Assembly: GCA_963766985.1 (NCBI GenBank)
Contig: CAVYCJ010000001.1
Coordinates: 45,634 to 109,633 of the forward strand
Source: an uncultured Acidobacteriota bacterium
GTDB lineage: Bacteria; Acidobacteriota; Terriglobia; Acidiferrales; UBA7541
Reading direction: 5' to 3'
DNA: 64,000 nt
Part shown: piece after piece, positions 1 to 64,000 of the stretch
Layout: the number at the start of each line of letters is the position of its first letter
How positions within the stretch are numbered: the first letter of the stretch is position 1
Position numbers and translations under genes: made by a program
Notes under the pieces: model-generated
What the model was told of the DNA's origin: nothing
The model's database searches: none
Seen by the model: only the letters and a program-made list of their open reading frames with translations

Positions 1-78
1 GTGTTGCCTTGCGGAACGATCGTCCGTTGCATTCCTGGCCGGCCTTGAACATCACAACTTTGCGATAATGGCGTCGAT

Positions 79-1482
79 ATGCGCCAAGGAGACTTTTTGA
101 ATCGGCTATTTCAGCATGAGCGCCGGATTTGTGTGATCGCGGCCATTGCTTTGGCGCTGCCGTTCTTTCTGCGGTTTCCGAATATCTATGCGCAGAATAA
201 TAAGGGGCACGACAAGAAAGATCGCGTCGTCGTGGTGATCAGCCTCGATGGGTTTCCCGCCTACGCGCTGAAGGATCCGAGGTTGCCGATTCCGACGCTG
301 CGCAGGCTGGCTCGCGAAGGCGCGACCGCGGATTCGATGCAGCCAGTCAATCCCACGGTGACGTGGCCGAACCATACAGCGATTGTTACTGGTGTCGATG
401 TTGCGCAACATCACGTTGTCTTTAACGGGTTGCTGGAACGGCCAGAGAAAGATGGGCCGCCGAAAATCGAGCCTTGGCGCGACAAAGACGTGATGGTACA
501 CGCGCCGACGATTTATGACGTGGCGCACGAAGCGGGGCTGAGTACGGCGCAGGTCGATTGGGTCGCGATCTACAACGCGAAGACGATTGACTGGAAATTT
601 CCGGAGCTGCCGGAGCCGGATGGAGAAATTGAGAAGAAGTTGATTGCGGATGGGACGGTGACGGCGGAGCAACTGAAGACGTTCGAAAACAGCAGCCAGG
701 CTTGGCAGGACGAGATCTGGACGGATGCAGCGGTGAGGATCTTGGAGGATCATCGGCCGAATCTGCTGCTGTTTCATTTGCTGACGCTGGATGACATCAA
801 TCATGAATACGGGCCGATGAGCAATGCGAGCCTGACGGCGATGGCCTGGCTGGATTCGCAGGTGAAGCGAGTCGTCGATGTGTTGGAGCGGCCGGGATTT
901 GCGGGGCGCTCGACGGTGATCATTGTTTCGGATCATGGATTTCGCGCGTACAAGCACCGAATCCACGCGAATGTTTTGTTGCAGGAGAAGGGAATTATTA
1001 CGGCGGCTGCCGACGGGAAGATGCATGGCGATGCCTGGGTTGTGCCTGAGGGCGGGATTGGGATGGTCTACGTCAACGGATCGGCGCGAAAAGCGGAGCT
1101 GATTTCGAAAGTTAGATCGATCTATTCGACTGCCGAGGGGATTGAGAAGGTTTACGGAGTCGAGAATTTTGATGGGCTTGGATTGCCGACTCCGGCGGAG
1201 TCGGATCAGGGCCCGGATTTGGTCCTTGCTGCAAAGCCGGACTATGCGTTCGCGGGCGACGATGCCAAGACGTACATCACGGATGCGAATGGCGGCACGC
1301 ATGGTTTTTTGAATTCTGATGCGCAGATGCAGGCTATTTTTATGGCTTGGGGCGCGGGCGTGCCGAAAAATGCGCACCTGGGATCGATTACGAACCGCGA
1401 GGTTGCGCCTACGATTGCAAAACTGTTGGGAATTGAAATGAAGTCTGCGAAGTCGCCTGCGTTACCAAACTTCGGAAATTAA
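79..1482 (+). CDS. Secreted nucleotide pyrophosphatase/phosphodiesterase (alkaline-phosphatase superfamily)
   Basis: 467-aa ORF. It has an N-terminal hydrophobic signal-like segment (ICVIAAIALALPFF). Motifs VVVISLDGF, PTVTWPNHTAIVTG and IIVSDHGF are typical of type I phosphodiesterase/NPP enzymes. Confidence 0.75.
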   Translation: MRQGDFLNRLFQHERRICVIAAIALALPFFLRFPNIYAQNNKGHDKKDRVVVVISLDGFPAYALKDPRLPIPTLRRLAREGATADSMQPVNPTVTWPNHTAIVTGVDVAQHHVVFNGLLERPEKDGPPKIEPWRDKDVMVHAPTIYDVAHEAGLSTAQVDWVAIYNAKTIDWKFPELPEPDGEIEKKLIADGTVTAEQLKTFENSSQAWQDEIWTDAAVRILEDHRPNLLLFHLLTLDDINHEYGPMSNASLTAMAWLDSQVKRVVDVLERPGFAGRSTVIIVSDHGFRAYKHRIHANVLLQEKGIITAAADGKMHGDAWVVPEGGIGMVYVNGSARKAELISKVRSIYSTAEGIEKVYGVENFDGLGLPTPAESDQGPDLVLAAKPDYAFAGDDAKTYITDANGGTHGFLNSDAQMQAIFMAWGAGVPKNAHLGSITNREVAPTIAKLLGIEMKSAKSPALPNFGN

Positions 1483-1527
1483 TCTGTGATAACGTCGCTG
1501 GCCGAGAATTCGAGCAGTCGAGAGCGG

Positions 1528-2844
1528 CTACGCTTTGGTCGAAGCTGATCGACGCGAGCGGAGGTAGGTAGCGTAGATCGCTACGGCTCCGACCATGGCG
1601 AAAATGGCGATCAACGTCCACGCGAGGTCGTAGTTGTGGCGAGCGTCGAATAAGCGGCCGACAAACCAGGGGCCAGCCCACTGTCCAACTGAATAACCCA
1701 TGATGATCAGCGCAAGAATTTTGCCGAGCGATGCGGTGCCGAAATTTTCTGAGACGACGAGCGGGATCAGCATGTAGTCGGCGCCCATCGAGAAGCCGAA
1801 GATTGCGGCGAACGCCCAGACGGCGAGCGTGGATTGCGGATGAGCGAGCAAGAGCACGGATGCGCCGATCAGGAAATAAAAAATCGCCATGATGAAGGAT
1901 TTTGAAAAACGATCGGCGATGTAGCCGACGACGACGCGGCCGCCAAGGCTAGCGGTCAGCAGGATGCTCAGGTAACGGGAGGCGACCGTCGCTGAGTATC
2001 CAGAATCTTTAAGAAACAAGATGAAATGCTGGATGACAGCGCCGATTGCTCCGATGGCGAGAGTTGAGCCGAGCAGAATGAGCCAGAAGGGCGCGGTTCG
2101 AATGGCTTGCGCTACTCCGGCAGGTGCAACGGCGGGAGCTGAGATTTTGTTTTCAAGTGATGACTCGCCGAATTGTTTTGGATCAATTCCGCGGTCGGCT
2201 GGTGTCGAGCGCGTGATCCAGAGGCCGGTGGGAATCAGCACAAGACCGATTGCCGTGCCGATGATTTCGAGAGCAGGCCGCCAACCGAGAGTGCGCGCGA
2301 GATAGTTCACCAGGATCGGCGCGACGACTCCGCCCAGGCCCAAGCCGAGATAGGCATAGCCCATCGCTTGACCGCGACGGCGTTCGAACCATCGGGCTAC
2401 CAAAACTTGATTCGCGATGGGACCGGCGAAGACGTAACCGATCACTTCTACGATGCAGAGGAGTTCGAATTGCCAGAACGCGGTGATGCGACTCATCAGA
2501 ATCAGTGAGCCGGATACGAGCGCGACGCCGGCTAAGATCACAGCTTTTGCGCCGACGCGATCGATCAAGGCGCCAGCGATGATTCCGAATGGCAAGCCGG
2601 CGAAGAGAAAGCCGAGGAGAAATCCCTGGGTGAGCTGGGCGCGAGTGAAGTGGAGGTCCTGGACGAAGTAGGGATAGAAGGCGGGGAAGCCGTAGAAGAT
2701 GATGCCAACGACGAGGAAGAGGTTCAGGAAAGCGGCGAAGACGATCCACCAGCCGTAGTAGGTTTCACCACTGGCGTTGGGCGTGGGATTGGGCGGCGGC
2801 GCGATCGAGCGGGCGGCATCGGTTGTGGCGGATGAGTGCGTCAC
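1528..2844 (-). CDS. MFS transporter
   Basis: 438-aa ORF with about 12 hydrophobic spans. It has an MFS loop motif (LIDRVGAK) and an ARWFERRRGQAMG-like loop. Confidence 0.8.
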   Translation of the reverse strand: MTHSSATTDAARSIAPPPNPTPNASGETYYGWWIVFAAFLNLFLVVGIIFYGFPAFYPYFVQDLHFTRAQLTQGFLLGFLFAGLPFGIIAGALIDRVGAKAVILAGVALVSGSLILMSRITAFWQFELLCIVEVIGYVFAGPIANQVLVARWFERRRGQAMGYAYLGLGLGGVVAPILVNYLARTLGWRPALEIIGTAIGLVLIPTGLWITRSTPADRGIDPKQFGESSLENKISAPAVAPAGVAQAIRTAPFWLILLGSTLAIGAIGAVIQHFILFLKDSGYSATVASRYLSILLTASLGGRVVVGYIADRFSKSFIMAIFYFLIGASVLLLAHPQSTLAVWAFAAIFGFSMGADYMLIPLVVSENFGTASLGKILALIIMGYSVGQWAGPWFVGRLFDARHNYDLAWTLIAIFAMVGAVAIYATYLRSRRSASTKA

Positions 2845-2879
2845 GGGCAGCGAAGCTTAACCTGAGGAGCGCCGCAATT

Positions 2880-3726
2880 TCATCCAAATTCCGGGCCGAG
2901 GATCGCGCAGAGGCATTCTGAGTTTCCGGGGAAGGCGTTTGGTCCGCGGTACATGCGGGTGAGGAGTCGGGCTGGAGAAAATCCGTATTCGCGCAGGAGT
3001 TCGGTGGCGATGAGATTGGATTTGAGTGCGTCGACGATGAGGGTTTCTCGCGGCGACCGCTGGAGAAATTCGGAGAGCAGGGATCTTGCAGTCTGATCGT
3101 CTTGCGCCATCCATGGGCCGAAGTGATCGGCAAAGAGTCCGTGGCGGCCGAATGCGTAGCCGTTTAACGCGCCGGCATTTCGAATTGACAGCGACAGTTC
3201 GGGGGCATGCTCGGCGAGGGAGGATAGCAACTTGCTGCGGTCGGCTCCGAAGATATTGCGATCGAATTCGAGGATTTGGCGTAGCTCCGCTGACGAAAGG
3301 CTCGCGCCGAGATTAGTCGCTTGCTCTGTCACGCTTCGCTTCAAGATCCAGCGATCGATTTCGTATTCGGTGACGAAACCGAGCTTTTCGTAGAGCGGTT
3401 TTCCGGCGGGCGTGGCGTCGAGCTTCAACGTAGGAATGCCGGATCCATCCAAATACTCGATGGCGTGTTGTAGAAGCGCGGTGCCGACGCCTCGTTTTCT
3501 GTAATCCGGATCGACGAGAACCATTCCAATCCAGGCGAATCGGCTTTCATAGGGAATTGTGGCGGAGGTTCCGACGATCTTTCCGTCATCTTCCATTACA
3601 AAGCAGCCGCTGGGGGCTGGAGTCGAGAAATCGGGTCCAATCGGCTTCGGTCTGATTCCAGCCCACGATCGTGTTCAGCCGAACGCCGCCAGGAATATCC
3701 CGCTTGGTCATTACTCGGAGTTGCAT
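2880..3726 (-). pseudogene. GNAT family N-acetyltransferase, frame interrupted (pseudogene or consensus error)
   Basis: ORFs 3586..3798 and 2880..3596 join into one GNAT: MQLRVMTKRDIPGGVRLNTIVGWNQTEADWTRFLDSSP | SGCFVMEDDGKIVGTSATIPY...VLVDPDYRKRGVGTALL (acetyl-CoA binding R-x-x-G-x-G). The frames meet in a C5 run on the coding strand (G5 at 3612..3616). Deleting one C restores the frame. Confidence 0.7.
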
Positions 3727-3832
3727 GGAACTTGAGCCTCTATTCGAACGCTCAGGATACTGGAATCCGAGCGACTCGTGATGAGGGTTTGAGTACAATC
3801 TTTCGAGCGCGAAATTTTCAAAGCAAGCCTAA

Positions 3833-4891
3833 ATGCCCGACCACCAGAGGCTGATGCAGAGCGAACTCAAGTCGATCCGCGACGAAACGCACCTCGAAGA
3901 ACTTCTGAGCGAACCCACCGAAAGCGTTGTTCGAACGATGGGCGAGCTGGAAGGCGACATTATTGTGCTCGGCGTCGCTGGGAAGATGGGGCCGACGCTC
4001 GCTCGAATGGCGAAGCGAGCGTCCGACGCGGCTGGGGTGAAGCGTCGCGTTATCGGCGCATCGCGATTTTCGTCGCCGGAACTCGAACGCCGACTCGCGG
4101 ATTGGGGAGTCGAGACGATTCGCTGCGATCTGCTGGACCGCGACGCGCTCGCGGCTCTTCCGTATGCCGCAAATGTCGTTTACATGGCAGGGATGAAATT
4201 TGGCTCGACCGGGCAGGAGTGGCGCACGTGGGCGATGAACGTTTTCTTGCCCGGACTCGTCGCGGAGCGTTATCGGTCCAGCCGAATCGCGGTTTTTTCC
4301 ACCGGGAATGTCTACGGACTTTGTTCGGTGTCACGAGGCGGCTCGCGAGAAGGGGACGAGTTAAACCCTGCCGGCGAATACGCGATGAGTTGTCTTGGCC
4401 GCGAACGCATATTCGAGCATTTCAGCCGGGCGAACGGAACGAAGATGACGATCTTGCGGTTGAACTATGCAAGCGAGATGCGTTACGGAGTGCTGCTCGA
4501 CATTGCGCAGAAGGTTTTCTCTGGCAAGCCTGTTTCGCTCTCGATGGGACATCTGAATACGATTTGGCAGAGAGACGCGTCGGCGATGAGCCTCGAATCG
4601 CTCGCACATGCCACGACGCCTCCCAATATCTTGAACATTACTGGGCCGGAGATTCTTAGCGTTCGAAAGTTAGCTGAGGAGTTCGGCGCAAGATTTGGCA
4701 AAGCGGTCACTCTTGAAGGCACAGAGTCGTGCGATGCGCTGCTGAACGACTCCAGCAAGGCCTTCGAACTTCTCGGCAAACCGCTAGTCGGCATCAACCA
4801 GATGCTCGATTGGATCGCGGATTGGGTTGCGCGAGGAGGATCTTCTCTGGCCAAGCCGACGCATTTCGAGGAGCGCGCTGGACGGTTTTAA
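3833..4891 (+). CDS. NAD-dependent epimerase/dehydratase family protein
   Basis: 352-aa ORF with an N-terminal Rossmann motif IIVLGVAGKMGPTLA and extended-SDR-like length. Confidence 0.65.
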   Translation: MPDHQRLMQSELKSIRDETHLEELLSEPTESVVRTMGELEGDIIVLGVAGKMGPTLARMAKRASDAAGVKRRVIGASRFSSPELERRLADWGVETIRCDLLDRDALAALPYAANVVYMAGMKFGSTGQEWRTWAMNVFLPGLVAERYRSSRIAVFSTGNVYGLCSVSRGGSREGDELNPAGEYAMSCLGRERIFEHFSRANGTKMTILRLNYASEMRYGVLLDIAQKVFSGKPVSLSMGHLNTIWQRDASAMSLESLAHATTPPNILNITGPEILSVRKLAEEFGARFGKAVTLEGTESCDALLNDSSKAFELLGKPLVGINQMLDWIADWVARGGSSLAKPTHFEERAGRF

Positions 4892-4915
4892 TTTCGCCTG
4901 AATTTCAACGACACG

Positions 4916-5983
4916 ATGCCGCACACAATCGACGCCAAAGTCCTGCAATCGATTCAGAAGGGAGTCGTAATTCCGGCGCATCCGCTCGCGCTCACATCAG
5001 AGCGGCGCCTGGACGAACGCCGCCAACGAGCGCTCTCGCGTTACTACGTTGCGGCGGGCGCAGGCGGACTTGCCGTCGGCGTGCACACGACGCAGTTTGC
5101 GATCCGGCAACCGAAGATTGGGCTGTTCCAGCCGGTGTTACGACTCGCCGCAGAAGAAATGGATCGCGCGGATGTCAGCCGGACGACACCGCTGGTTCGA
5201 ATCGGCGGTGTTTGCGGCGAGACAAATCAGGCGGTTGCCGAAGCCACGTTGCTCCGCGATCTCAGATACCACGCTGGACTCTTGAGTTTGGGCGCTGTCG
5301 CGGCGTGGGACGACGAACGCCTGCTCGCTCATTGCAAGGAAGTGGCTCAGGTACTTCCGTTGATTGGTTTTTATTTGCAACCGGCAGTGGGCGGCCGATT
5401 GCTTTCGTATTCGTTCTGGCGAAAATTCGCGGAAATCGAAAACGTTATTGCGATCAAGATTGCGCCGTTCAATCGTTATCAGACATTGGATGTTGTTCGA
5501 GCCGTGGCGGAATCGGGACGCGACATCGCGCTGTACACAGGAAACGACGACAACATCGTGCTGGATTTGCTTACGCCGTTTTCGTTTCAGGCCAAACCAC
5601 AGCAACAAACGCGCCGCATCGTTGGGGGACTGTTAGGTCATTGGGCTGTTTGGACGAAACGTGCAGTCGATCTTCTGGCCGAGTGCCACGCTCTCGTGGG
5701 CGACAAGGCTCCGATTCCACACAACATGTTAGAGAAGTCCGTGCAAGTCACCGACAGCAACGCGGCATTTTTCGACGCAGCCAACGGATTCGGCGGTTGC
5801 ATTGCAGGCTTGCATGAGGTTCTTCGGCGGCAAGGCCTGCTCGAAGGAATCTGGTGCCTCGACGAACACGAAACACTCAGCCCGGGCCAACGAGAAGAGA
5901 TCGACCGCGTCTATCGCGCGTATCCCGAGCTGAACGATGACGAATTTGTTCGCGGAGGCCGCGATGCCTGGTTGAAGCCTTGA
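4916..5983 (+). CDS. Dihydrodipicolinate synthase (DapA-like class I aldolase) family protein
   Basis: 355-aa ORF with TIM-barrel-like alternation and a candidate Schiff-base lysine in VIAIKIAPF. Family call is by resemblance only. Confidence 0.5.
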   Translation: MPHTIDAKVLQSIQKGVVIPAHPLALTSERRLDERRQRALSRYYVAAGAGGLAVGVHTTQFAIRQPKIGLFQPVLRLAAEEMDRADVSRTTPLVRIGGVCGETNQAVAEATLLRDLRYHAGLLSLGAVAAWDDERLLAHCKEVAQVLPLIGFYLQPAVGGRLLSYSFWRKFAEIENVIAIKIAPFNRYQTLDVVRAVAESGRDIALYTGNDDNIVLDLLTPFSFQAKPQQQTRRIVGGLLGHWAVWTKRAVDLLAECHALVGDKAPIPHNMLEKSVQVTDSNAAFFDAANGFGGCIAGLHEVLRRQGLLEGIWCLDEHETLSPGQREEIDRVYRAYPELNDDEFVRGGRDAWLKP

Positions 5984-6002
5984 CGAAATACTTTCGGTGC
6001 TA

Positions 6003-7328
6003 CTAGCTCTTGACGATTTCCGTTGAATATTTGGGAAGGACGAGCATCAATGCGGCTGCTACACCCAACGCAAGAGCGAGAACGGTGAGAAGCGAAGTGT
6101 ACGAACCGGTGACATCAAACGCGCGCCCCAGAATGACGGGGCCGGTGGCTCCGGCGGCTGCGTAGAACGTCCAGGTGAGGCCGTACAGCGTTGAGAAAGC
6201 GCGCAGACCGAAATAGCGGGTCAGCAAATACGGCGTGATCGCAGCTTCGCCACCCGCTCCAATTCCAATAAGCGCAGCGGCTGCCGCTCCGCCAACGAAA
6301 CTGCTCGCGCTCGCGAGCAGCAAGATCCCGCCGGCGGTGGCCAGATTGATGACAAACGCTACGCGCCCGCCAAAAAATCGGTCAAGCAACCAGCCGGTCA
6401 CAATGCGACCCAATATGCTCGTACCGCCGAGAATCGACGCGCAAAGGGCGGCATTTCCGGGGGTGATTCCCCGGTCTGTCAGCAAGGCCGAGAGATGCGT
6501 GATGGCTCCGTTCATGCTGATCGAACTCACGAACAGAACCGCAACAATGATCCAGAACGCAAACGACCGTGTCCCTTGTTGCCAGGTGAGTCCCGAGTGC
6601 GGAGTTTCCGTCACTTCCCTTGCTTGCGTTTTCGTCGTGCCTCGATCTCTGATATAGAGCCAGCTGAGGGGAAGACCGAGCAGCAACGCGGTAATGCCCA
6701 GCGTTAAATAGGCGGCACGCCAACCTGATCGGGTGACAACGGCCTGGGCGATGACCGGGAGAATCATCGCGCCGAGACCTGCTCCGACCATGACGAATGC
6801 CAGTGCTACTCCCAAGCGGCGGTTGAACCACGTCGAAATCGAGCGCGCATATGCCAAATGAGCAGCGCCATTGCCGACCACGCCGATGACGAAGCACGTT
6901 AGGTAGAACTGCCAGATTCCCGGGCGCAAGAGAGCGAAAGATGCGATGCCGCAACCGAACACGGTCATGGACGGCAAGATGATGTAACGAGGGCCAAAGC
7001 GGTCGATCAAGCGACCGATCAGCGGGGATGACATCCCCACCGTCATCGCGGCGATCGCAAAGCCGAGAGAAACGGATTCGCGATTCCAGCCAAATTGTGC
7101 GCCGAGCGGCTTTACGAAGACCGTAAACGTGTAGACGAAGAGCGAGCCGAATCCGCCCATCACGCCGAGGCATGCTGCAAGCGCAACGCGCCAGCCGAAA
7201 TATCCCGCGTGAGATTCGTCGAGTTCAATCGCTTTATCGGTTCTGGGTTGTGTGTCTGTGATCATGCTTCGGCAAGCCGTGCCAACCGCGTCCCACACCC
7301 GTACAAGGTGGCCACTTTGCTGGGCCAA
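6003..7328 (-). CDS. MFS transporter
   Basis: 441-aa ORF with 12 hydrophobic spans and LIGRLIDRFGPR loop motifs. The true start may be the internal ATG at 7265 (MITDTQPR). Confidence 0.8.
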   Translation of the reverse strand: MAQQSGHLVRVWDAVGTACRSMITDTQPRTDKAIELDESHAGYFGWRVALAACLGVMGGFGSLFVYTFTVFVKPLGAQFGWNRESVSLGFAIAAMTVGMSSPLIGRLIDRFGPRYIILPSMTVFGCGIASFALLRPGIWQFYLTCFVIGVVGNGAAHLAYARSISTWFNRRLGVALAFVMVGAGLGAMILPVIAQAVVTRSGWRAAYLTLGITALLLGLPLSWLYIRDRGTTKTQAREVTETPHSGLTWQQGTRSFAFWIIVAVLFVSSISMNGAITHLSALLTDRGITPGNAALCASILGGTSILGRIVTGWLLDRFFGGRVAFVINLATAGGILLLASASSFVGGAAAAALIGIGAGGEAAITPYLLTRYFGLRAFSTLYGLTWTFYAAAGATGPVILGRAFDVTGSYTSLLTVLALALGVAAALMLVLPKYSTEIVKS

Positions 7329-7557
7329 GAAGGCGAATCACAATAATCCGAAAGCACTACCGGGCCAAGAACAACTCTTGGGAAAGCGGCGAAAATTCGC
7401 CTGCTAAATATTCCAACCACCCGCCGCGGGTCGGCATCCAAGCCGCATGTCCGTGATATTCTCAATGCCGTCGGAAGCGGTTGCGACTCTCGGGAGCGAA
7501 CCGAACTCGAGAGCCCAATCACTCCGGTCCGCGCATCGGGCTTCGGAAGCATCCCCC

Positions 7558-7857
7558 ATGATCGTCCGCACCGTCGAACAAGTCCGCCGAGCCTTCCGAA
7601 TTGTTGCTGGATTTACGTTGCTGCTCGTCGGCGTAGTCATGATTGTCACGCCCGGGCCGGGCTGGCTCGTGATCTTCCTCGGGTTAAGCCTTCTGGCCGC
7701 GGAGTTCATCTGGGCTCGGCGTCTGATGGATCGGATGAAGCGCGAAGGCGAGCGCGTTCGCGATGTCGTCTGGTCGATCGGCAAAGGCGTTCCCGGCGTT
7801 CCCTCGAGCAACGCTGCCGCCGAATCCTCTCAAGCTCAACCGCAAAAAACCGAGTAA
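7558..7857 (+). CDS. PGPGW-domain small membrane protein
   Basis: Literal motif MIVTPGPGWLVIFLGLSLLAAEFIWARR. I prefer the start at ATG 7558 (MIVRTVEQ) over the ORF-track start 7447. Confidence 0.6.
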   Translation: MIVRTVEQVRRAFRIVAGFTLLLVGVVMIVTPGPGWLVIFLGLSLLAAEFIWARRLMDRMKREGERVRDVVWSIGKGVPGVPSSNAAAESSQAQPQKTE

Positions 7858-7868
7858 ATTCGCGAGAT

Positions 7869-8771
7869 TTGGAGCGACGAATGGAAGTAGGTCTGATTGG
7901 TCTTGGAGGTATGGGCACCGGAATGGCGAAGAGCCTCCTGCGCGGTGGTCATCGTGTAACCGTTTTCAACCGCACGCGGGCCCGAGCGGAGGCCCTGCGC
8001 GCAGACGGCGCAATGGTCGCCGCCACGGCGGCCGAGGCGTGCCGGGCGGGAATTGTGATAACGATGCTTGCCGACGATGCGGCGCTCGAATCTCAGGTCT
8101 TCGGCGATGGCGGCATTCTCGCTTCGCTGCCGCCCGGCGGCGTGCATATTTCGTGCAGCACGATCAGCGTGGCCTTGAGCGACAGACTTACCGCTGCGCA
8201 TTCTGCTGCGGGACAGGAGTTTGTTTCTTGTCCGGTATTCGGCCGTCCCGACGCCGCCGAAGGTGGCCGACTTGCTGTTGTTGCCGCGGGGCCGTCTCAG
8301 GTCGTTGATCGCTGCAAGCCGTTGTTCGATTCGTTCGGGCCGAAATTGCTGGTCATAGGCGAAAAACCGTCGCTCGCGAATGTAGTCAAGCTCTCAGGGA
8401 ATTTTCTGATCGCCAGCGTGTTGGAGTCGCTTTCTGAAGCGATTGCGTTTGCACGGAAGTCCGGCGTCGATGCAGCGGTGCTCGTGGACTTTCTGACATC
8501 GACGCTTTTCAACGCGCCAGTTTACAAGGTGTACGGCGGCTTGATCGTGGCAGGGAACTACGACGATGTGGGCTTCGCTCTCCCGCTTGGGCTGAAGGAT
8601 ACGCGCCTCGTTCTCCAAGCGGCCGAGGCCCAGAGCGTCCCGATGCCGATCGCGAGCGTCGTACGCGATCGTTTCCTGACCGCTATGGCGCGCGGTAACG
8701 CAAATAAGGATTGGTCGGCACTCGGGCTCATCGCCGCGCAGGATGCTGGGCTTCCGCCGGCGAAGTCGTAA
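7869..8771 (+). CDS. NAD(P)-dependent oxidoreductase, 3-hydroxyisobutyrate/6-phosphogluconate dehydrogenase-like family
   Basis: N-terminal VGLIGLGGMGTGMAKSLLRGGHRVTVFNRT dinucleotide fold. About 290 aa with a C-terminal all-helical domain. Confidence 0.8.
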   Translation: MERRMEVGLIGLGGMGTGMAKSLLRGGHRVTVFNRTRARAEALRADGAMVAATAAEACRAGIVITMLADDAALESQVFGDGGILASLPPGGVHISCSTISVALSDRLTAAHSAAGQEFVSCPVFGRPDAAEGGRLAVVAAGPSQVVDRCKPLFDSFGPKLLVIGEKPSLANVVKLSGNFLIASVLESLSEAIAFARKSGVDAAVLVDFLTSTLFNAPVYKVYGGLIVAGNYDDVGFALPLGLKDTRLVLQAAEAQSVPMPIASVVRDRFLTAMARGNANKDWSALGLIAAQDAGLPPAKS

Positions 8772-8860
8772 CCCTCGTTTACCCCACTGGCACAAGCCGA
8801 CATCGTCGCAACTATTTCTCCGTGTTAGTCTGACCGTGCAGCGCACAGGAGATCGCGAAG

Positions 8861-9664
8861 ATGTATCCATGGACAGGGAAGTGGGCGCTCGTTACGGGAG
8901 CCAGCGCGGGAATCGGGGTTGCACTCGCGGCCGAGCTAGCCGGGTCTGGAACGAATCTCGTTCTCACAGCACGCCGCCAGGATCGCCTCACGGCGTTGGC
9001 GCACGATCTCGCCATCAAGCACAACATCCGCACCGAAATCTGTGTCGCGGACCTTGCCGATCCAACCGGTCCGGATTCGATCTTCGCTTTCGTCCGCGAA
9101 AAAAATCTCCACATCGATCTGCTCGTCAATAATGCGGGCTTCGGCGCTTACGGCGAGTTCGCCGCGTCCCAGCGCGCGAGGCAGGTCGAAATGGTGCAAG
9201 TCAATTGTTGCGCTGTCGTCAATCTGACGCATTTGTTTCTGCAACCGATGCTGCTGCGGAAATCTGGCGACATTCTGATCGTCGCGTCCACCGCGTCTTT
9301 TCAGGCTGTGCCGTACATCACGACCTACGCTGCAACCAAAGTCTTCGATTTGCACTTTGCGGAAGGGTTGGCCGAGGAGCTGAAGCCATTTGGCATTCGA
9401 GTTTGCGGCCTGTGTCCTGGCTCTACTGAATCTGAGTTTCACGTGGTGGCGAGCCACGATACTGCGCCGGCTGCGAAACGTCCGCGCGAAACCGCCGAAA
9501 AAGTGGCGCGCGTCGGCTTGCAGGCGCTCGCAGCAGGGAAGAGTTACGTCATCTCCGGTCGTCGCAACTACCTCGGCGCGCACCTTCAACGCCTGATCCC
9601 GCGTCATTTAGTCACATCCATCGCAGGCAAGCTGTTTCGTCCGCCAGCGAAAACCCAAGCTTGA
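8861..9664 (+). CDS. SDR family oxidoreductase
   Basis: Motifs ALVTGASAGIG, NNAG and Y-x-x-x-K (YAATK). Confidence 0.85.
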   Translation: MYPWTGKWALVTGASAGIGVALAAELAGSGTNLVLTARRQDRLTALAHDLAIKHNIRTEICVADLADPTGPDSIFAFVREKNLHIDLLVNNAGFGAYGEFAASQRARQVEMVQVNCCAVVNLTHLFLQPMLLRKSGDILIVASTASFQAVPYITTYAATKVFDLHFAEGLAEELKPFGIRVCGLCPGSTESEFHVVASHDTAPAAKRPRETAEKVARVGLQALAAGKSYVISGRRNYLGAHLQRLIPRHLVTSIAGKLFRPPAKTQA

Positions 9665-9804
9665 TCCGGGTGTCTCAACCGTTGGACGCAGGAGCCTGAC
9701 TCGAATCGATACGTGGCTATTTGCGGTTGGCAACCTGCCATGCTCATTGAGACATCGCACAATGGGTTCGCGACGACGACATGTTTCAGAATTCGACTAT
9801 CCGA

Positions 9805-11020
9805 ATGAAACGGATCACACAAATCGCGCTCGCTCTATTTCCTCGCCGGATGCAGCCACGCTCCGATGGCATATCATCTCCAACGCCAAGGCCTCGACCC
9901 TGTTCTGTTTCCTCCCACAAAACTGAAAGAAAAAACGACCGCCTCCGAAATCCAGGTCAATCTAAAAAAAGCCCGCGCTCAATCGGCTTCCGTCGCCGGT
10001 TGCGATATCGATAGCGACGTCCTCTCGCTGCATTGGCAGGGAACCACCGCCGCGGTCGCTCTTCACACCCAGTCGTTTTACACACCGACCGCCGATCAAT
10101 CCTCAAACGAGACAGGCCGCGGCCTCTACATCGATCCGCTAGTCTCGATGGAAAAGTTCCACGCCGAACTACTCGACCGCCAGACCAAGGGCTGCCTCAA
10201 ACCCGACGAAAACACGCGTCTGCGTCGCGCCATCGTCGAAAATCTTCCGCTTCCGCCCGCGATCGCCTACTTTTTTGAATTAGGAAGCTATGACGTGACG
10301 GGCTACTTCGATCTGACGCCCGATTTTCGAATGCTGACGACCAGCCCAATCTATCGTCCGGACTCGGAGCAGACACCCGACAACCTCATAGGCTACGAAA
10401 CCGCTCACTACGTTCTTATTCAAGATCCAAAACCCAACGCGACGGAGGCCGCGGTGCCCGTCAGCGGATTCGCGCCTTCAGACGACTCGAACAACGATCG
10501 CATCCGTTTGTCTTTGTCGAGGGCAACGGAAGTTATCAACGGCGAGCCCGCTATCGAAAAGAAAACGCTGCGCAACGACCTTCATTTCCCACAGTCGCCC
10601 GGCTACTTTCGTCTGCTCTTCATGGCCGACGACAATGCCGCCACCGTCAAAATCACGCGCGCGATCATGCTCTCCGCTCCCGATCAAACGCGCCTCGCTC
10701 AAGCCGTCGCCTCCCGTCAGGACAGCGCCGAAAATTTCTGCGCGACACTCGCGGTGCCCGGCGTTTCTTGCATCGTTTTCCCCAGAAATTTCGGCGTAAG
10801 CCCCGAGCTGCGCGTCCGCGCGAACGGTCAAGACTTCTACATTCGAGTGGGCGGCTTCCTCCAAGAAGTCCTCGACCTGAAGCATCGCGACGATCCCCCT
10901 CCCAAATCGCTGAAGGTGCGACGCCCATTCCGCGGCCGCCTCGTCCCGGTGAAATTCGACCCGAACAGTCGCGACATTCTGACGTTGGTACTTTTGCCTG
11001 GAGACGAAATCACTTGGTAG
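9805..11020 (+). pseudogene. Uncharacterised lipoprotein whose signal peptide is separated from the body by a 1-nt frame break
   Basis: ATG 9805 reads MKRITQIALALF in one frame. The next frame reads ..FLAGCSHAPMAYHLQRQG into ORF 9866..11020. Skipping 1 nt near 9838..9842 gives MKRITQIALALFLAGCSHAP, a canonical lipobox (L-A-G-C). I do not recognise the body. The C-terminal ~70 aa (LRVRANGQDFYIRVGG...LVLLPGDEITW) looks beta-grasp/SLBB-like. Confidence 0.5.
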
Positions 11021-11065
11021 GAATTCGACCGTCTGCCGCCAGCTATCCGCGCGTGACCGCGCTCT

Positions 11066-13687
11066 TCACTCGTAACGCAACGCCACCATTGCATCGACTC
11101 GCGTCGCCCGGCGCGCCGGCAAATAACAAGCCAGCAGCGCTGCCACCATCAGCACCAGCGCGACTCCACCCACCGCCAACGGATCGATCGCGCTAACCTC
11201 AAACAATACGGACTTCATCGTCTGCCCGATGAAATACGTCCCGCTCAGTCCGATCACCAGACCGAAGCCCGCGAGCATCATTCCTTCGCGCAACACCATT
11301 CCAAGCACATCTCTCGCGTTCGCCCCCAGCGCCATCCGCACCCCAATTTCTTGCGTTCGCTGCGCAACCGCGAACGACATCACGCCGTAAATCCCGATGG
11401 CAGCCAGCACCAGCGCCACACCCGCGAATCCCGCAAACAGAGAGGTGATGAATCGATCGCTTGCAAGCGATTCGTCGACCACTTGATCCATCGTTCGAAC
11501 CTGATCCATCGCCATGTCGGGATCCATCGACCGCAGCACCGTCGCGATGCTATTGGTCATCGCGGAAGGATCGCTGTTCGTTCGCACGCTGACTTTCATG
11601 AAAATCAGAGGATCCTGCCAGAAAGGGACGTCGATTTCTGGCCTGATCTCTTCGCGGACACCACGGTTTATGACGTCGCGATACACGCCGACGATCTGCC
11701 ACTCCACAGGCGGTCCCATCAATGCTTGCTCGGGCCGCCGCACAATAACGCGCTGTTGCAGCGGGTCCGTTCCGGCCAGAAACATCTTCACAAACGTCTC
11801 GTTCACCATCGCAACGGGTAGAGTGCCCGCGGCGTCCTGCTCGGTGAAGCCGCGCCCCCGCGTAATCTGCATTCCGAACGTCCGAAAATAATCCGGTGTG
11901 ACGAGATTAAATCCCGATCCGGGCTGTGCCGAGGGATCGACGGGAGGTTGTCCCGCGATGCTGAACGCCATGCCCATCCCCGTCCATGTAATTGGCGTAC
12001 TGCTGGAAGCGGCCGCAGACGTTATTCCTGGCAGCGCGGAAATTTTCTCGAGTAAGGGCCGGTAAAACGCGGTGATCTGCTGCTCGCTCTTGAAGCGATC
12101 GAAGCTCACCGGCAACGTGAACGTCAAAATGTGATCCCGACGAAATCCCAAATCAACGCGCGTCAACTTCCAGAAACTGTGAATCACGAGGCCCGCGCCC
12201 GCGAGCAACGCCAGCGCCAGCGCAAACTCTGCGACCACCAGCACTCGTCGCAGTCCGTTGCGCCCGCCGCCGGAGCCCGATCGTCCACCCTCTTTCAGCG
12301 TTTCGCTGAGGCTCCAGCGCGAAACTTGCAACGCCGGCGCGCATCCGCATAGGACGCCGGCCAATATCGTGGCCGTAATGCTGAAGAGCAGCACGGGAAG
12401 GTTCAGCGAGATATCGCTCTCGGTCGGCACCGAGAATTGCGGCAGGAGAACGACAACCAGCTTCAGCAACATTCCCGCCAGCGCGATCCCGAGCGCGCCA
12501 CCGATCGCCGCGAGCACAAGGCCCTCCGATAGAAATTGCGAAAATAATTGACCTCGCGTCGCGCCAAGCGAAGCCCGCAGCGCAGCCTCCTTCCTCCGCA
12601 CCGTTCCGCGAGCCAGCAGCAAATTCGCCACGTTCACGCAAGCGATCAGCAGCACAAATGCCACTGCCGCCATCAGCAGCCACAAACTCTTGATCGTGTC
12701 GCGACTCGTGAAGTCATTCTTCAACGGTTCGATGATTACGCCCCAACCCTTGTTCGACTTCGGATATGCCTCCGCGATATTTCGCGCGACGCGATCCATG
12801 TCGGCACTCGCCTGCGCGATCGTGACGTCCGGCTTCAGCCGCCCCATCACGAACATCCAGTGCCGTTCGTGCGTGATCTGGTCGGGCCGCAGCGCCATCG
12901 GTACGAACACATGTGCCTCATATCGATCCGGCATTCCCGCGGCGAGCACGCCCACCACGGTGTATGGCGTTCCATCCATGCGCACTTGTCGTCCCAGAAT
13001 GTTTGGATCGCTGCCGAACCGTTCGCGCCACAAACGATTCGTCATGACTAAGACGTGCTCCTTGCCTTGTTCTCCTTCCTCCGACAAGAAATCGCGCCCA
13101 AGTGAAAAGGGAATCCCTTGCATCGCAAAAAATCCCGGGATCATGACGCGCGCCTGCTCCGCTTGCGGACGCCCATCGACCGACAAATTGAATGTCCACT
13201 CATCCCACGCGACTAAATTCTGAAAGACCGTGTTCTGCTGCTTCCAGTCCAGAAAATCCCCAGGCGATACGACATTTCTCCCGTCGTCGTCCGACCACAC
13301 CATCACCAATTGCTCCGGGTGCGGCATCGGCAATGGCGCAAGCAGGGCACCATAAACGACGCTGAAAATCGCGGTGTTCGCGCCGATTCCGAGCGCCAGC
13401 GTCAGAATCGCAACCGCCGCGAATCCAGGATTCTTCCGCAAGATGCGAAACCCAAACTTCACGTCGGTCCAAACCCGCTCGACCGAACTCCATCTCCAAA
13501 CATCTCGTCCGTCGCGCTCGGTCAACGAAAAATTTCCAAACTCCCGCCGCGCCTGATGCTCAGCTTCCCTCCGCTCCATCCCCCGGCCCACCAATTCCGC
13601 GACGCGCTCTTCCAAATGCCCGCGCATCTCTTCCGATAACTCCGCAAACTCACGCTTCCGCCGAAACATCCGCAGCCAAAATCCCAT
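11066..13687 (-). CDS. ADOP-family MacB-like ABC permease (duplicated FtsX domains, no ATPase)
   Basis: The start at ATG 13687 gives the typical permease prefix MGFWLRMFRRKREFAELSEEMRGHLEERVAELVGRGMERREAEHQARREFGN. Two 4-TM FtsX halves follow, each with a large periplasmic loop. The upstream part of the 945-aa ORF is not protein-like. Confidence 0.85.
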   Translation of the reverse strand: MGFWLRMFRRKREFAELSEEMRGHLEERVAELVGRGMERREAEHQARREFGNFSLTERDGRDVWRWSSVERVWTDVKFGFRILRKNPGFAAVAILTLALGIGANTAIFSVVYGALLAPLPMPHPEQLVMVWSDDDGRNVVSPGDFLDWKQQNTVFQNLVAWDEWTFNLSVDGRPQAEQARVMIPGFFAMQGIPFSLGRDFLSEEGEQGKEHVLVMTNRLWRERFGSDPNILGRQVRMDGTPYTVVGVLAAGMPDRYEAHVFVPMALRPDQITHERHWMFVMGRLKPDVTIAQASADMDRVARNIAEAYPKSNKGWGVIIEPLKNDFTSRDTIKSLWLLMAAVAFVLLIACVNVANLLLARGTVRRKEAALRASLGATRGQLFSQFLSEGLVLAAIGGALGIALAGMLLKLVVVLLPQFSVPTESDISLNLPVLLFSITATILAGVLCGCAPALQVSRWSLSETLKEGGRSGSGGGRNGLRRVLVVAEFALALALLAGAGLVIHSFWKLTRVDLGFRRDHILTFTLPVSFDRFKSEQQITAFYRPLLEKISALPGITSAAASSSTPITWTGMGMAFSIAGQPPVDPSAQPGSGFNLVTPDYFRTFGMQITRGRGFTEQDAAGTLPVAMVNETFVKMFLAGTDPLQQRVIVRRPEQALMGPPVEWQIVGVYRDVINRGVREEIRPEIDVPFWQDPLIFMKVSVRTNSDPSAMTNSIATVLRSMDPDMAMDQVRTMDQVVDESLASDRFITSLFAGFAGVALVLAAIGIYGVMSFAVAQRTQEIGVRMALGANARDVLGMVLREGMMLAGFGLVIGLSGTYFIGQTMKSVLFEVSAIDPLAVGGVALVLMVAALLACYLPARRATRVDAMVALRYE

Positions 13688-13746
13688 GCCGATCACTCCA
13701 GATAACGCGGCCTTCGCTTTCAAACTGTCGACTGTGAACTCTCTTC

Positions 13747-16443
13747 TCACTCGTACCGCAGCGCCACCATGGGATCGACCTGCGTCGCCCGCCGCGCCGG
13801 AATCCAGCACGCGACTAGCGCCACCGCAAACAACAGCAGCGCAACCAACGCGAACGTCAACGGATCGTGCGCGCTCACGCCAAACAGTAAGCTGCTCATC
13901 CACCGCGTCAGCCCGAGCGCGATGAACAGCCCAATTGCCACCCCGATCAGCGCCATCCGTGCCCCGGACCTTAGCACCATCCCCAGCACATTCTCCCGCT
14001 GCGCCCCCAGCGCCAGCCGGATTCCAATCTCGCGTTTTCGCTGTGACACGGTGTAAGACAGCACGCCATAAATTCCAATCACTCCCAACGCGATCGACAT
14101 CGCTCCCGCAATCCCCAACATCACCAGTGTGAACGATGTCCTCGCAACCGACTTGTCATATACGTCCTGCATCGTCTGCACCGACGCCACCGGCAAATTC
14201 GCATTCACCGACCACACCGCTTGCCGAATTTCATCGACAAATCCCTGGCTGCCCGCCCGCTCACTCCGCACGACAAACGTCGCGTTCCGCATCACCTGCA
14301 CTTCTTTACTCCCATAAAGCCCGACTCCCATCGTCGGCCAGTAAACCGTCTCCGGCGGCGCCGCTTGCACTCCGTTTTCCCGAACATCTTCCACCACGCC
14401 AATCACTTCGCTCCACGGCGCGGACCCAAATTCATGCACGCGTTTACCGACTGCTGCTTGCGCCGATCCCCAATATTCACGAGCCAACCCATCCGAAACC
14501 ATCACCACCGGTCGCGATCCGTACAGTTCAGCCCAGCTGTAATCTCGCCCCGCCATCAATCGCGTGCCCGCTGTCGCAAAAAATCCCGGAGCTACAAACT
14601 TATACAGCCGCATCGGCGGAATCTCATCCTCCGGGTAATTTTTCCCCTCCGCCATCAGCTCGTCCCACCCTGCTTCGTATCCTTCCAGCGGCATGTCGCT
14701 TCCATACGCCGCCGACTTCACTCCCTGAATCGTCGCCAGCTTGTCTTGGATCGCTTGCTGCAACCGCGTCACCTGTTCCGGCGTCGCAACCAGCGAATCG
14801 GGAATCGCGATCCGCATCAACTGCAGCGTCTTCGCATCCGTGAATCCCGGCTGCACATGTCGCATCGCATCAAACGTTCGAATCATCAACCCCGCGCAAA
14901 CCAGCAGCACCAGTGCCATAGCCACTTGCCCAACAACGAGAAAATTCCGTGCGCGATGTCGTTCCCGGCTCGCGCTCGTCGTTCTCCCCGCCACTGCGCG
15001 AGACAACGCTGGCCCGCGTGACGTTCCGTATTTCAGCGCTGGGACCAGTCCAAACAAAAGCCCTGCCACCACCGACAAAAATAGCCCGAACACCAGCGTT
15101 CGCCAGTCCACCGCAATCTCTTGCAGCCGCGGCAGATTCGCTGGCCCAATCGCCATCAAAAATTTCACGCCAGCATAGGCAATCCCCATCCCCACCAGGC
15201 CGCCCATGAGCCCTAGCATTACGCTCTCAACCAGCAGCGCCCGCACAATCCGCACCGAGCCTGCACCCAGCGCCGCACGCACAGCCATTTCTTGCTGCCG
15301 CGATTCACCTCGCACCAAAAACAAATTCGTCACGTTCGCGCACGCAATCAGCATTACTAGCGCAATCGTCCCCATCACCACCCAAAGCGTGTCGCTCACA
15401 TTTCCGATCACTTCGTCCTTCAACGGCCGAAGCGCCGGCGTGATCTTCCACGACTCATAGATGTGCGGATTCGTGCCCGGCCCGTTCGTGAACGTATCCA
15501 TCCAGATCGGTAGCATTCGCGTCAGGTCCGCGTTCGCCTGCGCGATCGTCACCCCCGGCTTAAGCCGCGCAATCCCGTTGTATCCAAATCCGGCCAGAAT
15601 GGCCTTCCCGCGATCCTCTGAAACGGGTACCAGAACATCGAAATCCTTATCCACGACTCGAAATCCCCGCGGCATCACTCCCACGATTTCCTTTGGCCGC
15701 GAATCCAACGAAAGATTTCTTCCCACCACCGTGGGGTCGCCGCCGAACTTCCGCTGCCAATAGCCGTAGTTCAACATCACGCGCTCCGGCCCATTCGGTA
15801 CTTGGTCCTCATGTGAAAGCCATCGACCTACCTCCGGCGCCACATTCAACGCCTCCAACACACCATCTGAGACGCCAATCGTCTTCACCTGCTCGGGCTC
15901 GCCCACACCCGTGACATTCGCGCTACCCGGCGACCACACTCCCATCGCCTGAAACGATCGATTCTGTTCTGAATAGATGAAATACATCGACGCCGACAGC
16001 CGCAGTCCATCGACAAACGTCGTTAGCCCGCCGGCACCCGGTGCGTTCTGTCGCAACGCCACCAACTCCTGCGAATTCGGATACCGGAGCGGCCGCAACA
16101 TCACCGCATCCACCACGCTGAACACCGCCGCGTTCGCGCCAATCCCAATCGCGATCGTCAGCAGCGCCACCACCGTAAATCCCAGATTCTTCCGCAGGCC
16201 GCGCAGCCCATACCGCACATCCGCCAATAAGTCCTCGAACAATTCCCACCTCCACGCTGCCCGCCCGTCTTCCTCGATCAATCCCAAATTCCCAAACTCG
16301 CGCCGCGCCGCCTGCTCTGCCTCCTTGCGCGACATCCCCTCTGCCACCAACTCTTCGACCTTTTCATCGAGATGTGCCCGCATGTCTTCCGACAACTCCG
16401 AATAAATCTCCCGCCGCCCAAAGACCCTCTGCCAAATTCCCAT
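13747..16443 (-). CDS. ADOP-family MacB-like ABC permease (paralogue)
   Basis: The start at ATG 16443 gives MGIWQRVFGRREIYSELSEDMRAHLDEKVEELVAEGMSRKEAEQAARREFGN. Architecture matches the neighbouring gene. Confidence 0.85.
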   Translation of the reverse strand: MGIWQRVFGRREIYSELSEDMRAHLDEKVEELVAEGMSRKEAEQAARREFGNLGLIEEDGRAAWRWELFEDLLADVRYGLRGLRKNLGFTVVALLTIAIGIGANAAVFSVVDAVMLRPLRYPNSQELVALRQNAPGAGGLTTFVDGLRLSASMYFIYSEQNRSFQAMGVWSPGSANVTGVGEPEQVKTIGVSDGVLEALNVAPEVGRWLSHEDQVPNGPERVMLNYGYWQRKFGGDPTVVGRNLSLDSRPKEIVGVMPRGFRVVDKDFDVLVPVSEDRGKAILAGFGYNGIARLKPGVTIAQANADLTRMLPIWMDTFTNGPGTNPHIYESWKITPALRPLKDEVIGNVSDTLWVVMGTIALVMLIACANVTNLFLVRGESRQQEMAVRAALGAGSVRIVRALLVESVMLGLMGGLVGMGIAYAGVKFLMAIGPANLPRLQEIAVDWRTLVFGLFLSVVAGLLFGLVPALKYGTSRGPALSRAVAGRTTSASRERHRARNFLVVGQVAMALVLLVCAGLMIRTFDAMRHVQPGFTDAKTLQLMRIAIPDSLVATPEQVTRLQQAIQDKLATIQGVKSAAYGSDMPLEGYEAGWDELMAEGKNYPEDEIPPMRLYKFVAPGFFATAGTRLMAGRDYSWAELYGSRPVVMVSDGLAREYWGSAQAAVGKRVHEFGSAPWSEVIGVVEDVRENGVQAAPPETVYWPTMGVGLYGSKEVQVMRNATFVVRSERAGSQGFVDEIRQAVWSVNANLPVASVQTMQDVYDKSVARTSFTLVMLGIAGAMSIALGVIGIYGVLSYTVSQRKREIGIRLALGAQRENVLGMVLRSGARMALIGVAIGLFIALGLTRWMSSLLFGVSAHDPLTFALVALLLFAVALVACWIPARRATQVDPMVALRYE

Positions 16444-16494
16444 TTGCGTCCTCACGTCATCCGAACGTTCTACTGCCATCCCAGCCCTTGCGGT

Positions 16495-16520
16495 GTCATC
16501 CTGAGCGAAGCGAAGGATCT
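16495..16520 (+). repeat. Family-1 intergenic repeat, short form (GTCATCCTGAGCGAAGCGAAGGATCT)
   Basis: Read directly. It lies between the PadR gene and the first ADOP gene and produces the spurious CHPERSEGS peptide in ORF 16374..17180. Confidence 0.85.
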
Positions 16521-16649
16521 AGGAAGTCAGCATCACCACGACGTCTCTTAGGGCGGGCTTGCTCCTCCCGCCGTTCACGCGTTCGAGAGATGTCGCGACC
16601 TCCGCCCTTTAGTGCCCGTCGCCCTCTTTCGACTATCAACCCTCGACTG

Positions 16650-16997
16650 TTAACTGCCTGTTTCCCCCGGCGCCAGCACCCGCGTGATCCCCTCCAACAT
16701 CGTTTCAAACTTGGACACTTCATGCTCCAGGTGCTTCACTCCCGCCGGTGTGAGCCGGTAAATCCTCACCCGCCGCCCCGTCGCCGAGGTCCCCCACTCC
16801 GCCTTCACCAACTCTTCTTTCAACAACCTCTGCAGCGCCGGATACAGCGACCCCTCTTCGATCTGCAGCAGATCGTTCGAGGTCCTCTTGATGTGCTGTG
16901 CCAACGCATACCCGTGCAATGGCTGCCTCTTCAGCGTCCGCAGCACCATCATCTCCAGTGCTCCCGGAAACAAATCCCGCGCCTTATCCTTATCCAT
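16650..16997 (-). CDS. PadR family transcriptional regulator
   Basis: From ATG 16997: MDKDKARDLFPGALEMMVLRTLKRQPLHGYALAQHIKRTSNDLLQIEEGSLYPALQRLLKEELV, a PadR winged-helix signature. Confidence 0.85.
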   Translation of the reverse strand: MDKDKARDLFPGALEMMVLRTLKRQPLHGYALAQHIKRTSNDLLQIEEGSLYPALQRLLKEELVKAEWGTSATGRRVRIYRLTPAGVKHLEHEVSKFETMLEGITRVLAPGETGS

Positions 16998-17270
16998 AGA
17001 CCATCGCCCTCGCTCATAGGGTGGGGCACGGCACGCCGTGCCCTCTGCAAGATCGCGCAACCACCAGTCGCCCGACCCCGGTTTTCTCTATACCTAGAGC
17101 AAAATAGTCTCAGGCGCTATGCCTGTCAATCTCTATCTACGTGTACACTCGCCCACAAGTTCCCCCGTCCAATGAAATAAGGACCATCATCTATAAGGAC
17201 CAAGGTCGGCAACCCGCTCCGCCTCCGGCGCTTCCAACTGGGAACTTTTTGCACTCTGCGCCGGAAATAT

Positions 17271-17927
17271 ATGACAGCAGAACGATTTGGGCCGCCTGGC
17301 CAGGGAACAGTCGCACCGGGAGACAAGCGCATTTCTGAAGAAATCAGGGACGACGTTCTCTTACGCCGTGCTGCGAAAGGGGATGAAGACGCTTTCACCA
17401 CCCTCTATCGCCGCCATCAGGCAGCTCTCTACCGTTTTGCCATGCGCATGACAGGCAACGCATGGGCTTCCGAAGAGATCGTGCAAGACGTTTTCATGAC
17501 CCTCATGCGTGAACCGAAGAAATACGACTCAGAGCGCGGAGCGCTCGCCGCGTATCTCTACGGCATCGCTCGCAATCGCGTCATGAAACATCTCGAACGC
17601 CTCCCGCGTGAACTTCAGCTCGACGAGGAGAGCGAAACGGGAGCGCGCGCCATGGCCGGCCTGACCACCGTCGTCACTCCGATGCACTGGGCCGAACGCC
17701 AGGAGCGCATGGAGCAGGTTCGCGCCGCTGTGCTGGAGCTGCCCTCGGAATTTCGCGAAGCCGTCGTGCTTTGCGAGTTGGAAGAGCTGAGCTACGAGGA
17801 AGCCTCGCAGCGCATCGGATGCCCGATCGGAACGATTCGCTCGCGCCTCCATCGTGGCCGCGCATTGTTGCTCGCCAAGCTCGAGATTTTGCGCGATGTG
17901 CCGCGCCGTTTCAGCGCAGCCCGCTGA
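17271..17927 (+). CDS. ECF-type RNA polymerase sigma factor
   Basis: Region 2 (FTTLYRRHQAALYRFAMRMTGNAWASEEIVQDVF) and region 4 (LPSEFREAVVLCELEELSYEEASQRIGCPIGTIRSRLHRGRALL). Confidence 0.85.
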   Translation: MTAERFGPPGQGTVAPGDKRISEEIRDDVLLRRAAKGDEDAFTTLYRRHQAALYRFAMRMTGNAWASEEIVQDVFMTLMREPKKYDSERGALAAYLYGIARNRVMKHLERLPRELQLDEESETGARAMAGLTTVVTPMHWAERQERMEQVRAAVLELPSEFREAVVLCELEELSYEEASQRIGCPIGTIRSRLHRGRALLLAKLEILRDVPRRFSAAR

Positions 17928-18003
17928 GAGAAACTTTTTCGTCCGTAGTCGGGAAGGGTAGCTGGAAGTCAGAAGGCCCAGCAGCGAGAAGGGAAGTAGC
18001 AAC

Positions 18004-18705
18004 ATGAACTGCGAACAATTCGAAACCGTCGGGTTGGACCTCGATCGCGAATCCGCGACTGGCGTAGACGCCATCGAGCGCGCCGCTGCAATCGATCACG
18101 CCAATAGCTGTGCCCGCTGCGCCGCGTTGCAGGAATCCTGGCGCGACGCTCAGATCGAGCTGCAAGCTCTGCGTGAGGAAACCGCCGACCTCGGCGCTCC
18201 TCTGCGCGTCGAAATGCGCCTTCGTCAGGAATTCTTTGCCCGCAATCGCGCGCTGAAAGTTCGGCGCTTCGCGCTCGCTTCCGCCTGGGTCCTCGCCTCC
18301 GCGGCATTGCTGCTGGTCGGTATGAGCTGGTGGAACTGGCACATCTCCAGCGAAAACATCATCCTTCAAGGCGCGACGTCGGGTAAGAACGACGCAAATG
18401 TTTCCGCCTCCGCAAATCCCGGCGCAACTACCAATCCCAGCGTGATCGACAACTATCCGACCGAGCCCGCCAACGAAGCGACGCTCATTGCCGCAAACGA
18501 CGCTGAAGATTTCACGCTCCTGCCCGGCAGCATGGCCCAGGAAATCGGCGATGGCTCCGTCGTTCGCGTTCGCATGCAACGCGGCGCTCTCGGCGACCTC
18601 GGCTTGCCCGTGAACGAAGAGCGCGCCAACGAATGGATTCAGGTCGACTTGTTTGTAGGACAAGACGGGCAGCCGCAAGCCGTCCGCTTGCCTCAAGCGC
18701 AGTAA
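18004..18705 (+). CDS. Putative anti-sigma factor (single-pass membrane protein)
   Basis: Lies immediately downstream of the ECF sigma gene. It has an N-terminal H/C-containing segment (DHANSCARCAALQESW) and one TM span (FALASAWVLASAALLLVGMSWW). Confidence 0.6.
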   Translation: MNCEQFETVGLDLDRESATGVDAIERAAAIDHANSCARCAALQESWRDAQIELQALREETADLGAPLRVEMRLRQEFFARNRALKVRRFALASAWVLASAALLLVGMSWWNWHISSENIILQGATSGKNDANVSASANPGATTNPSVIDNYPTEPANEATLIAANDAEDFTLLPGSMAQEIGDGSVVRVRMQRGALGDLGLPVNEERANEWIQVDLFVGQDGQPQAVRLPQAQ

Positions 18706-18752
18706 AAGAAGAGTTTTCTTGAACCCTCTCGGGAGAGAAGAGGAGAAAAGAG

Positions 18753-19640
18753 ATGAATCGCAAACGTTTGGCCTGTACCGCGCTGACTGCCGTGTTGCTG
18801 CTCGGCGTTGGTACTTTGCGCGCGCAAGACGCTCCACCACCCCCGGACGTCATGATGCATGGCGGGCCTGGTGGTCCAGGCGGTCCCGGTCCGTTCGGTG
18901 ATCACGTCGAACTGATGGGCTTTGAAGGCTTGCATGGCGGCAAAGTGGTGAAGGGCGCGCCGTTTTCGGCGACCGCTTCCACCGAAACCACGCAGACGCT
19001 TCCCGACGGCACGTCGATCCACCGCACCACCACGAGCAATCTCTATCGCGACAGCCAGGGCCGCTCGCGCAGTGAAGTGACGCTCTCCGGCTTCGGTCCG
19101 CTTCAGGCCTCCGGCAAGCCGCACACGATGGTTTCGATCGCCGATCCCGTCGCCGGCAATCACTACATGCTCGATGCCGACCACAAAGTCGCGCACCAGA
19201 TGGCGATTCGCCAGCACGGCCAGCCGACCGCTGCGCAGGAGCAGGAGTTCGAGCAGAAGATGCAAGCTCGCTTGCAAAAAGAAGAAGCGTCCGGCGCCGT
19301 GAAGAAAGAATCGCTCGGGACTCAAACGATTAACGGTGTCGTAGCGGAAGGCACGCGTATCACACGCACCATCGCCGCCGGTCAGATTGGCAACGACAAG
19401 CCGATTCAGATCGTCTTCGAGCGCTGGTACTCCAACGACCTGCAAGTCGTTGTGAAGAGCACGCGCACCGATCCGCGCTTCGGTACAACGACCTACACCC
19501 TGAACAGCGTGCAGCGCACCGAACCCGCCGCTACGTTATTCACGGTCCCTTCCGACTACACCGTCCAGCAAGGCGGCCCCGGCCGTGGCGCCCGCGGCGC
19601 CATGCGCGGTGCTCCGCCAGAAGCCCCCGCCGCTCAGTAA
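18753..19640 (+). CDS. Secreted hypothetical protein with Gly-Pro rich N-terminus
   Basis: Signal peptide MNRKRLACTALTAVLLLGVGTLRAQ followed by PPPPDVMMHGGPGGPGGPGPFG. Third gene of the sigma/anti-sigma unit. No family recognised. Confidence 0.5.
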   Translation: MNRKRLACTALTAVLLLGVGTLRAQDAPPPPDVMMHGGPGGPGGPGPFGDHVELMGFEGLHGGKVVKGAPFSATASTETTQTLPDGTSIHRTTTSNLYRDSQGRSRSEVTLSGFGPLQASGKPHTMVSIADPVAGNHYMLDADHKVAHQMAIRQHGQPTAAQEQEFEQKMQARLQKEEASGAVKKESLGTQTINGVVAEGTRITRTIAAGQIGNDKPIQIVFERWYSNDLQVVVKSTRTDPRFGTTTYTLNSVQRTEPAATLFTVPSDYTVQQGGPGRGARGAMRGAPPEAPAAQ

Positions 19641-19658
19641 CGGGCGATCAACCGTGTG

Positions 19659-19686
19659 AAAGGGCGGGGCATTCGTCCCGCCCTTT
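19659..19686 (+). terminator. Hairpin terminator candidate downstream of 18753..19640
   Basis: A perfect 10-bp stem, AAAGGGCGGG (19659..19668) with CCCGCCCTTT (19677..19686), encloses an 8-nt loop. A short T/C tract follows. Confidence 0.55.
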
Positions 19687-19738
19687 CTCTTGGCCACCAG
19701 AATTGATCGATGACGATCTGCGCCCATTTAAGCCCGCT

Positions 19739-19779
19739 GTCATCCTGAGGCACCCGCAGGGGGCCGAAGGATCTCAACG
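19739..19779 (+). repeat. Family-1 intergenic repeat, long form with inner hairpin
   Basis: GTCATCCTGAGG-CACCCGCAGGGGG-CCGAAGGATCTCAACG, read directly. Confidence 0.85.
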
Positions 19780-19979
19780 CCTGCACGAACACCGATCTAT
19801 CCGGCGCGCCAAATCCTAAAATTCCCGGGAACCATTTCCACGTCCCCAGGGAAATATCCTTCGAACGACAGCGCAACCCATCGCGCCCCGACACAACGAT
19901 CTTCTCTCCTGAAGACGGCACGCCCTTTCTGCGACGTCCCCCAACGACGCAGGAAGGGCGAAGTCGTTTTTACTCCGCA

Positions 19980-20339
19980 CTATTCACCGTAATTCGCCAC
20001 CACCCTCACCACCTTCCCATTCCCATCAACCTCCATAAACTCCCCCGTTTTCCTCCCAACCTGGTTCGTGTAGTACAGCACCACGCTCGAAAGCCCCCAC
20101 ATCACGTCCTTCAGCTCAAATTTCAAATCCGGATACGCCTCCAGCCCTTTCGAAAAGTAAGCGCGCAGGGCCGCCTTCCCCCGCACATTCCCCGATGGAT
20201 CACCCAACAACCGCGCCGCCACCGGCGAAGTCAGCACCACGCCGTCCGCGTAGTGCTCCAGAATCGCCTCCAGATCGTGCCCATTCCAGCTCCGCACCCA
20301 CTCCTGCGCAAAATCCCGTACCCATTCGCCAGTCAGCAT
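19980..20339 (-). CDS. SnoaL-like / NTF2-fold protein
   Basis: From ATG 20339: MLTGEWVRDFAQEWVRSWNGHDLEAILEHYADGVVLTSP...; about 119 aa. The upstream part of the 169-aa ORF runs into a repeat copy. Confidence 0.7.
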   Translation of the reverse strand: MLTGEWVRDFAQEWVRSWNGHDLEAILEHYADGVVLTSPVAARLLGDPSGNVRGKAALRAYFSKGLEAYPDLKFELKDVMWGLSSVVLYYTNQVGRKTGEFMEVDGNGKVVRVVANYGE

Positions 20340-20484
20340 CAGCCCATCTCCATTCCCCAAGAATTGAACCCCGAACATCGCCCCGAAACATCCTACGAAA
20401 AACACCGACACGAAGCACCGACACGAAACACCGTCACTAAGCATTCCTGCGAACCACCAGGAGCCGCCCCGCCTACCCAGACTT

Positions 20485-20515
20485 GTCATCCTGAGCGAAG
20501 CGAAGGATCTCAGCG
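20485..20515 (+). repeat. Family-1 intergenic repeat, short form
   Basis: GTCATCCTGAGCGAAGCGAAGGATCTCAGCG, read directly. Confidence 0.85.
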
Positions 20516-20576
20516 TTCAGTCCAACTACAAACCTCGCCCTCCATTATCCACAGGCCCGGTTAAAAATCGTCTCAA

Positions 20577-20613
20577 ATATGCCTTGACACGTATATACGT
20601 GTGATGGCATATT
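20577..20613 (+). promoter_or_regulatory. Promoter with embedded palindromic operator for the ArsR operon
   Basis: The -35 is TTGACA (20584..20589). A perfect 14-bp palindrome CACGTATATACGTG lies at 20588..20601. Outer arms are ATATGCC (20577..20583) and GGCATAT (20606..20612). The -10-like CATATT (20608..20613) ends 6 nt before ATG 20620. Confidence 0.5.
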
Positions 20614-20619
20614 AAGACC

Positions 20620-21006
20620 ATGGAAACCGCCTTCCAGATCATTGCCGAGCCCAACCGCCGCGCGATCCTCACCCTTCTGACGCTCAACGAGCAGTCCGTC
20701 GGCGAGATCGAGCGCGAACTCCGCATGTCCCAGCCGGCCGTCTCCAAGCACCTTCGCGTCCTTCGCGACGCCGGCTTCGTCGAATCTACCGTTGACGCGC
20801 AGCGCCGCCTTTACCGGCTCAAGTCCGGACCTTTTCAAGAGCTTGATGCATGGCTCGCCCAGTTCCGCCGTTTCTGGTCGGGACACATCGATGCTCTCGA
20901 ACGCCATCTCGATCGCATGGACGAGCCCCCGTCCGCGAAAGGGAAGACCCCCAGGAAACACTCGAATCGCAATCCGAAAAATCACGACAAAGGAGAAACA
21001 AAATGA
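20620..21006 (+). CDS. ArsR/SmtB family transcriptional regulator
   Basis: FQIIAEPNRRAILTLLTLNEQSVGEIERELRMSQPAVSKHLRVLRDAGFV, a classic ArsR HTH. Confidence 0.9.
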   Translation: METAFQIIAEPNRRAILTLLTLNEQSVGEIERELRMSQPAVSKHLRVLRDAGFVESTVDAQRRLYRLKSGPFQELDAWLAQFRRFWSGHIDALERHLDRMDEPPSAKGKTPRKHSNRNPKNHDKGETK

Positions 21007-21395
21007 AAATCAAAGTGACGAGCATCTTCGTCGACGATCAGGACAAAGCCCTGCGCTTCTACACGGAAGTTCTCGGCTTCGCCAAGAAAAACGACTTCAG
21101 CCAGGGACCGTATCGTTGGCTCACCGTAGCCCCGTCCGGCGATCCGAATGAGGTCGAGCTGCAACTCGCGCTCAACAACAATCCCGCCGCCAAGACCTAT
21201 CAGGACGCGATCTTTCAACAGAGCCAGCCCGCGATCATGTTCTTCACCGACGACATCAAAGGCGACTACGAGCGCGTCAAATCCAAGGGCGCCGAATTCA
21301 CTATGCCTCCGACCGATGTCACCGGCTCCACCATCGCCATGCTCAAAGACACGTGCGGTAACATCGTCCAGCTCACGCAGCTCGCAAAGTGGTAG
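21003..21395 (+). CDS. VOC (glyoxalase/bleomycin-resistance fold) family protein
   Basis: ATG 21003 overlaps the ArsR stop (ATGA). Sequence MKIKVTSIFVDDQDKALRFYTEVLGFAKK..., 130 aa. Confidence 0.8.
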   Translation: MKIKVTSIFVDDQDKALRFYTEVLGFAKKNDFSQGPYRWLTVAPSGDPNEVELQLALNNNPAAKTYQDAIFQQSQPAIMFFTDDIKGDYERVKSKGAEFTMPPTDVTGSTIAMLKDTCGNIVQLTQLAKW

Positions 21396-21450
21396 GCGCG
21401 AAACCATGCGCGCATTTGCTTTCAGTTGAAAGGGAGCTCACGGAGAAAGA

Positions 21451-22026
21451 ATGACCGCTCACGAACAATACACGCCGGGCCCAGCCACGGGCGCACAGAT
21501 TCGAAAGAGCGAAGCGATGAATTGGGAGCTCGTGGTCGTCCGGGAGCTCCGTCACTCGCCTGAAAAAGTCTGGCTGGCGATCACCGACCCGGAGCACTTG
21601 CGCGAATGGGCTCCCTTCGACGCCGACAAGAGCCTCGCAACGGCTGGCGCCAGCGTGAAACTCACAACCGTGAACGCCCCTTCGCTGCACATCACCGAAA
21701 CAAGAGTCATGCGCGCCGACGCTCCCCACTTCCTCGAATACATGTGGGGTGCCAACCCGATGCGCTGGGAACTCGAACCCATCCCGGGCGGCACGCGTCT
21801 CACGCTCTCGACCGCCATCAATAGGAATTTCATTTCGATGGGCGCCGCCGGCTGGCATGTCTGCTTCGACATCCTCGCCAGGTTTCTACACGGCACTCCC
21901 ATCGGCCGCCTCGTCGGCACCGACACGATGAAGTTCGCAGGTTGGCAGCGCCTCAACGAAGAGTACGCCCAACAGTTCGGCGTGGAAGCCCGCAAACTTC
22001 CGCCGCGCCCGCCACAAAATTCATAA
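21451..22026 (+). CDS. SRPBCC (AHSA1/START-like) family protein
   Basis: NWELVVVRELRHSPEKVWLAITDPEHLREWAPF. The ArsR-SRPBCC pairing is common. Confidence 0.75.
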   Translation: MTAHEQYTPGPATGAQIRKSEAMNWELVVVRELRHSPEKVWLAITDPEHLREWAPFDADKSLATAGASVKLTTVNAPSLHITETRVMRADAPHFLEYMWGANPMRWELEPIPGGTRLTLSTAINRNFISMGAAGWHVCFDILARFLHGTPIGRLVGTDTMKFAGWQRLNEEYAQQFGVEARKLPPRPPQNS

Positions 22027-22077
22027 CGCGCAGTCCAAGGCTATTTCCGTCATCGCGACAGAAGGAGATCGATCACC

Positions 22078-22308
22078 ATGAAAGAATCCACCAAGCGCGC
22101 AATCGTCCGTTGGCTCCACATCATCCTGGCCATCCCGATCGTCGGCTACATCTACAGCCCATTCGACATGGTCCACTACTACGCCACGCCCACGCGCTAC
22201 GTCTTCGTTCCGACAATCGTCCTCTCCGGCCTATGGTTGTGGAAAGGCCACGTCGTCCGCCGATTGTTTTCACTGAGACCGGCACGTGACCAACGCGCGA
22301 TGTCTTAA
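22078..22308 (+). CDS. Small hypothetical membrane protein
   Basis: 76-aa ORF with two hydrophobic spans (WLHIILAIPIVGYIY; FVPTIVLSGLWLW). No family recognised. Confidence 0.4.
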   Translation: MKESTKRAIVRWLHIILAIPIVGYIYSPFDMVHYYATPTRYVFVPTIVLSGLWLWKGHVVRRLFSLRPARDQRAMS

Positions 22309-22376
22309 TCTGCAGTTTTCAAAAATAGAAGCGACATCGCGAACTACGATTTCGCGTTTTCACGAAGGAGCAAGAA

Positions 22377-22880
22377 ATGAATAATCCATCCACACCAGAG
22401 GCCGCTTCGAAATTCATTGATGAGCGCATCAAGGACCTCGCCGACTGGCGCGGCAAAACGTTCGGGCGCATCCGCGAACTCATCCACGCCGCCGACCCCG
22501 AAATCATCGAAGAAGTGAAATGGCGCGGCGTCCCCGTCTTCTCCCACGCCGGCATCGTCTGCACCGGAGAAACCTACAAAGCCGCCGTCAAACTCACCTT
22601 CGCCAAAGGCGCCGCGCTGAAAGATCCCTCTAAGCTCTTCAACTCCAGCCTCGAAGGAAACATCCGCCGCGCCATCGACATCCACGAAAACGAAAAAATC
22701 AACGAACCCGCCCTGAAAGCCCTGATCCGCGAAGCCGTCCAGCTCAACCTAACCGTAAAACCCACGCTCGAAATCGAAGTCGAAAGCAAAATCCAAACCC
22801 AAAGCCGAAGGGCTCGTCCAAGCGATAGAACCATTCATTCACTTCAAAAAGAGCGTGTTGTCATCCTGAGGCCGCCATAA
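22377..22880 (+). CDS. DUF1801 (YdhG-like) domain protein
   Basis: FIDERIKDLADWRGKTFGRIRELIHAADPEIIEEVKWRGVPVFSHAGIVCTGETYKAAVKLTF. The last ~7 codons and the stop lie inside a family-1 repeat copy, so the C-terminus is uncertain. Confidence 0.7.
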   Translation: MNNPSTPEAASKFIDERIKDLADWRGKTFGRIRELIHAADPEIIEEVKWRGVPVFSHAGIVCTGETYKAAVKLTFAKGAALKDPSKLFNSSLEGNIRRAIDIHENEKINEPALKALIREAVQLNLTVKPTLEIEVESKIQTQSRRARPSDRTIHSLQKERVVILRPP

Positions 22881-22900
22881 GCGGCCGAAGGATCTCAACG
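22860..22900 (+). repeat. Family-1 intergenic repeat, long form
   Basis: GTCATCCTGAGG-CCGCCATAAGCGG-CCGAAGGATCTCAACG. The inner stem is GGCCGC/GCGGCC. Confidence 0.85.
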
Positions 22901-22943
22901 TCACCCCTACCTCAAATCTGAACAACAATCTCCCCCTGATCCT

Positions 22944-22981
22944 GGGTGCCGCACCCTCAGCCTTCAGAGGGTGCGGGTTTT
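22944..22981 (+). repeat. Family-2 repeat (GGGTGCCGCACCCTCAGCCTTCAGAGGGTGCGGGTTTT)
   Basis: Contains hairpin CACCCTC/GAGGGTG. A near-identical inverted copy lies at 42716..42752. Confidence 0.8.
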
Positions 22982-23071
22982 GACTTCCGCAACCGCACCA
23001 CCGATTTTGTCCGCCGCGCCAACCTGCCTTACGATATCCCCGCCCGGACCATCACAAACGGAGCCCATTCC

Positions 23072-24032
23072 ATGACCTCGCCCAGCGCCAACGAGCCAGC
23101 CCCCGCCCCCCAACCCGTCCTCGCTCCCCTCACCAGCTCCGCCATCTTCCTCGTCGCCTCCATCAAGCCCGACGCCGCAAGCTACTCCACCGTCCGCGAC
23201 CTCGTCGCCGACCTCCCCGGCATCTACCGCGCCGTCGACTTCCGCCGCATCGAAGGCGGCCTCTCCTGCGTCGTCTCTTTCGGTTCCAACGCCTGGGACA
23301 AACTCTTCCCCAACAATCCCCGCCCCGCCGAACTCCACTCCTTCAAAGAACTTCGCGCCGGCGACCGCCACGCTCCCGTCCACTCCCGCCGACATCCTCT
23401 TCCATCTCCGCGCCAAGCGCATGGACCTATGCTTCGAGCTCGTCTCCCAAATCATGTCGCGCATCGGCACCGCCCTCGACTCCGTCGACGAAACCCACGG
23501 CTTCCGCTACTTCGACGATCGCGATCTCCTCGGCTTCGTGGACGGAACCGAAAATCCCCGCGGCCTTGCCGCGCTCAACGCGGCCCTCATCACCGAAGCC
23601 GAAGATCCGCAATTCGCCGCCGGAAGCTACGTGATCATCCAAAAATATCTCCACGACATGTCGAAATGGAACGCGCTTACGACCGAGCAGCAAGAACACG
23701 TCATCGGCCGACAAAAGCTTTCTGATATCGAACTCAGCGACGCCGCAAAGCCGACCAACGCCCACAGCGCCCTGACCACCATCGACGAAAACGGCAAAGA
23801 ACTGAAAATCCTTCGCGACAACATGCCCTTCGGCAAACCCGGCCAAGGAGAGTTCGGCACCTACTTCATCGGCTATAGCCGCACCCCGCGCACTACCGAA
23901 CAAATGCTCGAAAACATGTTCATCGGCCGTCCTCCCGGCAATTACGACCGCCTCCTCGACTTCAGCCGCGCCGTAACCGGCAGCCTCTTCTTCGCCCCCT
24001 CCGCCACCTTCCTGGATTCCCTCGGCGACTGA
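23072..24032 (+). pseudogene. Dyp-type (B-class, YfeX/EfeB-like) peroxidase, frame interrupted
   Basis: N-terminal half in ORF 22946..23725 (from ATG 23072: MTSPSANE...VVSFGSNAWDKLF...LHSFKELRAGDRHAPV). C-terminal half in ORF 23421..24032 (..TPADILFHLRAKRMDLCFELVSQIM...GFVDGTENP...FFAPS). The frames switch by +1 between about 23378 and 23390. Confidence 0.8.
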
Positions 24033-24068
24033 ACCTCTTGACAACGCGCTCGATCACGCCGCACGCGC

Positions 24069-24106
24069 AAAAAAAACGCCGCGAGCCTAACCAAAGGCCC
24101 CGCGGC
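24069..24106 (-). terminator. Weak minus-strand hairpin plus U8 tract
   Basis: 6-bp stem GCCGCG (24078..24083) with CGCGGC (24101..24106). It is followed on the minus strand by T8 (A8 at 24069..24076). Confidence 0.4.
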
Positions 24107-24122
24107 ATCCATGGAAAAATCT

Positions 24123-24163
24123 GTCATCCTGAGGCCACCGAAGGCGGCCGAAGGATCTCAACG
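24123..24163 (+). repeat. Family-1 intergenic repeat, long form
   Basis: GTCATCCTGAGG-CCACCGAAGGCGG-CCGAAGGATCTCAACG. Confidence 0.85.
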
Positions 24164-24202
24164 TGACGGCCTTGCAAAAAATCTCGTTGGCAGCATCGAG
24201 CG

Positions 24203-24241
24203 AAAAAAAACGCCGCGAAATCTCAACGAGACTTCGCGGCG
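24203..24241 (-). terminator. Rho-independent terminator of the ferritin-like gene
   Basis: 9-bp stem CGCCGCGAA (24211..24219) with TTCGCGGCG (24233..24241) and a 13-nt loop. On the minus strand it is followed by T8 (A8 at 24203..24210). It lies about 25 nt after the stop at 24265. Confidence 0.75.
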
Positions 24242-24264
24242 CTTTCGAATCAACTGTGTGACTT

Positions 24265-25303
24265 CTACCGGAACCCGTTTGGCCCCGCGTTCAACCCAGC
24301 AGGGAAGAACACTCCCACTGCCGGCGTCACAACCTTTCCTGCGGCAACCGCGCCTCCGCCCGTCACGATGTTCAACACCTGCGTCGTATTCCGCGCAAAC
24401 GCGATCGCATTCGTCGCATCCGCGTCCGTAATACGCGTCGAAGTCGCCGCCGCGTTCAACGTCACCTGAAACGTAGCCAGCCCGAAATCATCTGGATTCG
24501 TGTCATACGGACCGGGCGCCGCGCCCAACAATCCCGCCTGCGACTAACGTCGCCCGCAGCGTCGAAATGTTGTTCGTGAATCCCGCGATCGTCGCACCCG
24601 TCGGATCAATGTCATTGATCGTCGTGCGAATCAGTCCGGCGTGATACGCCTCCACCGCCAGAATCCCCGCCGCCACCTTCAGATTCGCCGCCACCGTCAG
24701 CAACGAAGCCGCTCCGTGATACGCCGTCACACCGACATCCTCAAACACGTATGCGCCGACCAGAAAAGTATCGTCGCTCGTGTACGGGCTGAACGTCGAC
24801 CCATTCGGGATAGCCGCCGCCGTCGCCAGCGTTTGAAACGACGTCCCCAGGTTGATCGCCGGTTGTGCCACCGCCGCCGAGCCCAGCGCGCTGAGCAGCA
24901 ACTGCACGTGCTTGCCTTCTTCGATCGCCGTCTCGATCGCGTACGACGCAACTTCCGTCGTGGCGAAGGGAACCATGCTGCCGCCAGTCACCGTTCCCGG
25001 CGTCCCGACCGTGCCCGACAGCTTGATCGTCAGCGCTCCGGCCGCCGTCGTCATCGCATTCGCGACATCGATCGTCGTCCCAAACGCTGCCAAATAATAA
25101 AAATTCGCTTCCAGATACTCGAGGTTCAACGCGAAATTCAAAATATCCGCGTCCGTAAACGTCGCCGCCTTTGCCGCAGGAGCCAGCGCGCCCGTCAGCG
25201 CACCACCCACCGCGCCTGCCAGCGACGTCAGCCCGACGGTCAACATCTTCCGCCGGCTTTTTACAATCACATCATCGAGAAACTGCGTCTCTTGATTCGC
25301 CAT
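24265..25303 (-). pseudogene. Tat-signal ferritin-like domain protein, frame interrupted
   Basis: ORF 24503..25303 (SRRKMLTVGL...; NFALNLEYLEANFYYLAAFG) and ORF 24265..24531 together align along the whole intact paralogue at 25403..26437. For example, ..ADATNAIAFARNTTQVLNIVTGG matches ..DPTTAVGFARTPNQVHHIVYGS. A +1 break lies between 24529 and 24543. Confidence 0.7.
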
Positions 25304-25402
25304 AATTTTCCCTCACTCTAGAGCTTTGCTCTTAGCTGCATGGTTTGTTTCCGTGCGCGTTGGCCGCGCTAAAGTTTCCGCTTTTTGTATTCGAGTAGAG
25401 TT

Positions 25403-26437
25403 CTACGCGGTCGTCGTGGCGAAAATGCTGTTCGTCCCGCTCGGGAAAAATCCGCCCGAGCTCACTCCCACCGTGGCCGAGCCATAGACGATGTGATGAA
25501 CCTGATTCGGAGTGCGCGCGAACCCGACCGCCGTCGTCGGATCAGCCGCCACAATCGCGCTAGGCGTCGTGATGTTCGCCGGCAGAGTCAGCAGCGTCTC
25601 CACTGAACCCGTCGCCGATGGCGCCGCCGTGTTGCCCACCGTCAGCATCGCCCGCAGCGCTTCCACTTTGTTCGCCGCTGGCAAATACGGATACGCCGCC
25701 GTCGATCCCGCAGCGATCGCGCGACCCGTCAACGCCGTCCGCACATACCCCGCGTGATACGCCTCGACCGCCAGAATCCCCGCCGCCGCAGTCAAAAGCC
25801 CAGCCGCAACGCCCGCTGCACTGATCAATCCCGCCGCGCCGGAATACGCAGTCACTCCGACATCTTCAAAAATAAACGCCCCGACCAGAAAATCATCGAA
25901 GCTCGCAAACGGATTGAAAGCCGGCGCTGACGCTGTCGTAATTCCCGCCGCCGTAGCCAGCGGACCAAAAAACGACAAATCGATATTCGGCATCGGTACC
26001 GCGTTCGCGCCAAGAGCCGCACGCAAAAATCGCACGTGCGCCCGCTCTTCAAACGCAATCTCATTGATGATGTCCTGCTGCGCTGCCGTCAGTCCCGCAA
26101 CCTGCGCCGCGTTGCCCTTCGTCACCGTGCCGACCGTCGTGAAGCTCGAGCTCGCACCCGCCGAAATGTCCGCGTCCGTCAGCCCCGTTCCCGTCGCCGC
26201 ATACAAGTAGTACTGCGCCTCCAGATATTCCAGGTTCAGCGCATAGTTGAGAACGTCGTTGTCCGTCGGTGTCGGAGCAACCGGTGTGGGCGTCGGTGTC
26301 GGCGTCGGATTTGACGACGATCCTCCTCCGCATCCTGTGATCGAAATTGTTGCCGCAGCTCCCGCGACCGCTCCCGCTCCGACGACAAATTTTCGTCGCG
26401 ACACGGCTCGGTCCACGAGCTCTTTCAATTTTTCCAT
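25403..26437 (-). CDS. Tat-signal ferritin-like domain protein (possible lipoprotein)
   Basis: ATG 26437 follows GGGAGGAAAA. SRRKFVVGAGAVAGAAATISITGCGG combines twin-arginine and lipobox-like motifs. It also has a PTPTPTPTP linker and NYALNLEYLEAQYYLYA, IAFEERAHVRFL ferritin-like motifs. Confidence 0.75.
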   Translation of the reverse strand: MEKLKELVDRAVSRRKFVVGAGAVAGAAATISITGCGGGSSSNPTPTPTPTPVAPTPTDNDVLNYALNLEYLEAQYYLYAATGTGLTDADISAGASSSFTTVGTVTKGNAAQVAGLTAAQQDIINEIAFEERAHVRFLRAALGANAVPMPNIDLSFFGPLATAAGITTASAPAFNPFASFDDFLVGAFIFEDVGVTAYSGAAGLISAAGVAAGLLTAAAGILAVEAYHAGYVRTALTGRAIAAGSTAAYPYLPAANKVEALRAMLTVGNTAAPSATGSVETLLTLPANITTPSAIVAADPTTAVGFARTPNQVHHIVYGSATVGVSSGGFFPSGTNSIFATTTA

Positions 26438-26748
26438 GGGTTTTCCTCCCAATTCGAGATTTGGGGCAAAGTGCGCCGGTGAGCGCTTGCCGGGAGGAAG
26501 AATCCACCGGTAATTCTTATTTCAGTGAGAATCCACCACTGGAATGGACTACGCCGTAGGGTATGAATCGGATGGAATCTGCGGAAATTTTTGAGAAACC
26601 TGGTATGCGCCCCTAGACGGGACGCAATTCTGAGAGCAATTCGTCAGTGCGGATGCATTATTCCGCAACTTGTAGAGGACGCGTCCTTGCTCTTTGCCAC
26701 AAACAATCTCACCTGATCACCACTTATCGTGACGGTTGATAGAGTTTT

Positions 26749-26776
26749 GTCATCCCGACCGACGCAACGCGAAGCC
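26749..26776 (+). repeat. Possible degenerate family-1 repeat
   Basis: GTCATCCCGACCGACGCAACGCGAAGCC lies just 3' of the hydrolase gene. It shares only the GTCATCC head and GCGAAG core with the family. Confidence 0.3.
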
Positions 26777-26781
26777 CTTTC

Positions 26782-28188
26782 CTACTCCTCGGCCGCGATT
26801 TGGTATTGCTCTAACTTGCCGTCCGGCATTTCATAGGTCCACACGATCAGTTTCTCTTTCGCAAATTTGGCGGAGTACAGCCGCATCTTCATGCCTCCCC
26901 GCAATTCCTGCTTTACCTGGAAAAATTCCTCGGCGTTTCCCAGTGGTCCCAACCCACCAGCGAAATCCTTCAACGCCTGCTCGCTGAAATAGAAATTGGC
27001 ATTGTCCGTGAAGAGAGAACGATCGATCGTCCCATGCTGCAGCCCTTCGAAAATTTTTCGTGCTTGAGCAAGCTTCTCCGGAGTCGCCGGATCAGCGCTC
27101 GCGAGCAGCAAAGGCGCGATGCCGTTTGCAATCGTCCCCGAAACCTCCGAGGCATCCTGATTGGTGAGCACAACTACCGCAACGCGTTCGTCCGGAAAGA
27201 CCATATTTTCCGACGTGAAGCCCGAAACCTCGCCACTGTGCGACACCGATCGATGTCCAAAGTCCGAACGTACCTCCACGCCGAGCCCATAATTCGTTCC
27301 CAATCCGTTCTTCAGCAGGACTTCCGTTTCGAACGCTAAATAGGAAGACGGTTTCATCAATTTCTGATTGATGATCGAAATGTCCCACTTCGCCAGGTCT
27401 TCCGCTGTCATCGCGAGTTCACCGGCAGCAAAGAGCCAGCCGAAACCTTCCTTAGGCGCCAATCGCAGCGGTCCGAGAGCGTAGCGCAGATAACCGATCG
27501 GATCGGTGTCGCCGAGTTTTGCCTCGTCGATGTCGGCGACGCTTTTCATGTGGAGTGGCGCGAATATCTTCTGCTGAAGAAATTGCAGCAACGGTTGGCC
27601 GCTGGCTTTCTCAATGATTAGCCCGGCGATCACATAGTTCGTATTGCTGTACTGCCATTTCGTTCCGGGCTCAAAATCCAGCGGTTTGCGCGCCCAATCG
27701 TCCAGAATCTTCCGTGCGTTGGTCGGCTTCAACATCGAGGGCATCACATAATCTTGCGGCCAGTAGTCTTGATACCCGGACGTGTGCGAAAGAAGCTGGC
27801 GAATCGTCACTTCGTTGGCTCGGGTTAGGTCGGGAAGAAATTTGCCGACCTTATCGTCGAGCGAAAGCTTTCCTTGCTCCTGCAAAAGCAGAATGGCCGC
27901 GGCCGTGAACTGCTTGCTGTTCGAGCCGATGCTGTAACGCATTTCGGCCGCCGCCGGTACCGCGGGATCAAGCCGCGCATTTCCGTACGCGTGCAGATAA
28001 ACAATCTGCCCATCCTTTACCACTGCGACCGATGCGCTGGGCACGCCAGTCTTGGCGAGCGCCTCCGTGGCTACCTTGTCGATCTTTTGCTGCATGTCCG
28101 GCGGTACCTGGCTCTGCGCATTCGCATTAGTGAAGCCGGCCGCCAGAAGCAACATCAGAATGTGGAATCGTTTCATGACACCTTCCAT
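26782..28188 (-). CDS. Serine hydrolase, beta-lactamase/PBP4* fold (class C-like)
   Basis: Signal peptide MKRFHILMLLLAAGFTNANA. S-x-x-K motif in YSIGSNSKQFTAAAILLL. A Y-x-N-like YSNTNY follows. Confidence 0.85.
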   Translation of the reverse strand: MEGVMKRFHILMLLLAAGFTNANAQSQVPPDMQQKIDKVATEALAKTGVPSASVAVVKDGQIVYLHAYGNARLDPAVPAAAEMRYSIGSNSKQFTAAAILLLQEQGKLSLDDKVGKFLPDLTRANEVTIRQLLSHTSGYQDYWPQDYVMPSMLKPTNARKILDDWARKPLDFEPGTKWQYSNTNYVIAGLIIEKASGQPLLQFLQQKIFAPLHMKSVADIDEAKLGDTDPIGYLRYALGPLRLAPKEGFGWLFAAGELAMTAEDLAKWDISIINQKLMKPSSYLAFETEVLLKNGLGTNYGLGVEVRSDFGHRSVSHSGEVSGFTSENMVFPDERVAVVVLTNQDASEVSGTIANGIAPLLLASADPATPEKLAQARKIFEGLQHGTIDRSLFTDNANFYFSEQALKDFAGGLGPLGNAEEFFQVKQELRGGMKMRLYSAKFAKEKLIVWTYEMPDGKLEQYQIAAEE

Positions 28189-28319
28189 TCATCTCTAAGT
28201 CGCAGTAACGGAATTTGCTGTTGATTGTAGTCCGTTAGCTGCCGCAACTCAACTAAGATGCTCTCGGACTTGCTGTTCTCAATGGTTCTTCGTGGCAAGC
28301 GGAAAAAGGGAGAGAGACT

Positions 28320-28889
28320 ATGAAGCAGAAAATGACGGGAGCAGCGGGATTGGCCGGCGCGTTTGTTGCCGGCATGGTGGTGGCTACGATGTTGGGCTGG
28401 GGGCTGACCACGGCGAGGGCGAAGACGCCAGGCGCGGCGCAAACTCAGGACATTACCGTGAAGGAGGTCATCAACCCAACGGTGACGGACGCGGACATCG
28501 CCTTGCTCCGAAAAGATCTACGCGCCATGAAAATGCAAGTGGTTGGGCAGAATATGTCGCTGTCGGATGCGGAAGGCGAGAAGTTCTGGCCGATTTACAA
28601 CCATTACGTAAAGGACTTGCAGGAAGTGAACAATCAGAAATACGCCCTCCTCAAGCAGTACGCCGAGATGTGGGAGACGATGAGCGACCAGGATGCGATG
28701 ATTTACGTGCGCCACTGGCTCGAGGCCGATGGCGAGGCCCAGGCGCTCCGCTTGAAGTATGTGCCCGTGGTGAACCAGGTGTTGCCAGGACGAAAGGCCG
28801 CGACGTTTTTCCAGTTGGACCGCCGGCTAAACATGATCATCGATCTGCAATTGTTTTCGCAGATTCCGTTGGCGCACGTGAAGGAGTAG
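28320..28889 (+). CDS. Hypothetical exported or membrane-anchored protein
   Basis: 189-aa ORF with N-terminal hydrophobic span AAGLAGAFVAGMVVATMLGW. The rest is helical and charged. No family recognised. Confidence 0.4.
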   Translation: MKQKMTGAAGLAGAFVAGMVVATMLGWGLTTARAKTPGAAQTQDITVKEVINPTVTDADIALLRKDLRAMKMQVVGQNMSLSDAEGEKFWPIYNHYVKDLQEVNNQKYALLKQYAEMWETMSDQDAMIYVRHWLEADGEAQALRLKYVPVVNQVLPGRKAATFFQLDRRLNMIIDLQLFSQIPLAHVKE

Positions 28890-28991
28890 CCGCGTAGAGA
28901 TCGTGCGCGTCAGGCTCGCTGTGTTGACGCTACCCCTGAAACTTGGTAGAACGGAAGCCACTGAATACCCGCGCGTTCGTGGAGGTCAATC

Positions 28992-29168
28992 ATGGATAGC
29001 CAAAACCCAGGCGAAGCAAATCCCCTAAAAGAAGAGTCGGTGATCGCCAACGCAGAAGCCGCTCCGAAGGAACTCCCCGACGACGACCTGAAATCGGTGA
29101 CCGGCGGCCTCGGTTCGAAGCCCAGCGAAGCGCTGGGATCCGCCGCGGTTTGCATCAGTCAGCTGTAA
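28992..29168 (+). CDS. Small peptide A (58 aa) with double-glycine-type leader; candidate precursor or pheromone peptide
   Basis: Absent from the ORF track because it is under 60 aa. GGAGG (28981..28985) lies 6 nt before ATG 28992. My translation: MDSQNPGEANPLKEESVIANAEAAPKELPDDDLKSVTGG|LGSKPSEALGSAAVCISQL, stop TAA 29166..29168. Confidence 0.55.
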   Translation: MDSQNPGEANPLKEESVIANAEAAPKELPDDDLKSVTGGLGSKPSEALGSAAVCISQL

Positions 29169-29235
29169 ATTCGCTTCCGCCGTCAAAACGTATCTCTCGA
29201 CCGCTTGGCCCCGGCGGCCTCAGCGTATTGCTTAA

Positions 29236-31326
29236 GTGTCCGACAACTCCCGACATGAGTGGGTCGTAGGTCCGTTTCATCCGGACAACGAACTCCCCTC
29301 GCGCACCCCGCCCGCCGAACACCTCGAAATCAACGCGCATCGCAACCTGCGCGGCCCCTACACTTCGGCAATCGGAATCGTTCTTCGGCTTCTGGAACAT
29401 CCATCGATCGCCAAAATCGAAGATCTCTTCCGCCGGCGGCAACGGACGCTTCTACTCGTCTGTCCGGAATTAGCGAATTCCCATCCGGTCTCGCCCGAAG
29501 TTCGCAAATGGCTCACCTTATCTGGGGAAGGGAATCCGTCCTCACGTACGCTTAAGCTGGCTCACGGCCTGACCGACTTCATCCTCGACTGCGCTGCGCA
29601 TCTGAACTCTCAAGCGCCTCTCGTTCTATCGATCGATAATGTAGACTTCGCCGATCCTCTGGATCAGGAATTCTTGGCCGTTCTGCTTCGCCGCGCTCAT
29701 CCCGATCAACTCAGGATAAGAATTCGAACGTCATCGGACCGCCTCAGCGACGACCAACTTCGTTCGGCCGTACAGAAATTTGCATCCATAAGACATCTGC
29801 AATCGTCCCAGCAGGATTCCCTCTCTTCCAAGCAATATTCGCCCCCACCGAACATCTCCGCCTCGCGAAGAAATACGTCTGGTCGGACTGCACATCCAAC
29901 GACCCATCCCTCACGTCTTCCTACGCCGCCATAAACGCTGACGACCGCCGACTGCTGCATCAAGAACGACTCGCCGAACTTCAGTCACTCGGCCAAACGT
30001 CTTCTTCGCTAGGGGCTATCCCTTTTCACTGTGAACAGGCTGGCGACGATCCGTTCCCACTTCTCGCCGCCTCGGTGCATTGCATGCACGTCGCATTCTA
30101 CGAGGCAGCTCTGGACTGGGCAGTCCGCGGCCGCCGGATGCTCGCTTCCTCGGACCAAAGCAAACTGAGCAACGACCTCAGCCGCAACATTCTCTTCTCG
30201 TTGCTGTTACTGGAGCGTCTCGACGAGTTAGAGACGGTTTGCGCGCGGAATCTTGAGCGGAGCAACGATCCCGCCCTGCTCGCCCACACTACCTACGCCA
30301 AAGCGATCCTCGCGGCCCGCCTCTACGAACCATCAAGGCGCGACTATGCCGCCGCTCGAACCTGGATCGAGAAGTCCTTGGCCTTCACCGAAATGCTCCC
30401 AACGTCCGAGACTCGTGCGGTAAACATCGCGTTCTTGCGCAATACGATGGCTTTGGTGGAAATGCGCACGCGGCAACCTGGACACCGCCCTCCAACTTCT
30501 GTCCGATTCTCTTCAGTTCATGGCCACCGAAGCTCCGGCCAAATTCGAATCGGAATGCGCGATCCTTCTTCACAATCGTGCGCGGCTTCACACCAAACGC
30601 AACGAGCTGCCGAAAGCCATTGACGACCTCACGACTCTCCTCCGCCACCAGCCAGGCAACTACGAAAGCTATTTCGACCGCGGCGTTCTGCGGCAGCGAT
30701 TGGGCCATACGGAGGAAGCAATCCGGGACTTCGACGCCGCCATCGAATGGAGTCCACCCGATTCCGACGCCCACTTCAATCGCGCCCAGGCCTTGCTTTC
30801 ACTCGGCCGGGACGACCAAGCGCTGGCAGATTACACGCGAGTGCTCGAACTCCACCCGGCTCACATCGAAGCCCTGACCGATCGCGCTCGCCTCCTTTAC
30901 GCGCAAGGGAAACTAAACGCCGCTCGCTCCGACGTAAACGCCGCGCTTCTTCTATCGCCGTCGAGCGCGAGACTCTTGTGCATCTCCGGATTGCTGGATC
31001 TGAAAAGTCAGAATCTTGAACAAGCTTTCGAGCTCTTCACCAAGGCGATGGAAGCCGACTCTTCGCTCCCCGATGCTTGGGCCAACCGGGCAACCGTCCT
31101 TTTCAAGCAGGGAAAGTTCGAACAGGCGGGTCTCGACCTCAGTCGGGCACTTTCGCTCCGCGAGGATTCCGAGACCTTCTACAACCGCGGTCGATGTTTC
31201 GAGATGCAGAAGAAATGGTCCCAGGCGGCCGCCGACTATTCGCGCGCTCTCCAGTTAGTCAGGGGCGATGACAGTCATATCCGACGCCATTTGGCTGTGT
31301 GCCGGCAAGCGGAGATAGTTCGCTAA
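29236..31326 (+). pseudogene. Large (~696 aa) protein: P-loop-less STAND/AAA_16-like N-terminal region plus TPR array; two frame breaks
   Basis: Three ORFs (29236..29934, 30075..30623, 30520..31326) join. The first join, ..SSKQYSPP|TEHLRLAKKYVWSDC.., needs one C added to the C5 run at 29842..29846. The second, ..ALVEMRT|GNLDTALQLLSDSLQFMATEAP.., needs 1 nt skipped at about 30468..30471. The C-terminal half carries at least 6 TPR units (e.g. YFDRGVLRQRLGHTEEAIRDFDAAIEWSP). LVLSIDNVDFADPLDQEFLAVLLRR resembles a Walker-B/AAA_16 segment, but there is no GxxxxGK[ST]. Confidence 0.65.
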
Positions 31327-31368
31327 ACAATCAAAATACGCCGCTCGGCACCCGGTCGCGGTGCTGAC

Positions 31369-32511
31369 TCACGCATTGACGATCGGAAGGAGATCATTTT
31401 CGTTCGAACATCCCTGCAAGATTCCAAAATCGACCATCTTGCGCACTAGGTTCATATCCAGCCGGGTGTTCTCTTTCGTAAGAATCGCTTCGAGCGCTTC
31501 TTCCGTGGGCCTGCCATCGAAATACCGGAGAGCTCGCGCAAGCTTGTCTGGCATTTGCAACGGGTCATATCCACTGTAACCGACAATTCGGAAGCCGCCG
31601 TCCCCAACGCCCGTGAAATGGATTCGGCCCAGACGCAGTCTCTCGGGGAGGGCTGTCGATTCCAGGTTTTTGTACGCATCCGACAGCATTTGCGCGAGAA
31701 TTCGCACTCGCGGGCCTGATACCTGTTCGACCTGTTCCCATGTCAACGGGTCCACAAGCCGCGCACACGCACGATAGAATTCCGCTTCGCGCCCGACCCA
31801 ATCGCCCCAAAGCTTGCGGTACAAACCCCAGTTCATCTCCCCGCCTAGCTCCGAGACGTCGGGCGATGACCGTGCCGACATGGCAAAGACTTCCGCCGAA
31901 CCTGCCTTCAGTTCCTCCATGCACCACAAGCCGAGCTCACATTCGACAATCTGGAGAAGTTTGTCGGCCACCTTCCAGAAGTTGTGCCCTGTACCGCCAC
32001 GAACATGTTTGCAGAACCAGGTAGAACATACCGCTGGCCGGTGTTTCCAGATGCCACAGCCACCATTGGAGTCGAGAAATTGGCAGCGCAGTTCCGGAGC
32101 GCGCCCGAACACGTTCGGGGTGCTGTGGTACAACAAGTCGAAGACGGATCCAGGCCCAGCCCAACGCGGAGAAATCGCTACTCTTCGCGCGATACGTCGC
32201 TCAAGCTCTTCCCGCCCCGCTTGAATCGAGGGGTCCTCTTCCATCAGGATGCGCCCAGCCAGAAAGTTTGGAATGTGTGGTTGGAACGCACAACATTTCG
32301 TCGCGGGATGAAAAAATACGCCTTCCGCAGGCCCGTCGGGAGACGGGAGCATCGCGCAATTTTGGCAGGTAGCTCGAGTTTCGGCGGGAATAGGGCCGCC
32401 AGTCACGGTGCGGAGCCAGGGCGCGTAAAGAGGGGGGAGGGCAGCTTCGAGCATCATATTCGGTTCATATTTGCGGGAGAGATGATTCCACCGCTGGCGA
32501 AGCGAATACAA
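31369..32511 (-). CDS. YkgJ/FliB-type (CxxC...CC) cysteine-cluster protein with C-terminal PqqD-like (RRE-like) domain
   Basis: 380 aa. Cysteines C49-x2-C52, C73-C74 and C143-x8-C152-x9-C162-x4-C167 (CQFLDSNGGCGIWKHRPAVCSTWFC) match the Zn/Fe-chelating CxxCxxCC family pattern. Residues ~291-366 (RLRLGRIHFT..GFRIVGY..DPLQMPDKLARALRYFDGRPTEEALEAILTKENTRLDMNLVRKMVDFGILQ) have the 3-strand plus 3-helix pattern of PqqD. Confidence 0.55.
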   Translation of the reverse strand: MYSLRQRWNHLSRKYEPNMMLEAALPPLYAPWLRTVTGGPIPAETRATCQNCAMLPSPDGPAEGVFFHPATKCCAFQPHIPNFLAGRILMEEDPSIQAGREELERRIARRVAISPRWAGPGSVFDLLYHSTPNVFGRAPELRCQFLDSNGGCGIWKHRPAVCSTWFCKHVRGGTGHNFWKVADKLLQIVECELGLWCMEELKAGSAEVFAMSARSSPDVSELGGEMNWGLYRKLWGDWVGREAEFYRACARLVDPLTWEQVEQVSGPRVRILAQMLSDAYKNLESTALPERLRLGRIHFTGVGDGGFRIVGYSGYDPLQMPDKLARALRYFDGRPTEEALEAILTKENTRLDMNLVRKMVDFGILQGCSNENDLLPIVNA

Positions 32512-32577
32512 ATCACCGGGCGGGCCGCTGTTGACTGCGGCCCGCCCAGGTGTTGATATCCGGTATTTTCGGCTGTC

Positions 32578-32793
32578 TTAGGAAGGCAGTCCGTCTTCGA
32601 GCAACGAGCCGTCGAGGGTGTCGCCTTGAGCGATCGACCCGCCAGTCGTTGTTTTTGGAACTGAGGTGAGCGCCTTTTGTTTCACGACTACGGAGATGCC
32701 TTGCCCGCCCTGAACTCCACTGAGCTGATCTTCGTTCAACTCGGTGACTTCACCTGCGTGTTCCGAACCGGGCTTGATGGTTTCGTCAGACAT
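32578..32793 (-). CDS. Small peptide B (71 aa) with double-glycine-type leader; candidate precursor peptide
   Basis: MSDETIKPGSEHAGEVTELNEDQLSGVQGG|QGISVVVKQKALTSVPKTTTGGSIAQGDTLDGSLLEDGLPS. It lies 66 nt upstream of the Cys-cluster gene on the same strand. A purine-rich GAGAAAGAGAG precedes the ATG. Confidence 0.6.
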   Translation of the reverse strand: MSDETIKPGSEHAGEVTELNEDQLSGVQGGQGISVVVKQKALTSVPKTTTGGSIAQGDTLDGSLLEDGLPS

Positions 32794-32908
32794 ATTTTTC
32801 TCTCTTTCTCACACCGCCTCCGTCGAGACGGCGATCGTTACCGCTAAGTCCGAATTTTCCGGCATCGTGGGGACGCCCGACCGCGGGCACATTCCGGAAT
32901 CGGCCCGG

Positions 32909-32937
32909 AATATAGTCAATTGCCCTGTTTATGTAAA
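32909..32937 (-). promoter_or_regulatory. Sigma-70-like promoter for the peptide B / Cys-cluster operon
   Basis: On the minus strand: TTTACA (32937..32932), a 17-nt spacer, then TATATT (32914..32909). This is about 115 nt upstream of ATG 32793. Confidence 0.45.
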
Positions 32938-33098
32938 GACGTGTTTCTTAATAGCCGTCTCGGCGAAGCCCTCCGGCCGAACCTTGCCCGCGCATACACT
33001 GCCGTAAGGTTTCCCCCGTACTCGACCGATTGAGCCTCCGGCCTACGGCTTCCGCGACCACCAAAATAGACCTATCCGGTCAAATCGTCTGTCGGAAC

Positions 33099-33761
33099 TC
33101 AACTCGTCGGCGGAGGAGGTTGGAAAATAAACGCTACGACGATCTTTGACGTGACCGGCCTTCCGCGCACGGTGGCTGCTTGGAAGCGCCAGTTTTTCAA
33201 AGCTTCCTGCGCAAAGTGATTGAAGCCGGCCATTTCGTGCAGCACGTTGACATTCTTGACGTTTCCCGCGCTGTCCACCGTTGCTTGGAGTAACACCGAT
33301 CCCGAAGCAACGCTATTGATCGGATAGTCTGCATAAGCGAACGACAAGATGCCCACCGGAGAACCGTCCTCACCGCTGTCATCTGACGGAGCAGACGGAA
33401 TCACGGGCGTGAAATCTTTGACCGGCGCCGCTCCGAAACCCAGGTAATTCGTTGGCCGGTATACGAATGCGACGGTCATGCGAGAAGCTCTGGCCTTGCG
33501 GCCCTCAAGGGCTGGCCGGAATTTCCAATTCTGAACGGCAGATTTTACGTCCCCAAGCATCGCTCCTGGATTTCTGAGAGCTTCGATTCCCTGGATGCTC
33601 CCGTCGTCGCCAACACTGACGTCCACGACAAATAATCCATCGAGGATGACGTTATATGGCGCATACGCGTCGCCAGCCGAAATCACTTCGGGAGGGCTGT
33701 AGGCTTGCTGAGCCGAGACACAAGGCCACAAGAAAAGCCCCAGCAAAAGAAGTCTTCTCAT
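33099..33761 (-). CDS. Secreted protein with two TonB-C-like domains
   Basis: Signal peptide MRRLLLLGLFLWPCVSAQ. Two repeats of the TonB C-terminal pattern (..VDVSVGDDGSIQGIEALR...AVQNWKFRPA and ..LQATVDSAGNVKNVNVLH...EALKNWRFQAAT). Confidence 0.6.
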   Translation of the reverse strand: MRRLLLLGLFLWPCVSAQQAYSPPEVISAGDAYAPYNVILDGLFVVDVSVGDDGSIQGIEALRNPGAMLGDVKSAVQNWKFRPALEGRKARASRMTVAFVYRPTNYLGFGAAPVKDFTPVIPSAPSDDSGEDGSPVGILSFAYADYPINSVASGSVLLQATVDSAGNVKNVNVLHEMAGFNHFAQEALKNWRFQAATVRGRPVTSKIVVAFIFQPPPPTS

Positions 33762-33905
33762 ATCTGTAATCTACCACCGCGTCGCCCGCGGTACGCATCG
33801 CCGCGTGGGAGAAAGACTCGAGGCACGGTGGGGGAGACCCATGTCAATAGTCGCGGACCGCCTCGAAGGCTTCTCCATTCGAATTACCTGCAAGGTAAAC
33901 ACACC

Positions 33906-33934
33906 TTGACAACCCGTTACACTTGCGTTATCAT
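33906..33934 (+). promoter_or_regulatory. Near-consensus sigma-70 promoter about 255 nt upstream of glcF
   Basis: TTGACA (33906..33911), a 17-nt spacer, then TATCAT (33929..33934). Confidence 0.4.
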
Positions 33935-34188
33935 GTTCCGTGAAGCCTAACATATTCGAAGTAGCCTTGGTTTACGCCCCGCCGCAACTCTCGTATTTTC
34001 AATCGCTTCCACACTCTTTAAAACAGCCCTTTTCCAACTCACACAAATCAAACGACTTTCCCACTCTTTGCAAAACATGGGGGGTATACCCCAAAGCTTC
34101 CCAAATCGGGAATTCAAAAAACGAAATTCGGCTAAACCTCGCCGCGCCACATATTCTCGCGTCGTGCTACCGTTTCGAGTAGCCCAAG

Positions 34189-35661
34189 ATGACCACTGCT
34201 CCTCCTGTCCCCGGCCAGAATCCCGCGTACGAAGACTTCGCGCGCTGCGTCCACTGCGGCATCTGTCTCAACGCCTGCCCAACGTATCGCCTTTGGAATC
34301 TGGAGGCTGACTCCCCGCGAGGCCGCATCCACCAGATGATCCACGTCGCCCAAACCGACCTGGCCGCCATTGGCTCCGAGCACCCCGTCCCCAACCAAGT
34401 TCAATCCGGCTCTGTGAACTCTGCGTCCTCTGCGTTGAATCCTTCTTCGCCGTCCTCCCCCACGAACGGAAAGGGAACCACCGGGGGTGCCATAGGCATC
34501 GGCCCCAAAAATCCGCCCGCCGCTCGCCCCCAGATCACCAAATCTTTCGTCGAGCACATCGACAAATGCCTCGACTGCCGCGCTTGTGAAACCGCGTGCC
34601 CCTCCGCGGTCGAGTACGGCAAGCTCGTCGAGCACGCCCGCGCTCTCATCGAGCGCGACTACAAGCGCCCGCTCCTCGCCCGCATCGCGCGCAATCTAGC
34701 CTTCCGCAGATTTCTCCCGTACTCCGATCGCATTGCTACAGTTGCCCGCCTCATCTGGCTTTACCAGCGCTCCGGATTGCAGCGCTTCATTCGCTTCAGC
34801 GGCATGCTCGAACTTTTCGGTCTCGCCGATCGGGAGCAGCTTCTGCCCGAAATCGAAACGCCATTTTTCTTCAAGGAACTCGGTCGCACATTTCCCGCTG
34901 TAGGGCAGAAGCGCGCCCGCGTCGCCTTCTTCGCCGGTTGCGTCGCGCAGGTCGCCTTCGCGCGACTCAACGACGCGACCATTCGCGTCCTCAACGCCAA
35001 CGGCGTCGAAGTCGTCGTCCCCAAAACTCAAATGTGCTGCGGAGCGCTCGCCGCCCACGCCGGAGTCCGCGACGCCGCGCGCGACCTCGCCCGCAAAAAT
35101 CTCCTCGCCTTCGCCGGCGAAGAATTCGACGCCATCATCACCAACGCCGCCGGGTGCGGCTCCACGCTCAAGGAATACGATCACCTCTTCACCGAGAAAG
35201 AGCCTGAGTTCGCGCAAGCCGCCGTGTTCAAATCCAAGGTGCGCGACATCACGGAATATCTTGCGACACTCGGTGTCGTCACTCCGCTGCGCCCGCTCAA
35301 GCCGCTCTATTTGCGCGTCACATATCAGGATTCGTGCCACCTGCTCCACGGACAAAAGGTTCGCAACGCCCCGCGCGATCTCTTGAAACAAATTCCCGGC
35401 CTCGAACTCGTCGAACTGCCGCACTCCGACATTTGCTGCGGCTCCGCCGGCGTCTACAACGTCACGCAAACCAAAGCCTCGCTCGAATTGCTCGACGACA
35501 AAATGAAAAACATCGCGTCGATCAAACCCGAAGTCATCGTTACCGCCAACCCCGGCTGCATGCTCCAACTCCGCGCCGGCGTCCAGCGCGTCAAGGGAAA
35601 GCAAGAAGTGATGCACGTCGTCGAACTCCTCGACCGCTCCATGCGCGCCAAAAAGATTTAG
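34189..35661 (+). CDS. glcF: Glycolate oxidase iron-sulfur subunit (GlcF-type, 2x4Fe-4S plus CCG domains)
   Basis: CVHCGICLNACPTY and CLDCRACETACPS ferredoxin motifs. Two cysteine-rich CCG-type domains (MCCGALAAHAG; DICCGSAGVYN). Confidence 0.8.
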   Translation: MTTAPPVPGQNPAYEDFARCVHCGICLNACPTYRLWNLEADSPRGRIHQMIHVAQTDLAAIGSEHPVPNQVQSGSVNSASSALNPSSPSSPTNGKGTTGGAIGIGPKNPPAARPQITKSFVEHIDKCLDCRACETACPSAVEYGKLVEHARALIERDYKRPLLARIARNLAFRRFLPYSDRIATVARLIWLYQRSGLQRFIRFSGMLELFGLADREQLLPEIETPFFFKELGRTFPAVGQKRARVAFFAGCVAQVAFARLNDATIRVLNANGVEVVVPKTQMCCGALAAHAGVRDAARDLARKNLLAFAGEEFDAIITNAAGCGSTLKEYDHLFTEKEPEFAQAAVFKSKVRDITEYLATLGVVTPLRPLKPLYLRVTYQDSCHLLHGQKVRNAPRDLLKQIPGLELVELPHSDICCGSAGVYNVTQTKASLELLDDKMKNIASIKPEVIVTANPGCMLQLRAGVQRVKGKQEVMHVVELLDRSMRAKKI

Positions 35662-35846
35662 CGATGAAAGCACGAGCGATGAACGCTCGACGGGCGACGA
35701 AAAATCGTCTGAAATATGCACGGACAGGCACGGTTTGCGGGTAGTACCCGGTGGTGACGGATTCGCATCGCGTCAAGGGTTTGCCGTGTCGACGCATCGC
35801 TCACGGAGTAGCATCGTGACAGCTTTCATCAAGGAGCAAAGTAGCG

Positions 35847-36173
35847 ATGCGCACGGAACGAAGAAAAGCGGTTCGCCACCCATTCATCGCGCGGGCGGAA
35901 ATCATCGACGAAAGAGAAAACGCGCGCACGTCATCCAAGATCAGCGATCTCAGCCTCAGTGGCTGCTTCGTCGAGATCGGGAATCCGTTTCCGGAAGGAA
36001 CTTCGGTCGTGATTGAAATCTACACCGAAGACGAAATGCTCGAAGCCCACGGCACCGTCGCGCGCATTGAGCCCAAGCAGGGAATGGGCCTGGCCTTCGA
36101 CGAACTCCCGCCCTATTTCGCCGGCATCCTCAACAAATGGATCAAAGAATCTAAGTCAACGAAAGTGAACTAG
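35847..36173 (+). CDS. PilZ domain protein
   Basis: RRKAVRH (RxxxR) and DLSLSGCFV (D/NxSxxG) c-di-GMP binding motifs. 108 aa. Confidence 0.75.
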   Translation: MRTERRKAVRHPFIARAEIIDERENARTSSKISDLSLSGCFVEIGNPFPEGTSVVIEIYTEDEMLEAHGTVARIEPKQGMGLAFDELPPYFAGILNKWIKESKSTKVN

Positions 36174-36230
36174 AGATCGAACGCGAAATTGGAAATTAGA
36201 AAATCGAAATTGGAAACCTGAAATCAAAAA

Positions 36231-37848
36231 CTAGACGCCGGTGATTTCGCCGGCGTCATCTGTATCGATGTTCAGTGCGCGCGATTGTTTTGGCAGCCCC
36301 GGCATCAAGACCATGTTGCCGGAAATGATGACCACGAATTTTGCTCCCGCCGAAAGCGCAGCATCGGAAATGTGCAAGGTCCAACCGGTCGGGGCGCCGG
36401 GGAGTTTCGGATCGTCGGTGAAACTGTACTGCGTCTTCGCAATGCATACTGGCAACTTCGCGTAGCCCCACTGTGAAAATCGTTCAAGCTTCGATTCGGC
36501 CTGATCTGTAAAACTCACATTCGCCGCGCCGTAAATTTTCGTGGCAACCTTCCGGATTTTTTCCACCAAGCGAATCCGACAAGTCGTACGCCGCCGTCAC
36601 CACCGGCTCCGGATTTTGCGCCATCACTTCGACCACTAATTCCGCAAGATCTTTCGCGCCAGGCCCGCCCTTTGTGAACGCCTCCGACATCGCCGTCCGC
36701 GTTCCATGCTCTGCTGCATAATCCGCCAAATATTTCAGATCGGCGTCGGTGTCTTGCGGAAAACGATTCACCGCAACGATCGTCGGCAATCCGTACGACT
36801 TCATGTTGTCGATGTGCTTGCCCAGATTGGGCAATCCTTTGTCGAGATCGCCGCCGCCTTGCGTGCGGATGCTCTGCACCGTCGTAACAACAACCGCGAC
36901 AGCGGGCTTCGTTCCGGATTGCTGCATCACGATATCGAGGAATTTTTCGGCGCCGAGATCTGCGGCGAATCCCGCTTCGTTCACGACGTAGTCGGCTAGA
37001 CGCAGCGCCATTTTCTGCGAGACGACGCTGCTGGTGCCGTGGGCAATATTTGCGAACGGACCTGTGTGGACAAACGCAGGCGTTCCATCGGAGGTTTGCG
37101 CCAGATTGGGCAGGATCGCTTCGGAGAGCAGCGCCATCATGCCTCCGACTGCATGGAGATCTCCGGCACGCACAGGCTTTCCTTCGCGTGTCATGCCGAT
37201 GACGATGGATTCCAGTCGATGGCGCAGGTCTTTGCGATTTTCGGCGAGCGCGAGAATCGCCATGATTTCGCTGGCGGCCGTAATGACGAATGCCGTCTTG
37301 CGATTCGCGCCGTCGCGCTTGCCGCCGACATCGATTTGAATACGACGCAGCGCGCGATCGTTCATGTCCATGGCGCGCGGCCAGGTGATCTGATTGGGAT
37401 CGAGATTGAGTTCGTTGCCGTGGAACAAATGCGCGTCGATCAACGCCGCAAGAAGATTGTTGGCGCTGGAAATTGCGTGGAAGTCACCGTGGAAATGCAG
37501 ATTGATTTTCGCGGCAGGCTCGATTTGCGAGAGGCCTCCGCCCGCTGCGCCGCCTTTCATACCGAAGACGGGCCCAAGAGACGGCTCGCGCGACGTTATC
37601 ACTGCGCGTTTACCGATGTGCGCGAGTCCTTGCGTCAATCCGATCGACGTTACCGTTTTGCCTTCGCCGGAAACAGTCGGCGTCGTCGCGGTGACGAGAA
37701 TCATTCTTCCGCGCGGCTTTGCGAACGCTGGATCGTTCAGAAGTTCGAGGCGAATCTTTGCGCCGTACGAACTCACTTGTTCGACGTATTGATCGGGGAT
37801 TTCGAGCTTTTTCGCGACGTCCTTAATCGGGAGGAGTGTTTTGGCCAT
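36231..37848 (-). pseudogene. fhs: Formate--tetrahydrofolate ligase, frame interrupted near the 3' end
   Basis: From ATG 37848: MAKTLLPIKDVAKKLEIPDQYVE...TPTVSGEGKTVTSIGL...; the C-terminus continues in ORF 36231..36569 (VEKIRKVATKIYGAANVSFT...PGLPK). Junction: ..AAYDLSDSL|VEKIRKV. One extra nt lies near 36563..36567. Confidence 0.85.
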
Positions 37849-37941
37849 GGGGAATAGATGTGTAGGATGGGCCTCCGGTAGCAATGTAGCACAGCGATGG
37901 AGATGCTTCGATTGCGAGAGCGCCGAAGCCTGGAGTGACTG

Positions 37942-38868
37942 ATGAAGCCGGCATGCATCCTGAAGTCGCGGGATCTTTGTGGAGAGAGTCCACTGTTCGA
38001 TACCACGGGAAGGTCCTTCTATTGGACGGACATCAATGGTTTCGCGATCCGGAGATTTTATTTGCCGACGGGCGAAGTGAAATCGTGGAAGTTCGATGCG
38101 CCTGTTACGGCGCTGGCGCTGACTTCGATCGATGGTTGGCTACTTGCGGCCGTTGGAGGGCGACTGCTGTTCTGGTCGGCCGATGGCGATCGGCGTGTGG
38201 AATTTGTGGCAGTCGAACGCGACTGGCCGAATCATCGGCTGAATGATGGATCGGCGGACAGCGAAGGAAATTTCTGGGTCGGAAGCATGCCGAATAATGT
38301 CGCTGCCGATGGAAGCGCAAGGAAGGCCGAGGGATTTACCGGGTCGCTCTATCGGGTCACGCCGGACGGAGATGTTTCGGTGCGCGATTCAGGCTTTGGA
38401 ATTACGAACACCCTTGTGTGGAGTCCGGATCGATCAACATTTTATTGTGCGTGCACGATTCGAGATGTGATCTGGGCCTACGATTTTGTTAAAGACGGAG
38501 CGCAATCTGACGTACGGAATCGGCGAGTGTTTGCGGAGAAAGCAGGGCCAGGGTTGCCGGATGGATCGGCGATGGATGAAGAAGGGTTCGTGTGGAACTG
38601 CCGGTGGGGCGGAAAGGGAATCTTGCGGATCGCGCCAAACGGTGAAGTTGTCGACAGGATTGAAATGGAGGTTTCGAATGTGACCAACTGTGCGTTTGAC
38701 GGCGGGGGCGGTGAGGGAGTGCTGTACATTACGACGGCGTCGATGGGGGCGGAGTCGGAGGAGACGGCGGGAGGTCTGTTTGCGATGCGGACTCTGGTGA
38801 ACGGGACAGAGGTTGGGAAGTTTCGGATTTCGGGGGAGTGGGCGGAGCGGCTGGCGCGTCGAGCGTAG
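37942..38868 (+). CDS. SMP-30/gluconolactonase/LRE family protein
   Basis: 308 aa, six-bladed propeller-like repeats. Motifs GESPLFD, RLNDGSADSEGNFWVGSM, PDGSAMDEEG, TNCAFDG. Confidence 0.8.
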   Translation: MKPACILKSRDLCGESPLFDTTGRSFYWTDINGFAIRRFYLPTGEVKSWKFDAPVTALALTSIDGWLLAAVGGRLLFWSADGDRRVEFVAVERDWPNHRLNDGSADSEGNFWVGSMPNNVAADGSARKAEGFTGSLYRVTPDGDVSVRDSGFGITNTLVWSPDRSTFYCACTIRDVIWAYDFVKDGAQSDVRNRRVFAEKAGPGLPDGSAMDEEGFVWNCRWGGKGILRIAPNGEVVDRIEMEVSNVTNCAFDGGGGEGVLYITTASMGAESEETAGGLFAMRTLVNGTEVGKFRISGEWAERLARRA

Positions 38869-40309
38869 GGAAAAGACTGTGGGGGTCGAAAGCCGATTTG
38901 ATTCTTTTTGCGAGTGTGCGTTCGGACGCGAGCGATTCGCTGAAAATCGCGCAGTAGGAGTTTTTCAATTGTGGCGGAGCGGAGATTACTTGGGCGCGAC
39001 CATTGAGCGATCGCGCGAGCGTGAGAATTTCTCGAGCGAAGAGGGAAGCGATCGGGGCGCTGGTCGAAGGCGCCGCGGATTCGGCACCCGAACTTTCCGT
39101 TTGTAGAGACGTGGCGATCAGAATTGGTCCGGATGCGCGGGCGATGATGGCGAGTGGGAGTTGGGCAGCGTCGGCGAGAGATTGAAGTACGGTGGCTGCT
39201 TGTATGTGTTGCGCGGGAGGAATCGCGAGTTTCACCACGACTGGTGCGGCGAAGGTTCCCCGGAAGTAAGCGATGGATTCGCGCAGGCGGGCGGCCAGAA
39301 TGGCAACTCCGGCTTGATCCTCGAGGATATGCATGTCGCTGGCCTGGCATTGCTCGGCGATTTCGGCAAGTTCGCGTTTGTAGCGAGCGAGTAGGTCTTC
39401 GTTGCCGGAAAATTCTGTGAACAAATACCAGTGATTGCCGGCGGATTCAGGGAAAGGTTCAGCTGCCCTTCGAAGCTCAGGGTCAGAAGTGCCGCTGTCG
39501 CCGACTGGCGTGGCGGAGTTGGTGTTGCCGTCGAAAAGGCGGGCGCCTTGGGCGTTGAGTACGTCCAGTGTGAGCGGGGTTAGCGGAGAGTGGATGATCT
39601 TCTGGCGCGCAGCGAGGGCGGACTTGTGGTCAGGAAAAGCAGCGAGAAATCCTTGCGTCGCGCTGGGTGTCGGAAACGTGCGGAAGTTGAGTCGCGTGAT
39701 AACCGCGAGCGTGCCGCAGGAACCGACGAGGAGTTTGTGGAAGTCGTAGCCAGTGACATTTTTGACGACGCGGCCGCCGGTCTTGATTTGTGAGCCGTTG
39801 CCGTCGATAAATTCGGCGCCGAGGAGAAAATCGCGCGGTGTGCCGTAGGCGTTGCGCAGCGGGGAGTCGAAACCTGCGGCGATCGTTCCACCGATGGTGG
39901 CTTGTGTGTAGTAGGGAACGAGGAGCGGGATGAATTGGTTCTGCTCGCCCAACATAGCGTTGAGTCTTGCTAGGGGCATGCCGGCACCGACGCTGACGGT
40001 GAGATCGGCGGGATCGTAGTGGGCGACTTCGTCCAGCGCGGTGAGATCGAGAGCAACGTCGTAGCGAGACGGGGTTGGTGCACAGAAAAGTTTTGTGCGG
40101 GCGCCGACGGGGATGATGGACAGATTTTCTTTCGCGGCGAAGCGAACGATTTCGGCGGCTTGCTCGGCGGAAGCGGGCTTGGCAAAGGCGGTTGGGGCGA
40201 TACCGTCGATCGCGTACAAATCGCGGTTGGCGGCTTTGGCAACAAAAATCGCGTTCGCGCCGAGGACGGACTCGAGACGTGCGACGGCGCTGTCGGTGAC
40301 GGCACTCAT
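38729..40309 (-). CDS. glcE: Glycolate oxidase FAD-binding subunit (GlcE-like) with long Pro-rich tail
   Basis: FAD_binding_4-like N-terminus (IIPVGARTKL...; TIGGTIAAG). The start overlaps the glcD stop (ATGA at 40306..40309). The last ~47 codons overlap the convergent SMP-30 gene. Confidence 0.7.
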   Translation of the reverse strand: MSAVTDSAVARLESVLGANAIFVAKAANRDLYAIDGIAPTAFAKPASAEQAAEIVRFAAKENLSIIPVGARTKLFCAPTPSRYDVALDLTALDEVAHYDPADLTVSVGAGMPLARLNAMLGEQNQFIPLLVPYYTQATIGGTIAAGFDSPLRNAYGTPRDFLLGAEFIDGNGSQIKTGGRVVKNVTGYDFHKLLVGSCGTLAVITRLNFRTFPTPSATQGFLAAFPDHKSALAARQKIIHSPLTPLTLDVLNAQGARLFDGNTNSATPVGDSGTSDPELRRAAEPFPESAGNHWYLFTEFSGNEDLLARYKRELAEIAEQCQASDMHILEDQAGVAILAARLRESIAYFRGTFAAPVVVKLAIPPAQHIQAATVLQSLADAAQLPLAIIARASGPILIATSLQTESSGAESAAPSTSAPIASLFAREILTLARSLNGRAQVISAPPQLKNSYCAIFSESLASERTLAKRIKSAFDPHSLFPTLDAPAAPPTPPKSETSQPLSRSPESASQTDLPPSPPTPPPSTPS

Positions 40310-41802
40310 GAGGCGGAAACGGGTGCAGGCGCGGATTCAGGCGCAACGTCGGATTTTGGAGTCTGCACGTGATGGGGTTTGAGGCGCGTTTCGCCGCAGC
40401 CTTTGCCGAGCGGGAAAACTTTTCCGGGATTGAGCGAGCATTTTGGATTGAATGCGTCGTGGACGCGGCGCATGAATTCGAAATCGGCGTCGGAAAAGAG
40501 AAGCGGCATGAGCTCGCTTTTTTCCATACCGATGCCGTGTTCACCGGTGAGGCTGCCGCCGACTTCAACGCAGTAACGGATGATTTCGGCGGATGCTTTC
40601 AGCGCGCGCTGGAATTGTTCGTTGTCGCGGAGATCATAGAGAACGATGGGATGGAGATTGCCGTCGCCGGCGTGGAATACGTTGCCGATGTTGAAGCCGA
40701 ATTGGGTACCGATTTCCTGGATGCGGCGGAGAGTTTGCGGGAGTTTCGAACGGGGAATTACGCCATCGAGCACGTAGATGCCGGAGGCGATGCGACCGAG
40801 GGCGCCGAAAGAGTTCTTGCGGCCTTTCCAGAGAAGATCGCGCTCTTTGTCGTCGCGAGCGACGCGAACTTCACGCGCTTTGTGCACGCGGCAGATTTCG
40901 TCGATGGCGGCGGCCTGCGACGTGACGGCTTCGAGCATGCCTTCGACTTCGAGGAGAAGGACAGCGCCGGAATCCATCGGGAAGCCAGCGTGAATGTAGT
41001 CCTCGATGACGCGGAGCGTCCAGCCGTCGAGCATTTCGCAGGCGGCGGGAGTGATGCCGCGAGCGGTGATGTCGGCGACGCTTTCGGAGGCGTCGTCCAC
41101 AGTTTCGAAAACGGCGAGAAGTGTTTTGATGGCTTCGGCCTTGCGGGTCAGCTTGACGGTGATTTCGGTAACGAGAGCGAGGGTGCCTTCGGAGCCGACG
41201 AAGAGGCCGGTGAGATCGTAGGAGCAGGCGTCGCCCTGTTTGCTGCCGACGCGAACGATTTCGCCGTCGGGGAGGACGAGTTCGAGGGCGGTGACGTGGT
41301 TGGTGGTGACGCCGTTGGCGAGCGTATGCGGTCCGCCGGCGTTTTCGGCGACGTTGCCGCCGATGGTGGAGGATTTTTGGCTTGATGGATCGGGCGCGAA
41401 GTAAAAGCCGGCGTGTTCGACGGCGCGGGTGATGTCTAGATTGACGACGCCGGGTTGGACGACGGCGCGCTGATTTTCGAAGTCGAGTTCGAGAATGCGA
41501 TTCATGCGGGAGAAGACGAGCATGAGTCCACCGGAGCGGGCGAGTGCGCCCCCGGAGAGGCCGGTGCCCGCGCCTCGACCGAGGATGGGAATGTTGTATC
41601 GGGCGGCGAGGCGGACGATTTCGGAGACTTCGGCGCTGGTGGACGGGAAGGCGACGAGGTCGGGGCGGCCTTTTTCAACGGAGCCGTCGTATTCGTAGAG
41701 GATGAGGTCTTCGGGACGGGAGAGGACGGCGTTTTGGCCGAGAAGTTTTTCGAGCGCGCGGATGAGGTCGCGGGGCGGTGGAGATTTGGGGGTTTCAGAC
41801 AC
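40306..41802 (-). CDS. glcD: Glycolate oxidase subunit GlcD (FAD-linked oxidase)
   Basis: 498 aa. Motifs ILGRGAGTGLSGGA, STIGGNVAENAGGPH and GGSLTGEHGIGMEK are typical GlcD/D-lactate dehydrogenase motifs. Confidence 0.9.
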   Translation of the reverse strand: MSETPKSPPPRDLIRALEKLLGQNAVLSRPEDLILYEYDGSVEKGRPDLVAFPSTSAEVSEIVRLAARYNIPILGRGAGTGLSGGALARSGGLMLVFSRMNRILELDFENQRAVVQPGVVNLDITRAVEHAGFYFAPDPSSQKSSTIGGNVAENAGGPHTLANGVTTNHVTALELVLPDGEIVRVGSKQGDACSYDLTGLFVGSEGTLALVTEITVKLTRKAEAIKTLLAVFETVDDASESVADITARGITPAACEMLDGWTLRVIEDYIHAGFPMDSGAVLLLEVEGMLEAVTSQAAAIDEICRVHKAREVRVARDDKERDLLWKGRKNSFGALGRIASGIYVLDGVIPRSKLPQTLRRIQEIGTQFGFNIGNVFHAGDGNLHPIVLYDLRDNEQFQRALKASAEIIRYCVEVGGSLTGEHGIGMEKSELMPLLFSDADFEFMRRVHDAFNPKCSLNPGKVFPLGKGCGETRLKPHHVQTPKSDVAPESAPAPVSAS

Positions 41803-42465
41803 GGTGGGTTTAGGTTAGCGCAGATGGCGGGTTGTGGGGAGATGACTCAGACGTACATTGAGGAAGAGTTATGAGGACCGAACTTGCGGTCCGTTCGCGC
41901 GAAAAAAGCCATCTGCCGGTTACGGTGTTAATCGGGATTTGGGAGTCAGCTTCGTGCGACTTTTCGCCCATACTTGAATTTTCAGTCCCAATCCGCTTGC
42001 GGACAACTGTTCGCAGAAAGCAGGGGCCAGAAGAAGTTCGAAACACTTATCGCCCTCTTGAAATTTTAGAGATGTCCAGAAATTAATAACTATTTCTCCG
42101 CTTCCGCTTTCATAAATAAATGTTCTCAATAACTTCCCGTTCCTGCGAAGGAACCTGACGACTCTTGACAGGGCAACCCGGAATTTGCCTGAAGAATTTC
42201 CCTTTTGAAGAATGGCTTGAAAAAGTGCCCCTCGGGCGTTCGGTTTAATAAACGCAACCCTGGGGTTCACAGAGAGAGCTTTGCCGATGCTTAGTTCACT
42301 GCGCGAAGGATGGCGGAGGACCAGCTCGACGGTAAACGAGTCTCGAAGCATTTGTCGTGAATATCATATCAGGCTTATCCCTAGCGGCTGCTTCGTGGAA
42401 ATCTGACCTCTAGTTATGAGGCCGGCGGCCAACGCTCGCCTGCTGGTGAAGTATTCCATCTAAAA

Positions 42466-42488
42466 TTCTTCGCTACGCTTAGGATCAC
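42466..42488 (-). repeat. Degenerate family-1 repeat (reverse orientation)
   Basis: TTCTTCGCTACGCTTAGGATCAC matches the reverse complement of the family-1 consensus at about 19 of 23 positions. Confidence 0.45.
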
Positions 42489-42715
42489 AGAGCCTTTTTT
42501 GTGGAAATCGACATCCAAGACTTTGCTGGAGGTCGGGCGATATCGCCGTGACAGGCTGGTACGTGCGGACATGGCGTGCAGCAGTGCTGCGCTCGGTGCG
42601 CGGATTTGGTCCCAGTTGAGGTGGAATCTAAGTCCCGCGATCGGGGAAGCGATCGCGGCTACAGGTGGTTGAGACCAGTTTGAGTCGTCGTTATGGTGCG
42701 GGTTGGGTTTGGTCT

Positions 42716-42752
42716 AAACCCGCACCCTCTAAAAGCTGAGGGTGCGGCACCC
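42716..42752 (-). repeat. Family-2 repeat, inverted copy
   Basis: The reverse complement is GGGTGCCGCACCCTCAGCTTTTAGAGGGTGCGGGTTT. It has 2 mismatches over 37 nt against 22944..22980. Confidence 0.8.
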
Positions 42753-42754
42753 AA

Positions 42755-42850
42755 CTGCCGACTACACTCAACACCGAGCTGCCGGCCACACTCGACACCG
42801 AACTGCTGATCACACTCAACGCCCAAATGCCGACCGACACTGAACTGAGG
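42755..42850. repeat. Degenerate tandem repeat, about 24-nt unit x 4
   Basis: Units are CTGCCGACTACACTCAACACCGAG, CTGCCGGCCACACTCGACACCGAA, CTGCTGATCACACTCAACGCCCAAA and TGCCGACCGACACTGAACTGAGG. Units 1 and 2 are identical at 20 of 24 positions. Confidence 0.7.
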
Positions 42851-42901
42851 TCTGGCGTGTTAACGTAGCGCGAATTGTTTTGTGTTGAAGGAGAAGGTGG
42901 A

Positions 42902-43882
42902 ATGCCGAAAGCGCGGGTGTTTGCGACGAGGCCGTTGTTTCCGGCGGCGCAGCAGATTTTGAATGCGAATTGCGAAGTAGAGTATTGGACGCAACCGGAA
43001 CGGATTTCGAAAGAGGAATTGCTTCGGCGCGTGAAGGACAAGGATGGGCTGGTGTGCTTGCTGACGGAGCGCGTGAATGATGAGTTGTTGCGTGCGGCGC
43101 CGAAGCTGCGGATTGCGGCGAACGTGGCGGTGGGATTTGACAACATCGATTTGCCGGCGTGCACGAAACGCGGGGTGGTGGCGACGAATACGCCGGGTGT
43201 GCTGGACGAGACGACGGCGGATTTTGCGTGGACGCTGATGATGGCGGTGGCGCGGCGGATCGGCGAAGGCGAGGCGCTGGCGCGGTCGGGAACGTGGAAG
43301 GGATGGGATCTGGATCAACTGGTGGGCGCGGATGTTTGGGGGAAGACGCTTGGCGTAGTGGGATTTGGACGCATCGGGCGCGCGGTGGCGCGGCGGGCTG
43401 CGGGATTTCAGATGAAGGTGCTGTACACGGATGCGATTCGCGCGCCGCTGGATATCGAGAATGAGGCGAAGGCGGAGTATCGAGATTTGAATTCGCTGCT
43501 GGCGGATTCGGATTTTGTGAGCTTGCATGTGCCGCTGACGGCCGATACGCGCGGGATGTTTGATGTGGCGAAGTTGTCGAAGATGAAGCCGACGGCGTTT
43601 TTGATTAACACGTCGCGCGGGCCGGTGATCGATGAGGCGGCGCTGGTATTTGCGCTGGAGAGCAAGAAGCTGGCGGGGGCGGCGCTGGATGTGTATGAGA
43701 ATGAGCCGTTCATTCACTCAGGATTGAAGCGGCCGAATGTGGTGCTGGCGCCGCATATTGCTTCGGCGTCGCTGGAGACGCGGACGAAGATGGCGGTGAT
43801 TGCGGCGGAGAATGTGGTGACGTTTTTTAAGGGGAAGAAGCCGGCGAATATGTTGAATCCGGAGGCGTGGAAGGCGGGGTGA
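42902..43882 (+). CDS. Glyoxylate/hydroxypyruvate reductase (D-isomer-specific 2-hydroxyacid dehydrogenase)
   Basis: AAGGAG precedes ATG 42902. It has the NAD motif GVVGFGRIGRAVARRA and a catalytic-region RG..ID...L and HIASAS pattern. Confidence 0.85.
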   Translation: MPKARVFATRPLFPAAQQILNANCEVEYWTQPERISKEELLRRVKDKDGLVCLLTERVNDELLRAAPKLRIAANVAVGFDNIDLPACTKRGVVATNTPGVLDETTADFAWTLMMAVARRIGEGEALARSGTWKGWDLDQLVGADVWGKTLGVVGFGRIGRAVARRAAGFQMKVLYTDAIRAPLDIENEAKAEYRDLNSLLADSDFVSLHVPLTADTRGMFDVAKLSKMKPTAFLINTSRGPVIDEAALVFALESKKLAGAALDVYENEPFIHSGLKRPNVVLAPHIASASLETRTKMAVIAAENVVTFFKGKKPANMLNPEAWKAG

Positions 43883-43943
43883 GGCCGGTGGCGTGCTTTC
43901 ACCGGTAGGTGAATCGGTTCGTTGGTCGGTGGTGCTACAGCCT

Positions 43944-43970
43944 GAGGTCCTTCGCTTCGCTCAGGATGAC
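43944..43970 (-). repeat. Family-1 intergenic repeat, short form (reverse)
   Basis: The reverse complement is GTCATCCTGAGCGAAGCGAAGGACCTC. Confidence 0.85.
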
Positions 43971-44076
43971 AATTTATATTTTTGTGATGACATGGCGTTT
44001 TTTTGCACGACGTGAGTTTTGGATGATGTGATTGTGTGGGGCGCGTAGAGGTTGGTGATTCGGTCGGGAGTTTTCT

Positions 44077-45422
44077 ATGGCGGAATTGAAACAGCTTGCC
44101 CGCCAAATTTTCCACGAGACGTTAGCGGCGATTGATATTCCTGCGGCGATGCAGCGGAAGCTGTGGCGCGACGGGACGGTGCTGCATTGCGGCGATGAGT
44201 TGGTCGTGGAGCTGGGCGGATATTCGCGTGTGTGCGTGGTGGCGATCGGGAAAGCGGCGCATGCGATGGTGGAGGGGTTGGCGCCGGTGGTGGCGGGATT
44301 TGGTGGTGGCGCTGTTGGCGATGGGGCGCGCGTGGAGTTTGGCGGAATTGTTAGCGCGCCGACTTCCGCTGAGCGACCGCTGGATGGGCTGCGATATTTT
44401 GTGGGTGGGCATCCGATTCCGAATGACGCGAGTTTGCAGGCGGGGCGCGCGATTCTGGAGGAGTTGCAATCGTGCGACGAGCGGACGCTGGTGTTTTTTC
44501 TTTTGTCGGGCGGAGGGTCGGCGCTGGTGGAGTTGCCGATCGATGCGACGCAGACGTTGGAAGATGTGCAGGGACTTTACTCGGCGCTGGTGACGTGCGG
44601 CGCGCCGATCGCGGATTTGGGAACGGTGCGGCGGCATTTGTCGGCGGTGAAGGGCGGGCGGTTGGCGGCGGCTGCGGGGCGAGCGACGAAAATTACGCTG
44701 GCGGTGAGCGATGTGCCGAAGCGGCAGGAAGCGGCGCTGGCTTCGGGGCCGACGATTCCTGATCCGACGACGGTCGATGATGCGATGCAGGTGATTGCGA
44801 AATACGATTTGCGCGCGCGGCTGCCGCGGCGGATTTGTGAGTGGATTGATGCGGGGCGAATGAGCGAGACGCCCAAGTCGGGCGCAGCGGCGTTTTTTAA
44901 CGCGCACTTTTCGTTGCTGCTGGGGATGGATGATTTGTTTCATCCGGCGCATCGCGCGGCGGAGGGGCTGGGATTTATTACGTGCTGCGATAACTCGACG
45001 GATGATTGGCCGGTGGTGGATGCGGCGGAATATTTGTTGAAGCAGTTGGATGAGTTTGCGGGGATGCATTCGCGGAAGGCGCGTGGCGTTGATTGCGGAT
45101 GGGGAAGTGAGTTCGCCGGTAACGGGGCCGGGAATTGGCGGGAGGAATTCGGCATTTGTGTTGGCTTGCGCGCAGAGGATTGCGGGACGCCGCGTGGCGG
45201 TGTTGAGTGCGGGGACGGATGGGATTGATGGGAATAGTTTTGCGGCGGGGGCGGTGGCTGATGGAGAGACTTTGAGCGCGCGCGGGGGAGTTGGGGATGG
45301 ATGCGGCGGAGTTTTTTCGAGGGAGTGATGCGTTTACGTTTTTTTCGCGGTTGGAGGATGTGGTGGTGACGGGGCCGACGGGCAATAATTTGAGAGATTT
45401 GAGAGTGTTGTTGACGGAGTGA
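44077..45422 (+). pseudogene. Glycerate 2-kinase / hydroxypyruvate reductase-like (DUF4147 + MOFRL), two frame breaks
   Basis: ORF 44077..45228 carries the N-terminal domain (VVAIGKAAHAM; FLLSGGGSAL; VRRHLSAVKGGRL). The MOFRL core continues in ORF 45050..45328 (RRVALIADGEVSSPVTGPGIGGRNSAFVLA...LSAGTDGIDGNS). The end is in a third frame (ARAGELGMDAAEFFRGSDAFTFFSRLEDVVVTGPTGNNLRDLRVLLTE, stop 45420..45422). The breaks lie within 45041..45082 and at the G5 run 45284..45288. Confidence 0.8.
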
Positions 45423-45500
45423 GAGGAGGAGACGTCGGTCGGCACGGCATTGGGCTGTGCGGCATTTTGCGGGCGCGGATGCGTGTTTAGTTGAACTGGA

Positions 45501-45531
45501 CGTTGAGATCCTTCGGCCGCCTCAGGATGAC
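45501..45531 (-). repeat. Family-1 intergenic repeat lacking most of the inner hairpin (reverse)
   Basis: The reverse complement is GTCATCCTGAGGCGGCCGAAGGATCTCAACG. Confidence 0.85.
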
Positions 45532-45591
45532 AAGCTTTTCGACATTTCCAAGCGCTGGTGGCGCTGGCTGCGCCACCAGCGCCTCGTTTTA

Positions 45592-48285
45592 TTAGTGTTG
45601 TGACGGCGGTTGAGATTGAGTTGCGGAAGGTAGGCGCGATTCCATGGATTTCAGGCGATCGGCCATTTGCTCGATCAGCTCTTCCAAGTGATCAAGGCGA
45701 TTCGTGATGGCGGGACTTGTTGCAGTGCCGCCTTGTGCGGGGGAATCGTCGTCACCATCGGCTGATTCTGCCTCTTCTTCGTCTTGAGCCGGATTTTTCT
45801 TCCTGGCTTGTTTTGGCGATTGCAGGCGTTCGATCTGGTCTTTGATTTCGGGGACCATTTCGATGCTGAGGTCATCTCGCTTGAGCAGCGCTTCGAGTGC
45901 GGGGACGGCGCTGGCGTCGCCGCGCGCGCCGAGTGCGTGGATCACGGACCAACGAATGTTGAAATAAGGCTCGTTGAGATAGGAGGCAATTTGTTGCGTG
46001 ACCTCTTTGTTTTGTTTGTCGAGGCGGGCGAGGCCAGCGATCGCTACGGCGCGTGACTCGACGGCTTTGCCGGGTTTCGACCAATCGATGAGCAGCGGGA
46101 CGGCCTTGTCGTTGCCGAGGTAGCCGAGAGAGCGGAGTGCGGCGTTGCGCAGGATGTCGTCGGGCGAATCGCTGGCGACGGCGGCCGTGAGAACGGGCAG
46201 AACGTCGGCGGATTTTGTGCGGCCAAGGCTTTCGAGCGCGGCGGCGCGCGCGCGATAGGAAGTGTCGTTGGCTGCGATGGTTTGGAGTTTTGCGGGGAGG
46301 TCGGCGTTGTCTTTAAACTCGCCGAGGCTGGTGACGATGTAGTTGCGGACGACGGGCTCTTTATTGATGTCGAGCGCTGCGAGCAGATGCTTGAGCGCGG
46401 ACGGGCTGCCGACTTTGCCGAGGGTTTGGGCGGAGAGGACGCGGATGCCCCAGAAAGGATCGGAGTTTAGCGAAGTGGAGAGAGCGGCGACGACATCGTC
46501 GTCGTTTTTGATTTTGCCCAGGGCGACGATGGCGTCGGCGCGGTCGGATAATTCGGTGGCGTGCTGGAGCTGGTAGAGCCACTCCTTCTTTTCTTTATTG
46601 AACTTGACGCTCTTGAGGAGGTAGTTGCCCTTGTCGAAGAGAACCATCAGAGGGGCGGAGTCGGACGGAAACGTAAATGTTTCGGCAGCTTTGTAAACGT
46701 GAGCTGTGTAGAGCTTGGGGCCGCTGGCGGTGGTGACTTCGACGTCTACGGGAGCGGAGAAGAGGCCGACGTTGCTCTCGACTTTTTGCGTTTGCTTTAC
46801 GGTGAGAGCGACCTGGTGTTTCTCGGCGTCGTAGGTGTAGGCGAGATCGAATTTCGGAGCGCCGGCGCTGTAGATCCATTGCTGGAAGAAACGATCGACG
46901 TTGATGTGCGTGGTTTCTTCGATGGCTTTGATCAGGTCGGGCGTGACGACGTTTTTGCCGCGATTGACTTCGAGATAGTGCTTGAGGCTCTTCCAGAAAG
47001 CGTCATCGCCAAGTTGATGGCGAAGCATGTAGAGGACCCAGCCGCCTTTGCCGTAGGCGTTATCGTCGAATTCTTCGGACTGATCGAAATTACGGCGGAC
47101 GATAGGTTTGTCATAGAGGCTGGAGCTGGCGAACCAGTTGCGCTCATTCCACCAGAGATTGTAGGAGGCTGTATCTTTGCCGTAGTGAGATTCGGTCCAG
47201 ACGGTTTCGAAGAAGGTGGCGAAGCCTTCGTTGAGCCAAATGTTGGCCCAGTCTTTGCAGGTGACGAGGTCGCCGAACCATTGGTGGGCGAGTTCGTGGG
47301 AGATCAGGTCATCGCTGTTGGTGGGGTATTCGGGGATGAGTTTGGGATCGCGGAGGGATTCGGCAGTGTTGGTGGTGGCGCTGGAATTTTCCATGCCGCC
47401 GGCGACGAAGTAGTCGACCATGACCTGGGAATATTTTTCCCAAGGATAGTCGACGCCGATTTTCTTGTTGAAGAGATCGATCATCTGCGGTGTGCGCTCG
47501 TAGTTGGGCAGGAGGCGGTCGCCGCGGCCTTTCGGAGCGTAGTAGGTGAGCGGGAGAGATCGGAGAGATTGCTTGGCTTCGTCGAATTCGCCGGCGACGG
47601 CGGTGATGAGGTAGGTGGAGCTGGGTTGGGATTCGCGCCATGTCCAGGTTTTCTGGTTGTTGCCGGCGTCGGTGATGCCGATTAGTTTGCCGTTCGAGAC
47701 GGTGATCCAGGATGAGGGAACGGTCAGGATTGTTTCGGTGGTGAGGCGATCGTTGGGGTAGTCGTAGGTCGGAAGGTAGTAGCGGGTGTCCTCGGATTCG
47801 CCTTGGGTCCAAATTTCGATGGGCTGCTCCGGGTAGTTTTTGTCGGGGAGGATGAAGTACATGCCTTTGTTGGGCTTGCCTTCGTAGCGGATTTCGACTT
47901 CGTACTTGTCGCCGATTTTTGGTGCACCTGGAAGGGTGACGAGGAGTTTTGCGGGGGTGGTTTCAAATTTTGCCGGGGACTTATTGACGGTGACGCTTTG
48001 AATTGTGAGGCCGACGGAGTCGAAGGAGAGGCGCGTCGTGTTTTCGCGGAGGATGGAGACGGAGTGCGTTACGTCGCCGATGACTTTGCGCTGATCGATG
48101 TCGAATTTTAAAGCGATTTTGGAATGTTGGAGATCGTAGTCGCGAGTGCGAGCGTAGGGTTCGTCGGCACGAAGGGGGAGCGAGAGTAGCAGTGCGAGGG
48201 CGCAAATCGCTGCGACGGCGGCGGCTCGAAAGTGAAACTGAATACGGCCCATTAGGGCTCCGGCTTTACGCGATGATTCGATCAT
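45592..48285 (-). CDS. M1 family zinc aminopeptidase with C-terminal HEAT-repeat extension
   Basis: GAMEN-like GGMEN. HELAHQWFGDLVTCKDWANIWLNEGFATF is the HExxH-x18-E signature. The C-terminal ~300 aa carry HEAT-like repeats (..ALGKIKNDDD..., ..LGYLGNDKAVPLL.., ..ALGARGDASAVPAL..). The start may be ATG 48252 (MGRIQFHF). Confidence 0.85.
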   Translation of the reverse strand: MIESSRKAGALMGRIQFHFRAAAVAAICALALLLSLPLRADEPYARTRDYDLQHSKIALKFDIDQRKVIGDVTHSVSILRENTTRLSFDSVGLTIQSVTVNKSPAKFETTPAKLLVTLPGAPKIGDKYEVEIRYEGKPNKGMYFILPDKNYPEQPIEIWTQGESEDTRYYLPTYDYPNDRLTTETILTVPSSWITVSNGKLIGITDAGNNQKTWTWRESQPSSTYLITAVAGEFDEAKQSLRSLPLTYYAPKGRGDRLLPNYERTPQMIDLFNKKIGVDYPWEKYSQVMVDYFVAGGMENSSATTNTAESLRDPKLIPEYPTNSDDLISHELAHQWFGDLVTCKDWANIWLNEGFATFFETVWTESHYGKDTASYNLWWNERNWFASSSLYDKPIVRRNFDQSEEFDDNAYGKGGWVLYMLRHQLGDDAFWKSLKHYLEVNRGKNVVTPDLIKAIEETTHINVDRFFQQWIYSAGAPKFDLAYTYDAEKHQVALTVKQTQKVESNVGLFSAPVDVEVTTASGPKLYTAHVYKAAETFTFPSDSAPLMVLFDKGNYLLKSVKFNKEKKEWLYQLQHATELSDRADAIVALGKIKNDDDVVAALSTSLNSDPFWGIRVLSAQTLGKVGSPSALKHLLAALDINKEPVVRNYIVTSLGEFKDNADLPAKLQTIAANDTSYRARAAALESLGRTKSADVLPVLTAAVASDSPDDILRNAALRSLGYLGNDKAVPLLIDWSKPGKAVESRAVAIAGLARLDKQNKEVTQQIASYLNEPYFNIRWSVIHALGARGDASAVPALEALLKRDDLSIEMVPEIKDQIERLQSPKQARKKNPAQDEEEAESADGDDDSPAQGGTATSPAITNRLDHLEELIEQMADRLKSMESRLPSATQSQPPSQH

Positions 48286-48670
48286 TCCGATTTATTTCCG
48301 TACCTTTCATGAATTCAAAATTGTTGAGCCGCGCTTGTTCGACGAGGACGCACACGTCCCAGGCTGCGCGGTCTAAGAGCTTGGACCGCAACTCACTGTG
48401 AAATCGAACCGGACTGCTGGCGTTTGGAACTGGCACGCGAGCGAGGAGGTCGTATCGACGTCGAGGCAGCGAGGCCCTTCCTGTATCTGTACTTCGCCAC
48501 TCTTGGCGGGTCTCAACTATTTTAGACGTAAACGGGGAAGTTCGGTTACCGGTGTATCCGGCTGAAAACTAAGAGCTTGCGTCGCGGGGCACGTCGCACT
48601 AAGATGCCGCCAATTCCGGAATCGAGACTCACCGTTAATTTCTCGCGCGAGCGTCTTCGAGGAGGTTTCT

Positions 48671-49814
48671 ATGCGAACCAGTCGTCGATTGTTCAGTTCC
48701 GTCTTTGTCGCAGTTTGTGCGCTGCTTTTTGTCGTCAATTCCGGCGATGGCACAAATCGGAAAATCGGTTCCAGTGCCCGCGGGTTCGGACGCAGACCAC
48801 GCATTGTCGGAAATCAACGCGACCACAGATCCGACTCAGAAATTGGCACTCATCGACAAGTTTGCAGCGAGCGCGCAGGGCGATATGGCGATCGTGGTCG
48901 ACGACACCTACGTAAATTATTTCCTTACGGCGAAAAATTACGACAAAGCATTCGAGTATGGCGACAAGTTGTTCGCGCTCGACCCCGACAATTTTGCGAA
49001 CGCGGTCAACATGGTCCGCGCGGCGCAAGAAAAGGGAGACTCCGACAAACTATTTTCGTATGGCGCAAAAGCTGCGGACATTCTGAAGCGCTATAAGGCG
49101 TCCTCTGTGCCAGAGGAGGAGAAAAAGCGGAACCTCGAGAACGCGCACGACAACATCGTCTACGTGCAGCAACTGATCTTTAACGGCGCGTATCAGACAA
49201 AAGACCCTGCGAAGCGCGCGGCAGAATTGGTGCAGTTCGCGCAAATGTTCCCGGATTCGCCGTATGCCGATCAAGCGATGGGAGTTGCGGCGGCTTCGTA
49301 CCGGCAGACGCAGAACACGGCGAAGATGATCGAGGTCGCCAACGGATTGCTGGCGAAGGATCCGAATAACGTCGGCATGCTTCTGCTACTGGCGGACTAT
49401 TACAGCGAGAAAGGCGAACAACTCGACAAGGCCGAAGCTGACGCGAAGAAGGCGACGGCGGCTCTCGCTGATGCGAAGAAACCTGAGGGCGTGACCGACG
49501 AACAGTGGCAGCAGCAGGTCTCGCTGCAAAAGGGACTCGCGCTGAGCTCGCTGGGCCAGGTCAACATCCAGAAGAAGAACAACGCCGCCGCGGTCGAGAA
49601 TTTGAAAGCAGCGTCGCCGCTGCTTAAGTCCGACGCCGGGAGTTACGCCCGGAACCAATATCGGCTCGGGTATGCGCTGCTGAACCTGAAGAGGGTGCAG
49701 GATGCAAAGCAGGCGTTTACCGAAGCGGCTTCCGTCGATAGTCCGTACAAACAACCGTCTTTGGACAAGCTAAAGGCCATGTCGGGGGCATCGGCGGCTC
49801 GCGCCAAGTCCTAG
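48671..49814 (+). pseudogene. Secreted TPR-like helical-repeat protein whose signal peptide is split off by a frame break
   Basis: GGAGG (48661..48665) plus ATG 48671 reads MRTSRRLFSSVFVAVCALL. The body is in ORF 48705..49814 (..SSIPAMAQIGKSVPVPAG..). Removing one T from the T5 run at 48726..48730 gives MRTSRRLFSSVFVAVCALLLSSIPAMA|QIGK. Confidence 0.6.
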
Positions 49815-49915
49815 GCGCAGAGTTGCTTCCAGCCGGGCCAGCCGATTTAGAATCATAGGTGAAGGCTCATGCATCCAATGGCTTGCCTGCGGGCAGGACG
49901 CAGGAGGAGAAACAA

Positions 49916-50392
49916 ATGACGACAGAGATTGCTACATTCGGCGCCGGCTGCTTCTGGGGCGTCGAGGCCGCGTTTAGCCGCGTGCCGGGAGTGGTGGAAG
50001 CGGTGTCGGGCTACAGCGGAGGGCACACGGAGAATCCGACGTACAAGGATGTCTGCACGGATGAGACCGGGCACGCCGAAGTCGTACAAGTGACGTTTGA
50101 TCCAGCCAAGGTCAGTTTCGAAAGATTGCTCGAGGTGTTTTGGGGGATGCACGATCCGACGCAAGTCAACCGGCAGGGGCCTGATTTCGGTTCGCAATAT
50201 CGGACGGCGATTTTCTTTCACACTCCGGAACAGGAAGCGACCGCGAAGAAGGTGAAAGCGGAATTAAATGCGAGCGGGAAATTCAAGAGGCCAATCGCTA
50301 CGGAGATCACCGCGGCTGGGCCGTTTTATCGCGCCGAGGAATATCATCAGAAATATCTGGAGAAGCGCGGCGCGACGTCTTGCCATTTCTGA
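49916..50392 (+). CDS. msrA: Peptide-methionine (S)-S-oxide reductase
   Basis: AGGAGGAG precedes ATG 49916. [15 protein letters not shown] is the active-site GCFWG. It also has [22 protein letters not shown]. Confidence 0.9.
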
Positions 50393-50468
50393 GTGTTAGC
50401 TAGGGCTACGAAAAAACGCTGGCAAGATGCCGGCGCTACCAGAATTAAATCGGCGCCGAGATGGGGAG

Positions 50469-52721
50469 CTAGACGCTCTTCACCGGCGCCGGGTCTTTTT
50501 CTGCAGACGCTTCGGAAGCAGTCAAGGCTTCTCTGATTTTCTCGATTAGCGACGACCTCGAAAATGGTTTCGAAAGCATCCGGTGATGGGGCTTGTCCTG
50601 ATTTTGTGATTCCACGGCGTATTCGGAATAGCCAGACATGAGAAGGATTTTTGTGCCTGGACTGACGGAAGGCAGGCGAGCTGCGAGTTCGCTCCCTCCC
50701 ATTTTGGGCATTACGACGTCGCTTAGAATCAAGTCGATCTTGCCGGGATGACGTCGCAAAAGATCGATGGCTTCAACTCCATTGCGCGCGCGCAAGACCG
50801 AATATCCAGTCATCGTCAAAAACTCGCAAGCAAGTTCGCGGACATCGTTCTCGTCTTCGACGACGAGGATCGTTTCGTGTCCTCGAGCAATTTCCGCTGG
50901 TTTGTCTTCGGCGTCGCGACGCGGTGCGCGTTCCGATGCTTTCGGCAGATAGATTTCGAACGTGGTGCCTTCGCCGGCGGTGCTTTCGACCCAAACAAAG
51001 CCGCCGCTCTGTTTCACGACGCCATAGACGGTTGCCAAGCCGAGCCCAGTGCCTTTGCCAACTTCCTTTGTGGTGAAGAACGGCTCGAAAATGTGAGCTT
51101 TCGTTTCGGGTGACATCCCCGTGCCCGTGTCGGAGACCGCGAGCAGGACGTAATCGCCGGGCAGCATCGGAGCGCGCTGTTGTGCTTCGGTCTTGTCGAT
51201 GACAACGTTGCTTGTGCGCACGGTGATCGTGCCGCCGTTTGGCATCGCATCACGTGAGTTCACTACGAGATTCATCAGGACTTGTTCGATCTGTCCAGGG
51301 TCGGCCTTCACAGGGGCGAGTTTGGGTTCGGGCACAAAGACGTATTCGATGTCTTCACCGATGAGCCGGGGAAGCATTTTGCCGAGATCGGTGACGATCG
51401 CGTTGAGGTCGAGGACCTGTGGCTGGAGAACTTGCATACGGCTGAAGGCGAGGAGTTGCCGCGTCATCGTCACCGCTCTGCCGGCGGCTTTCTGAATCTG
51501 ATCGAGGCTGTGGCGTTGTGAATCTTCGAGCGAGCCGCGGTCAAGCAGCAGGTCACTGTGGCCGCGAATGATCGTCAGCAAATTGTTGAAGTCGTGTGCG
51601 ACGCCGCCCGCCAACCGACCGACGGCTTCCATCTTGTGCGCCTGGCGCAGTCGCTCTTCGAGAGCTTTTTGTTCGAGTTGCGACTTCTGCATGCTGGTGC
51701 GCATGCGATCGAACGCGGCCGTGACTTCGGCGACTTCGTCGCCGGTTGTGACTTCGAGCGGAAACTGGAAGTCGCCCCGTTCCAACGCGTGAACGCCACC
51801 AACGAGGCTTTCGAGCGGGCGGGTAAAGGTTCCGGAGATGAGGAAAACAAGCACACTGCCACCGAGGACGCTGAGGACTCCAAGTCCTAGCAGCACCCGG
51901 TTCAGACCATGCAGAAACGAGGTGGCGCGATCGAGCGATTTGAAAATGCTGAGTGTGACGTTTGCTTCCGCGTTGTCGGAAAGGGTGACTGTCGACACCA
52001 GAAATCGTTCGCGACCGAGTTGAATTTCTTTGGCGACGAGTGGGCCGCCGGGATAGTCGCGGCACAAAACATCCAGATCGCGCTTCTGGTCGGCATTGAG
52101 TGTCGATGCGACGAGTACACCGGCGTCGAAATAGGCGATGTCGCCCGCTATGAGATTGCCGAACTCGCGCGCGGCGTGATCCTGGATTTCGTGACCGACG
52201 ACGAGGAACCCGAGTGTCGAGCCGACGCCAGGAGCGCCGAAATAGATGGGTTGCACCCAGGTTTCGTAGAGGTGTCCCCCGCCAAACCACCAACCTCGAT
52301 CTTCGCCGTTGTCGAGCGACTTGCGGAGCAGGCTTTGGGCTTCGTTCTGCCCGAGGCCGCCACTCTTTGTTCGAAGCGCGACAACATTTCCGCCGCGGTC
52401 GCTCATAAGCAGCAGATCGGCGCCGCTCATGCGCCAGACTTCCGCCGAGCCGTCCTGAATCGTTGCGGAGTCACGCGTCGTCATGAGCGCGCGAATGTTG
52501 GGGAGGCTGGCGAGCAGCTGGGCCGATCGGGCAAGCGCATCGCGCCGCTGGCGCTCGAAGTGGCGATAGTTGTTGACGGAATTCTCGAGATCGACGCGAA
52601 TGTCGCCGCGGATGCGCCGTTCGACGTTGTAGCTGACGATGAACAGAGTGGCAGCAGTAAGACCCGCGGAGATTGCCAGCAGCGAGATGAGAAACTTTGT
52701 GCGAAGCCGAATTTTTCTCAT
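50469..52721 (-). CDS. Hybrid sensor histidine kinase / response regulator
   Basis: N-terminal TM, large sensing domain, second TM and a HAMP-like linker. H-box GGVAHDFNNLLTII. N/G boxes (NLVVNSRDAM, DTGTGMS, GTGLGLATVYG). C-terminal receiver (ILVVEDENDV...DLILSDVVMPKMGG...SKPF). Confidence 0.85.
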   Translation of the reverse strand: MRKIRLRTKFLISLLAISAGLTAATLFIVSYNVERRIRGDIRVDLENSVNNYRHFERQRRDALARSAQLLASLPNIRALMTTRDSATIQDGSAEVWRMSGADLLLMSDRGGNVVALRTKSGGLGQNEAQSLLRKSLDNGEDRGWWFGGGHLYETWVQPIYFGAPGVGSTLGFLVVGHEIQDHAAREFGNLIAGDIAYFDAGVLVASTLNADQKRDLDVLCRDYPGGPLVAKEIQLGRERFLVSTVTLSDNAEANVTLSIFKSLDRATSFLHGLNRVLLGLGVLSVLGGSVLVFLISGTFTRPLESLVGGVHALERGDFQFPLEVTTGDEVAEVTAAFDRMRTSMQKSQLEQKALEERLRQAHKMEAVGRLAGGVAHDFNNLLTIIRGHSDLLLDRGSLEDSQRHSLDQIQKAAGRAVTMTRQLLAFSRMQVLQPQVLDLNAIVTDLGKMLPRLIGEDIEYVFVPEPKLAPVKADPGQIEQVLMNLVVNSRDAMPNGGTITVRTSNVVIDKTEAQQRAPMLPGDYVLLAVSDTGTGMSPETKAHIFEPFFTTKEVGKGTGLGLATVYGVVKQSGGFVWVESTAGEGTTFEIYLPKASERAPRRDAEDKPAEIARGHETILVVEDENDVRELACEFLTMTGYSVLRARNGVEAIDLLRRHPGKIDLILSDVVMPKMGGSELAARLPSVSPGTKILLMSGYSEYAVESQNQDKPHHRMLSKPFSRSSLIEKIREALTASEASAEKDPAPVKSV

Positions 52722-52937
52722 CCGGGAGCCGTTTGCCGGTGAACCGTGTATGGGATAGAGAGCGGCCCAAAAATGGATCGACCCTCTCCAAGTATGAAAT
52801 TAGCAAGGGTTTTGCGTGGTTGGAGAGCGCCGTTTTGCTGGAATGTCGAAACGGAAACAGTACTTCAGGCCAGTATTGGCTTGAGTACACCGAAAGCGAC
52901 GCACCGCCCGTGACGGGGGTAGGTTTTGAACCTATTC

Positions 52938-55900
52938 TCAGACCTGCAGAACGTCGCCGTCGCGCGCGACGATTTCGTAGAGGACCGGGTTTACGAAGAA
53001 ACCCAGCAGCAGACGAGAAAGCAGGCCGGCCACGACGACAATCGCGAAGGGCTTCTGCGTATCGCTGCCGACGCCGGTGGAAATGGCGGCGGGCAACAAG
53101 CCGAGGCAGGCGACCAGGGCGGTCATCATGATGGGGCGCAGGCGGAGCAGGGAAGCGTCGCGTGTCGCGTCGCGAATCGTCGCGCCTTCGAGGCGCAGTT
53201 TGTTGATGTAGCTGACGAGGATGACGGCGGTCTCGACGGAAACGCCGAGGAGAGCAAGCAGACCGAGGCCGCTCGAGACGCTGAATGGAACGTGCAGAAC
53301 TTTCAAGGCGATCAGAGCACCCACGGGTTCGGTGAGAACGACGCCGAGCGCGATGGTGACGGGGAACTTGAAGTTGCCATAGAGAGCGAAGAGGATCAGG
53401 AAGATCAGGAAGATTGCTAGCGGGCCGATTATGTAGAGCTGTTGCTTCGCTTCGAGCAGTTCGCTGTATTCGCCGCCCCAGTCGAGCCGGTAACCTTCGG
53501 GCAGTTGGACGGACTTCGCGACTGCGCGTTGTCCGGCCTGCACGATACCTTCAAGGTCGCGGCCAGTCACTGAAAACTGGATGCCGATGTAACGCGAATT
53601 GTTTTCGCGATAGATGAAAGAAGCGCCGCTCTGTTCCTTGATGGTGGCCAGTTCGGACAGAGGAATTTGTTGGCCGTTTGGCGTGGGCACGAGCAGGTTG
53701 CCGATTTGCTGTGCGTTCGAACGGTATTGCGGCTCCATGCGAACGACGAGGTCGAATAATTTTTCGCCTTGGATCACTTGCGTTGCCGCCTGGCCACCAA
53801 CGGCGGTCTGCACGACCATCTCGGCGTCGGAGACGTTGATGCCGTAGCGGGCGATTTTCGGACGATCGATGTCGACGATTAGGCTTGGCTGGCCGAGTTC
53901 GCGGACGACGGTGAGTTCGGTGAAGCCGGGCGTGCGATCGAGCGCGTTTCGGATTTCGACGGCCTTCTTTTCGAGCACATCGAGATCGGGGCCAAAGACT
54001 TTCACGGCGAGCGCGGACTTCAGGCCGGTGAGCGCTTCGTCGACCGCGTCTTCAGCAGGTTGCGTGAAGTTGAAAATCACGCCGGGGTACGCGTCGAGCT
54101 GTTTCTCGACGTCGCGGCTCAGTTCTTCTTTTGTGTGGATCGAACCGGAGCTCCAGGATTTATCGTCATAGGGTTTCAGGCCGACGTAAAACTCGCAATT
54201 GAAGAAGCCCGTGGGGTCGGTGCCGTCGTCTGGGCGACCGAGTTCGGAGCCGACGACGGTGACCTGCGGATATTTGACGAGCACGTTGCGAACTTGCGGC
54301 GCAAATTTGGCGGCTTCGTCGAAACCGATGGTGTAGGGCATTGTGGCGCGGACCCAAAGCGCGCCTTCATCCAGGTGGGGCAAGAATTCGCCGCCGATCA
54401 GGGGGATAAGCAGCAGGGTGAGTCCGAAGATCAGCAGCGAACCGATCACTGTGATTTTTGGGTGATCGAGGCACCAGACAAGACGGCCGGCGTAGCGATC
54501 GCGAACCCAGTTGTAGACGTGATTCTGTTTTTCTTTGATGCCACGCTTGAACCAATACGAAGCGATCACCGGAACAAATGTGAGCGTGAAGACGAGCGCG
54601 CCGAGAAGCGCGAACGACATCGTATCGGCCATCGGGTGGAACAACTTTCCGGACGGCCCGGTCAACGCGTAGATCGGCAAGTACCCGGCGATGATCACGG
54701 CGACGGAATAGAAGATCGGGCGGTCGACATCGCGCGCGGCATGCAGGATTACTTCGTGCAGGTTGTAGTCGGTTCCCTGACGCTCGGTCAGTTCGCGATA
54801 GATGTTTTCGACCATCACGATGGTGCCGTCGATGATGATCCCGAAGTCGATGGCGCCGATGGAGAGCAGGTTGGCGGCCTCGCCGGTTGCGTGAAGGAAA
54901 ATGAATGCGAACAGGAGCGCGAGGGGAATCGTCAACGCTGCGATGACGGCTGCGCGGAAGCTGACGAGGAAGAACAGGAGCACGAGAAACACAAGGATCA
55001 TGCCGCTGAAAAGGTTGTGCTCGACGGTGTCGGTGGTAACGCGAACGAGATCGCTGCGATCGTAGTAGGGGTGAACTTTGACGTCGGGCGGCAAAACGCT
55101 GCGATTGATTTCGTTCGTTTTCTGCTCGACACCACGGAGGACGTTCTGCGTTTGCTCGCCGCGGCGCATCAGGATCACGCCTTCGACGGCGTCGTCGTTG
55201 TTTTTCGCTTTGTCCTGGAATCCGAAGATGCCGAGGCGCGGCGCGTTGCCGATCGTTACGGTGCCGACGTCTTTGACGCGGACGGGGACTCCGTTGTTGC
55301 TGCCGACGACGACTTCGCCGATGTCGTCGGTGGATTTCAGGAGGCCAAGACCGCGGACGTAATAAAACTGGCCGCCTTGCGTGTAAAAGCCGCCGCCGGT
55401 GTTGGCGTTGTTCGACTGGATTGCGTTGAAGACGTTGGCTACCGATTGATGAAAGTTGTAGAGACGGGCGGGATCGAGCAGCACGTGATACTGCATCGTT
55501 GGCCCGCCGAAGCCGGAGTCGTCGGCAACGCCTGGCACGCTGCGATAGGCGCGCTCGATGATCCAGTCTTCGAAGGTGTGCAACTCCATCGGAGAGCGGT
55601 CGGGACTTTCGATCACGTAGCGATAAACGAGTCCGCTCGGACTGAAGAGCGGCGCCATGCTTGGCGTTACGCCGCTGGGGAGTTGCGCGTCGGCGATGCG
55701 CTGGAAGACGACCTGGCGCGCGAAGTACGGTTCGGTGCCTTCGTCGAAAGTCAGGATGACGTCGGAAAGTCCGTAGAGCGAGATGGAGCGCATCACGCGG
55801 AGGTTCGGCGTGCCATTCATCGCCAGTTCGAGAGGCAGGGTTGTGAGGCGCTCGACTTCTTCGGCGGCGTGGCCCGGCCATTGGGTGATCAGTTCGACCA

Positions 55901-56036
55901 TCGGCGGAGATAGGTCGGGATAGGCGTCGACGGGCATTCGCTGAAACGAGATCGCGCCGGCAACGACGATCAGCAGCGTGAACATCAGCACGACGAAGCG
56001 CTGCTTGAGCGCGAATTGGACGATGCGATGAATCAT
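52938..56036 (-). CDS. RND efflux permease, CusA/CzcA heavy-metal-efflux family
   Basis: 1032 aa with a 12-TM RND layout. The N-terminus MIHRIVQFALKQRFVVLMFTLLIVVAGAISFQRMPVDAYPDLSPP is typical of the HME subfamily. Confidence 0.9.
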   Translation of the reverse strand: MIHRIVQFALKQRFVVLMFTLLIVVAGAISFQRMPVDAYPDLSPPMVELITQWPGHAAEEVERLTTLPLELAMNGTPNLRVMRSISLYGLSDVILTFDEGTEPYFARQVVFQRIADAQLPSGVTPSMAPLFSPSGLVYRYVIESPDRSPMELHTFEDWIIERAYRSVPGVADDSGFGGPTMQYHVLLDPARLYNFHQSVANVFNAIQSNNANTGGGFYTQGGQFYYVRGLGLLKSTDDIGEVVVGSNNGVPVRVKDVGTVTIGNAPRLGIFGFQDKAKNNDDAVEGVILMRRGEQTQNVLRGVEQKTNEINRSVLPPDVKVHPYYDRSDLVRVTTDTVEHNLFSGMILVFLVLLFFLVSFRAAVIAALTIPLALLFAFIFLHATGEAANLLSIGAIDFGIIIDGTIVMVENIYRELTERQGTDYNLHEVILHAARDVDRPIFYSVAVIIAGYLPIYALTGPSGKLFHPMADTMSFALLGALVFTLTFVPVIASYWFKRGIKEKQNHVYNWVRDRYAGRLVWCLDHPKITVIGSLLIFGLTLLLIPLIGGEFLPHLDEGALWVRATMPYTIGFDEAAKFAPQVRNVLVKYPQVTVVGSELGRPDDGTDPTGFFNCEFYVGLKPYDDKSWSSGSIHTKEELSRDVEKQLDAYPGVIFNFTQPAEDAVDEALTGLKSALAVKVFGPDLDVLEKKAVEIRNALDRTPGFTELTVVRELGQPSLIVDIDRPKIARYGINVSDAEMVVQTAVGGQAATQVIQGEKLFDLVVRMEPQYRSNAQQIGNLLVPTPNGQQIPLSELATIKEQSGASFIYRENNSRYIGIQFSVTGRDLEGIVQAGQRAVAKSVQLPEGYRLDWGGEYSELLEAKQQLYIIGPLAIFLIFLILFALYGNFKFPVTIALGVVLTEPVGALIALKVLHVPFSVSSGLGLLALLGVSVETAVILVSYINKLRLEGATIRDATRDASLLRLRPIMMTALVACLGLLPAAISTGVGSDTQKPFAIVVVAGLLSRLLLGFFVNPVLYEIVARDGDVLQV

Positions 56037-56159
56037 CGAGGCGCGCTCGATTCGGGCGAGTTCGATTCCGTCTCGTTCGCCGGAGTGCCGCAGTATTGTG
56101 TCGTTCGCTCGATCATGAATGTCCGCATAACGGTCGAAACTCGAAAATCGATCAAAGGC

Positions 56160-57380
56160 TTAGTGCTGCAACGAATTCTTGAATTGCAGGAACAGGCTGC
56201 CGTTCCCGATGACATGCTCGCCATCTTTTAGTCCGTCCGAAATCAACGTCCGGCCATTTTCGCTGTCACCGATTTTCACGAGCCGACGCGCGAACTTGTT
56301 CGCATCGGTTTGCACGTAAACGAATGGCGCGTTCTCTGTGTCTCGCAATACGGAGGCATCCGGAACGGTCAAGGCGTCGGCGAGCGCGCCGGCGTGAACG
56401 TTTGCCGTTACGTACATATCCTTTTTCAATTTGTATTGTGGGTTCTGCGTGACGATGCGCGCCTGAATAGTGCGCGTATTCGGATCGAGCGCGTCCGCGA
56501 TGTACGAAATTTTTCCGTGGAACGTGTCGGGATACGAATCGGTTGTGATTTCGACATTGTCACCGACGCGCACGTACGCCATGTCGCTCTGATAGACGTT
56601 GACGAGCACCCAGACGGTGCTCATGTCGGAAATTGTGTAGCACTGCGTCGAGCCGGCTTGCAGAAGCTGTCCGGGGCCGACGAGCAGCTCGGTGATCTGT
56701 CCTGCGACTGGCGCGGGCACCGGAATCTGGCCGGTATTTTTCGGCGGCTCCTTTACCAGCGCCTCGGGGTCGTGAATTCCGAGTGCGCGCAGGCCATCGG
56801 CGGCGGCTTCTTGATCGGCGAGCGCTTGGGCGCGATCCGATTCCGCTTGTTGCAAATCGCGCTCGGCGATCGCTTTGTGCTCGAGCAAATCTTTCGAACG
56901 TTCGTAGTTCTTGTCGGCGAGCTGGAACGCACTGACGGCTTTCAAATAGGCGGAGCGCGCGGTCGAGTAGTCTGGGCTCGTTACCGTCAACAGGGTTTGT
57001 CCTGCGTGCACAACCTGGCCGGGCTCCGCGATGATTTCCTGGACCGGACCACCGACTGCGCTGAAGACTGGCGTCGTCTTGAATGCGTTATAGGCAACCG
57101 CACCTGTGAGGCGGAGCGTGCGAGGCACTTTCGATTTTTCGACAGTGACGACTTGCACGTGCGACATCTGGTCTTTTGGAACGGTGAATAAATCGGCCGT
57201 GTCGTTCTTGTTCTCGCCTGTCGAGTACGAAGTCATCTGGGCTTCGTTCGCGCTGTCGCTTGAGCCGCAGCCTGCCGCGAGCCACGCACACCCTAGCGCG
57301 ATCGCCGCGATGCGTGCTCGTCGTCGGGGCGCAGCGGAACGCAGTCCATGCAGTCGATCAAACGGCTTGCGAACGTTCAT
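56160..57380 (-). CDS. RND efflux periplasmic adaptor (membrane fusion protein)
   Basis: Lipoprotein-like N-terminus (IAAIALGCAWLAAGCGS), a coiled-coil hairpin region and a beta-barrel C-terminus. It overlaps the upstream gene by 4 nt (57377..57380). Confidence 0.85.
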   Translation of the reverse strand: MNVRKPFDRLHGLRSAAPRRRARIAAIALGCAWLAAGCGSSDSANEAQMTSYSTGENKNDTADLFTVPKDQMSHVQVVTVEKSKVPRTLRLTGAVAYNAFKTTPVFSAVGGPVQEIIAEPGQVVHAGQTLLTVTSPDYSTARSAYLKAVSAFQLADKNYERSKDLLEHKAIAERDLQQAESDRAQALADQEAAADGLRALGIHDPEALVKEPPKNTGQIPVPAPVAGQITELLVGPGQLLQAGSTQCYTISDMSTVWVLVNVYQSDMAYVRVGDNVEITTDSYPDTFHGKISYIADALDPNTRTIQARIVTQNPQYKLKKDMYVTANVHAGALADALTVPDASVLRDTENAPFVYVQTDANKFARRLVKIGDSENGRTLISDGLKDGEHVIGNGSLFLQFKNSLQH

Positions 57381-58699
57381 GGCAGATCCCTCGTTCCCAC
57401 GGCTTGGCGCATCTGTTCGAGAGCCGTCATGTAGCTCGCCAGTGCTTGGCGGTATGCAAGTTGGTTGGAGCGGTAGGTTCGTTCCGCGTCCAGGAAATCG
57501 AGGAGGCTCGCGGCGCCGCGCTTGTAGGCGTATTCCGTGATATCGCGGGACTGCTTGGCCTGATCGATGTATCCGTTCTGATAGAGCTGAATAATTTCGT
57601 TGTTTGATCGCAGAGCGGCGTAAGCATCCATGATGTCGGTGTTCACTTGTTGCGCGGTCTCGAGAGCGGTTTCTTCGGCTTGCGTGATCGCAAAGCGCGC
57701 TCTGGCGATTTCGCCCTGATTGCGATCAAAAATCGGCAGATCGATGTTGAAGAAAAAAGCGCCGCTATTGATTCCAGCGGTATGCGTGTAGTCGAAGCTG
57801 ACGCCCAGGTCTTTCTTTCCGTTTGCCCGTTCCAAGGCTTCCTGGCTTCGGGCGGCGGTTACGCCCTCCTGGGCCGCGCGCAGGTCGGGCCGATCCTGCA
57901 TCGCTAAACCCTTCAGAGCCTGCAAATCCGCGTGGACTGGCTGGTAGTCCAATTCGCCGGTAACGTCGAAATCATCGGCAACAGACTCAAATCCAATAAA
58001 CTGCCGCAAGCCTGCCAGAGCTTGAATCTTCGCGAGCTTCGCCGCTGACACATCACTCTGAAACTGGAGCAGCTGTAATTTGATCTTCAGCAGATCGCTC
58101 TCGCTCATGTCGCCGGTTTTGTAACGCGATTCGCTGATGTCGACGGTCTGCTGAAAACTTGCCGCGTCCTGGTTGGCTAGGTCCAGCGTCGATTGTGCCA
58201 GCAGCACGGAGATGAATTGCTGGCTTGTGTTGAAGACCAGGGTGCGCTCGTTGTCGGTAACAGTGGATCGAGACACCGCGGTCTGATCCTTCGCCGCTTG
58301 CAAGCGGTGCTGACGCTTTTTGCCGCGTTCGATCAGATAACTAATTCCAACATCGAACTGCGCCTGATTTTCAAGATAGTCGGCGTTGAACTGACTCGGA
58401 TTGAACAGAGGAAAGAATTGAGAGTCCCAGGAAAGGTTGGGATTTGGCCGAAGATTCGCCGTCACTTCCTCAGCTTCGTTTTGCAAGATTGTCGTGCGTG
58501 ATGCTTGCAGGGCATGGTTGTGCTGCAGCGCCAAACGAATCGCGTCGTCGAGCGAAAGCTTCGTAGGAGCATTTGCCGCAGGCGTCGGCGCAACGGCGGG
58601 CGGAGCCTGTGGCGGCAACGGCGGCATCTTCTGCCCTTGGCCTGCGGCCAAAGTGGGCAGAGCCAGAAATACCGTGGCAAACGCCAATCCTTTCTTCAT
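57377..58699 (-). CDS. TolC-family outer membrane efflux protein
   Basis: 440 aa with a signal peptide (MKKGLAFATVFLALPTLAAG) and duplicated OEP helical/beta repeats. Confidence 0.85.
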   Translation of the reverse strand: MKKGLAFATVFLALPTLAAGQGQKMPPLPPQAPPAVAPTPAANAPTKLSLDDAIRLALQHNHALQASRTTILQNEAEEVTANLRPNPNLSWDSQFFPLFNPSQFNADYLENQAQFDVGISYLIERGKKRQHRLQAAKDQTAVSRSTVTDNERTLVFNTSQQFISVLLAQSTLDLANQDAASFQQTVDISESRYKTGDMSESDLLKIKLQLLQFQSDVSAAKLAKIQALAGLRQFIGFESVADDFDVTGELDYQPVHADLQALKGLAMQDRPDLRAAQEGVTAARSQEALERANGKKDLGVSFDYTHTAGINSGAFFFNIDLPIFDRNQGEIARARFAITQAEETALETAQQVNTDIMDAYAALRSNNEIIQLYQNGYIDQAKQSRDITEYAYKRGAASLLDFLDAERTYRSNQLAYRQALASYMTALEQMRQAVGTRDLP

Positions 58700-58776
58700 G
58701 AAAGAGACCCCATGTCTCGCAAAGAGACAGACAAAACGAGCGATTGGAACTGTAACGAATGAGAAGGGAGAGAGGA

Positions 58777-59052
58777 CTACGCGAGGGAAGGAGGTGCGCG
58801 CGGTGAAGTGGTGCGCGCGATATCGGTGGAAAGCTCGAACGCAACCGCGACAATTTCCAGCCTACCGAGAACCGGAATCATCGCTACGCTCAACACCGGC
58901 GTGAAAATTGCCGAGCCAACCGTGGCACAGAACGGGCAAGTATGCGAGGCGTAGCCGCCCGCGTTCGTGTCCGCACACAAATGGAACTGCCCGGCCAGGA
59001 ACAGAAGAGCGAGCAGGCAGACAAAGAACAGCCGGACGTGTTTTCCACTCAT
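58777..59052 (-). CDS. Small membrane protein with Cys/His motifs (possible metal-binding accessory protein)
   Basis: From ATG 59052: MSGKHVRLFFVCLLALLFLAGQFHLCADTNAGGYASHTCPFCATVGSAIFTPVLSVAMIPVL... It has two hydrophobic spans and the motifs H-L-C and H-T-C-P-F-C. It lies directly upstream of the efflux operon. No family recognised. Confidence 0.35.
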   Translation of the reverse strand: MSGKHVRLFFVCLLALLFLAGQFHLCADTNAGGYASHTCPFCATVGSAIFTPVLSVAMIPVLGRLEIVAVAFELSTDIARTTSPRAPPSLA

Positions 59053-59252
59053 GTGATTAATAAGACGAAGCTTAGGCAAGAATGGTTGTCAGGTCAAGCG
59101 ATTCAATGGCGCTAAGTGGACAATCCGCAGGGGATCCTAACGTATTCCGTCAAGACTTGCCCGTTCGCCGGGTTCGATAACGCTGGCCCAGTAAAAGGAT
59201 GCTGGCCCTAAGTCGTGGTAACTGAGAGCCCAAGCACTGGGCACGTGAATTC

Positions 59253-60243
59253 TTACTTCACTTCTGCGCGGAACGGATACGACGCAAGCAACTCCGAAGC
59301 GCCGTTTGTAGCGTCATGCGTCAGTTGCAGCAGGTACATTTTCGAGCGCAGCAGATTCGCCGGAACGGTGACCGACACATACGTGCCGTCGTTGCCAGGC
59401 CGAAGAGTTCCGCTGTGCCACAAGACTTTTTGCGTCGTGGGATCCATCAGTTGCGCCCGATAGGAGTTCTCATTGTTGGAGCCGAGCCCCAACGACAGGA
59501 CGACCAATCCCGTTCCCGCTGGAACGTTCACCGTTGGAACGGTGCTGGCGCCTCGAGTCGGAGAGGGAAGGAACATCGTCACGGTTGCGACGTTGTCGAG
59601 GCCATGCGCCAGATCATCGGGCGCACCACTTTTCTGGCCGCTGCCGTTCGCCGCGGCATGCTCCTCGTTCAACTTCGCTGCCAGTTCTGTTGTTTCCTTT
59701 TTCGTTTGCGCGACTTCGCTGCGCAAACGCTTGTTGCGGCTGGCGAGAAATCCAACAGCGATGATCAGAATGAGAACCGCGGCCGCGAATCCCAACACTG
59801 GCCACGCGCGGAGTATCGCCAGAAGCGATCCGCCGATTCTCGGCGCAGGCGGAACTTCGCCGTACGAAAACTTCGGCGCGACGCTTGCCGCAGACGCTCC
59901 GGCTGTCCCGATCGCCGGTTTCGGCTCGGGCGCGACGCTTAGATGGAGCTTCTTTTGCCGCATCGAAGATCGACACAATCGTCCGGGCAGCCTCAACCTT
60001 TTGCACGCGCAAGGGTGAGGAAAGATACCAACTTTGGAATCTCGCGAGACTTGGGCCTTCCAGCTCTCCTCGCACATAGTTGTCCACGAGATCGAACTCC
60101 ATCGCATTCAAGCGGTTAGCGAGATCCTCGTCGACAATCGACGCCTCTTCGACGGGTTCCGCTTCGTCTACGGGCAGAGAGCCAAGTAGATAGCGGAGGA
60201 GTACCGCGTCGCTAGGCTCGATTTTTTCAAGATCAGGCATCAT
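59253..60243 (-). pseudogene. Anti-sigma-factor-like single-pass membrane protein, frame interrupted
   Basis: N-terminus in ORF 59614..60243 (MMPDLEKIEPSDAVLLRYLLGSLPVDEAEPVEEASIVDEDLANRLNAMEFDLVDNYVRGEL...SIFDAAK). The TM and extracytoplasmic part are in ORF 59253..60107 (KLHLSVAPEPKP...AWPVLGFAAAVLILIIAVGFLA...). A +1 break lies near the T4 run at 59953..59956. Confidence 0.55.
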
Positions 60244-60280
60244 CCCTCTGTTGAATTAAGGCTCTCCTCGGCAAGATGTG

Positions 60281-60892
60281 TCATGCCTCGTTTTTCTTCA
60301 TGCTCGTTTCGACGCAGGCTTCGAGCTTCTGCCGAACGCGACTCGCACGAATACTGAGCCCATTCGCCGTCAGTCCGAGTTGCGTCGCAAGTGCGGCGCG
60401 GCGCTCGATCTTGTCTCGCTGGTGACCGCGATAGTATTCGACGATCAAGTCCCGTTCTGCGGTTGAAAGATTCTTAAGGCAGTCCTCGAGGCAACCAGCG
60501 ATTTTCTCTTTATGTTCGGGCGCGGAGTCGGCTTCCAAGAGAGGCGCAGACTGCCCTGGAAGGCTGCTTGGATTCGAGTTGGACAAAGGCCGATGAAACG
60601 GCGCGCGCTTTTCCGCCCGCAATGTCTCTAAGAACACGTATTTCGCGACGATATAACAATACTGAAGCGGCCCGACGTCGGTGATCTCGCCGCTTTCTTC
60701 CAGCTTTCGAGCGACGCGGTTCAGCGTTTCGTCGGCGAGTTCGCCGGGTGCGACGCAATTCTTTCGATCGAAATAGAGTTCAAGCCGTCGACGCACTTCC
60801 AGGTACCTTTGGCCGTCGGAGTCTGTTCCCTCGTCGAGCCAATGCACAAATTCTCGGAATATGGTTTCGGTCGGCTGCTTTGGTCCCACCAT
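60281..60892 (-). CDS. Sigma-70 family (ECF-like) sigma factor
   Basis: Region-4-like HTH (LSTAERDLIVEYYRGHQRDKIERRAALATQLGLTANGLSIRASRVRQKL). It lies upstream of an anti-sigma-like gene. The N-terminal region is divergent. Confidence 0.65.
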   Translation of the reverse strand: MVGPKQPTETIFREFVHWLDEGTDSDGQRYLEVRRRLELYFDRKNCVAPGELADETLNRVARKLEESGEITDVGPLQYCYIVAKYVFLETLRAEKRAPFHRPLSNSNPSSLPGQSAPLLEADSAPEHKEKIAGCLEDCLKNLSTAERDLIVEYYRGHQRDKIERRAALATQLGLTANGLSIRASRVRQKLEACVETSMKKNEA

Positions 60893-61124
60893 TGGCCCCA
60901 GATGCCTGCGCGGATTCGGTTGATTCTACATGAACCAGCGTTTCCGGAGACGGAGGATAACGGCTGATTCGCCGCTTCGATTGGATTGTTCAAAGCTCCT
61001 AAATGGTTTTGCCATTTGGTCTTACGATCGATAGGCAGGGATGTCCAATCGAACGGCTGACGGCACTGGGTTCGCTGGAGACGGAAGGGAAGTGACGCGA
61101 CGAAGCGACCGCGTCTTTTCTACT

Positions 61125-62015
61125 TCACGAATACCGCATATTTTCGAGATCCGTGATCAGTCCCGGCCCGGTCGGAGTCCATCCCAATTGCTGCCGCGTC
61201 TGCGCGCTCGACGACCGAATATCCAGCCCCGCGAAGTGTGCGAGCCAACCAAAATGTTTGGTCGCTTCTTCCGGAGTCATTGAAACGACAGGCACCTTCA
61301 AGCCGCGACCAACGACCGTCGCAATATCGAGCCCCGACACGCCTTCTTCCGCAACGGCGTGATACACCGCTCGTTTCTCAGTCTTCTCCAACGCCAGCCG
61401 ATACAGCCGCGCAGTGTCGAGCCGCGGCGCCGCCGACCAACGATTTGTTCCGTCGCCGACGTAGGCCGAAATCCCTTTCTCGCGCGCAATCTGAATCGCG
61501 AACGAAACGAGCCCCTGCTTTTCCGTGTCGTGTATTTGAGAAAGCCGCATAATCGCGACGCGAACGCCTTTATCCGCAAGCGCCGTCGTTGCCTCTTCTG
61601 AAGCCGCTCGAGGGAACTGCTTCGAGCTTATTGGTGGATCGTTCTCCGTCCCCAGCTGGCCCGGCGCGCATTGCGCCAATGCCGTGCCCGACGAAACGAT
61701 CAACAACTTATCCGTCCCGACGAGCGCGCTGCCCAGCGTCTCAATCACTTTCCGATCTGACTCGCAGTTCTCCACAAATTTCGAAAAATCGTGGTTGAAC
61801 GCCGTGTGAATTACAGCGTCAGTCTTCGTTGCTCCTTCGCGCAGATTCTCTGCATTTGCTACGTCACCCCGCAGCACGTCAGCCCCGGCTTCTTTCAGCG
61901 CTTTTGCACCTGCATCGCTTCGAGATAATCCGAGCACCTTGTGCCCCGCATCGAGCAGCTCTCGAACAACCGCCGATCCAATGAATCCGTTCGCCCCTGT
62001 CACAAAAACGCGCAT
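61125..62015 (-). CDS. NAD(P)-binding SDR/NmrA-like oxidoreductase
   Basis: MRVFVTGANGFIGSAVVRELLDAGHKVLGLSRS Rossmann motif. 296 aa. Confidence 0.8.
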   Translation of the reverse strand: MRVFVTGANGFIGSAVVRELLDAGHKVLGLSRSDAGAKALKEAGADVLRGDVANAENLREGATKTDAVIHTAFNHDFSKFVENCESDRKVIETLGSALVGTDKLLIVSSGTALAQCAPGQLGTENDPPISSKQFPRAASEEATTALADKGVRVAIMRLSQIHDTEKQGLVSFAIQIAREKGISAYVGDGTNRWSAAPRLDTARLYRLALEKTEKRAVYHAVAEEGVSGLDIATVVGRGLKVPVVSMTPEEATKHFGWLAHFAGLDIRSSSAQTRQQLGWTPTGPGLITDLENMRYS

Positions 62016-62187
62016 GTCTTCTCCTCCTGAGTAGGCACTCCGTGCCGCACCTTCATCTCGTCAGTCGCGGTCTGAGCAAACCGGAGACTGACTCCATATA
62101 CTTAGATAAACGGAGACTATCTCCGGTTACATGAGGTCGGCGACCACGTTGGAATGAACGTCCAGGTTGGAAGGTTGGGACAACTTT

Positions 62188-63156
62188 TTACGCGCGAAAG
62201 CGCAGCGGGATAACTTCGGGGCTGTGTTGCTTCAGAGATGGACCTTGAGGCGATGTGCTCCCTAGTCGATCCGTTCGTCCGACCGACGGTGCTCGCCTCA
62301 ATCCGGGTCGCACGTCGCTCGACCTCGACTCAAGTCCTTCCCCGGAGCCGAATTCGTCCGTGTCAGCGGCCAGAGGGTTCGCAAGCACGCCGTCATTCGA
62401 CATGATGACGGCGCGTTCGACGAGGTTTTGAAGCTCCCTTATATTCCCGGGCCAGGAATACGACCTAAACGCCTTCATCGTCCTCGGGGGTACTCGGACA
62501 ATGCTCTTGCCCATGCGCTGCGAATAAACCTCCACAAAATGCATTACCAGCGCCGCGATATCGTCGCGCCTTTCCCGCAGGGCCGGCAGGTGAACAGGTA
62601 CTACGTGGAGTCGATAAAAGAGGTCGAGGCGAAACCGATTCTGTCGCACCAAACTCGGCAAATCCCGGTGCGTAGCCGTCACCAGCCGCACATTGACGCG
62701 TCGGGTCGTGCTGCTCCCAAGCCGCTCGAATTCCTGTTCCTGAAGCACGCGCAGCAGCTTCGGCTGCAATGCGAGAGGCAGGTCGCCGATCTCGTCGAGA
62801 AATAGCGTTCCGGAGTCGGCCAATTCAAAGCGGCCGACCCTGTCCGTGATGGCGCCCGTGAATGCGCCGCGTTCATGGCCAAATAACTCGCTCTCAAGTA
62901 GTTCCAACGGAATTGCTGCGCAGTTGAGTTTTACGAAGGGCCGTCCGCAGCGGGGGCTGATGTTATGGATCGCTCGCGCGATGAGTTCCTTGCCGGTTCC
63001 CGTCTCACCCAGCACGAGAACTGTCGAATCACTGGCTGCCACTCGGACGACCTGGTCGAGCACCGCTTCCAACGCCGCGCTATTGCCTACAATCTGCTCA
63101 AATCTACGCTCGGGAGAATGCCGTTCACTGGATCTACGATGTTCAATCGTTCTCAC
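62188..63156 (-). CDS. Sigma-54 interaction (AAA+) domain protein without receiver domain
   Basis: Preferred start GTG 63156, 4 nt after AGGAGG (CCTCCT at 63161..63166 on the + strand). Walker A GETGTGKE, GAFTGA loop, Walker B LFLDEIG, and YSWPGNIRELQN. I could not recognise a Fis-type HTH in the C-terminal 64 aa in any frame. Confidence 0.8.
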   Translation of the reverse strand: MRTIEHRRSSERHSPERRFEQIVGNSAALEAVLDQVVRVAASDSTVLVLGETGTGKELIARAIHNISPRCGRPFVKLNCAAIPLELLESELFGHERGAFTGAITDRVGRFELADSGTLFLDEIGDLPLALQPKLLRVLQEQEFERLGSSTTRRVNVRLVTATHRDLPSLVRQNRFRLDLFYRLHVVPVHLPALRERRDDIAALVMHFVEVYSQRMGKSIVRVPPRTMKAFRSYSWPGNIRELQNLVERAVIMSNDGVLANPLAADTDEFGSGEGLESRSSDVRPGLRRAPSVGRTDRLGSTSPQGPSLKQHSPEVIPLRFRA

Positions 63157-63178
63157 GGCACCTCCTGCAAGGTGATTC

Positions 63179-63565
63179 CTACCGCGCTCGATTCTCCATC
63201 GCTGCTCGCACGCAATCGAGCAGCACGTCCTCATCGAACGGCTTCGCGAGAAACTCGACCGCACCCGCCCGCAGAGCCTGCATTCGCATACTCTCGTCCC
63301 CGTGGGCTGTGATAAATACGATCGGGATCCTACGACGATCTGCGTTGAGCCGAGCCTGTAACTCCAGCCCCGACATTCCCGGCATCCGAATATCCGCCAC
63401 CAGGCATGCGACCTGGCTCAAGTCACCCGCCCCCAGGAACTCCTCGGCCGATGCGAACGACTGCGCAGGCAAGGACGCTTCCTTCATAAATCCCTGTAGC
63501 GCCGCACGAATTGACTCGTCGTCGTCGACAATGGCGACAAACTTTCGATCCATCTGATTGACCAT
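63179..63565 (-). CDS. Stand-alone response regulator receiver (CheY-like)
   Basis: FVAIVDDDESIRAAL...ACLVADIRMPGMSGLEL...PIVFITAHGD...FLAKPF. Start at ATG 63565 or 63553. Confidence 0.8.
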   Translation of the reverse strand: MVNQMDRKFVAIVDDDESIRAALQGFMKEASLPAQSFASAEEFLGAGDLSQVACLVADIRMPGMSGLELQARLNADRRRIPIVFITAHGDESMRMQALRAGAVEFLAKPFDEDVLLDCVRAAMENRAR

Positions 63566-63681
63566 CTTCGCTTTAGTTAATCCTTCCGGTGCGGTTGGGC
63601 ACAATCATACGTTTGTATGACTGGGAGGCATGGCCGGCGGCTTGTTCGGGGCTTCAAGGTTTGAGAACAAGAACATCGCTA

Positions 63682-64000
63682 TCAATTCGTAGGACGTTGC
63701 AGTTTCTCCGACATTTTGACCAACTCAGCCACGGAGTCGGCCTGCATCTTTCTCATTCCATTACCACGTTGGATTTTTACGGTGATTTCGCTCGTCCCGA
63801 GTTTGGCGGCGATCTGCTTGTTCAACATGCCCGTCGTTACCAGAGCCAGAACTTCGCGCTCGCGCGGGGTCAGCGAGTCATAGCGTCTTTGCAAGTCGGC
63901 CAGCTCGAGTCGCTGTTGGCGGCTCTTCCGATCCCGATCGACCGCTTGTCGAACGGCCGCGAGAAGCTCCTCGTTCCGGAACGGCTTGACCAGAAACTCC
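63682..64000 (-). CDS. FixJ/NarL-type response regulator, 5' end outside the window
   Basis: LuxR-type HTH ([43 protein letters not shown]). The upstream frame continues to the window edge (..[41 protein letters not shown]), which is the end of a receiver domain. Confidence 0.8.

Follow-up and report, generated by a model that had tools for sequence, protein, structure and literature searches.

A Cys-cluster protein with a predicted RRE-like domain beside double-glycine-leader peptides in a rearranged acidobacterial peptide-secretion locus

Here, we describe a 4-kb island (28911..32946) within a 64-kb stretch of acidobacterial DNA (the window) that joins two conserved two-gene modules, as delimited by nucleotide homology to related loci: a double-glycine-leader peptide (peptide A) with a TPR gene, and a second such peptide (peptide B) with a gene for a Cys-cluster protein. 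We consider it probable, though far from certain, that these are two modules of a peptide production and export cluster representing an undescribed RiPP-like system that is RRE-guided and PCAT-exported. Its sole candidate for a tailoring enzyme is a member of a large, unnamed Cys-cluster family with a hidden, predicted RRE, which makes the system a good candidate for a new RiPP class. The literature searched contained no RiPP class described as centred on such an enzyme, in agreement with the initial annotation, which knew of none based on a YkgJ-type enzyme.

Both peptide genes carry the motifs originally assigned to them (coordinates in Table 1). ELPDDDLKSVTGG (residues 27-39) ends the leader of peptide A and ELNEDQLSGVQGG (residues 18-30) that of peptide B; the two share 7 of 13 residues, with L, L and V at -12, -7 and -4. 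The distances to the next gene (67 nt for A, 66 nt for B) and the cores, LGSKPSEALGSAAVCISQL in peptide A and the 41-residue QGISVVVKQKALTSVPKTTTGGSIAQGDTLDGSLLEDGLPS in peptide B, were also as first quoted. Conserved orthologues of both peptides, and a dN/dS of 0.14 for peptide B, suggest that neither is a chance reading frame. The peptide A/TPR block is 84-86% identical at the nucleotide level to related loci L088 (7675..10111) and L089 (7674..10068), and nucleotide comparison revealed no further sequence common to these loci to the left of 28911. Positions 31375..32946 are 85% identical to locus L008 (7511..9083) of a related MAG, with no nucleotide homology to L008 in the flanks; L088 and L089 also match the 3' part of the Cys-cluster gene. 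Only 16 nt separate the two homology blocks, which lie tail to tail, and the remainder of the window consists mostly of long uninterrupted ORFs.

Table 1 Features of the island (positions in the window)
Feature	Coordinates	Strand	Basis or remark
Homology block 1, peptide A + TPR module	28911..31352	+	includes 81 nt 5' of peptide A
Peptide A precursor, 58 aa	28992..29168	+	ORF; orthologues in L088, L089
AAA_16-like/TPR gene, frame-broken	29236..31326	+	pieces 29236..29934, about 29840..30623, 30520..31326
Homology block 2, peptide B + Cys-cluster module with promoter region	31369..32946	-	
Cys-cluster/RRE protein, 362 aa	31369..32457	-	ATG 32457; alignment, AF2 model
C-terminal RRE-like winged-helix domain (predicted), residues about 262-350	31408..31674	-	Foldseek of model
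N-terminal catalytic or metal-binding domain (predicted), residues 1 to about 260	31678..32457	-	remotely PF03692-like
13-bp GC-rich hairpin + T-rich tail	32516..32549	-	between peptide B and Cys-cluster gene
Peptide B precursor, 71 aa	32578..32793	-	ORF; orthologues in relatives
Promoter + 5' leader region of peptide B operon	32794..32946	-	conserved vs L008

The two units had been read as sharing one layout. Instead, they are unrelated conserved modules that in close relatives flank an NHLP-type exporter operon, in the order peptide B, Cys-cluster gene / cNMP-binding protein, ABC2, ABC1(C39), HlyD / peptide A, TPR. The exporter operon is present in L008, L088, L089, and L001, and the L088 genes score above the NCBIfam cutoffs (in brackets) with 1076 bits for TIGR03796 (853), 942 for TIGR03797 (709), and 303 for TIGR03794 (156). 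In the window, this operon of roughly 7 kb is missing and the peptide A module is inverted relative to the peptide B module. The reported absence of a C39 protease/exporter holds across the whole 64 kb, in which tblastn found no C39/ABC gene. By comparison with these loci, the window is a rearranged, exporter-less copy of a conserved acidobacterial peptide-secretion cluster. Loss of the operon, the inversion, and three frameshifts in the TPR gene suggest that this copy is either served by an exporter from another part of the genome or in decay; without an adjacent exporter and with a broken TPR gene, it may not be functional.

The peptide B module is conserved and, judged by its substitution pattern, under selection, as it retains 85% nucleotide identity to L008, a dN/dS of 0.11 (Cys-cluster gene versus L008) and 0.14 (peptide B), and its promoter and hairpin. 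Peptide B orthologues at L008, L001, L021, L092, and L100 have the invariant C-terminal GGSIAQGDTLDxxLxEDGLPS in common. The aligned region 5' of peptide B is 92% identical to L008 overall, compared with 85% for the whole module, and is almost invariant from the promoter, a predicted sigma-70-like site (TTTACA-17-TATATT, 32937..32909, minus strand), to the start codon. The hairpin is kept in L008 despite several stem substitutions and is a candidate attenuating terminator. The Cys-cluster gene was initially annotated as 380 codons from a TTG (31369..32511, minus strand). This ORF exists, but its TTG sits inside the T-rich tail of the hairpin, and the most likely start is the downstream ATG, which yields a protein matching the length of its homologues.

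The 709 homologues of the Cys-cluster protein are mostly about 361 aa long, and none has a precomputed Pfam domain. The family is large, with 1,972 clusters/representatives at 50% identity from many phyla, and neither Pfam nor NCBIfam has a model for it. Nine Cys residues (C31, C34, C55, C56, C125, C134, C144, C149, and C179) are invariant or nearly so in the family alignment. The proposed YkgJ/PF03692 membership stands only as a remote, sub-threshold relationship, with an N-terminal CxxC...CC rather than CxxCxxCC motif: PF03692 scored 20.6-20.7 bits (gathering threshold 23) over profile positions 41-68 only, 14 of 27 family members gave a sub-threshold match, and hhalign against E. coli YkgJ covered only 24 columns (E 0.027). 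Foldseek returned no PDB fold match for the N-terminal domain. The C-terminal ~90 residues, by contrast with their lack of a sequence-level match to the PqqD HMM (PF05402), are predicted to fold as an RRE, and the suspected RRE-like tail is thus borne out by Foldseek of the predicted structure. The best PDB matches of the domain model were all RiPP leader-binding domains, namely McbB (6gos; E 0.02, prob 0.97), TigE (8vpo), LynD (4v1v), TruD (4bs9), TbiB1 (5v1v), the PbtF RRE (8t19), MccB, SuiB, and PqqD, with probabilities up to 0.98, query TM-scores of 0.45-0.58, and E values of 0.02-0.1. The full-length AF2 model (pLDDT 83) had the lasso-peptide RRE TbiB1 as its top match; pLDDT of the RRE region was about 78-96 in this model and 71 in that of the isolated domain.

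Small GG-leader ORFs also co-occur with Cys-cluster homologues in other genomes, the synteny proposed as a check at the outset. A strict leader motif on the sense strand within 500 nt upstream was observed 31 times versus 8.1 expected (P 7e-10), at 26 of 79 family loci. Small ORFs with acidic leaders lie near only about a third of the loci (29 of 83); their density is 0.112 per kb within 2.5 kb of family genes versus 0.013 per kb farther off, an 8.7-fold enrichment. Other loci have other kinds of upstream ORF. The loci come from Acidobacteriota, Myxococcota, Gemmatimonadota, and Chloroflexota, among other phyla. C39-peptidase ABC exporters likewise accompany the family elsewhere, closest relatives included: related exporter genes occur within about 8 kb at 25 of 83 loci, three of these clusters have TolC-like proteins, and many loci have no adjacent exporter. 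Cores beside the Cys-cluster gene contain 9.4% Lys and 3.1% Arg, versus 2.4% and 10.2% in a small background set of neighbouring proteins, with Lys present in 32 of 33 cores. A raised Lys content is a common trait of secreted cationic peptides as well.

Peptide A is preceded at 7 nt by a GGAGG Shine-Dalgarno sequence. Its 58-aa orthologues in L088 and L089 precede TPR orthologues, and a GG-leader ORF lies upstream at 36 of 76 TPR-homologue loci, with most cores ending in V-C-[IV]-S-[QK]-L. Against TIGR01847, peptide A scores 14.0 bits, below the cutoff of 15.7. The TPR gene encodes a degenerate AAA_16-like (STAND-type, without Walker A) N-terminal domain with a weak AAA_16 match and C-terminal TPR repeats with Pfam matches down to E 1e-38. 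It is not the single ORF of ~696 aa first described; frame 1 stops at 29934, the homologous reading occupies frame 3 between about 29840 and about 30470, and frame 1 resumes thereafter. Alignment with two intact orthologous genes reveals three 1-nt insertions specific to the window (at about 29833, 29841, and 30471) and an additional in-frame 3-nt insertion at about 29745. Intact orthologues have 694-699 aa and 81-85% identity. The frame-corrected gene has a dN/dS of 0.19-0.22, similar to that of the intact orthologue pair (0.24), so that the insertions would be very recent or assembly errors. Peptide A, with its short core ending in V-C-I-S-Q-L, and the TPR protein are a separate, co-clustered peptide-protein pair, perhaps with a sensing or regulatory role; the TPR protein may be a scaffold or receptor, as initially proposed. 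They are found together at loci without the Cys-cluster gene, and nothing points to the once-suggested action of its product on peptide A.

The analysis showed the ORFs, their conservation and synteny, the predicted RRE-like fold, the TPR frameshifts, and which exporter the relatives carry; leader binding, catalysis, the substrate residue, and export are inferred. Briefly, the RRE of the Cys-cluster protein would bind peptide B at its acidic double-glycine leader, and the metal or Fe-S Cys-cluster domain would then modify the Lys-rich core. Lys alkylation is one speculative option, by analogy with FliB, which uses a [4Fe-4S] cluster and SAM to methylate Lys in a protein substrate and is the only characterised relative in the motif family (PMC8598068). 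An NHLP-type C39-peptidase ABC exporter (PCAT) would remove the leader after GG during export. Rather unlikely, in our assessment, is a protein that binds the leader without tailoring the peptide, as a PCAT escort or chaperone, an immunity factor, or a redox/metal-sensing export regulator; the peptides would then be secreted unmodified. An RRE fold implies peptide binding only, profile and fold searches of the protein found neither a recognisable catalytic fold nor a cofactor-binding motif, the very diverse cores across loci would fit a leader-only interaction, and the clusters have regulatory parts (cNMP-binding protein, sigma-54 activators, kinases). Yet about 260 residues with nine (near-)invariant Cys and many other invariant residues exceed the needs of a scaffold, FliB is an enzyme, RRE fusions among the PDB matches lie almost all within modifying enzymes, and some loci (e.g., L063) have tandem paralogues of the gene, as is common for tailoring enzymes.

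We regard as least probable, and by a clear measure improbable, that both peptides are unmodified class-II-bacteriocin-like or signalling peptides next to a protein with another substrate through co-regulation or hitch-hiking. None of the canonical RiPP enzymes is encoded in the window, Cys, Ser, or Thr patterns typical of known RiPP classes are missing from the cores, and the leaders resemble generic GG bacteriocin leaders, with weak matches to TIGR01847 and Bacteriocin_IIc; however, the adjacency of GG leader and Cys-cluster gene is maintained across phyla despite very different cores, the protein has a predicted RRE-like domain, and the two genes of the peptide B module move as a unit. A somewhat more credible, if still doubtful, proposal is that the locus in the window is a non-functional remnant with a lost exporter, rearranged DNA, and a decaying TPR gene, whose peptides are no longer matured or exported. 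The missing operon, the tail-to-tail fusion, and three frameshifting insertions inside 640 nt of TPR-gene sequence, in a window otherwise largely of long uninterrupted ORFs, agree with decay, but both peptide genes and the Cys-cluster gene are intact, promoter and hairpin are conserved, and the dN/dS of the frame-corrected TPR gene is in line with that between the intact orthologues. An exporter encoded elsewhere is plausible because so many family loci have none adjacent.

The RRE-guided, PCAT-exported system that we favour resembles NHLP/Nif11 RiPP clusters with PCAT (TIGR03794 HlyD, TIGR03796 ABC1-C39, TIGR03797 ABC2, TIGR03896 cNMP-binding) in its precursors with double-glycine leaders, in the L088 and L089 exporters that exceed the cutoffs, and in the NHLP-like leader at one related locus, L009 (38 bits against TIGR03793). 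Known clusters, however, rely on a cyclodehydratase, LanM, or a radical SAM enzyme, where here the Cys-cluster/RRE protein is the only candidate; the leaders of peptides A and B are short and are not NHLP or Nif11 domains, and the window has no exporter. With PF03692/COG0727 proteins, the Cys-cluster protein shares its Cys-richness and a C-terminal C-x8-C-x-I-W-x-x-R-P-x-x-C motif, but its N-terminal motif is C-x2-C-x20-CC instead of CxxCxxCC or the CX4CX3CC of FliB (PMC8598068), its family (about 360 aa) has an added helical region and the RRE, and its PF03692 and YkgJ matches are as limited as given above. PqqD-like RREs (TbiB1, McbB, LynD/TruD, TigE, SuiB, PbtF) are its best structural matches, with predicted beta-strands followed by three helices, and likewise a precursor gene adjoins the gene; in contrast to them, the domain has no sequence-level match to PF05402, and an RRE fused to the C-terminus of a Cys-cluster protein was not found in the literature searched. 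Like the STAND/AAA_16-TPR proteins of peptide clusters (TOMM kinase/cyclase TIGR03903, mod_pep_cyc TIGR04510) and the TPR peptide receptors (RRNPP), the TPR protein joins TPR repeats to a weakly AAA_16-like core and is paired with a small secreted-type peptide. In contrast, the TPR family lacks the Walker A lysine (consensus AHRNLRGPYT at the expected P-loop place), and the TPR protein carries neither a kinase nor a cyclase nor an HTH domain, scores far under the family cutoffs (18.9 versus 705 bits), and is frameshifted in the window. Class II bacteriocins and GG signalling peptides have the same GG leader end with hydrophobic -4, -7, and -12 positions, and PCAT-type export occurs in relatives of the window locus; the cores, however, are unrelated to known bacteriocin families in profile searches, and a protein predicted to bear an RRE is conserved beside the precursor.

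Peptide B is probably a RiPP-type precursor. Its leader would be bound by the C-terminal RRE-like domain of the adjacent Cys-cluster protein, its core would be modified by the metal- or Fe-S-binding Cys-cluster domain of the same protein, and an NHLP-type C39-peptidase ABC exporter (PCAT) would cut the peptide after GG during export. The initial annotation, which had read the region as a RiPP-like or peptide-signalling locus with a YkgJ/FliB-type enzyme and a TPR protein, is partly supported and considerably sharpened by the present analysis.

Both small ORFs are exactly as first described: the 58-aa peptide A and the 71-aa peptide B carry GG-ending 13-mers (residues 27-39 and 18-30, respectively) that are identical at 7 of 13 positions, with L/L/V at -12/-7/-4. 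Taking a GG (or GA/GS) end preceded by hydrophobic residues at -4, -7, and -12 as the double-glycine leader pattern, L28, L33, and V36 precede G38-G39 in peptide A, L19, L24, and V27 precede G29-G30 in peptide B, and orthologues of both peptides show the same arrangement. Peptide A scored 14.0 bits with TIGR01847 (bacteriocin_sig, cutoff 15.7) and peptide B 16.7 bits with Pfam Bacteriocin_IIc (PF10439, cutoff 27.1), each below the cutoff, while two related peptides narrowly passed TIGR01847 (15.9 and 16.3 bits). The leader consensus across the family loci is (V/T)ELSxE(D/E)LExV(S/A)GG and the cores are hypervariable; the C-terminus within the peptide B family is invariant (GGSIAQGDTLDxxLxEDGLPS). 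A second PCAT cleavage of peptide B at an internal TTTGG/S (slash, putative cleavage position) was rejected, as -4/-7/-12 are T/P/L, a non-hydrophobic pattern. For peptide A, CaaX-type prenylation was likewise discarded: its Cys mostly stands five positions before the terminus rather than four, with variable spacing.

The 380-aa ORF initially assigned to the Cys-cluster protein (31369..32511, minus strand) exists, but its real start is most likely ATG 32457, which yields 362 aa, in line with homologues of about 361 aa; the TTG start chosen before sits within the tail of a strong hairpin. A word-indexed search returned 709 homologues, none of which has a precomputed Pfam domain, and an exhaustive profile search detected 1,972 cluster representatives (50% identity), with E at most 1e-30 for 1,089. 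Relatives are encoded on 173 stretches of one-genome-per-species contigs. The best 80 of these 173 all derive from metagenome-derived assemblies whose labels name Acidobacteriota, Gemmatimonadota, Myxococcota, Chloroflexota, Methylomirabilota, Planctomycetota, Bacteroidota, and other phyla. Two of the related loci, L063 and L059, hold tandem paralogues of the gene.

To our knowledge, FliB is the sole biochemically characterised relative of PF03692/COG0727-like Cys-cluster proteins. This Lys methyltransferase depends on a [4Fe-4S] cluster and SAM, acts on flagellin, and has the N-terminal motif CX4CX3CC (PMC8598068). The CxxCxxCC motif implied by the earlier assignment to this group is absent from the family studied here, which has C31-x2-C34 and, 20 residues on, C55-C56; with C125, C134, C144, C149, and C179 these make up nine invariant or near-invariant Cys in the family protein alignment. 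Nor did the proposed search with PF03692 reach the gathering threshold (20.6-20.7 bits vs 23): the sub-threshold match spans only profile positions 41-68, the C-terminal half, and such matches occur in 14 of 27 family members, every one with E >= 6.7e-4. The C-terminal Cys motif C..C.IY..RP..C is present, RCQFLDSNGGCGIWKHRPAVCSTWFC aligning in hhalign with YkgJ RCIAL..NACCTIYKNRSSTC, and is invariant in the family alignment. Full YkgJ-family membership was rejected, as the hhalign alignment with E. coli YkgJ is confined to these 24 columns (C..C.I[YW]..RP..C). The sub-threshold PF03692 score and the motif-only YkgJ alignment together suggest that the N-terminal domain is, at most, distantly related to the YkgJ/FliB group. 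The protein matched no NCBIfam model. The AF2 model of the full-length protein is confident (pLDDT 83), and a PDB fold search found no solved structural relative of the N-terminal domain.

In the same search, the RRE of the lasso-peptide protein TbiB1 was the only meaningful PDB match to the full-length model. When residues 262-362 were modelled separately, the best PDB matches were all RiPP leader-binding domains, namely McbB, TigE, LynD, TruD, TbiB1, the PbtF RRE, MccB, SuiB, ThcOx, and PqqD, with probabilities up to 0.98, query TM-scores of 0.45-0.58, and modest E values of 0.02-0.1. The predicted domain has the winged-helix arrangement of a three-stranded sheet and then three helices by which we define the RRE fold, with known RREs as its closest structures (strands 12-15, 19-24, 27-31, and 38-42; helices 43-51, 57-68, and 74-82). 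By sequence, none of 26 family C-terminal domains matched PF05402 (PqqD) in Pfam at E up to 1, and a profile of the domain had no relevant match among PDB sequences. The RRE-like tail named in the initial annotation is thus backed by fold but not by sequence, and the predicted fold supports an RRE-like, putatively leader-binding domain.

Association of the Cys-cluster gene with leader peptides extends across the family. Among 79-83 dereplicated loci, a strict GG-leader motif was found 31 times on the sense strand in the 500 nt upstream of family genes, against 8.1 expected (P 7e-10), which bears out the anticipated co-occurrence; the density of small ORFs with acidic leaders is 8.7-fold higher within 2.5 kb than beyond, and 29 of 83 loci have one. 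At 25 of 83 loci, genes for ABC exporters related to the C39-peptidase type are found no more than about 8 kb away, in many cases together with HlyD; at three loci TolC-like proteins accompany the exporter. Set beside these counts, the alternative that the peptides stay unmodified and the neighbouring Cys-cluster gene is unrelated to them seems very unlikely to us. That the Cys-cluster/RRE protein is a non-catalytic partner that only binds leaders we consider improbable. Under the favoured reading of a leader-guided modifying enzyme, Lys as the modified residue is suggested by circumstantial grounds, namely the analogy to FliB and the composition of the enzyme-adjacent cores (Lys 9.4% and Arg 3.1%, vs Lys 2.4% and Arg 10.2% in neighbouring proteins; Lys in 32 of 33 cores), and we would give this target a rather low probability.

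A further alternative, independent of the others, concerns only the copy in the window, which might be a decaying remnant. As stated in the initial annotation, there is no C39 exporter: no ABC or C39 gene occurs anywhere in the 64 kb, nor any gene matching TIGR03796, TIGR03797, or TIGR03794, and the ~7-kb exporter operon of the relatives is missing. The orthologous clusters L001, L008, L088, and L089 encode a C39-peptidase ABC exporter with the precursor, and the exporter genes of L088 exceed the curated cutoffs of the same three NHLP bacteriocin export models. The order in L088 and L089 is enzyme (+), then a cNMP-binding protein, ABC2 (971 aa), ABC1 with C39 (734-757 aa), and HlyD (all -), then the peptide A orthologue (58 aa) and TPR gene (both +); the TPR orthologues show 83-85% identity and the enzymes, over the part present, 85-92%. 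In the window, two homology blocks, nearly coextensive with the initially delimited region (28924..32937), instead stand tail to tail, 16 nt apart, in a relative orientation opposite to that in L088. The reported ~696-aa TPR ORF is also broken, so that the observation of two intact two-gene units is confirmed in part only: frame 1 from 29236 ends at a stop at 29934, and the homologous reading proceeds in frame 3 before switching back to frame 1 near 30470. DNA alignment with two intact orthologues (694-699 aa, 81-85% identity) places 1-nt insertions, present in the window only, at ~29833, ~29841, and ~30471. After frame correction the TPR gene has a dN/dS of 0.19-0.22, on a par with the 0.24 between the two intact orthologues, so that the breaks either arose very recently or are errors of the assembly. 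Long ORFs without interruption make up most of the remaining window, which speaks against an assembly prone to errors in general. We consider decay of the window copy less likely than not.

The peptide B module has its own conservation boundaries. The closest MAG locus, L008 (87% amino acid identity), has exactly 31375..32946 in common with the window at 85% nucleotide identity, i.e., peptide B, the enzyme gene, and about 150 nt upstream, with no homology outside. Against L008, dN/dS is 0.14 for peptide B and 0.11 for the enzyme. These ~150 nt are 92% identical, exceeding the conservation of the coding part, are nearly invariant from the promoter onward, and contain a TTTACA-17-TATATT site. 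Between peptide B and the enzyme gene lies a 13-bp hairpin that is kept in L008 despite several stem substitutions; hairpins between precursor and enzyme genes are typical of operons that need the precursor in excess. An Rfam scan of 28700..33100 yielded no family, and folding of the conserved peptide B 5' leader showed no exceptional stability (z = -0.83), so that a structured RNA there is unsupported. GC and skew profiles of the island and its flanks show no anomaly and hence no compositional sign of recent transfer. Elsewhere in the window, two long minus-strand ORFs (945 and 910 aa) have 157 nt in common.

Peptide A and the TPR gene are a module apart from peptide B and the enzyme. An upstream GG-leader ORF is present at 36 of 76 loci with TPR homologues, and at nearly all of those with at least ~37% identity in the N-terminal domain; its core is 15-24 aa long and usually ends in V-C-[IV]-S-[QK]-L. 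This pair also occurs in contexts without enzyme and without exporter; as to the initial suggestion that the enzyme might act on peptide A as well, no link between the two emerged. At L092, peptide A and the TPR gene are immediately preceded by peptide B. The L001 exporter is 94-97% identical to exporters adjoining peptide A/TPR modules at three further loci (L096, L097, and L099), which indicates that the eight-gene cluster is conserved over deeper divergence. The C-terminal TPR repeats are evident (TPR_1 and TPR_2, E ~1e-38); a PPTA Pfam match on this part was dismissed as a weak, generic TPR cross-match. The N-terminal domain scored 19.7 bits with AAA_16 (threshold 32.6), with weak matches, covering the Walker-B end, in 6 of 12 members. 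GK[ST] of the Walker A motif GxxxxGK[ST] was not found, the family consensus at that place being AHRNLRGPYT with no P-loop lysine, and profile searches against PDB sequences and Pfam gave nothing beyond the weak AAA_16 match. We read the protein as a putative pseudo-STAND/TPR protein, with receptor, scaffold, or enzyme as candidate roles.

Related loci show further features (see table). The cores of several GG-leader peptides encoded upstream of enzyme homologues mimic the N-terminal strand of Hcp, the tube protein of type VI secretion (DYLLQLDGIKGES...); with Pfam T6SS_HCP, the L087 peptide scores above the gathering threshold (27.1 vs 23.5 bits, profile positions 2-30). Distant homologues are preceded by another class of ORF with a hydrophobic N-terminus, a conserved AIVQPNGG-type motif, and a Lys-rich tail, which has no NCBIfam match and may represent a second leader type. 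At L004, and equally at L005 and L006, the short precursor is replaced by a gene for a 287-aa LysM protein with two internal leader-like repeats, DLGQLSGG/ASAGK and TLGQMSGG/ASAGK (slash after GG). At L013, the enzyme homologue is followed downstream by a run of three more GG-leader precursor genes, which have near-identical leaders and different cores and resemble a hypervariable precursor cassette. In Gemmatimonadota, Methylomirabilota, and others, a second cluster type (L077; also L066, L064, L036, L028, L069, and L063) combines the enzyme with a 1,040-1,200-aa C39-ABC protein, HlyD, a sigma-54-type AAA+ activator, and a ~351-aa protein whose family, found at 11 loci, has no Pfam or NCBIfam match. 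Upstream of the peptide B orthologue, L001 encodes a Ser/Thr kinase-TPR protein of 1,677 aa as well as an FHA-GAF-guanylate cyclase; considered along with the cNMP-binding proteins of the exporter operon, these raise the possibility that cyclic nucleotides control export.

Coordinates of features in the window and at related loci
Locus	Position	Strand	Feature
Window	11066..13903	-	long ORF
Window	13747..16479	-	long ORF
Window	28911..31352		homology block 1, peptide A and TPR
Window	28992..29168	+	peptide A
Window	30520..31326		TPR_1 and TPR_2 matches
Window	31369..32946		homology block 2, enzyme and peptide B
Window	32578..32793	-	peptide B
Window	32794..32946	-	region upstream of peptide B
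L001	1..5405		kinase-TPR protein and guanylate cyclase
L004	5059..5922		LysM protein gene
L007	5825..5977		Hcp-like GG-leader peptide
L013	9819..10618		three GG-leader precursor genes
L014	1285..1488		Hcp-like GG-leader peptide
L018	1241..1444		Hcp-like GG-leader peptide
L027	7665..7952		AIVQPNGG-type ORF
L030	7618..7953		AIVQPNGG-type ORF
L033	7590..7943		AIVQPNGG-type ORF
L035	7569..7835		AIVQPNGG-type ORF
L037	49..357		AIVQPNGG-type ORF
L039	7618..7944		AIVQPNGG-type ORF
L044	7605..7961		AIVQPNGG-type ORF
L059	7311..7790; 8001..9107		tandem paralogues
L063	5144..6262; 6887..8005		tandem paralogues
L077	14501..15556		second cluster type
L086	72..302		Hcp-like GG-leader peptide
L087	7717..7974		Hcp-like GG-leader peptide

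We tentatively propose, with somewhat less than even confidence, that the ~360-aa Cys-cluster/RRE proteins, which occur in at least eight phyla and to date only in uncultured bacteria, define a new RiPP class, in which a FliB/YkgJ-like Fe-S enzyme with a sequence-cryptic RRE would modify hypervariable cores, including mimics of the Hcp N-terminus, possibly on Lys, for export by NHLP-type PCATs. In Acidobacteriota, a second GG-leader peptide, with a Cys motif at its C-terminus, would be coupled to this system together with a pseudo-STAND/TPR partner for sensing or processing of this second peptide. In agreement with the initial annotation, full-text searches for YkgJ, CxxCxxCC, PF03692, COG0727, or FliB together with RiPP found no described RiPP class built on a YkgJ-type enzyme, and neither a search of a 2025 survey of RREs by structure, supplement included, nor literature searches for Hcp-like GG peptides turned up a description of a Cys-cluster/RRE system. 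Should the Cys-cluster protein be a leader-guided tailoring enzyme, RiPP biosynthesis would gain a new enzyme superfamily, about 2,000 sequence clusters without a Pfam or NCBIfam name would obtain a functional context, and genome mining a handle on peptides of soil Acidobacteriota, Gemmatimonadota, Myxococcota, and other poorly cultured phyla. An RRE seen by fold alone and hidden from sequence HMMs exemplifies what current RRE-based mining misses, and the Cys-tailed GG-leader peptide with its pseudo-STAND/TPR protein is a second unstudied conserved peptide-protein pair.

By these searches, the candidate tailoring enzyme falls outside both PF03692 and PF05402 and fits no named family. The GG leader, the RRE-like domain, and, in the relatives, PCAT export follow the same logic as known RiPP systems, and the exporter found in the relatives genuinely belongs to the NHLP export family.

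Follow-up and report, generated by a model that had tools for sequence, protein, structure and literature searches.

We describe a small gene, peptide A, which encodes a 58-amino-acid (aa) peptide with a double-glycine (GG) leader and which is followed, in relatives from Acidobacteriota to Alphaproteobacteria, by a gene for a protein of about 700 aa with tetratricopeptide repeats (TPR). The DNA analysed is a stretch of 64,000 nucleotides, called the window throughout, and related loci elsewhere carry the prefix L. The best explanation overall, which we hold at a probability of roughly 0.6, is that peptide A is an exported GG-leader peptide and that the TPR protein is its cognate binding partner.

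The peptide A gene

The gene, its signals and the open reading frame (ORF) on the opposite strand are located in the window as follows.

28924..28952, forward strand: putative sigma-70-type promoter of peptide A, proposed from sequence match and conservation (-35 TTGACG at 28924-28929, 17-nt spacer, extended -10 TG at 28944-28945, -10 TAGAAC at 28947-28952)
28981-28985, forward strand: Shine-Dalgarno site GGAGG, 6 nt 5′ of the ATG
28992-29168, forward strand: peptide A ORF, 58 codons (ATG at 28992, TAA at 29166-29168)
28992..29108, forward strand: peptide A leader, 39 codons, with the double-glycine end E-L-P-D-D-D-L-K-S-V-T-G-G
29109..29168, forward strand: peptide A core, LGSKPSEALGSAAVCISQL (19 aa), and stop codon
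28910..29155, reverse strand: antisense ORF of 81 aa that overlaps peptide A and has no gene call

Taken by itself, the window sequence would give only moderate support for a gene at this position. ORFs of at least 30 aa are plentiful locally (151 in 12 kb), and a regular expression for the leader found two ORFs in the 64-kb window where 0.67 were expected from 100 Markov simulations; when a Shine-Dalgarno site was also required, one ORF was found against 0.09 expected. The support that we regard as decisive is comparative. In more than 25 peptide A homologues from Acidobacteriota and Alphaproteobacteria MAGs, the frame, the start, the Shine-Dalgarno site and the stop are all kept, and both the leader ELxDDxLxxV[TS]GG and the C-terminal tail C[IV]S[QK]L, with an invariant Cys-x-Ser, are conserved; in distant homologues (Acidobacteriota, Thermoanaerobaculia and Alphaproteobacteria MAGs) leader, CxS tail and stop are all still present. 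Across 18 diverse homologues L28, L33, V36, G38 and G39 do not vary, while Cys54 (encoded at 29151-29153) and Ser56 are the only invariant residues of the core, whose other positions vary, whose length ranges from 15 to 21 aa and whose tails read CISQL, CVSQL, CISKL(S), CVSKL, CISEL, CVSHL, CFSSD or CVSSD. A profile made from close homologues retrieved only eight clusters from 1.84 billion representatives, and either the family is rare or the peptide is too short for HMM detection. Eleven homologues with 72-98% identity are all 56-58 aa long. A preliminary description of this DNA had proposed the forward 58-codon frame as a gene and had named indels in relatives that are not multiples of 3 as evidence against it; all indels in the alignment are multiples of 3, and the in-frame conservation extends across two phyla.

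That description had also drawn attention to the antisense 81-aa ORF, which does exist at 28910..29155, and the forward frame could in principle be a chance frame, with the antisense ORF, or no ORF at all, as the real feature. Most close relatives keep the antisense frame open, and the codon-position pattern was rejected as a discriminator, since the third positions of both frames coincide (32 vs 30 variable sites) and the wobble pattern alone cannot tell them apart; dN/dS and distant homologues were therefore used for the choice of frame. The dN/dS ratio was 0.10-0.29 in the forward frame and 0.19-0.65 in the antisense frame, with the antisense value higher in every informative pair, and the antisense frame is interrupted by stops in the distant relatives L011 and L012. 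The exact 58-aa sequence is already a called gene in NCBI/JGI/ENA records (‘hypothetical protein’), so that the word ‘unannotated’, used earlier for this ORF, has to be withdrawn, and the identical sequence is present on two further metagenome contigs; the antisense product is absent from the same NCBI/JGI/ENA collection, was never called as a gene and has no family match. Given that the start, Shine-Dalgarno site, leader motif, CxS tail and stop of the forward frame are kept across phyla, the chance-frame reading is effectively refuted. On this comparative evidence peptide A is almost certainly a genuine protein-coding gene, and the antisense ORF is its shadow frame. It may be observed separately that small peptide genes can escape notice when only the longest ORF per locus is listed.

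GG leaders carry Gly-Gly (or Gly-Ala/Ser) at positions -2/-1; their positions -4, -7 and -12 are hydrophobic, and a residue close to -8 is acidic. The leader end of peptide A, ELPDDDLKSVTGG, shows this pattern, with hydrophobic residues at -12, -7 and -4 (L-12, L-7, V-4), acidic residues at -8 to -10 (D-8 to D-10) and GG at -2/-1; the leader is acidic and carries no hydrophobic signal sequence. At the junction, ...KELPDDDLKSVTGG is followed by the core LGSKPSEALGSAAVCISQL, and the leader-like acidic segment, the GG and the 19-aa tail with a single Cys can thus be read in the sequence as they were first described. If unmodified, the core has a monoisotopic mass of 1829.96 Da; its computed charge is -0.2 and its GRAVY 0.61. 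Against the bacteriocin_sig model TIGR01847, which is only 15 positions long, peptide A scored 14.0 bits at a cut-off of 15.7, a shortfall that counts against the best explanation, and its homologues scored 16.7 (L011, above the cut-off), 15.5 and 15.3 bits. RiPP precursors of the NHLP and Nif11 types are defined by an N-terminal leader domain related to nitrile hydratase alpha or to Nif11. Peptide A did not match TIGR03793 (NHLP) and has no NHLP or Nif11 leader domain; one homologue gave a partial match of 12.2 bits to TIGR03798 (cut-off 32.3) that covers the GG end only.

Upstream of the frame, GGAGG lies 6 nt 5′ of the ATG that opens the 58 codons, as reported earlier, and a GGAGG- or GGGAGG-like site was found 5-8 nt 5′ of the ATG in eight of the eight homologous loci examined. 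The promoter TTGACG-17-TAGAAC proposed in the preliminary description has gained support from comparison, with the block TTGACGCTACCC(C/T)TGAAA(C/G)TTG(G/A)TA(G/A)AA invariant or nearly so in five diverged loci (~80-86% nt identity), whose alignment is lost immediately 5′ of the -35. L006 becomes syntenic again from window position 28912, and analogous TTGAC(N)-17-TA..A. elements with TGn are present in distant loci. The element was not listed by a generic promoter scanner whose -10 rule needs T at position 6. Judging from its conservation, the element at 28924..28952 presumably functions as a promoter.

The downstream TPR partner

The gene that follows peptide A is located in the window as follows.

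29236..31326, forward strand: partner gene, ~697 codons, encoding an AAA+/STAND-like domain, a helical arm and a TPR solenoid

The partner gene is separated from peptide A by 67 nt in the window. Peptide A would be transcribed from its own conserved sigma-70-type promoter, and transcription probably reads on into the partner gene; the gap contains neither a terminator nor significant RNA structure. An attenuator or terminator in this gap was considered and rejected (fold z = 0.97 vs shuffles, without covariation), and an ncRNA reading was likewise dropped (no Rfam match at E≤1 within 28000-33500). The pairing of the two genes is strict. A TPR-protein gene is found 50-135 nt 3′ of peptide A in 16/16 distinct Acidobacteria- or Alphaproteobacteria-type loci reached via the partner, and downstream of it in all 11 metagenome loci that were reached via the peptide and have enough downstream DNA available; the one match to a peptide that is not of the A type has no TPR-protein gene after it. 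Intact partner orthologues of 694 aa lie 3′ of peptide A in L001, L004, L005, L006 and L008. The preliminary description was correct as far as it went, but this ~700-aa TPR partner, the export operon of the relatives and the existing gene calls had gone unseen in it.

In the window itself the partner gene is broken up into three ORFs, with shifts of +2 nt near 29833-29841 and of +1 nt near 30471, and these two frameshifts, which count against the best explanation insofar as the module could be decaying in this genome, raise the possibility of a relic, in which the partner is truly frameshifted, the exporter has been lost and peptide A may still be expressed but is non-functional. In agreement with decay, no exporter, HlyD or cNMP-binding homologue was found in the 64-kb window by Pfam searches of ten longer ORFs or by tblastn with the L004 export proteins, and compared with L004 and L095 the window lacks the export operon between the gene for a Cys-rich protein (see below) and the pair. 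Against it, tblastn followed the window partner through frames 1, 3 and 1 with a middle segment that is free of stops and as conserved (86% aa identity) as the in-frame parts (81%); partner genes are intact in L001 and L006, where an adjacent exporter is also missing; and the identical peptide is present on other contigs. An unrelated window gene, for a Dyp peroxidase, is likewise frameshifted with respect to an intact orthologue, which suggests that the frameshifts in the partner gene are assembly indel errors. A relic is thus unlikely, and the two compensating frameshifts are probably errors of the assembly.

The AF2 model of the partner (pLDDT 91.4) begins with an alpha/beta domain, continues through a helical arm and ends in a TPR solenoid (residues ~400-694). 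Pfam and PDB matches cover the TPR part only, which is closest to the OGT-type peptide-binding superhelix, and the full-length model retrieved only TPR proteins with Foldseek. For the N-terminal domain the best Foldseek matches were AAA+/STAND proteins (RuvB, ORC, RFC, MalT), all weak with E above 1e-3, the best TM-score being 0.49 with MalT (8bob_C), and a profile of the first 395 aa found no solved homologue. Residues 74-156 of the window partner match AAA_16 (PF13191) with 19.7 bits (E 0.0013), below the gathering cut-off of 32.6, and intact partner homologues gave no AAA_16 match at E≤0.01; the AAA region of TIGR03903 is also matched weakly. The Walker A P-loop GxxxxGK[ST] is absent after strand 1. 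The loop that follows the strand at 29-33 reads H-R-N-L-R-G-P-Y-T (family form H-R-x-x-R-G-x-Y-T), with H35, R36, R39, G40, Y42 and T43 conserved in 85% or more of the 30 sequences compared, and a Walker-B-like ‘NVDFADPLDQEFLAVLLRR’ is present. Outside the TPRs the invariant polar residues include H7, W9, H35, R36, R39, Y42, T43, E78, E98, D140, D143, E145, H240, R243, H263, E265 and C687. Pfam and NCBIfam searches detected no HTH, kinase, cyclase, DNA-binding, enzymatic or other output domain. An Asn/Arg ladder with 34-residue periodicity runs through the TPRs; it was discarded as evidence for peptide binding because it is unspecific, being also a feature of consensus TPRs. Membership in anti-phage defence was considered and dropped (no PADLOC family match).

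The partner would be a cytoplasmic protein with a divergent AAA+/STAND-like domain that lacks a P-loop. Such a protein could be a non-catalytic binder or sensor, a role to which we give slightly less than even odds. In the best explanation the partner would be the cognate binder of peptide A. Its TPR groove would most likely recognise the conserved Cys-x-Ser tail, and the protein would work as a switch that responds to the peptide, or as an escort, linking the level of the peptide either to its export or to how strongly the GG-peptide island is expressed; in logic this would be akin to Rap, MalT or RRNPP. The lost P-loop and the lack of a detectable output domain speak against this proposal.

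Export genes, neighbouring peptides and other roles for peptide A

In several relatives the pair lies beside genes for an HlyD protein, a C39-peptidase ABC transporter, a second ABC transporter and a cNMP-binding protein. This operon is divergently adjacent to the pair in L004, L005, L008, L009 and L010/L095 and nearby in L012; no exporter is adjacent in L001, L006 and L011. Three L004 export proteins pass the curated NCBIfam cut-offs of TIGR03794, TIGR03796 and TIGR03797, which together form the transporter described for NHLP/Nif11 peptides cleaved at GG (Haft, Basu and Mitchell, 2010; PMC2887384), and the export genes of this type include one for a cNMP-binding ‘bacteriocin-type transport-associated’ protein. 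From its leader, peptide A is probably a GG-leader substrate of a peptidase-ABC exporter: the C39-peptidase ABC transporter and HlyD adaptor of this NHLP-type three-gene set would cut after Gly39, and the set would export the 19-aa C-terminal peptide. The set is located beside the pair in relatives, and for the organism of the window it would have to lie elsewhere in the genome; that none of it is found within the 64 kb tells against the best explanation.

The window contains a second peptide of this kind and its neighbour.

32578..32793, reverse strand: peptide B, a 71-aa GG-leader peptide, with MSDETIKPGSEHAGEVTELNEDQLSGVQGG before the predicted cleavage point and QGISVV...GGSIAQGDTLDGSLLEDGLPS after it
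31369..32511, reverse strand: gene for a Cys-rich protein, a 380-codon ORF with homologues of about 361 aa
32516..32549, reverse strand: 13-bp G+C-rich hairpin with a T-rich tract after it, in the gap that separates the Cys-rich gene from peptide B
32909..32937, reverse strand: promoter-like site upstream of peptide B, TTTACA-17-TATATT, with 10/12 consensus matches

The leader motif within peptide B is ELNEDQLSGVQGG, and public data have a gene call for the exact sequence of the peptide. The core end GGSIAQGDTLDxxLxEDGLPS is shared by homologues in L001, in L016, which has two copies, and in L095, where the peptide B copy is directly 5′ of the Cys-rich protein gene. The Cys-rich protein scores 20.6 bits against the Pfam family CxxCxxCC (PF03692), below the cut-off of 23, and has 709 relatives at E≤1e-5, of which the listed ones are labelled ‘hypothetical protein’ or ‘Fe-S-cluster containing protein’; homologues lie beside the export operon in L004 and L095 and 3′ of the TPR gene in L006. 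Since these homologues are about 361 aa long, the true start is probably near 32457, and the hairpin at 32516..32549 looks like a terminator or attenuator. Peptide B, which recurs in the loci compared, is a real gene as well, and its partner is the Cys-rich 361-380-aa protein of the same conserved neighbourhood. The link between peptides A and B, first drawn from their leader motifs, holds up, in that B-type peptides and the Cys-rich partner recur in the neighbourhood of peptide A in other genomes.

Loci of the peptide A type are islands with several other GG-leader peptides, and this setting, together with the GG leader and the peptidase-ABC and HlyD export set of the relatives, would also fit a toxin of the unmodified class II bacteriocin or microcin-like type, for which the TPR protein would serve as immunity or self-protection factor. 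Class II microcins and bacteriocins combine a short leader, of roughly 15-20 aa, with a mature toxin that measures several kDa and with their own small immunity gene, and the immunity proteins of class II bacteriocins are generally small membrane proteins. Peptide A, in contrast, has a leader of 39 aa and a core of only 19 aa (about 1.83 kDa) that is near neutral and neither amphipathic nor cationic; no small membrane immunity gene lies between it and the partner gene, a 700-aa cytoplasmic TPR protein is unlike the immunity proteins of the class, and both the strict one-to-one pairing and a tail conserved across phyla are unusual for fast-evolving toxins. A toxin is therefore very improbable.

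Dozens of genomes from Streptomyces, Kitasatospora and Lentzea carry the partner family beside another small-peptide system. In Actinomycetota and Chloroflexi the family shares an operon with one to three copies of a 25-34-aa peptide that has a conserved MKKI(T/A)(V/I)RK.G..(K/R)LT leader and a hypervariable, mostly Cys-containing tail, and with a membrane protein that has a conserved HExxH and faint PqqD/M50 matches far below thresholds. Neither small peptide type nor the partner is named by any curated family, the PGAP labels being ‘hypothetical’ for the peptides and ‘tetratricopeptide repeat protein’ for the partner. Tentatively, peptide A and its P-loop-less STAND/TPR partner may form the Gram-negative branch of a cross-phylum family of peptide-protein modules, in which a GG leader and a peptidase-ABC exporter (Acidobacteriota, Alphaproteobacteria) would correspond to an MKKI..RK leader and an HExxH membrane protease (Actinomycetota, Chloroflexi). 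Such a module could be either a new kind of peptide signalling with a cytoplasmic TPR receptor outside the Firmicutes or a new RiPP class, whose core enzyme would be the pseudo-AAA/TPR protein and whose target would be the C-terminal Cys.

The second of these options bears directly on peptide A, which would then be a RiPP precursor of a new type, with the AAA-like/TPR protein, alone or with the Cys-rich protein, as maturase; the TPR groove would hold the tail while Cys and/or Ser are modified, and the transporter would cut off the leader only afterwards. Within the core, Cys and Ser alone are invariant, the partner has many invariant polar residues outside its TPRs, and the actinomycete relatives combine a conserved leader, hypervariable cores, multi-copy precursors and a dedicated protease, so that the invariant Cys-x-Ser and these relatives resemble a RiPP pathway at least as much as a signalling system, which weighs against the best explanation. 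The operon in Actinomycetota and Chloroflexi, with its multi-copy peptide and HExxH membrane protein, follows typical RiPP cluster logic, and M50 proteases are known in RiPP pathways (PMC10885120). Yet searches of the partner with Pfam, NCBIfam, PDB sequences and Foldseek recognised no catalytic domain, only TPR and weak AAA+/STAND similarity, and the loop expected to bind nucleotide is degenerate in it. Proteins that combine AAA_16 with TPRs are generally known for signalling and not as tailoring enzymes. At least one actinomycete core is without Cys, the PqqD and M50 matches lie far under thresholds, and no known RiPP maturase (LanB/C/M/KC/L, YcaO, radical SAM etc.) was present among the scanned window neighbours or in the gene tables of related loci. 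We regard maturation by the partner as rather unlikely, albeit a more serious contender than a relic or a toxin, and a sensor or regulator role as more likely than a maturase role.

Comparison with known systems and significance

Peptide A shares its leader pattern with GG-leader peptides such as ComC/CSP, BlpC, class II bacteriocins and class II microcins (TIGR01847, PF10439), its relatives share with those systems an adjacent C39-ABC transporter and HlyD adaptor, and its mature part of 19 aa is within the size range of GG-type pheromones. It departs from them in its long leader (39 aa) and in a tail with a conserved Cys-x-Ser, in having a ~700-aa cytoplasmic TPR protein as obligate neighbour and no dedicated histidine kinase/response regulator, and in its hosts, which are Acidobacteriota and Alphaproteobacteria. 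As in the NHLP/Nif11 systems (PMC2887384), the export genes of L004 pass three models and several GG peptides share one exporter, but peptide A lacks an NHLP/Nif11 leader domain, neither a cyclodehydratase nor LanM is nearby, and a TPR partner is not part of that description, TPR being unmentioned in PMC2887384. STAND NTPases combine a three-layer alpha/beta nucleotide-binding fold with a helical arm and a repeat sensor, and in domain order the partner resembles STAND/AAA_16 plus TPR proteins (MalT, LAL/AfsR-type, the TIGR03903 TOMM kinase/cyclase fusion); it differs in that Walker A is replaced by the HRxxRGxYT loop, no effector domain (HTH, kinase, cyclase) is present, its matches lie below curated thresholds and it is dedicated to an adjacent small peptide.

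The RRNPP pairs (Rap/Phr, NprR/NprX, PlcR/PapR, PrgX, Rgg/SHP, AimR/AimP) are peptide-receptor pairs of Firmicutes that resemble the peptide A pair in logic: in both, a small peptide gene adjoins one for a TPR-type protein of the cytoplasm, and recognition probably falls on the conserved C-terminal part of the propeptide. In all loci of the peptide A pair the TPR-type protein is encoded beside the propeptide. The differences from RRNPP are nevertheless considerable: the partner has no HTH or Rap-type phosphatase/3-helix domain, its N-terminus being alpha/beta and AAA+-like, peptide A has a GG leader and not a Sec signal, the phyla are others, and there is no sequence homology beyond generic TPRs. 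In RRNPP systems an oligopeptide permease (Opp) takes the mature peptide back up; no Opp or other peptide importer genes were seen in the flanks examined here, which is a further point against the best explanation.

TPR proteins can also recognise free C-terminal tails, as PEX5 does with the PTS1 signal -SKL and Hop/CHIP with -EEVD. Many members of the peptide A family end in -SKL, -SQL or -SHL beside a TPR protein, an analogy with PEX5/PTS1 which suggests that the C-terminal tail of peptide A may be held in the TPR groove. The idea of a PTS1-like -SKL tail is weakened by other variants (-SSD, -SD, -KLS), the invariant positions being Cys(-5) and Ser(-3) in place of the last three residues, and it is kept only as an analogy with no homology implied.

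GG-leader peptides and their transporters are already known; what is new here is the strict pairing of such a peptide with a ~700-aa AAA-like/TPR protein, from Acidobacteriota to Alphaproteobacteria. Searches of the literature with keywords and peptide strings returned no description of a small peptide paired with an AAA-like/TPR partner, and the pairing is likewise not described in the curated family libraries searched. If the partner is a maturase, the pair would represent new RiPP chemistry on a C-terminal Cys. If it is a receptor, the pair would be a candidate peptide-signalling system in abundant, poorly understood soil bacteria, in which peptide communication is essentially uncharted.

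Peptide A as a gene and its promoter

The preliminary description had proposed a + strand gene for a leader peptide (peptide A), with its own ribosome-binding site and promoter, under an antisense ORF and with a similar leader in a second peptide (peptide B). Each of these features was found where it had been placed:

28924-28952, + strand, promoter-like TTGACG-17 nt-TAGAAC element with a TG at the extended -10 position
28981-28985, + strand, Shine-Dalgarno GGAGG, 6 nt 5' of the ATG
28992-29168, + strand, peptide A, 58 codons from the ATG as read from the sequence (stop TAA 29166-29168)
28910..29155, - strand, antisense ORF of 81 aa overlapping peptide A
32578..32793, - strand, peptide B, 71 aa, carrying ELNEDQLSGVQGG

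The product of peptide A consists of the leader MDSQNPGEANPLKEESVIANAEAAPKELPDDDLKSVTGG followed by the core LGSKPSEALGSAAVCISQL. Taken alone, its sequence features are only moderately unusual. Over 12 kb, the region holds 151 ORFs of at least 30 aa, and a leader-motif regular expression matched 2 ORFs in the window versus 0.67 expected from Markov simulations, or 1 versus 0.09 when a Shine-Dalgarno site was also required. A protein search with peptide A recovered 11 clusters, each 56-58 aa in length and 72-98% identical, with the invariant pattern ..L-P-x-x-D-L-K-x-V-T-G-G-L-x-S-K-x-S-E....C-x-S-Q-L. Conservation of the + frame in relatives, suggested earlier as a check on the ORF, was evident in a DNA alignment of six distinct close sequences, where the sole indel is one codon. 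In distant homologues, reached independently via the neighboring gene, the GG leader is still followed by a short core and the stop codon (leader/core ...DLPDDSLKAVTGG/LQSTPGGMSTAETCISQL, ...ELTDDELKSVSGG/MGSLGTFLSSLDTEGCVSKL, ...ELSEDDLQKVTGG/LASNTIARPTVDSCISKL and ...ELQDDDLQQVSGG/LAARRATDPTDPVCISKL, for example); their hosts are Acidobacteriaceae, Candidatus Sulfotelmatobacter, other Terriglobia/Acidobacteriota, Thermoanaerobaculia and several Alphaproteobacteria MAGs. Across 18 diverse aligned members, M1, L-12, L-7, V-4, G-2 and G-1 were invariant in the leader, together with one Cys and, two residues on, one Ser in the tail. A GGAGG-like site 5-8 nt 5' of the ATG was kept in all loci compared, including the distant loci L011 and L012. 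Public records already list the exact peptide as a called gene ('hypothetical protein'), and two other metagenome contigs carry it too. An Rfam search of the region gave no family match.

Peptide A and the antisense ORF have coinciding third codon positions (variable ones: 32 versus 30), so that the wobble pattern cannot tell the two frames apart. In every informative pair dN/dS was lower in the + frame (0.10-0.29) than in the antisense frame (0.19-0.65), and the latter contains stops at L011 and L012. The antisense product was absent from a collection of 15 billion proteins and matched no family. Together, the homologues across phyla, the lower dN/dS and the retained Shine-Dalgarno site bear out the earlier view that the + strand frame is no chance ORF, and this comparative evidence shows peptide A to be a genuine gene.

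In five loci whose nucleotide identity is otherwise about 80-86%, the block from the -35 to just beyond the -10 shows little or no variation. The DNA directly 5' of the -35 is not alignable among these five, and synteny with one related locus (L006) picks up again at window position 28912. Separate elements of the form TTGAC(N)-17-TA..A., with the TGn extension, are present at more distant loci. The five-locus conservation supports the assignment of this element as the putative promoter of peptide A. The 17-nt spacer (28930-28946; CTACCCCTGAAACTTGG/A) is conserved like the hexamers in the window and related loci L001, L004, L006 and L008, and not in more distant loci; this could point to an operator that overlaps the promoter, or to no more than recent common ancestry. 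Despite synteny otherwise, the sequence 5' of the module differs between the window (26782-28889), which carries a beta-lactamase-family gene and a gene for a 189-aa protein with a hydrophobic N-terminus, and L006 (6289-7548), where the counterpart encodes a HisKA_3 histidine kinase. The 189-aa gene also lies 5' of the identical peptide A on contig L113.

The TPR partner of peptide A

At every locus a gene for a protein of about 690-790 aa lies 50-135 nt 3' of peptide A on the same strand, and neither a terminator nor significant RNA structure was found between the two. In the reverse test, a metagenome scan with the peptide alignment recovered 13 A-type peptides, and the partner gene came next in all 11 that had enough downstream DNA; the single non-A match had a Nif11-like leader and lacked both the Cys tail and the partner gene. 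The relevant features are:

29236-31326, + strand, partner gene, broken into three ORFs relative to an intact 694-aa orthologue
23084-24029, frames 2 then 3, Dyp-type peroxidase gene, unrelated to the partner and frameshifted relative to an intact orthologue
Residues 1-190 of the partner, N-terminal alpha/beta domain (AlphaFold2)
Residues about 200-400, helical arm (AlphaFold2)
Residues about 400-694, TPR solenoid (AlphaFold2)

Compared with the orthologue, the partner gene carries two extra nt near 29833-29841 and one near 30471. Real gene decay in this genome would account for such shifts, but since the shifted middle segment is stop-free and conserved at least as well as its flanks (86% protein identity), and the Dyp-type peroxidase gene is frameshifted too, assembly indels are the more likely cause. 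Other overlapping same-strand ORF pairs (such as 4729-5817/4916-5983 and 7763-8308/7869-8771) and a seemingly short FTHFS gene (36484-37884; model positions 10-445 of 556) may likewise stem from indel errors.

The AlphaFold2 model of the partner (pLDDT 91.4) has three parts, and a model of the N-terminal domain built on the sequence of the window itself reached pLDDT 88. Pfam, NCBIfam and PDB sequence searches recognised TPRs alone, with OGT-type superhelices as the best matches, and a profile of the first 395 residues found no solved homologue. Structure matches of the N-terminal domain were weak (RuvB, ORC, RFC and MalT, 8bob_C, TMq 0.49; none at E < 1e-3). This domain weakly matches the AAA region of TIGR03903 and, below threshold, AAA_16; a conserved H-R-x-x-R-G-x-Y-T replaces the Walker A loop, and a Walker-B-like NVDFADPLDQEFLAVLLRR is retained. 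With a sub-threshold score and no P-loop, the partner was rejected as a bona fide AAA_16 protein. No signal peptide, transmembrane helix, HTH or recognisable catalytic domain was detected, and PADLOC defence families gave no match.

Export genes, peptide B and a second clade

At L004, L005, L008, L009 and L010/L095 the pair stands back-to-back with an operon that encodes an HlyD adaptor, two ABC transporters, one of them with a C39 peptidase, and a cNMP-binding protein; at L012 the C39-ABC, second ABC and cNMP-binding genes are found on the pair's own strand, a few kb upstream. With 303, 1076 and 942 bits, the L004 export proteins score above the respective curated cut-offs of TIGR03794, TIGR03796 and TIGR03797, a three-gene export set tied by Haft et al. 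to GG-cleaved NHLP and Nif11 peptides (PMC2887384). Neither domain was found in peptide A, which was therefore rejected as an NHLP or Nif11 peptide. The 64-kb window holds no export transporter of this kind; since L001, L006 and L011 also lack one beside the pair, the exporter can be encoded elsewhere in the genome. The cNMP-binding protein of the export operons is TIGR03896-like (133 bits, cut-off 161), and L095 has an FHA-GAF-guanylate cyclase gene near its export operon (cyclic-nucleotide-related loci: L095 7795-9405 and 11160-11690, L004 720-1250, L012 3204-3707), hinting that cyclic nucleotides might gate export of these peptides.

Peptide B lies near a further gene:

31369-32511, - strand, Cys-rich protein ORF, 380 aa, with a sub-threshold CxxCxxCC/PF03692 match

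A strong hairpin with a T-tract separates the two. Homologues of peptide B, with the common ending GGSIAQGDTLDxxLxEDGLPS, occur at L016 (two copies), L001 and L095, and at L095 the homologue is directly 5' of a homologue of the Cys-rich ORF. The order there is peptide B and Cys-rich protein; cNMP-binding protein, ABC2, C39-ABC and HlyD; peptide A and TPR protein. The window and L006 have this set minus the export block (peptide A, TPR, then convergent Cys-rich gene and peptide B). A search with the Cys-rich protein found 709 proteins at E<=1e-5; their usual length is about 361 aa, and their sources label them 'hypothetical' or 'Fe-S-cluster containing'. Because peptide B homologues and the Cys-rich gene recur in the neighborhood of peptide A, the two peptides back each other up, and more strongly than by the leader similarity on which the preliminary description had relied. 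Peptide B and the Cys-rich protein of about 361-380 aa make up another conserved peptide-protein pair of this neighborhood (window 31369-32793, - strand; L095 9684-11086; L097 9825-11086; L004 3-647; L006 10299-10445). At L097 the Cys-rich protein, which could be a putative peptide-modifying enzyme, follows a different GG-leader peptide. Some GG-leader peptides of these gene islands have cores resembling the first strand (..LxIDGIKGESQDDKHKxxIE) of the type VI secretion tube protein Hcp and others its last strand (..SLSLNFTKIKVDYTPQ), with Pfam T6SS_HCP matches below threshold at positions 2-21 (E 0.002, 18.9 bits, cut-off 23.5) and 112-129 (E 0.13); they lie at L004 11219-11368 (-), L016 485-643 (+), L020 8645-8896 (+) and L097 9825-9977 (+), and at L004 10702-10929 (+) and L001 13149-13325 (-).

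Members of the partner family with about 30-34% identity turned up by genome scan in many Actinomycetota (Streptomyces, Kitasatospora, Lentzea, Actinosynnema, Nonomuraea) and in Chloroflexia. Gene order departs from the acidobacterial type at L013/L014 and at 61 of the 71 loci from L024 to L094: one to three copies of a peptide of 25-34 aa precede a membrane protein of about 410 aa, after which comes the TPR protein. The peptides share the conserved leader MKKI(T/A)(V/I)RK.G..(K/R)LT ahead of a hypervariable tail, usually with Cys (one plasmid copy has none); the membrane protein has a conserved HExxH and faintly matches PqqD and M50. This operon is seen at L013-L014 and L027-L093 (such as L040 4605-8112, L065 4154-7860 and L112 4424-8067). 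PGAP names the peptide and membrane protein 'hypothetical protein' and the partner 'tetratricopeptide repeat protein', and no NCBIfam model covers either peptide type. This three-part operon looks to be an undescribed RiPP-like or peptide-signalling cluster. What is thus constant across phyla is a small peptide, a lineage-specific protease/exporter predicted to remove the leader, and the AAA-like/TPR protein.

Proposed mechanism and known systems

In the mechanism we propose, the promoter would drive a joint transcript of peptide A and its partner, as suggested by its conservation and the lack of a terminator, and the 58-aa precursor would be made, for which the comparative evidence is strong. 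From motif and gene context, a C39-ABC/HlyD exporter would cleave after Gly39 and release the 19-aa peptide; strict pairing and fold class suggest that the TPR protein might then bind it via the conserved Cys-x-Ser tail. For the partner we favor a non-catalytic sensor or escort role, tentatively and with a probability of roughly 0.45, because it is built like a STAND-type signalling protein and has no catalytic domain that could be detected, and because the pair is divergent from the export operon, an arrangement common among regulators. The invariant Cys and Ser of the peptide tail, the numerous invariant polar residues of the partner outside its TPRs and the RiPP-like organization of the actinomycete clade would also suit a RiPP maturase, the main rival, which we consider less likely. 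A bacteriocin with its immunity protein fits poorly with a near-neutral core of just 19 aa and a cytoplasmic partner of 700 aa.

Peptide A resembles GG-leader peptides in motif and context; by a curated 15-position GG-leader HMM it is a borderline case, with 14.0 bits against a cut-off of 15.7 that one homologue passes. RRNPP membership was rejected, as the partner lacks an HTH or phosphatase domain and peptide A a Sec signal. A literature search by keywords and sequence strings found no description of the peptide A/TPR pair, which would join an export logic already known to a dedicated partner that is undescribed and phylogenetically broad.

Follow-up and report, generated by a model that had tools for sequence, protein, structure and literature searches.

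A family of cysteine-cluster proteins encoded beside double-glycine leader peptides in uncultured bacteria: a candidate peptide-tailoring enzyme

The presence of a small double-glycine (GG) leader peptide gene immediately ahead of a gene for a cysteine-rich protein in an uncultured Acidobacteriota bacterium raises the question as to whether the second gene encodes an enzyme that modifies the product of the first. In the 64-kb stretch of DNA that was analysed (the window) a promoter-like site is followed by the gene for a 71-aa GG-leader peptide (peptide A), a strong hairpin and then the target gene, and we are moderately inclined to the prediction that the target is a tailoring enzyme of a new RiPP-type system, guided by the leader and dependent on a metal or an Fe-S cluster. 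The features of the locus are given below, with residues in the numbering of the 380-aa listed reading frame.

32909..32937, minus strand: candidate sigma-70-like promoter TTTACA-17-TATATT, upstream of the peptide A gene
32578..32793, minus strand: peptide A gene, 71-aa precursor whose double-glycine leader (…ELNEDQLSGVQGG) precedes a 41-aa core ending GGSIAQGDTLDGSLLEDGLPS
32516..32549, minus strand: intergenic stem-loop of 13 bp (12 G-C) then a T-rich tail, between peptide A and the target
31369..32457, minus strand: target gene, 362 aa from the likely ATG at 32457; the listed reading frame extends to TTG 32511
32002..32454, minus strand: N-terminal cysteine-cluster domain of the target, residues 20-170
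31657..32001, minus strand: all-helical middle domain, residues 171-285
31408..31656, minus strand: C-terminal domain of predicted RRE (PqqD-like) fold, residues 286-368, a beta-sheet then three helices
29236..31326, plus strand: AAA_16/TPR STAND-type regulator-like gene, after peptide B and converging on the target
28992..29168, plus strand: peptide B gene, 58-aa GG-leader peptide (…LPDDDLKSVTGG) with a core that ends CISQL

Translation of the listed reading frame, 31369-32511(-), gives 380 aa and a stop codon. The true start of the target is most likely ATG 32457, for a gene of 32457..31369 and a predicted product of 362 aa, because the listed TTG at 32511 falls within the T-rich tail of the intergenic hairpin, the start codons of homologs are at the equivalent of target M19/M20 (MMLEAALPP) and the homolog at one related locus, L001, has a stop codon two codons ahead of its ATG. 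The protein has cysteines at residues 49, 52, 73, 74, 143, 152, 162, 167, 191, 197, 249 and 368, and the segments CQFLDSNGGCGIWKHRPAVCSTWFC, DKLARALRYFDG, PTEEALEAILTK and LDMNLVRKMVDFGIL start at residues 143, 322, 335 and 351, so that the translation reproduces the cysteine layout and the segments listed in a preliminary description of this DNA. An AlphaFold2 model of the whole protein (pLDDT 83, pTM 0.83) is helical at residues 172-284, where the preliminary description had placed a helical middle, and its C-terminal part has strands within 291-321 and helices at 322-330, 336-347 and 353-361; pLDDT is lowest in the Cys loops (61-77).

To have called this protein an unusual domain fusion is misleading because the same architecture is constant throughout a large family, of which the target is a member and no one-off. 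A homolog search returned 709 matches, and the family comprises 1,974 clusters at 50% identity, 1,096 of them at E<1e-30, spanning many bacterial phyla; all the relatives fetched come from MAGs. The precomputed Pfam assignment is '-' for all 120 homologs listed, and searches of the target against Pfam, NCBIfam, PADLOC and PDB sequences gave no match above threshold, with no NCBIfam family at E<=1 for the target and none of relevance across 34 members. Profile HMM and structure searches thus assign the target to no characterised family and find its C-terminal fold to be RRE-like, and the family was not described in the literature that we consulted on CxxCxxCC/PF03692/FliB proteins, RiPPs and RREs.

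Conservation was assessed over 34 homologs with 41-87% identity to the target. Throughout this set nine cysteines are invariant (C49, C52, C73, C74, C143, C152, C162, C167 and C197), among them all eight that had been pointed out earlier, and since mean column identity is 55% the cysteine layout is not a matter of chance. The N-terminal and middle region, with its nine invariant Cys and many invariant Trp, Lys, Arg and Glu residues, is conserved more than the RRE. In the middle domain invariant K168, R171 and G172 stand at the start and are followed by W179, C197, W235, W238 and W258; this domain had no fold or sequence match in Foldseek against the PDB or in a PDB profile search, and the full-length model likewise gave no credible Foldseek match in the PDB for the N-terminal domain.

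The pattern of the N-terminal domain is C49xxC52, C73C74 and C143x8C152x9C162x4C167, every Cys being invariant. A likeness to YkgJ/FliB proteins had been proposed for it and this stands in part. Like PF03692/UPF0153 proteins such as YkgJ and YcgN the target is cytoplasmic and has eight conserved cysteines as 4+4, and the second-half pattern C-x-[FL]-L…G-x-C-x-I-[WY]-x-x-R-P-x-x-C is common to both. The first motif however differs, as the family has, in place of the contiguous CxxCxxCC of PF03692 (C7xxC10xxC13C14 in YkgJ) or of the CX4CX3CC of FliB, an invariant C49-x2-C52 and then, after 20 residues, C73-C74 (CxxC-x20-CC), and the PF03692 match to the target (20.6 bits, E 7e-4) covers profile positions 41-68 only and is below the gathering threshold of 23. 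PF03692 was found at E<1 in 17 of the 34 family members, none scoring above the target. Alignment of the target with YkgJ by hhalign gave a probability of 12.8% and E 0.0022 in the second Cys half only, pairing the C143..C162 stretch with YkgJ C58…C71…C81, a comparison that is a weak test given the narrow YkgJ alignment (>=63% identity). YkgJ, at 109 aa, is without the target's C-terminal RRE, its 115-residue Trp-rich helical domain and its ninth invariant Cys, and the FliB NCBIfam model had no match at E<=1 in the target or in any of the 34 members. PF03692 is annotated as 'zinc- or iron-chelating', and to our knowledge FliB is the only studied relative of the PF03692-like Cys domain. FliB, a flagellin lysine N-methylase, binds a [4Fe-4S] cluster through its N-terminal Cys motif and requires it to modify, by a SAM-dependent reaction, a protein that is exported afterwards (PMC8598068).

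The C-terminal domain had earlier been called PqqD-like, which holds at the level of fold but finds no sequence-level signal. When the domain was modelled in isolation (pLDDT 74.6) and searched with Foldseek against the PDB, the top 14 matches were all RRE-bearing RiPP leader-binding proteins, namely domains of LynD, TruD, McbB, TigE, TbiB1, PbtF-RRE, MccB, SuiB and PqqD, with probabilities of 0.5-0.97, query-normalised TM scores of 0.45-0.58 and E values of 0.03-0.8, and the full-length model recovered the same RRE set. An RRE/PqqD-like fold is therefore supported for the modelled domain, which has the same winged-helix arrangement of a three-stranded sheet and three helices as these RREs. 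In contrast its sequence similarity to them is undetectable, as PqqD (PF05402) matched neither the full proteins nor nine isolated C-domains at E<=10 and a C-domain profile found no solved RRE among PDB sequences. Leader charge and C-domain charge were not significantly correlated (rho -0.24, p 0.12), and for the middle domain the correlation ran in the opposite direction. As in RRE enzymes, the domain is joined to a module that looks catalytic and its gene adjoins precursor peptides; we know of no earlier example of a cysteine-cluster module placed N-terminal to an RRE.

Radical SAM-RRE fusion enzymes act on leader-bearing peptides and, as is predicted for the target, those such as SuiB, CteB, TigE and PqqE with PqqD combine a Cys-rich Fe-S-type module with an RRE. 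The target differs from them in its reversed domain order, with the RRE at the C-terminus, and in having no TIM-barrel/SPASM match. A radical SAM identity was rejected on the absence of CX3CX2C (the Cys spacings of the target are x2, x20, x0, x8, x9 and x4), and the Radical_SAM and SPASM Pfam models had no match in the target or in family members.

The genomic setting of the target bears on its substrate. The promoter candidate ahead of peptide A agrees with the consensus at 10 of 12 positions, a consensus match only, as shuffles of the region give 1.4 such sites. Peptide A has a weak match to the Bacteriocin_IIc GG-leader model and a weak lanthipeptide-leader match, and its gene ends 121 nt from the likely start codon of the target. 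Homologs of peptide A with a nearly invariant core tail occur at related loci L001 and L005, in each just ahead of the target homolog, and at L017. The intergenic RNA folds at -54.6 kcal/mol compared with -33.6 for shuffles (z = -6.2), and the stem-loop, which was listed as terminator-like and has a less perfect counterpart at the same place in L005, may act as a partial terminator or attenuator. Promoter, peptide A and enzyme gene form a 1.57-kb block ending at 32946 with 85% nucleotide identity to L005, where the flanks of the block differ, and this comparison indicates that the peptide-plus-enzyme pair moves as a cassette. Peptide B lies 2.2 kb away on the strand opposite to the target and has a weak bacteriocin_sig match and a PSSM score of 29.8; its homolog at L001 likewise ends CISQL and is also followed by a TPR gene. 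In the window the regulator-like gene falls into three ORFs (29236-29934, 30075-30623 and 30520-31326), and its reading frame changes near 30470 when compared with the L017 homolog. No C39 exporter was found within the whole 64-kb window, the large ORFs seen in that search being MacB-like, AcrB, an M1 peptidase and a histidine kinase.

In order to see how far this arrangement extends, loci of the target's relatives were scanned. A PSSM found 119 GG-leader peptides in 47 of 82 related loci, most of them <300 nt from the gene and often in arrays of 3-7, at a threshold exceeded by only 2 of 2,321 scorable shuffled ORFs and with training peptides that came from the same loci as were scanned. An untrained regular expression picked out same-strand GG-leader small ORFs <=1.2 kb upstream at 22 of 77 loci, compared with 2.6% for other small ORFs. 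In about 11 further loci the adjacent peptides belong to another class, '[QH]P.GG', mostly IVQPNGG. The peptide-modification role proposed in the preliminary description gains from these data, as GG-leader peptide genes adjoin the target in the window and its homologs in most relatives. The peptide classes cluster along the enzyme tree, which is only suggestive of binding between enzyme and cognate leader.

Some 35-43% of related loci have no adjacent peptide found by our scans, as would be expected were the target a housekeeping Fe-S or zinc protein with no connection to the peptides and the adjacency coincidental. That explanation is hardly credible, however, as the adjacency recurs over many phyla and three leader classes, the peptide-plus-gene cassette moves as a unit and the protein has an RRE-like fold. 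A second alternative starts from the winged-helix-like build of RRE domains and their proposed origin in DNA-binding regulators (PMC7470986). The target would then be a metal- or redox-sensing winged-helix transcription factor of the peptide operon whose C-terminal domain binds DNA and not peptide, and a dedicated regulator would fit both the conserved adjacency to peptide genes and the abundance in related loci of regulators (TPR/AAA, kinase, cyclase and cNMP-binding proteins). We hold this to be quite unlikely. DNA-binding winged-helix proteins are far commoner in the PDB than RREs, yet they are absent from the top Foldseek matches, no HTH family matched in Pfam, and the target follows the precursor in what is probably a single transcription unit, a position typical of tailoring enzymes.

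Of the neighbour proteins a C39-peptidase ABC exporter is the commonest, occurring in 20 of about 80 related loci, and among conserved neighbours there is no other modifying enzyme. L001 and L005 have a full export set adjoining the target homolog, with NHLM_micro_ABC1, ABC2 and HlyD at or above curated cutoffs in L001 together with cyc_nuc_ocin, and the precursors of L006 and L007 have NHLP-like leaders. The NHLM models are TIGR03793 for leaders, TIGR03794/03796/03797 for export and TIGR03896. The family loci resemble NHLP/Nif11 'NHLM' systems in their GG cleavage motifs and in having hypervariable cores in arrays. Tailoring of known NHLP/Nif11 peptides is by LanM, cyclodehydratases, radical SAM enzymes, halogenases or acyltransferases, whereas in the family loci the target-type protein is the only conserved partner. 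The leaders too differ from NHLP, being mostly short acidic or Lys-rich GG leaders, and the window locus has no exporter.

The peptides associated with the family are unusually lysine-rich. Lys makes up 9.8% of core residues against a background of 2.7% and Arg 3.6% against 9.7%, with Lys present in 88 of 93 cores. In leaders Lys reaches 18.9%, above the cores, and the peptide genes are lower in GC than their loci. Lys as the site of modification was downgraded to a weak hint, since a bias that is stronger in leaders and accompanies lower GC need not mark the modified residue. Cys crosslinks of the lanthionine, sactionine or ranthipeptide type were rejected as a general chemistry, Cys being present in only 8 of 93 cores. 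Cores are hypervariable: they run from 4 to >40 residues and the classes have no conserved residue in common, a diversity that sits uneasily with a site-specific enzyme. Some of them resemble the terminal strands of Hcp or pilins.

One way to read such cores is that the target recognises the leader only, as a non-catalytic binder (a chaperone, export adaptor, immunity or quality-control factor) with its cysteines in structural zinc sites. The RRE fold, the linkage to peptides without a conserved core residue, the zinc- or iron-chelating annotation of PF03692 and the lack of an identified catalytic motif would all suit this, but it is the N-terminal and middle region that is best conserved and not the RRE, in an active-site-like pattern, and a conserved 270-residue extension, when discrete RRE proteins measure about 90 aa, suggests more than docking. 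As an enzyme is moreover the one relative of the Cys domain to have been characterised, we judge a purely binding role unlikely. The FliB biochemistry invites instead a FliB-like [4Fe-4S]- and SAM-dependent lysine N-methyltransferase that the RRE directs to peptide lysines. This proposal draws on the second-half motif common to PF03692/YkgJ and the target, a 4+4 Cys arrangement resembling the eight conserved cysteines of FliB, the strong preference for Lys over Arg in cores and substrates that, like flagellin, would be modified in the cytoplasm ahead of export. In so specific a form we doubt it, given the FliB model without a match at E<=1 in 34 members, the low hhalign probability, a Lys bias found also in leaders with lower GC and five cores that have no Lys.

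A cysteine cluster, an RRE fold and a position beside peptide genes that are kept in many phyla make the target, from its sequence and model, a good candidate for a new peptide-tailoring enzyme. In the mechanism that we propose its substrates would be small double-glycine-leader precursors, peptide A in the window. A single promoter would serve precursor and enzyme, with the hairpin between them passing more precursor than enzyme message. The C-terminal domain would, from its fold, dock the leader near the conserved L-x-x-D/K-L-x-x-V-x-G-G. The N-terminal domain would hold one or two metal centres on eight or nine invariant Cys, for which a [4Fe-4S] cluster is likeliest by analogy with FliB/PF03692, and together with the Trp-rich helical middle domain it would modify the core peptide in the cytoplasm. 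The sole biochemical precedent known to us in the related superfamily is SAM-dependent lysine N-methylation. In relatives the NHLP-type C39-peptidase ABC exporter, a second ABC subunit and an HlyD-like adaptor, a module identified by family assignment, would cleave after GG and export the product; because this module is missing from the window, export of the window peptide would need a transporter encoded elsewhere.

We more tentatively raise the possibility that the family supplies the hallmark enzyme of a RiPP class not described before, in which a FliB-related, RRE-guided, non-radical-SAM Fe-S domain installs a new modification, for example Fe-S-dependent lysine methylation, on hypervariable, lysine-rich GG-leader peptides. 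Such a class would range widely over bacteria of soils and sediments, among them Acidobacteriota, Chloroflexota, Methylomirabilota, Planctomycetota, Myxococcota and others. Current tools miss such loci because Pfam, NCBIfam and sequence-based RRE searches detect neither the enzyme nor its RRE. If the target is a tailoring enzyme, its PF03692-like Cys-cluster domain would be a new catalytic scaffold for ribosomal peptide biosynthesis, and the family would offer a genome-mining handle on thousands of peptide loci in uncultured soil phyla, with the 71-aa peptide and 362-aa enzyme of the window as a tractable two-gene system for the chemistry of PF03692-type Fe-S domains.

The gene at 31369-32511 on the minus strand (the target) is best read as encoding a metal-dependent tailoring enzyme for GG-leader peptides that is guided by a RiPP recognition element (RRE), a reading that we hold with moderate confidence. 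The C-terminal domain would bind the leader, the cysteines would bind metal or Fe-S and catalysis would take place on the core peptide. The reading draws on cysteine conservation, a predicted RRE fold, adjacency to peptides and the exporter families found at related loci in other genomes.

Translation of the target gives 380 aa with 12 cysteines, and the ORF can be aligned with its homologs over its full length. The cysteine layout in the preliminary description (C49-x2-C52, C73-C74 and C143-x8-C152-x9-C162-x4-C167) is exact, and every segment quoted there lies where it had been placed. In an alignment of the target with 33 homologs that are 41-87% identical to it (mean column identity 55%), these eight cysteines and C197 are invariant, as are, among many aromatic and charged residues, W32, E44, W165, K168, R171, W179, W235, W238, W258, Y312, D316, D361 and F362. 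Upstream of the target, in minus-strand order, lie:

32937-32909, minus strand: promoter-like site
32793-32578, minus strand: peptide A, a 71-aa ORF with a classic double-glycine leader, …ELNEDQLSGVQGG
32549-32516, minus strand: hairpin of 13 bp, including 12 G-C pairs, with a T-rich tail, between peptide A and the target

The intergenic RNA at this hairpin folds with z = -6.2 relative to shuffles, and attenuation may occur here, between peptide A and the target. The listed TTG start of the target is probably wrong. Homologs are nearly all 359-362 aa and start at the equivalent of M19/M20, the homolog at related locus L001 has a stop codon two codons ahead of its ATG, and the TTG falls within the T-rich tail of the hairpin; the gene is therefore taken as 32457..31369, 362 aa.

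Nucleotide similarity between the window and L005, the closest relative, whose homolog shares 86% protein identity with the target, is confined to 31375-32946 (85%); this block of 1.57 kb, equivalent to L005 9556-11128, holds the promoter, peptide A and the enzyme gene, and its flanks are unrelated. Downstream of the target homolog both L005 and L001 carry an NHLP-type export module, instead of which the window has a convergent TPR/AAA gene and then peptide B (28992-29168, plus strand), and no C39 exporter or NHLP-type export module was found anywhere in the 64 kb. Given the shared block and the absence of an exporter, the two-gene cassette of promoter, peptide A and target looks like the minimal conserved unit. 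Peptide B also has a GG leader, and its core has a CaaX-like C-terminus, CISQL, shared by its homolog at L001 (16357-16521); at both places the peptide is directly followed by a large TPR gene.

At least three genes besides the target are frame-split within the window:

29236-29934, 30075-30623 and 30520-31326, plus strand: AAA_16/TPR regulator-like gene after peptide B, split in three ORFs
36231-37884, minus strand: formate-tetrahydrofolate ligase, broken at Pfam profile position 445 into two ORFs
22946-24032, plus strand: DyP peroxidase, with the N-terminal and C-terminal domains encoded in different frames by overlapping ORFs

The first of these (29236-31326) changes frame near 30470 relative to its homolog at L017. 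That 64 kb holds at least three frameshifted genes suggests assembly indel errors, not locus decay or pseudogenes. At 24503-26452 on the minus strand, a tandem pair of genes encodes Ferritin_2 (PF13668) proteins whose N-termini are Tat-like or lipoprotein-like, with a beta-lactamase-family gene (26782-28188) next to them. GC skew is negative throughout 10-36 kb and strongly positive at 38-48 kb, with the cumulative minimum near 36 kb; the switch at about 36000-38000 could be replication-related, or simply reflect a change in gene orientation.

The full-length model of the target (AlphaFold2 with the family alignment) was confident (pLDDT 83, pTM 0.83) and has three parts:

residues ~20-170: N-terminal region, in which the least confident loops are the cysteine-bearing ones
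residues 172-284: middle domain, all-helical as the preliminary description had it
residues 291-367: C-terminal domain, a beta-sheet followed by three helices

Low confidence in the cysteine loops is expected of metal sites modelled without metal. In a Foldseek search of the PDB with the full model the N-terminal and middle parts had no match, and the C-terminal part matched TbiB1, LynD, SuiB and a lasso B1 protein. With residues 283-380 modelled alone (pLDDT 74.6), the best 14 PDB matches were all RiPP leader-recognition domains (LynD, TruD, McbB, TigE, TbiB1, PbtF-RRE, MccB, SuiB and PqqD), with probability up to 0.97 and query-normalised TM of 0.45-0.58; MadB and CteB came lower in the list. 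As sequence methods gave no PqqD signal in this domain and individual Foldseek E-values are modest (0.03-0.8), the assignment depends on fold, and the PqqD-like domain proposed earlier is recovered as a predicted structure and is undetected by sequence. The predicted RRE fold is convincing because the match list is uniform and free of DNA-binding winged-helix proteins, which are far more common in the PDB. That the target might be a metal- or redox-sensing winged-helix regulator appears distinctly unlikely.

The link of the N-terminal domain to PF03692 (the YkgJ/UPF0153/CxxCxxCC family) is weaker than the C-terminal assignment. The target scored 20.6 bits (gathering score 23), its match confined to the second half of the profile, and 17 of 34 family members matched at E<1. 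Using hhalign against a narrow YkgJ alignment the probability was 12.8%, with C143…C162 alone aligned. The FliB NCBIfam model gave no match, and the first cysteine motif is CxxC-x20-CC in place of the canonical contiguous CxxCxxCC. Of the YkgJ/FliB-like character first ascribed to this half, the second-half motif is recovered, below threshold, and on sequence grounds the domain may be termed PF03692-like, membership unproven. The one biochemical precedent is FliB, whose conserved cysteines number eight (PMC8598068).

An untrained regular expression found GG-leader small ORFs on the same strand within 1.2 kb upstream at 22 of 77 related loci, and matched only 2.6% of all other small ORFs. A 12-column PSSM identified 119 GG-leader peptides, spread over 47 of 82 non-redundant loci; this locus count is somewhat circular since the PSSM was trained on leaders of the same loci, unlike the control in which only 2 of 2,321 scorable shuffled ORFs exceeded the threshold. 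By PSSM such a peptide lies within 300 nt of the gene at ~42 loci, and arrays of 3-7 precursors are common. A further ~11 loci have another class of adjacent peptide, with a hydrophobic or Tat-like (SRRGLLKGAL…) N-terminus, a '[QH]P.GG' motif (mostly IVQPNGG) and a Lys-rich tail, directly upstream of the homolog at L023, L026, L033, L036, L045, L057 and L066, and also L046, L048 and L070. It is very improbable that the adjacency of this family to peptides is coincidental. When the enzymes are arranged in a neighbour-joining tree, each leader class (acidic GG, Lys-rich KGG and QPNGG, the '[QH]P.GG' loci included) groups in contiguous blocks, a pattern that fits co-diversification, with taxonomy as a confounder.

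Clustering of all neighbour proteins gave a C39-peptidase ABC exporter, at 20 loci and with HlyD-like adaptors, as the sole recurrent neighbour, and no other modifying enzyme conserved nearby. Neighbours at L001 include NHLM_micro_ABC1, ABC2 and HlyD, all over curated cutoffs, plus a cyc_nuc_ocin protein, and the precursor at L006 has an NHLP-like leader. L001 also includes a cNMP-binding protein, and ahead of the locus (1-7405) are a 1,677-aa Ser/Thr kinase-TPR protein and an FHA-GAF-guanylate cyclase; by analogy with Haft's kinase/cyclase-associated peptide systems, this suggests possible cyclic-nucleotide control of peptide export.

The only concrete chemical lead is a FliB-like modification of lysine, which we consider rather unlikely. 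Lys is present in 88 of 93 cores and makes up 9.8% of core residues (Arg 3.6%), where the long ORFs at those loci have 2.7% Lys and 9.7% Arg, but leaders are richer still in Lys (18.9%) and the GC of the peptide genes is below that of their loci. With Cys in only 8 of 93 cores, Cys-based crosslinks are unlikely to be the general chemistry, and since the target lacks the motif, a conventional radical SAM mechanism is excluded. Cores are extremely diverse, from 4 to >40 residues with no residue common to all, and this speaks most strongly for a chaperone or adaptor that binds the leader without catalysis; such a role nonetheless seems improbable, the main objection being that the N-terminal and middle domains are much more conserved than the RRE.

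Many GG-leader peptides beside homologs have cores of the form A-x-D-x-F-[LA]-K-I-[DG]-[GD]-I-K-G-E-S…, a pattern reminiscent of the N-terminal strand in Hcp, the T6SS tube protein; one aligns to PF05638 positions 1-23 (E 0.056). Other cores close with what looks like a terminal beta-strand (…LSLNYSKILTEYK, …GWDIKANIKA), or contain LIGLLLPAVQKVRE, which resembles a prepilin N-terminal helix. Hcp-like or strand-like/prepilin-like cores occur at L004, L010, L011, L014, L027, L037, L041, L052 and L081.

As an RRE-guided tailoring enzyme the target would belong to a system built like known RiPP systems, of which the NHLP/Nif11-type 'NHLM' systems are closest, with a leader peptide, an enzyme that bears an RRE and an exporter that cleaves at GG. 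It differs in its putative catalytic module, and we know of no RiPP pathway with a PF03692-like cysteine cluster and a Trp-rich helical domain; its RRE is also invisible to sequence-based detection.

A word-indexed search matched 709 proteins to the target. The best 120 of these are nearly all 315-390 aa (three are truncated, 269-301 aa), with query coverage of 71-100%; none has a precomputed Pfam domain, and their annotations go no further than 'hypothetical' or 'Fe-S-cluster containing'. When 1.84 billion representatives were searched exhaustively with a profile, 1,974 clusters (50% identity) came up at E<=1e-3, 1,096 of them at E<=1e-30; the best 150 of the 1,974 are nearly all full-length single-stretch matches, mostly of 315-430 aa, one being a 242-aa fragment (P0218). 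What had been described as an unusual domain fusion is consequently no one-off but the architecture of a family. GTDB species representatives contain 243 loci encoding a relative, and the 80 retrieved, all from MAGs, cover Acidobacteriota (Terriglobia, Bryobacterales, Blastocatellia, Vicinamibacteria and Thermoanaerobaculia), Planctomycetota, Chloroflexota, Methylomirabilota, Myxococcota, Gemmatimonadota, Bacteroidota and Alphaproteobacteria. No NCBIfam model (as of June 2026) covers the family and a literature search found no description of it. The family is large, phylogenetically broad and completely unannotated, and provides a simple two-gene system open to testing.
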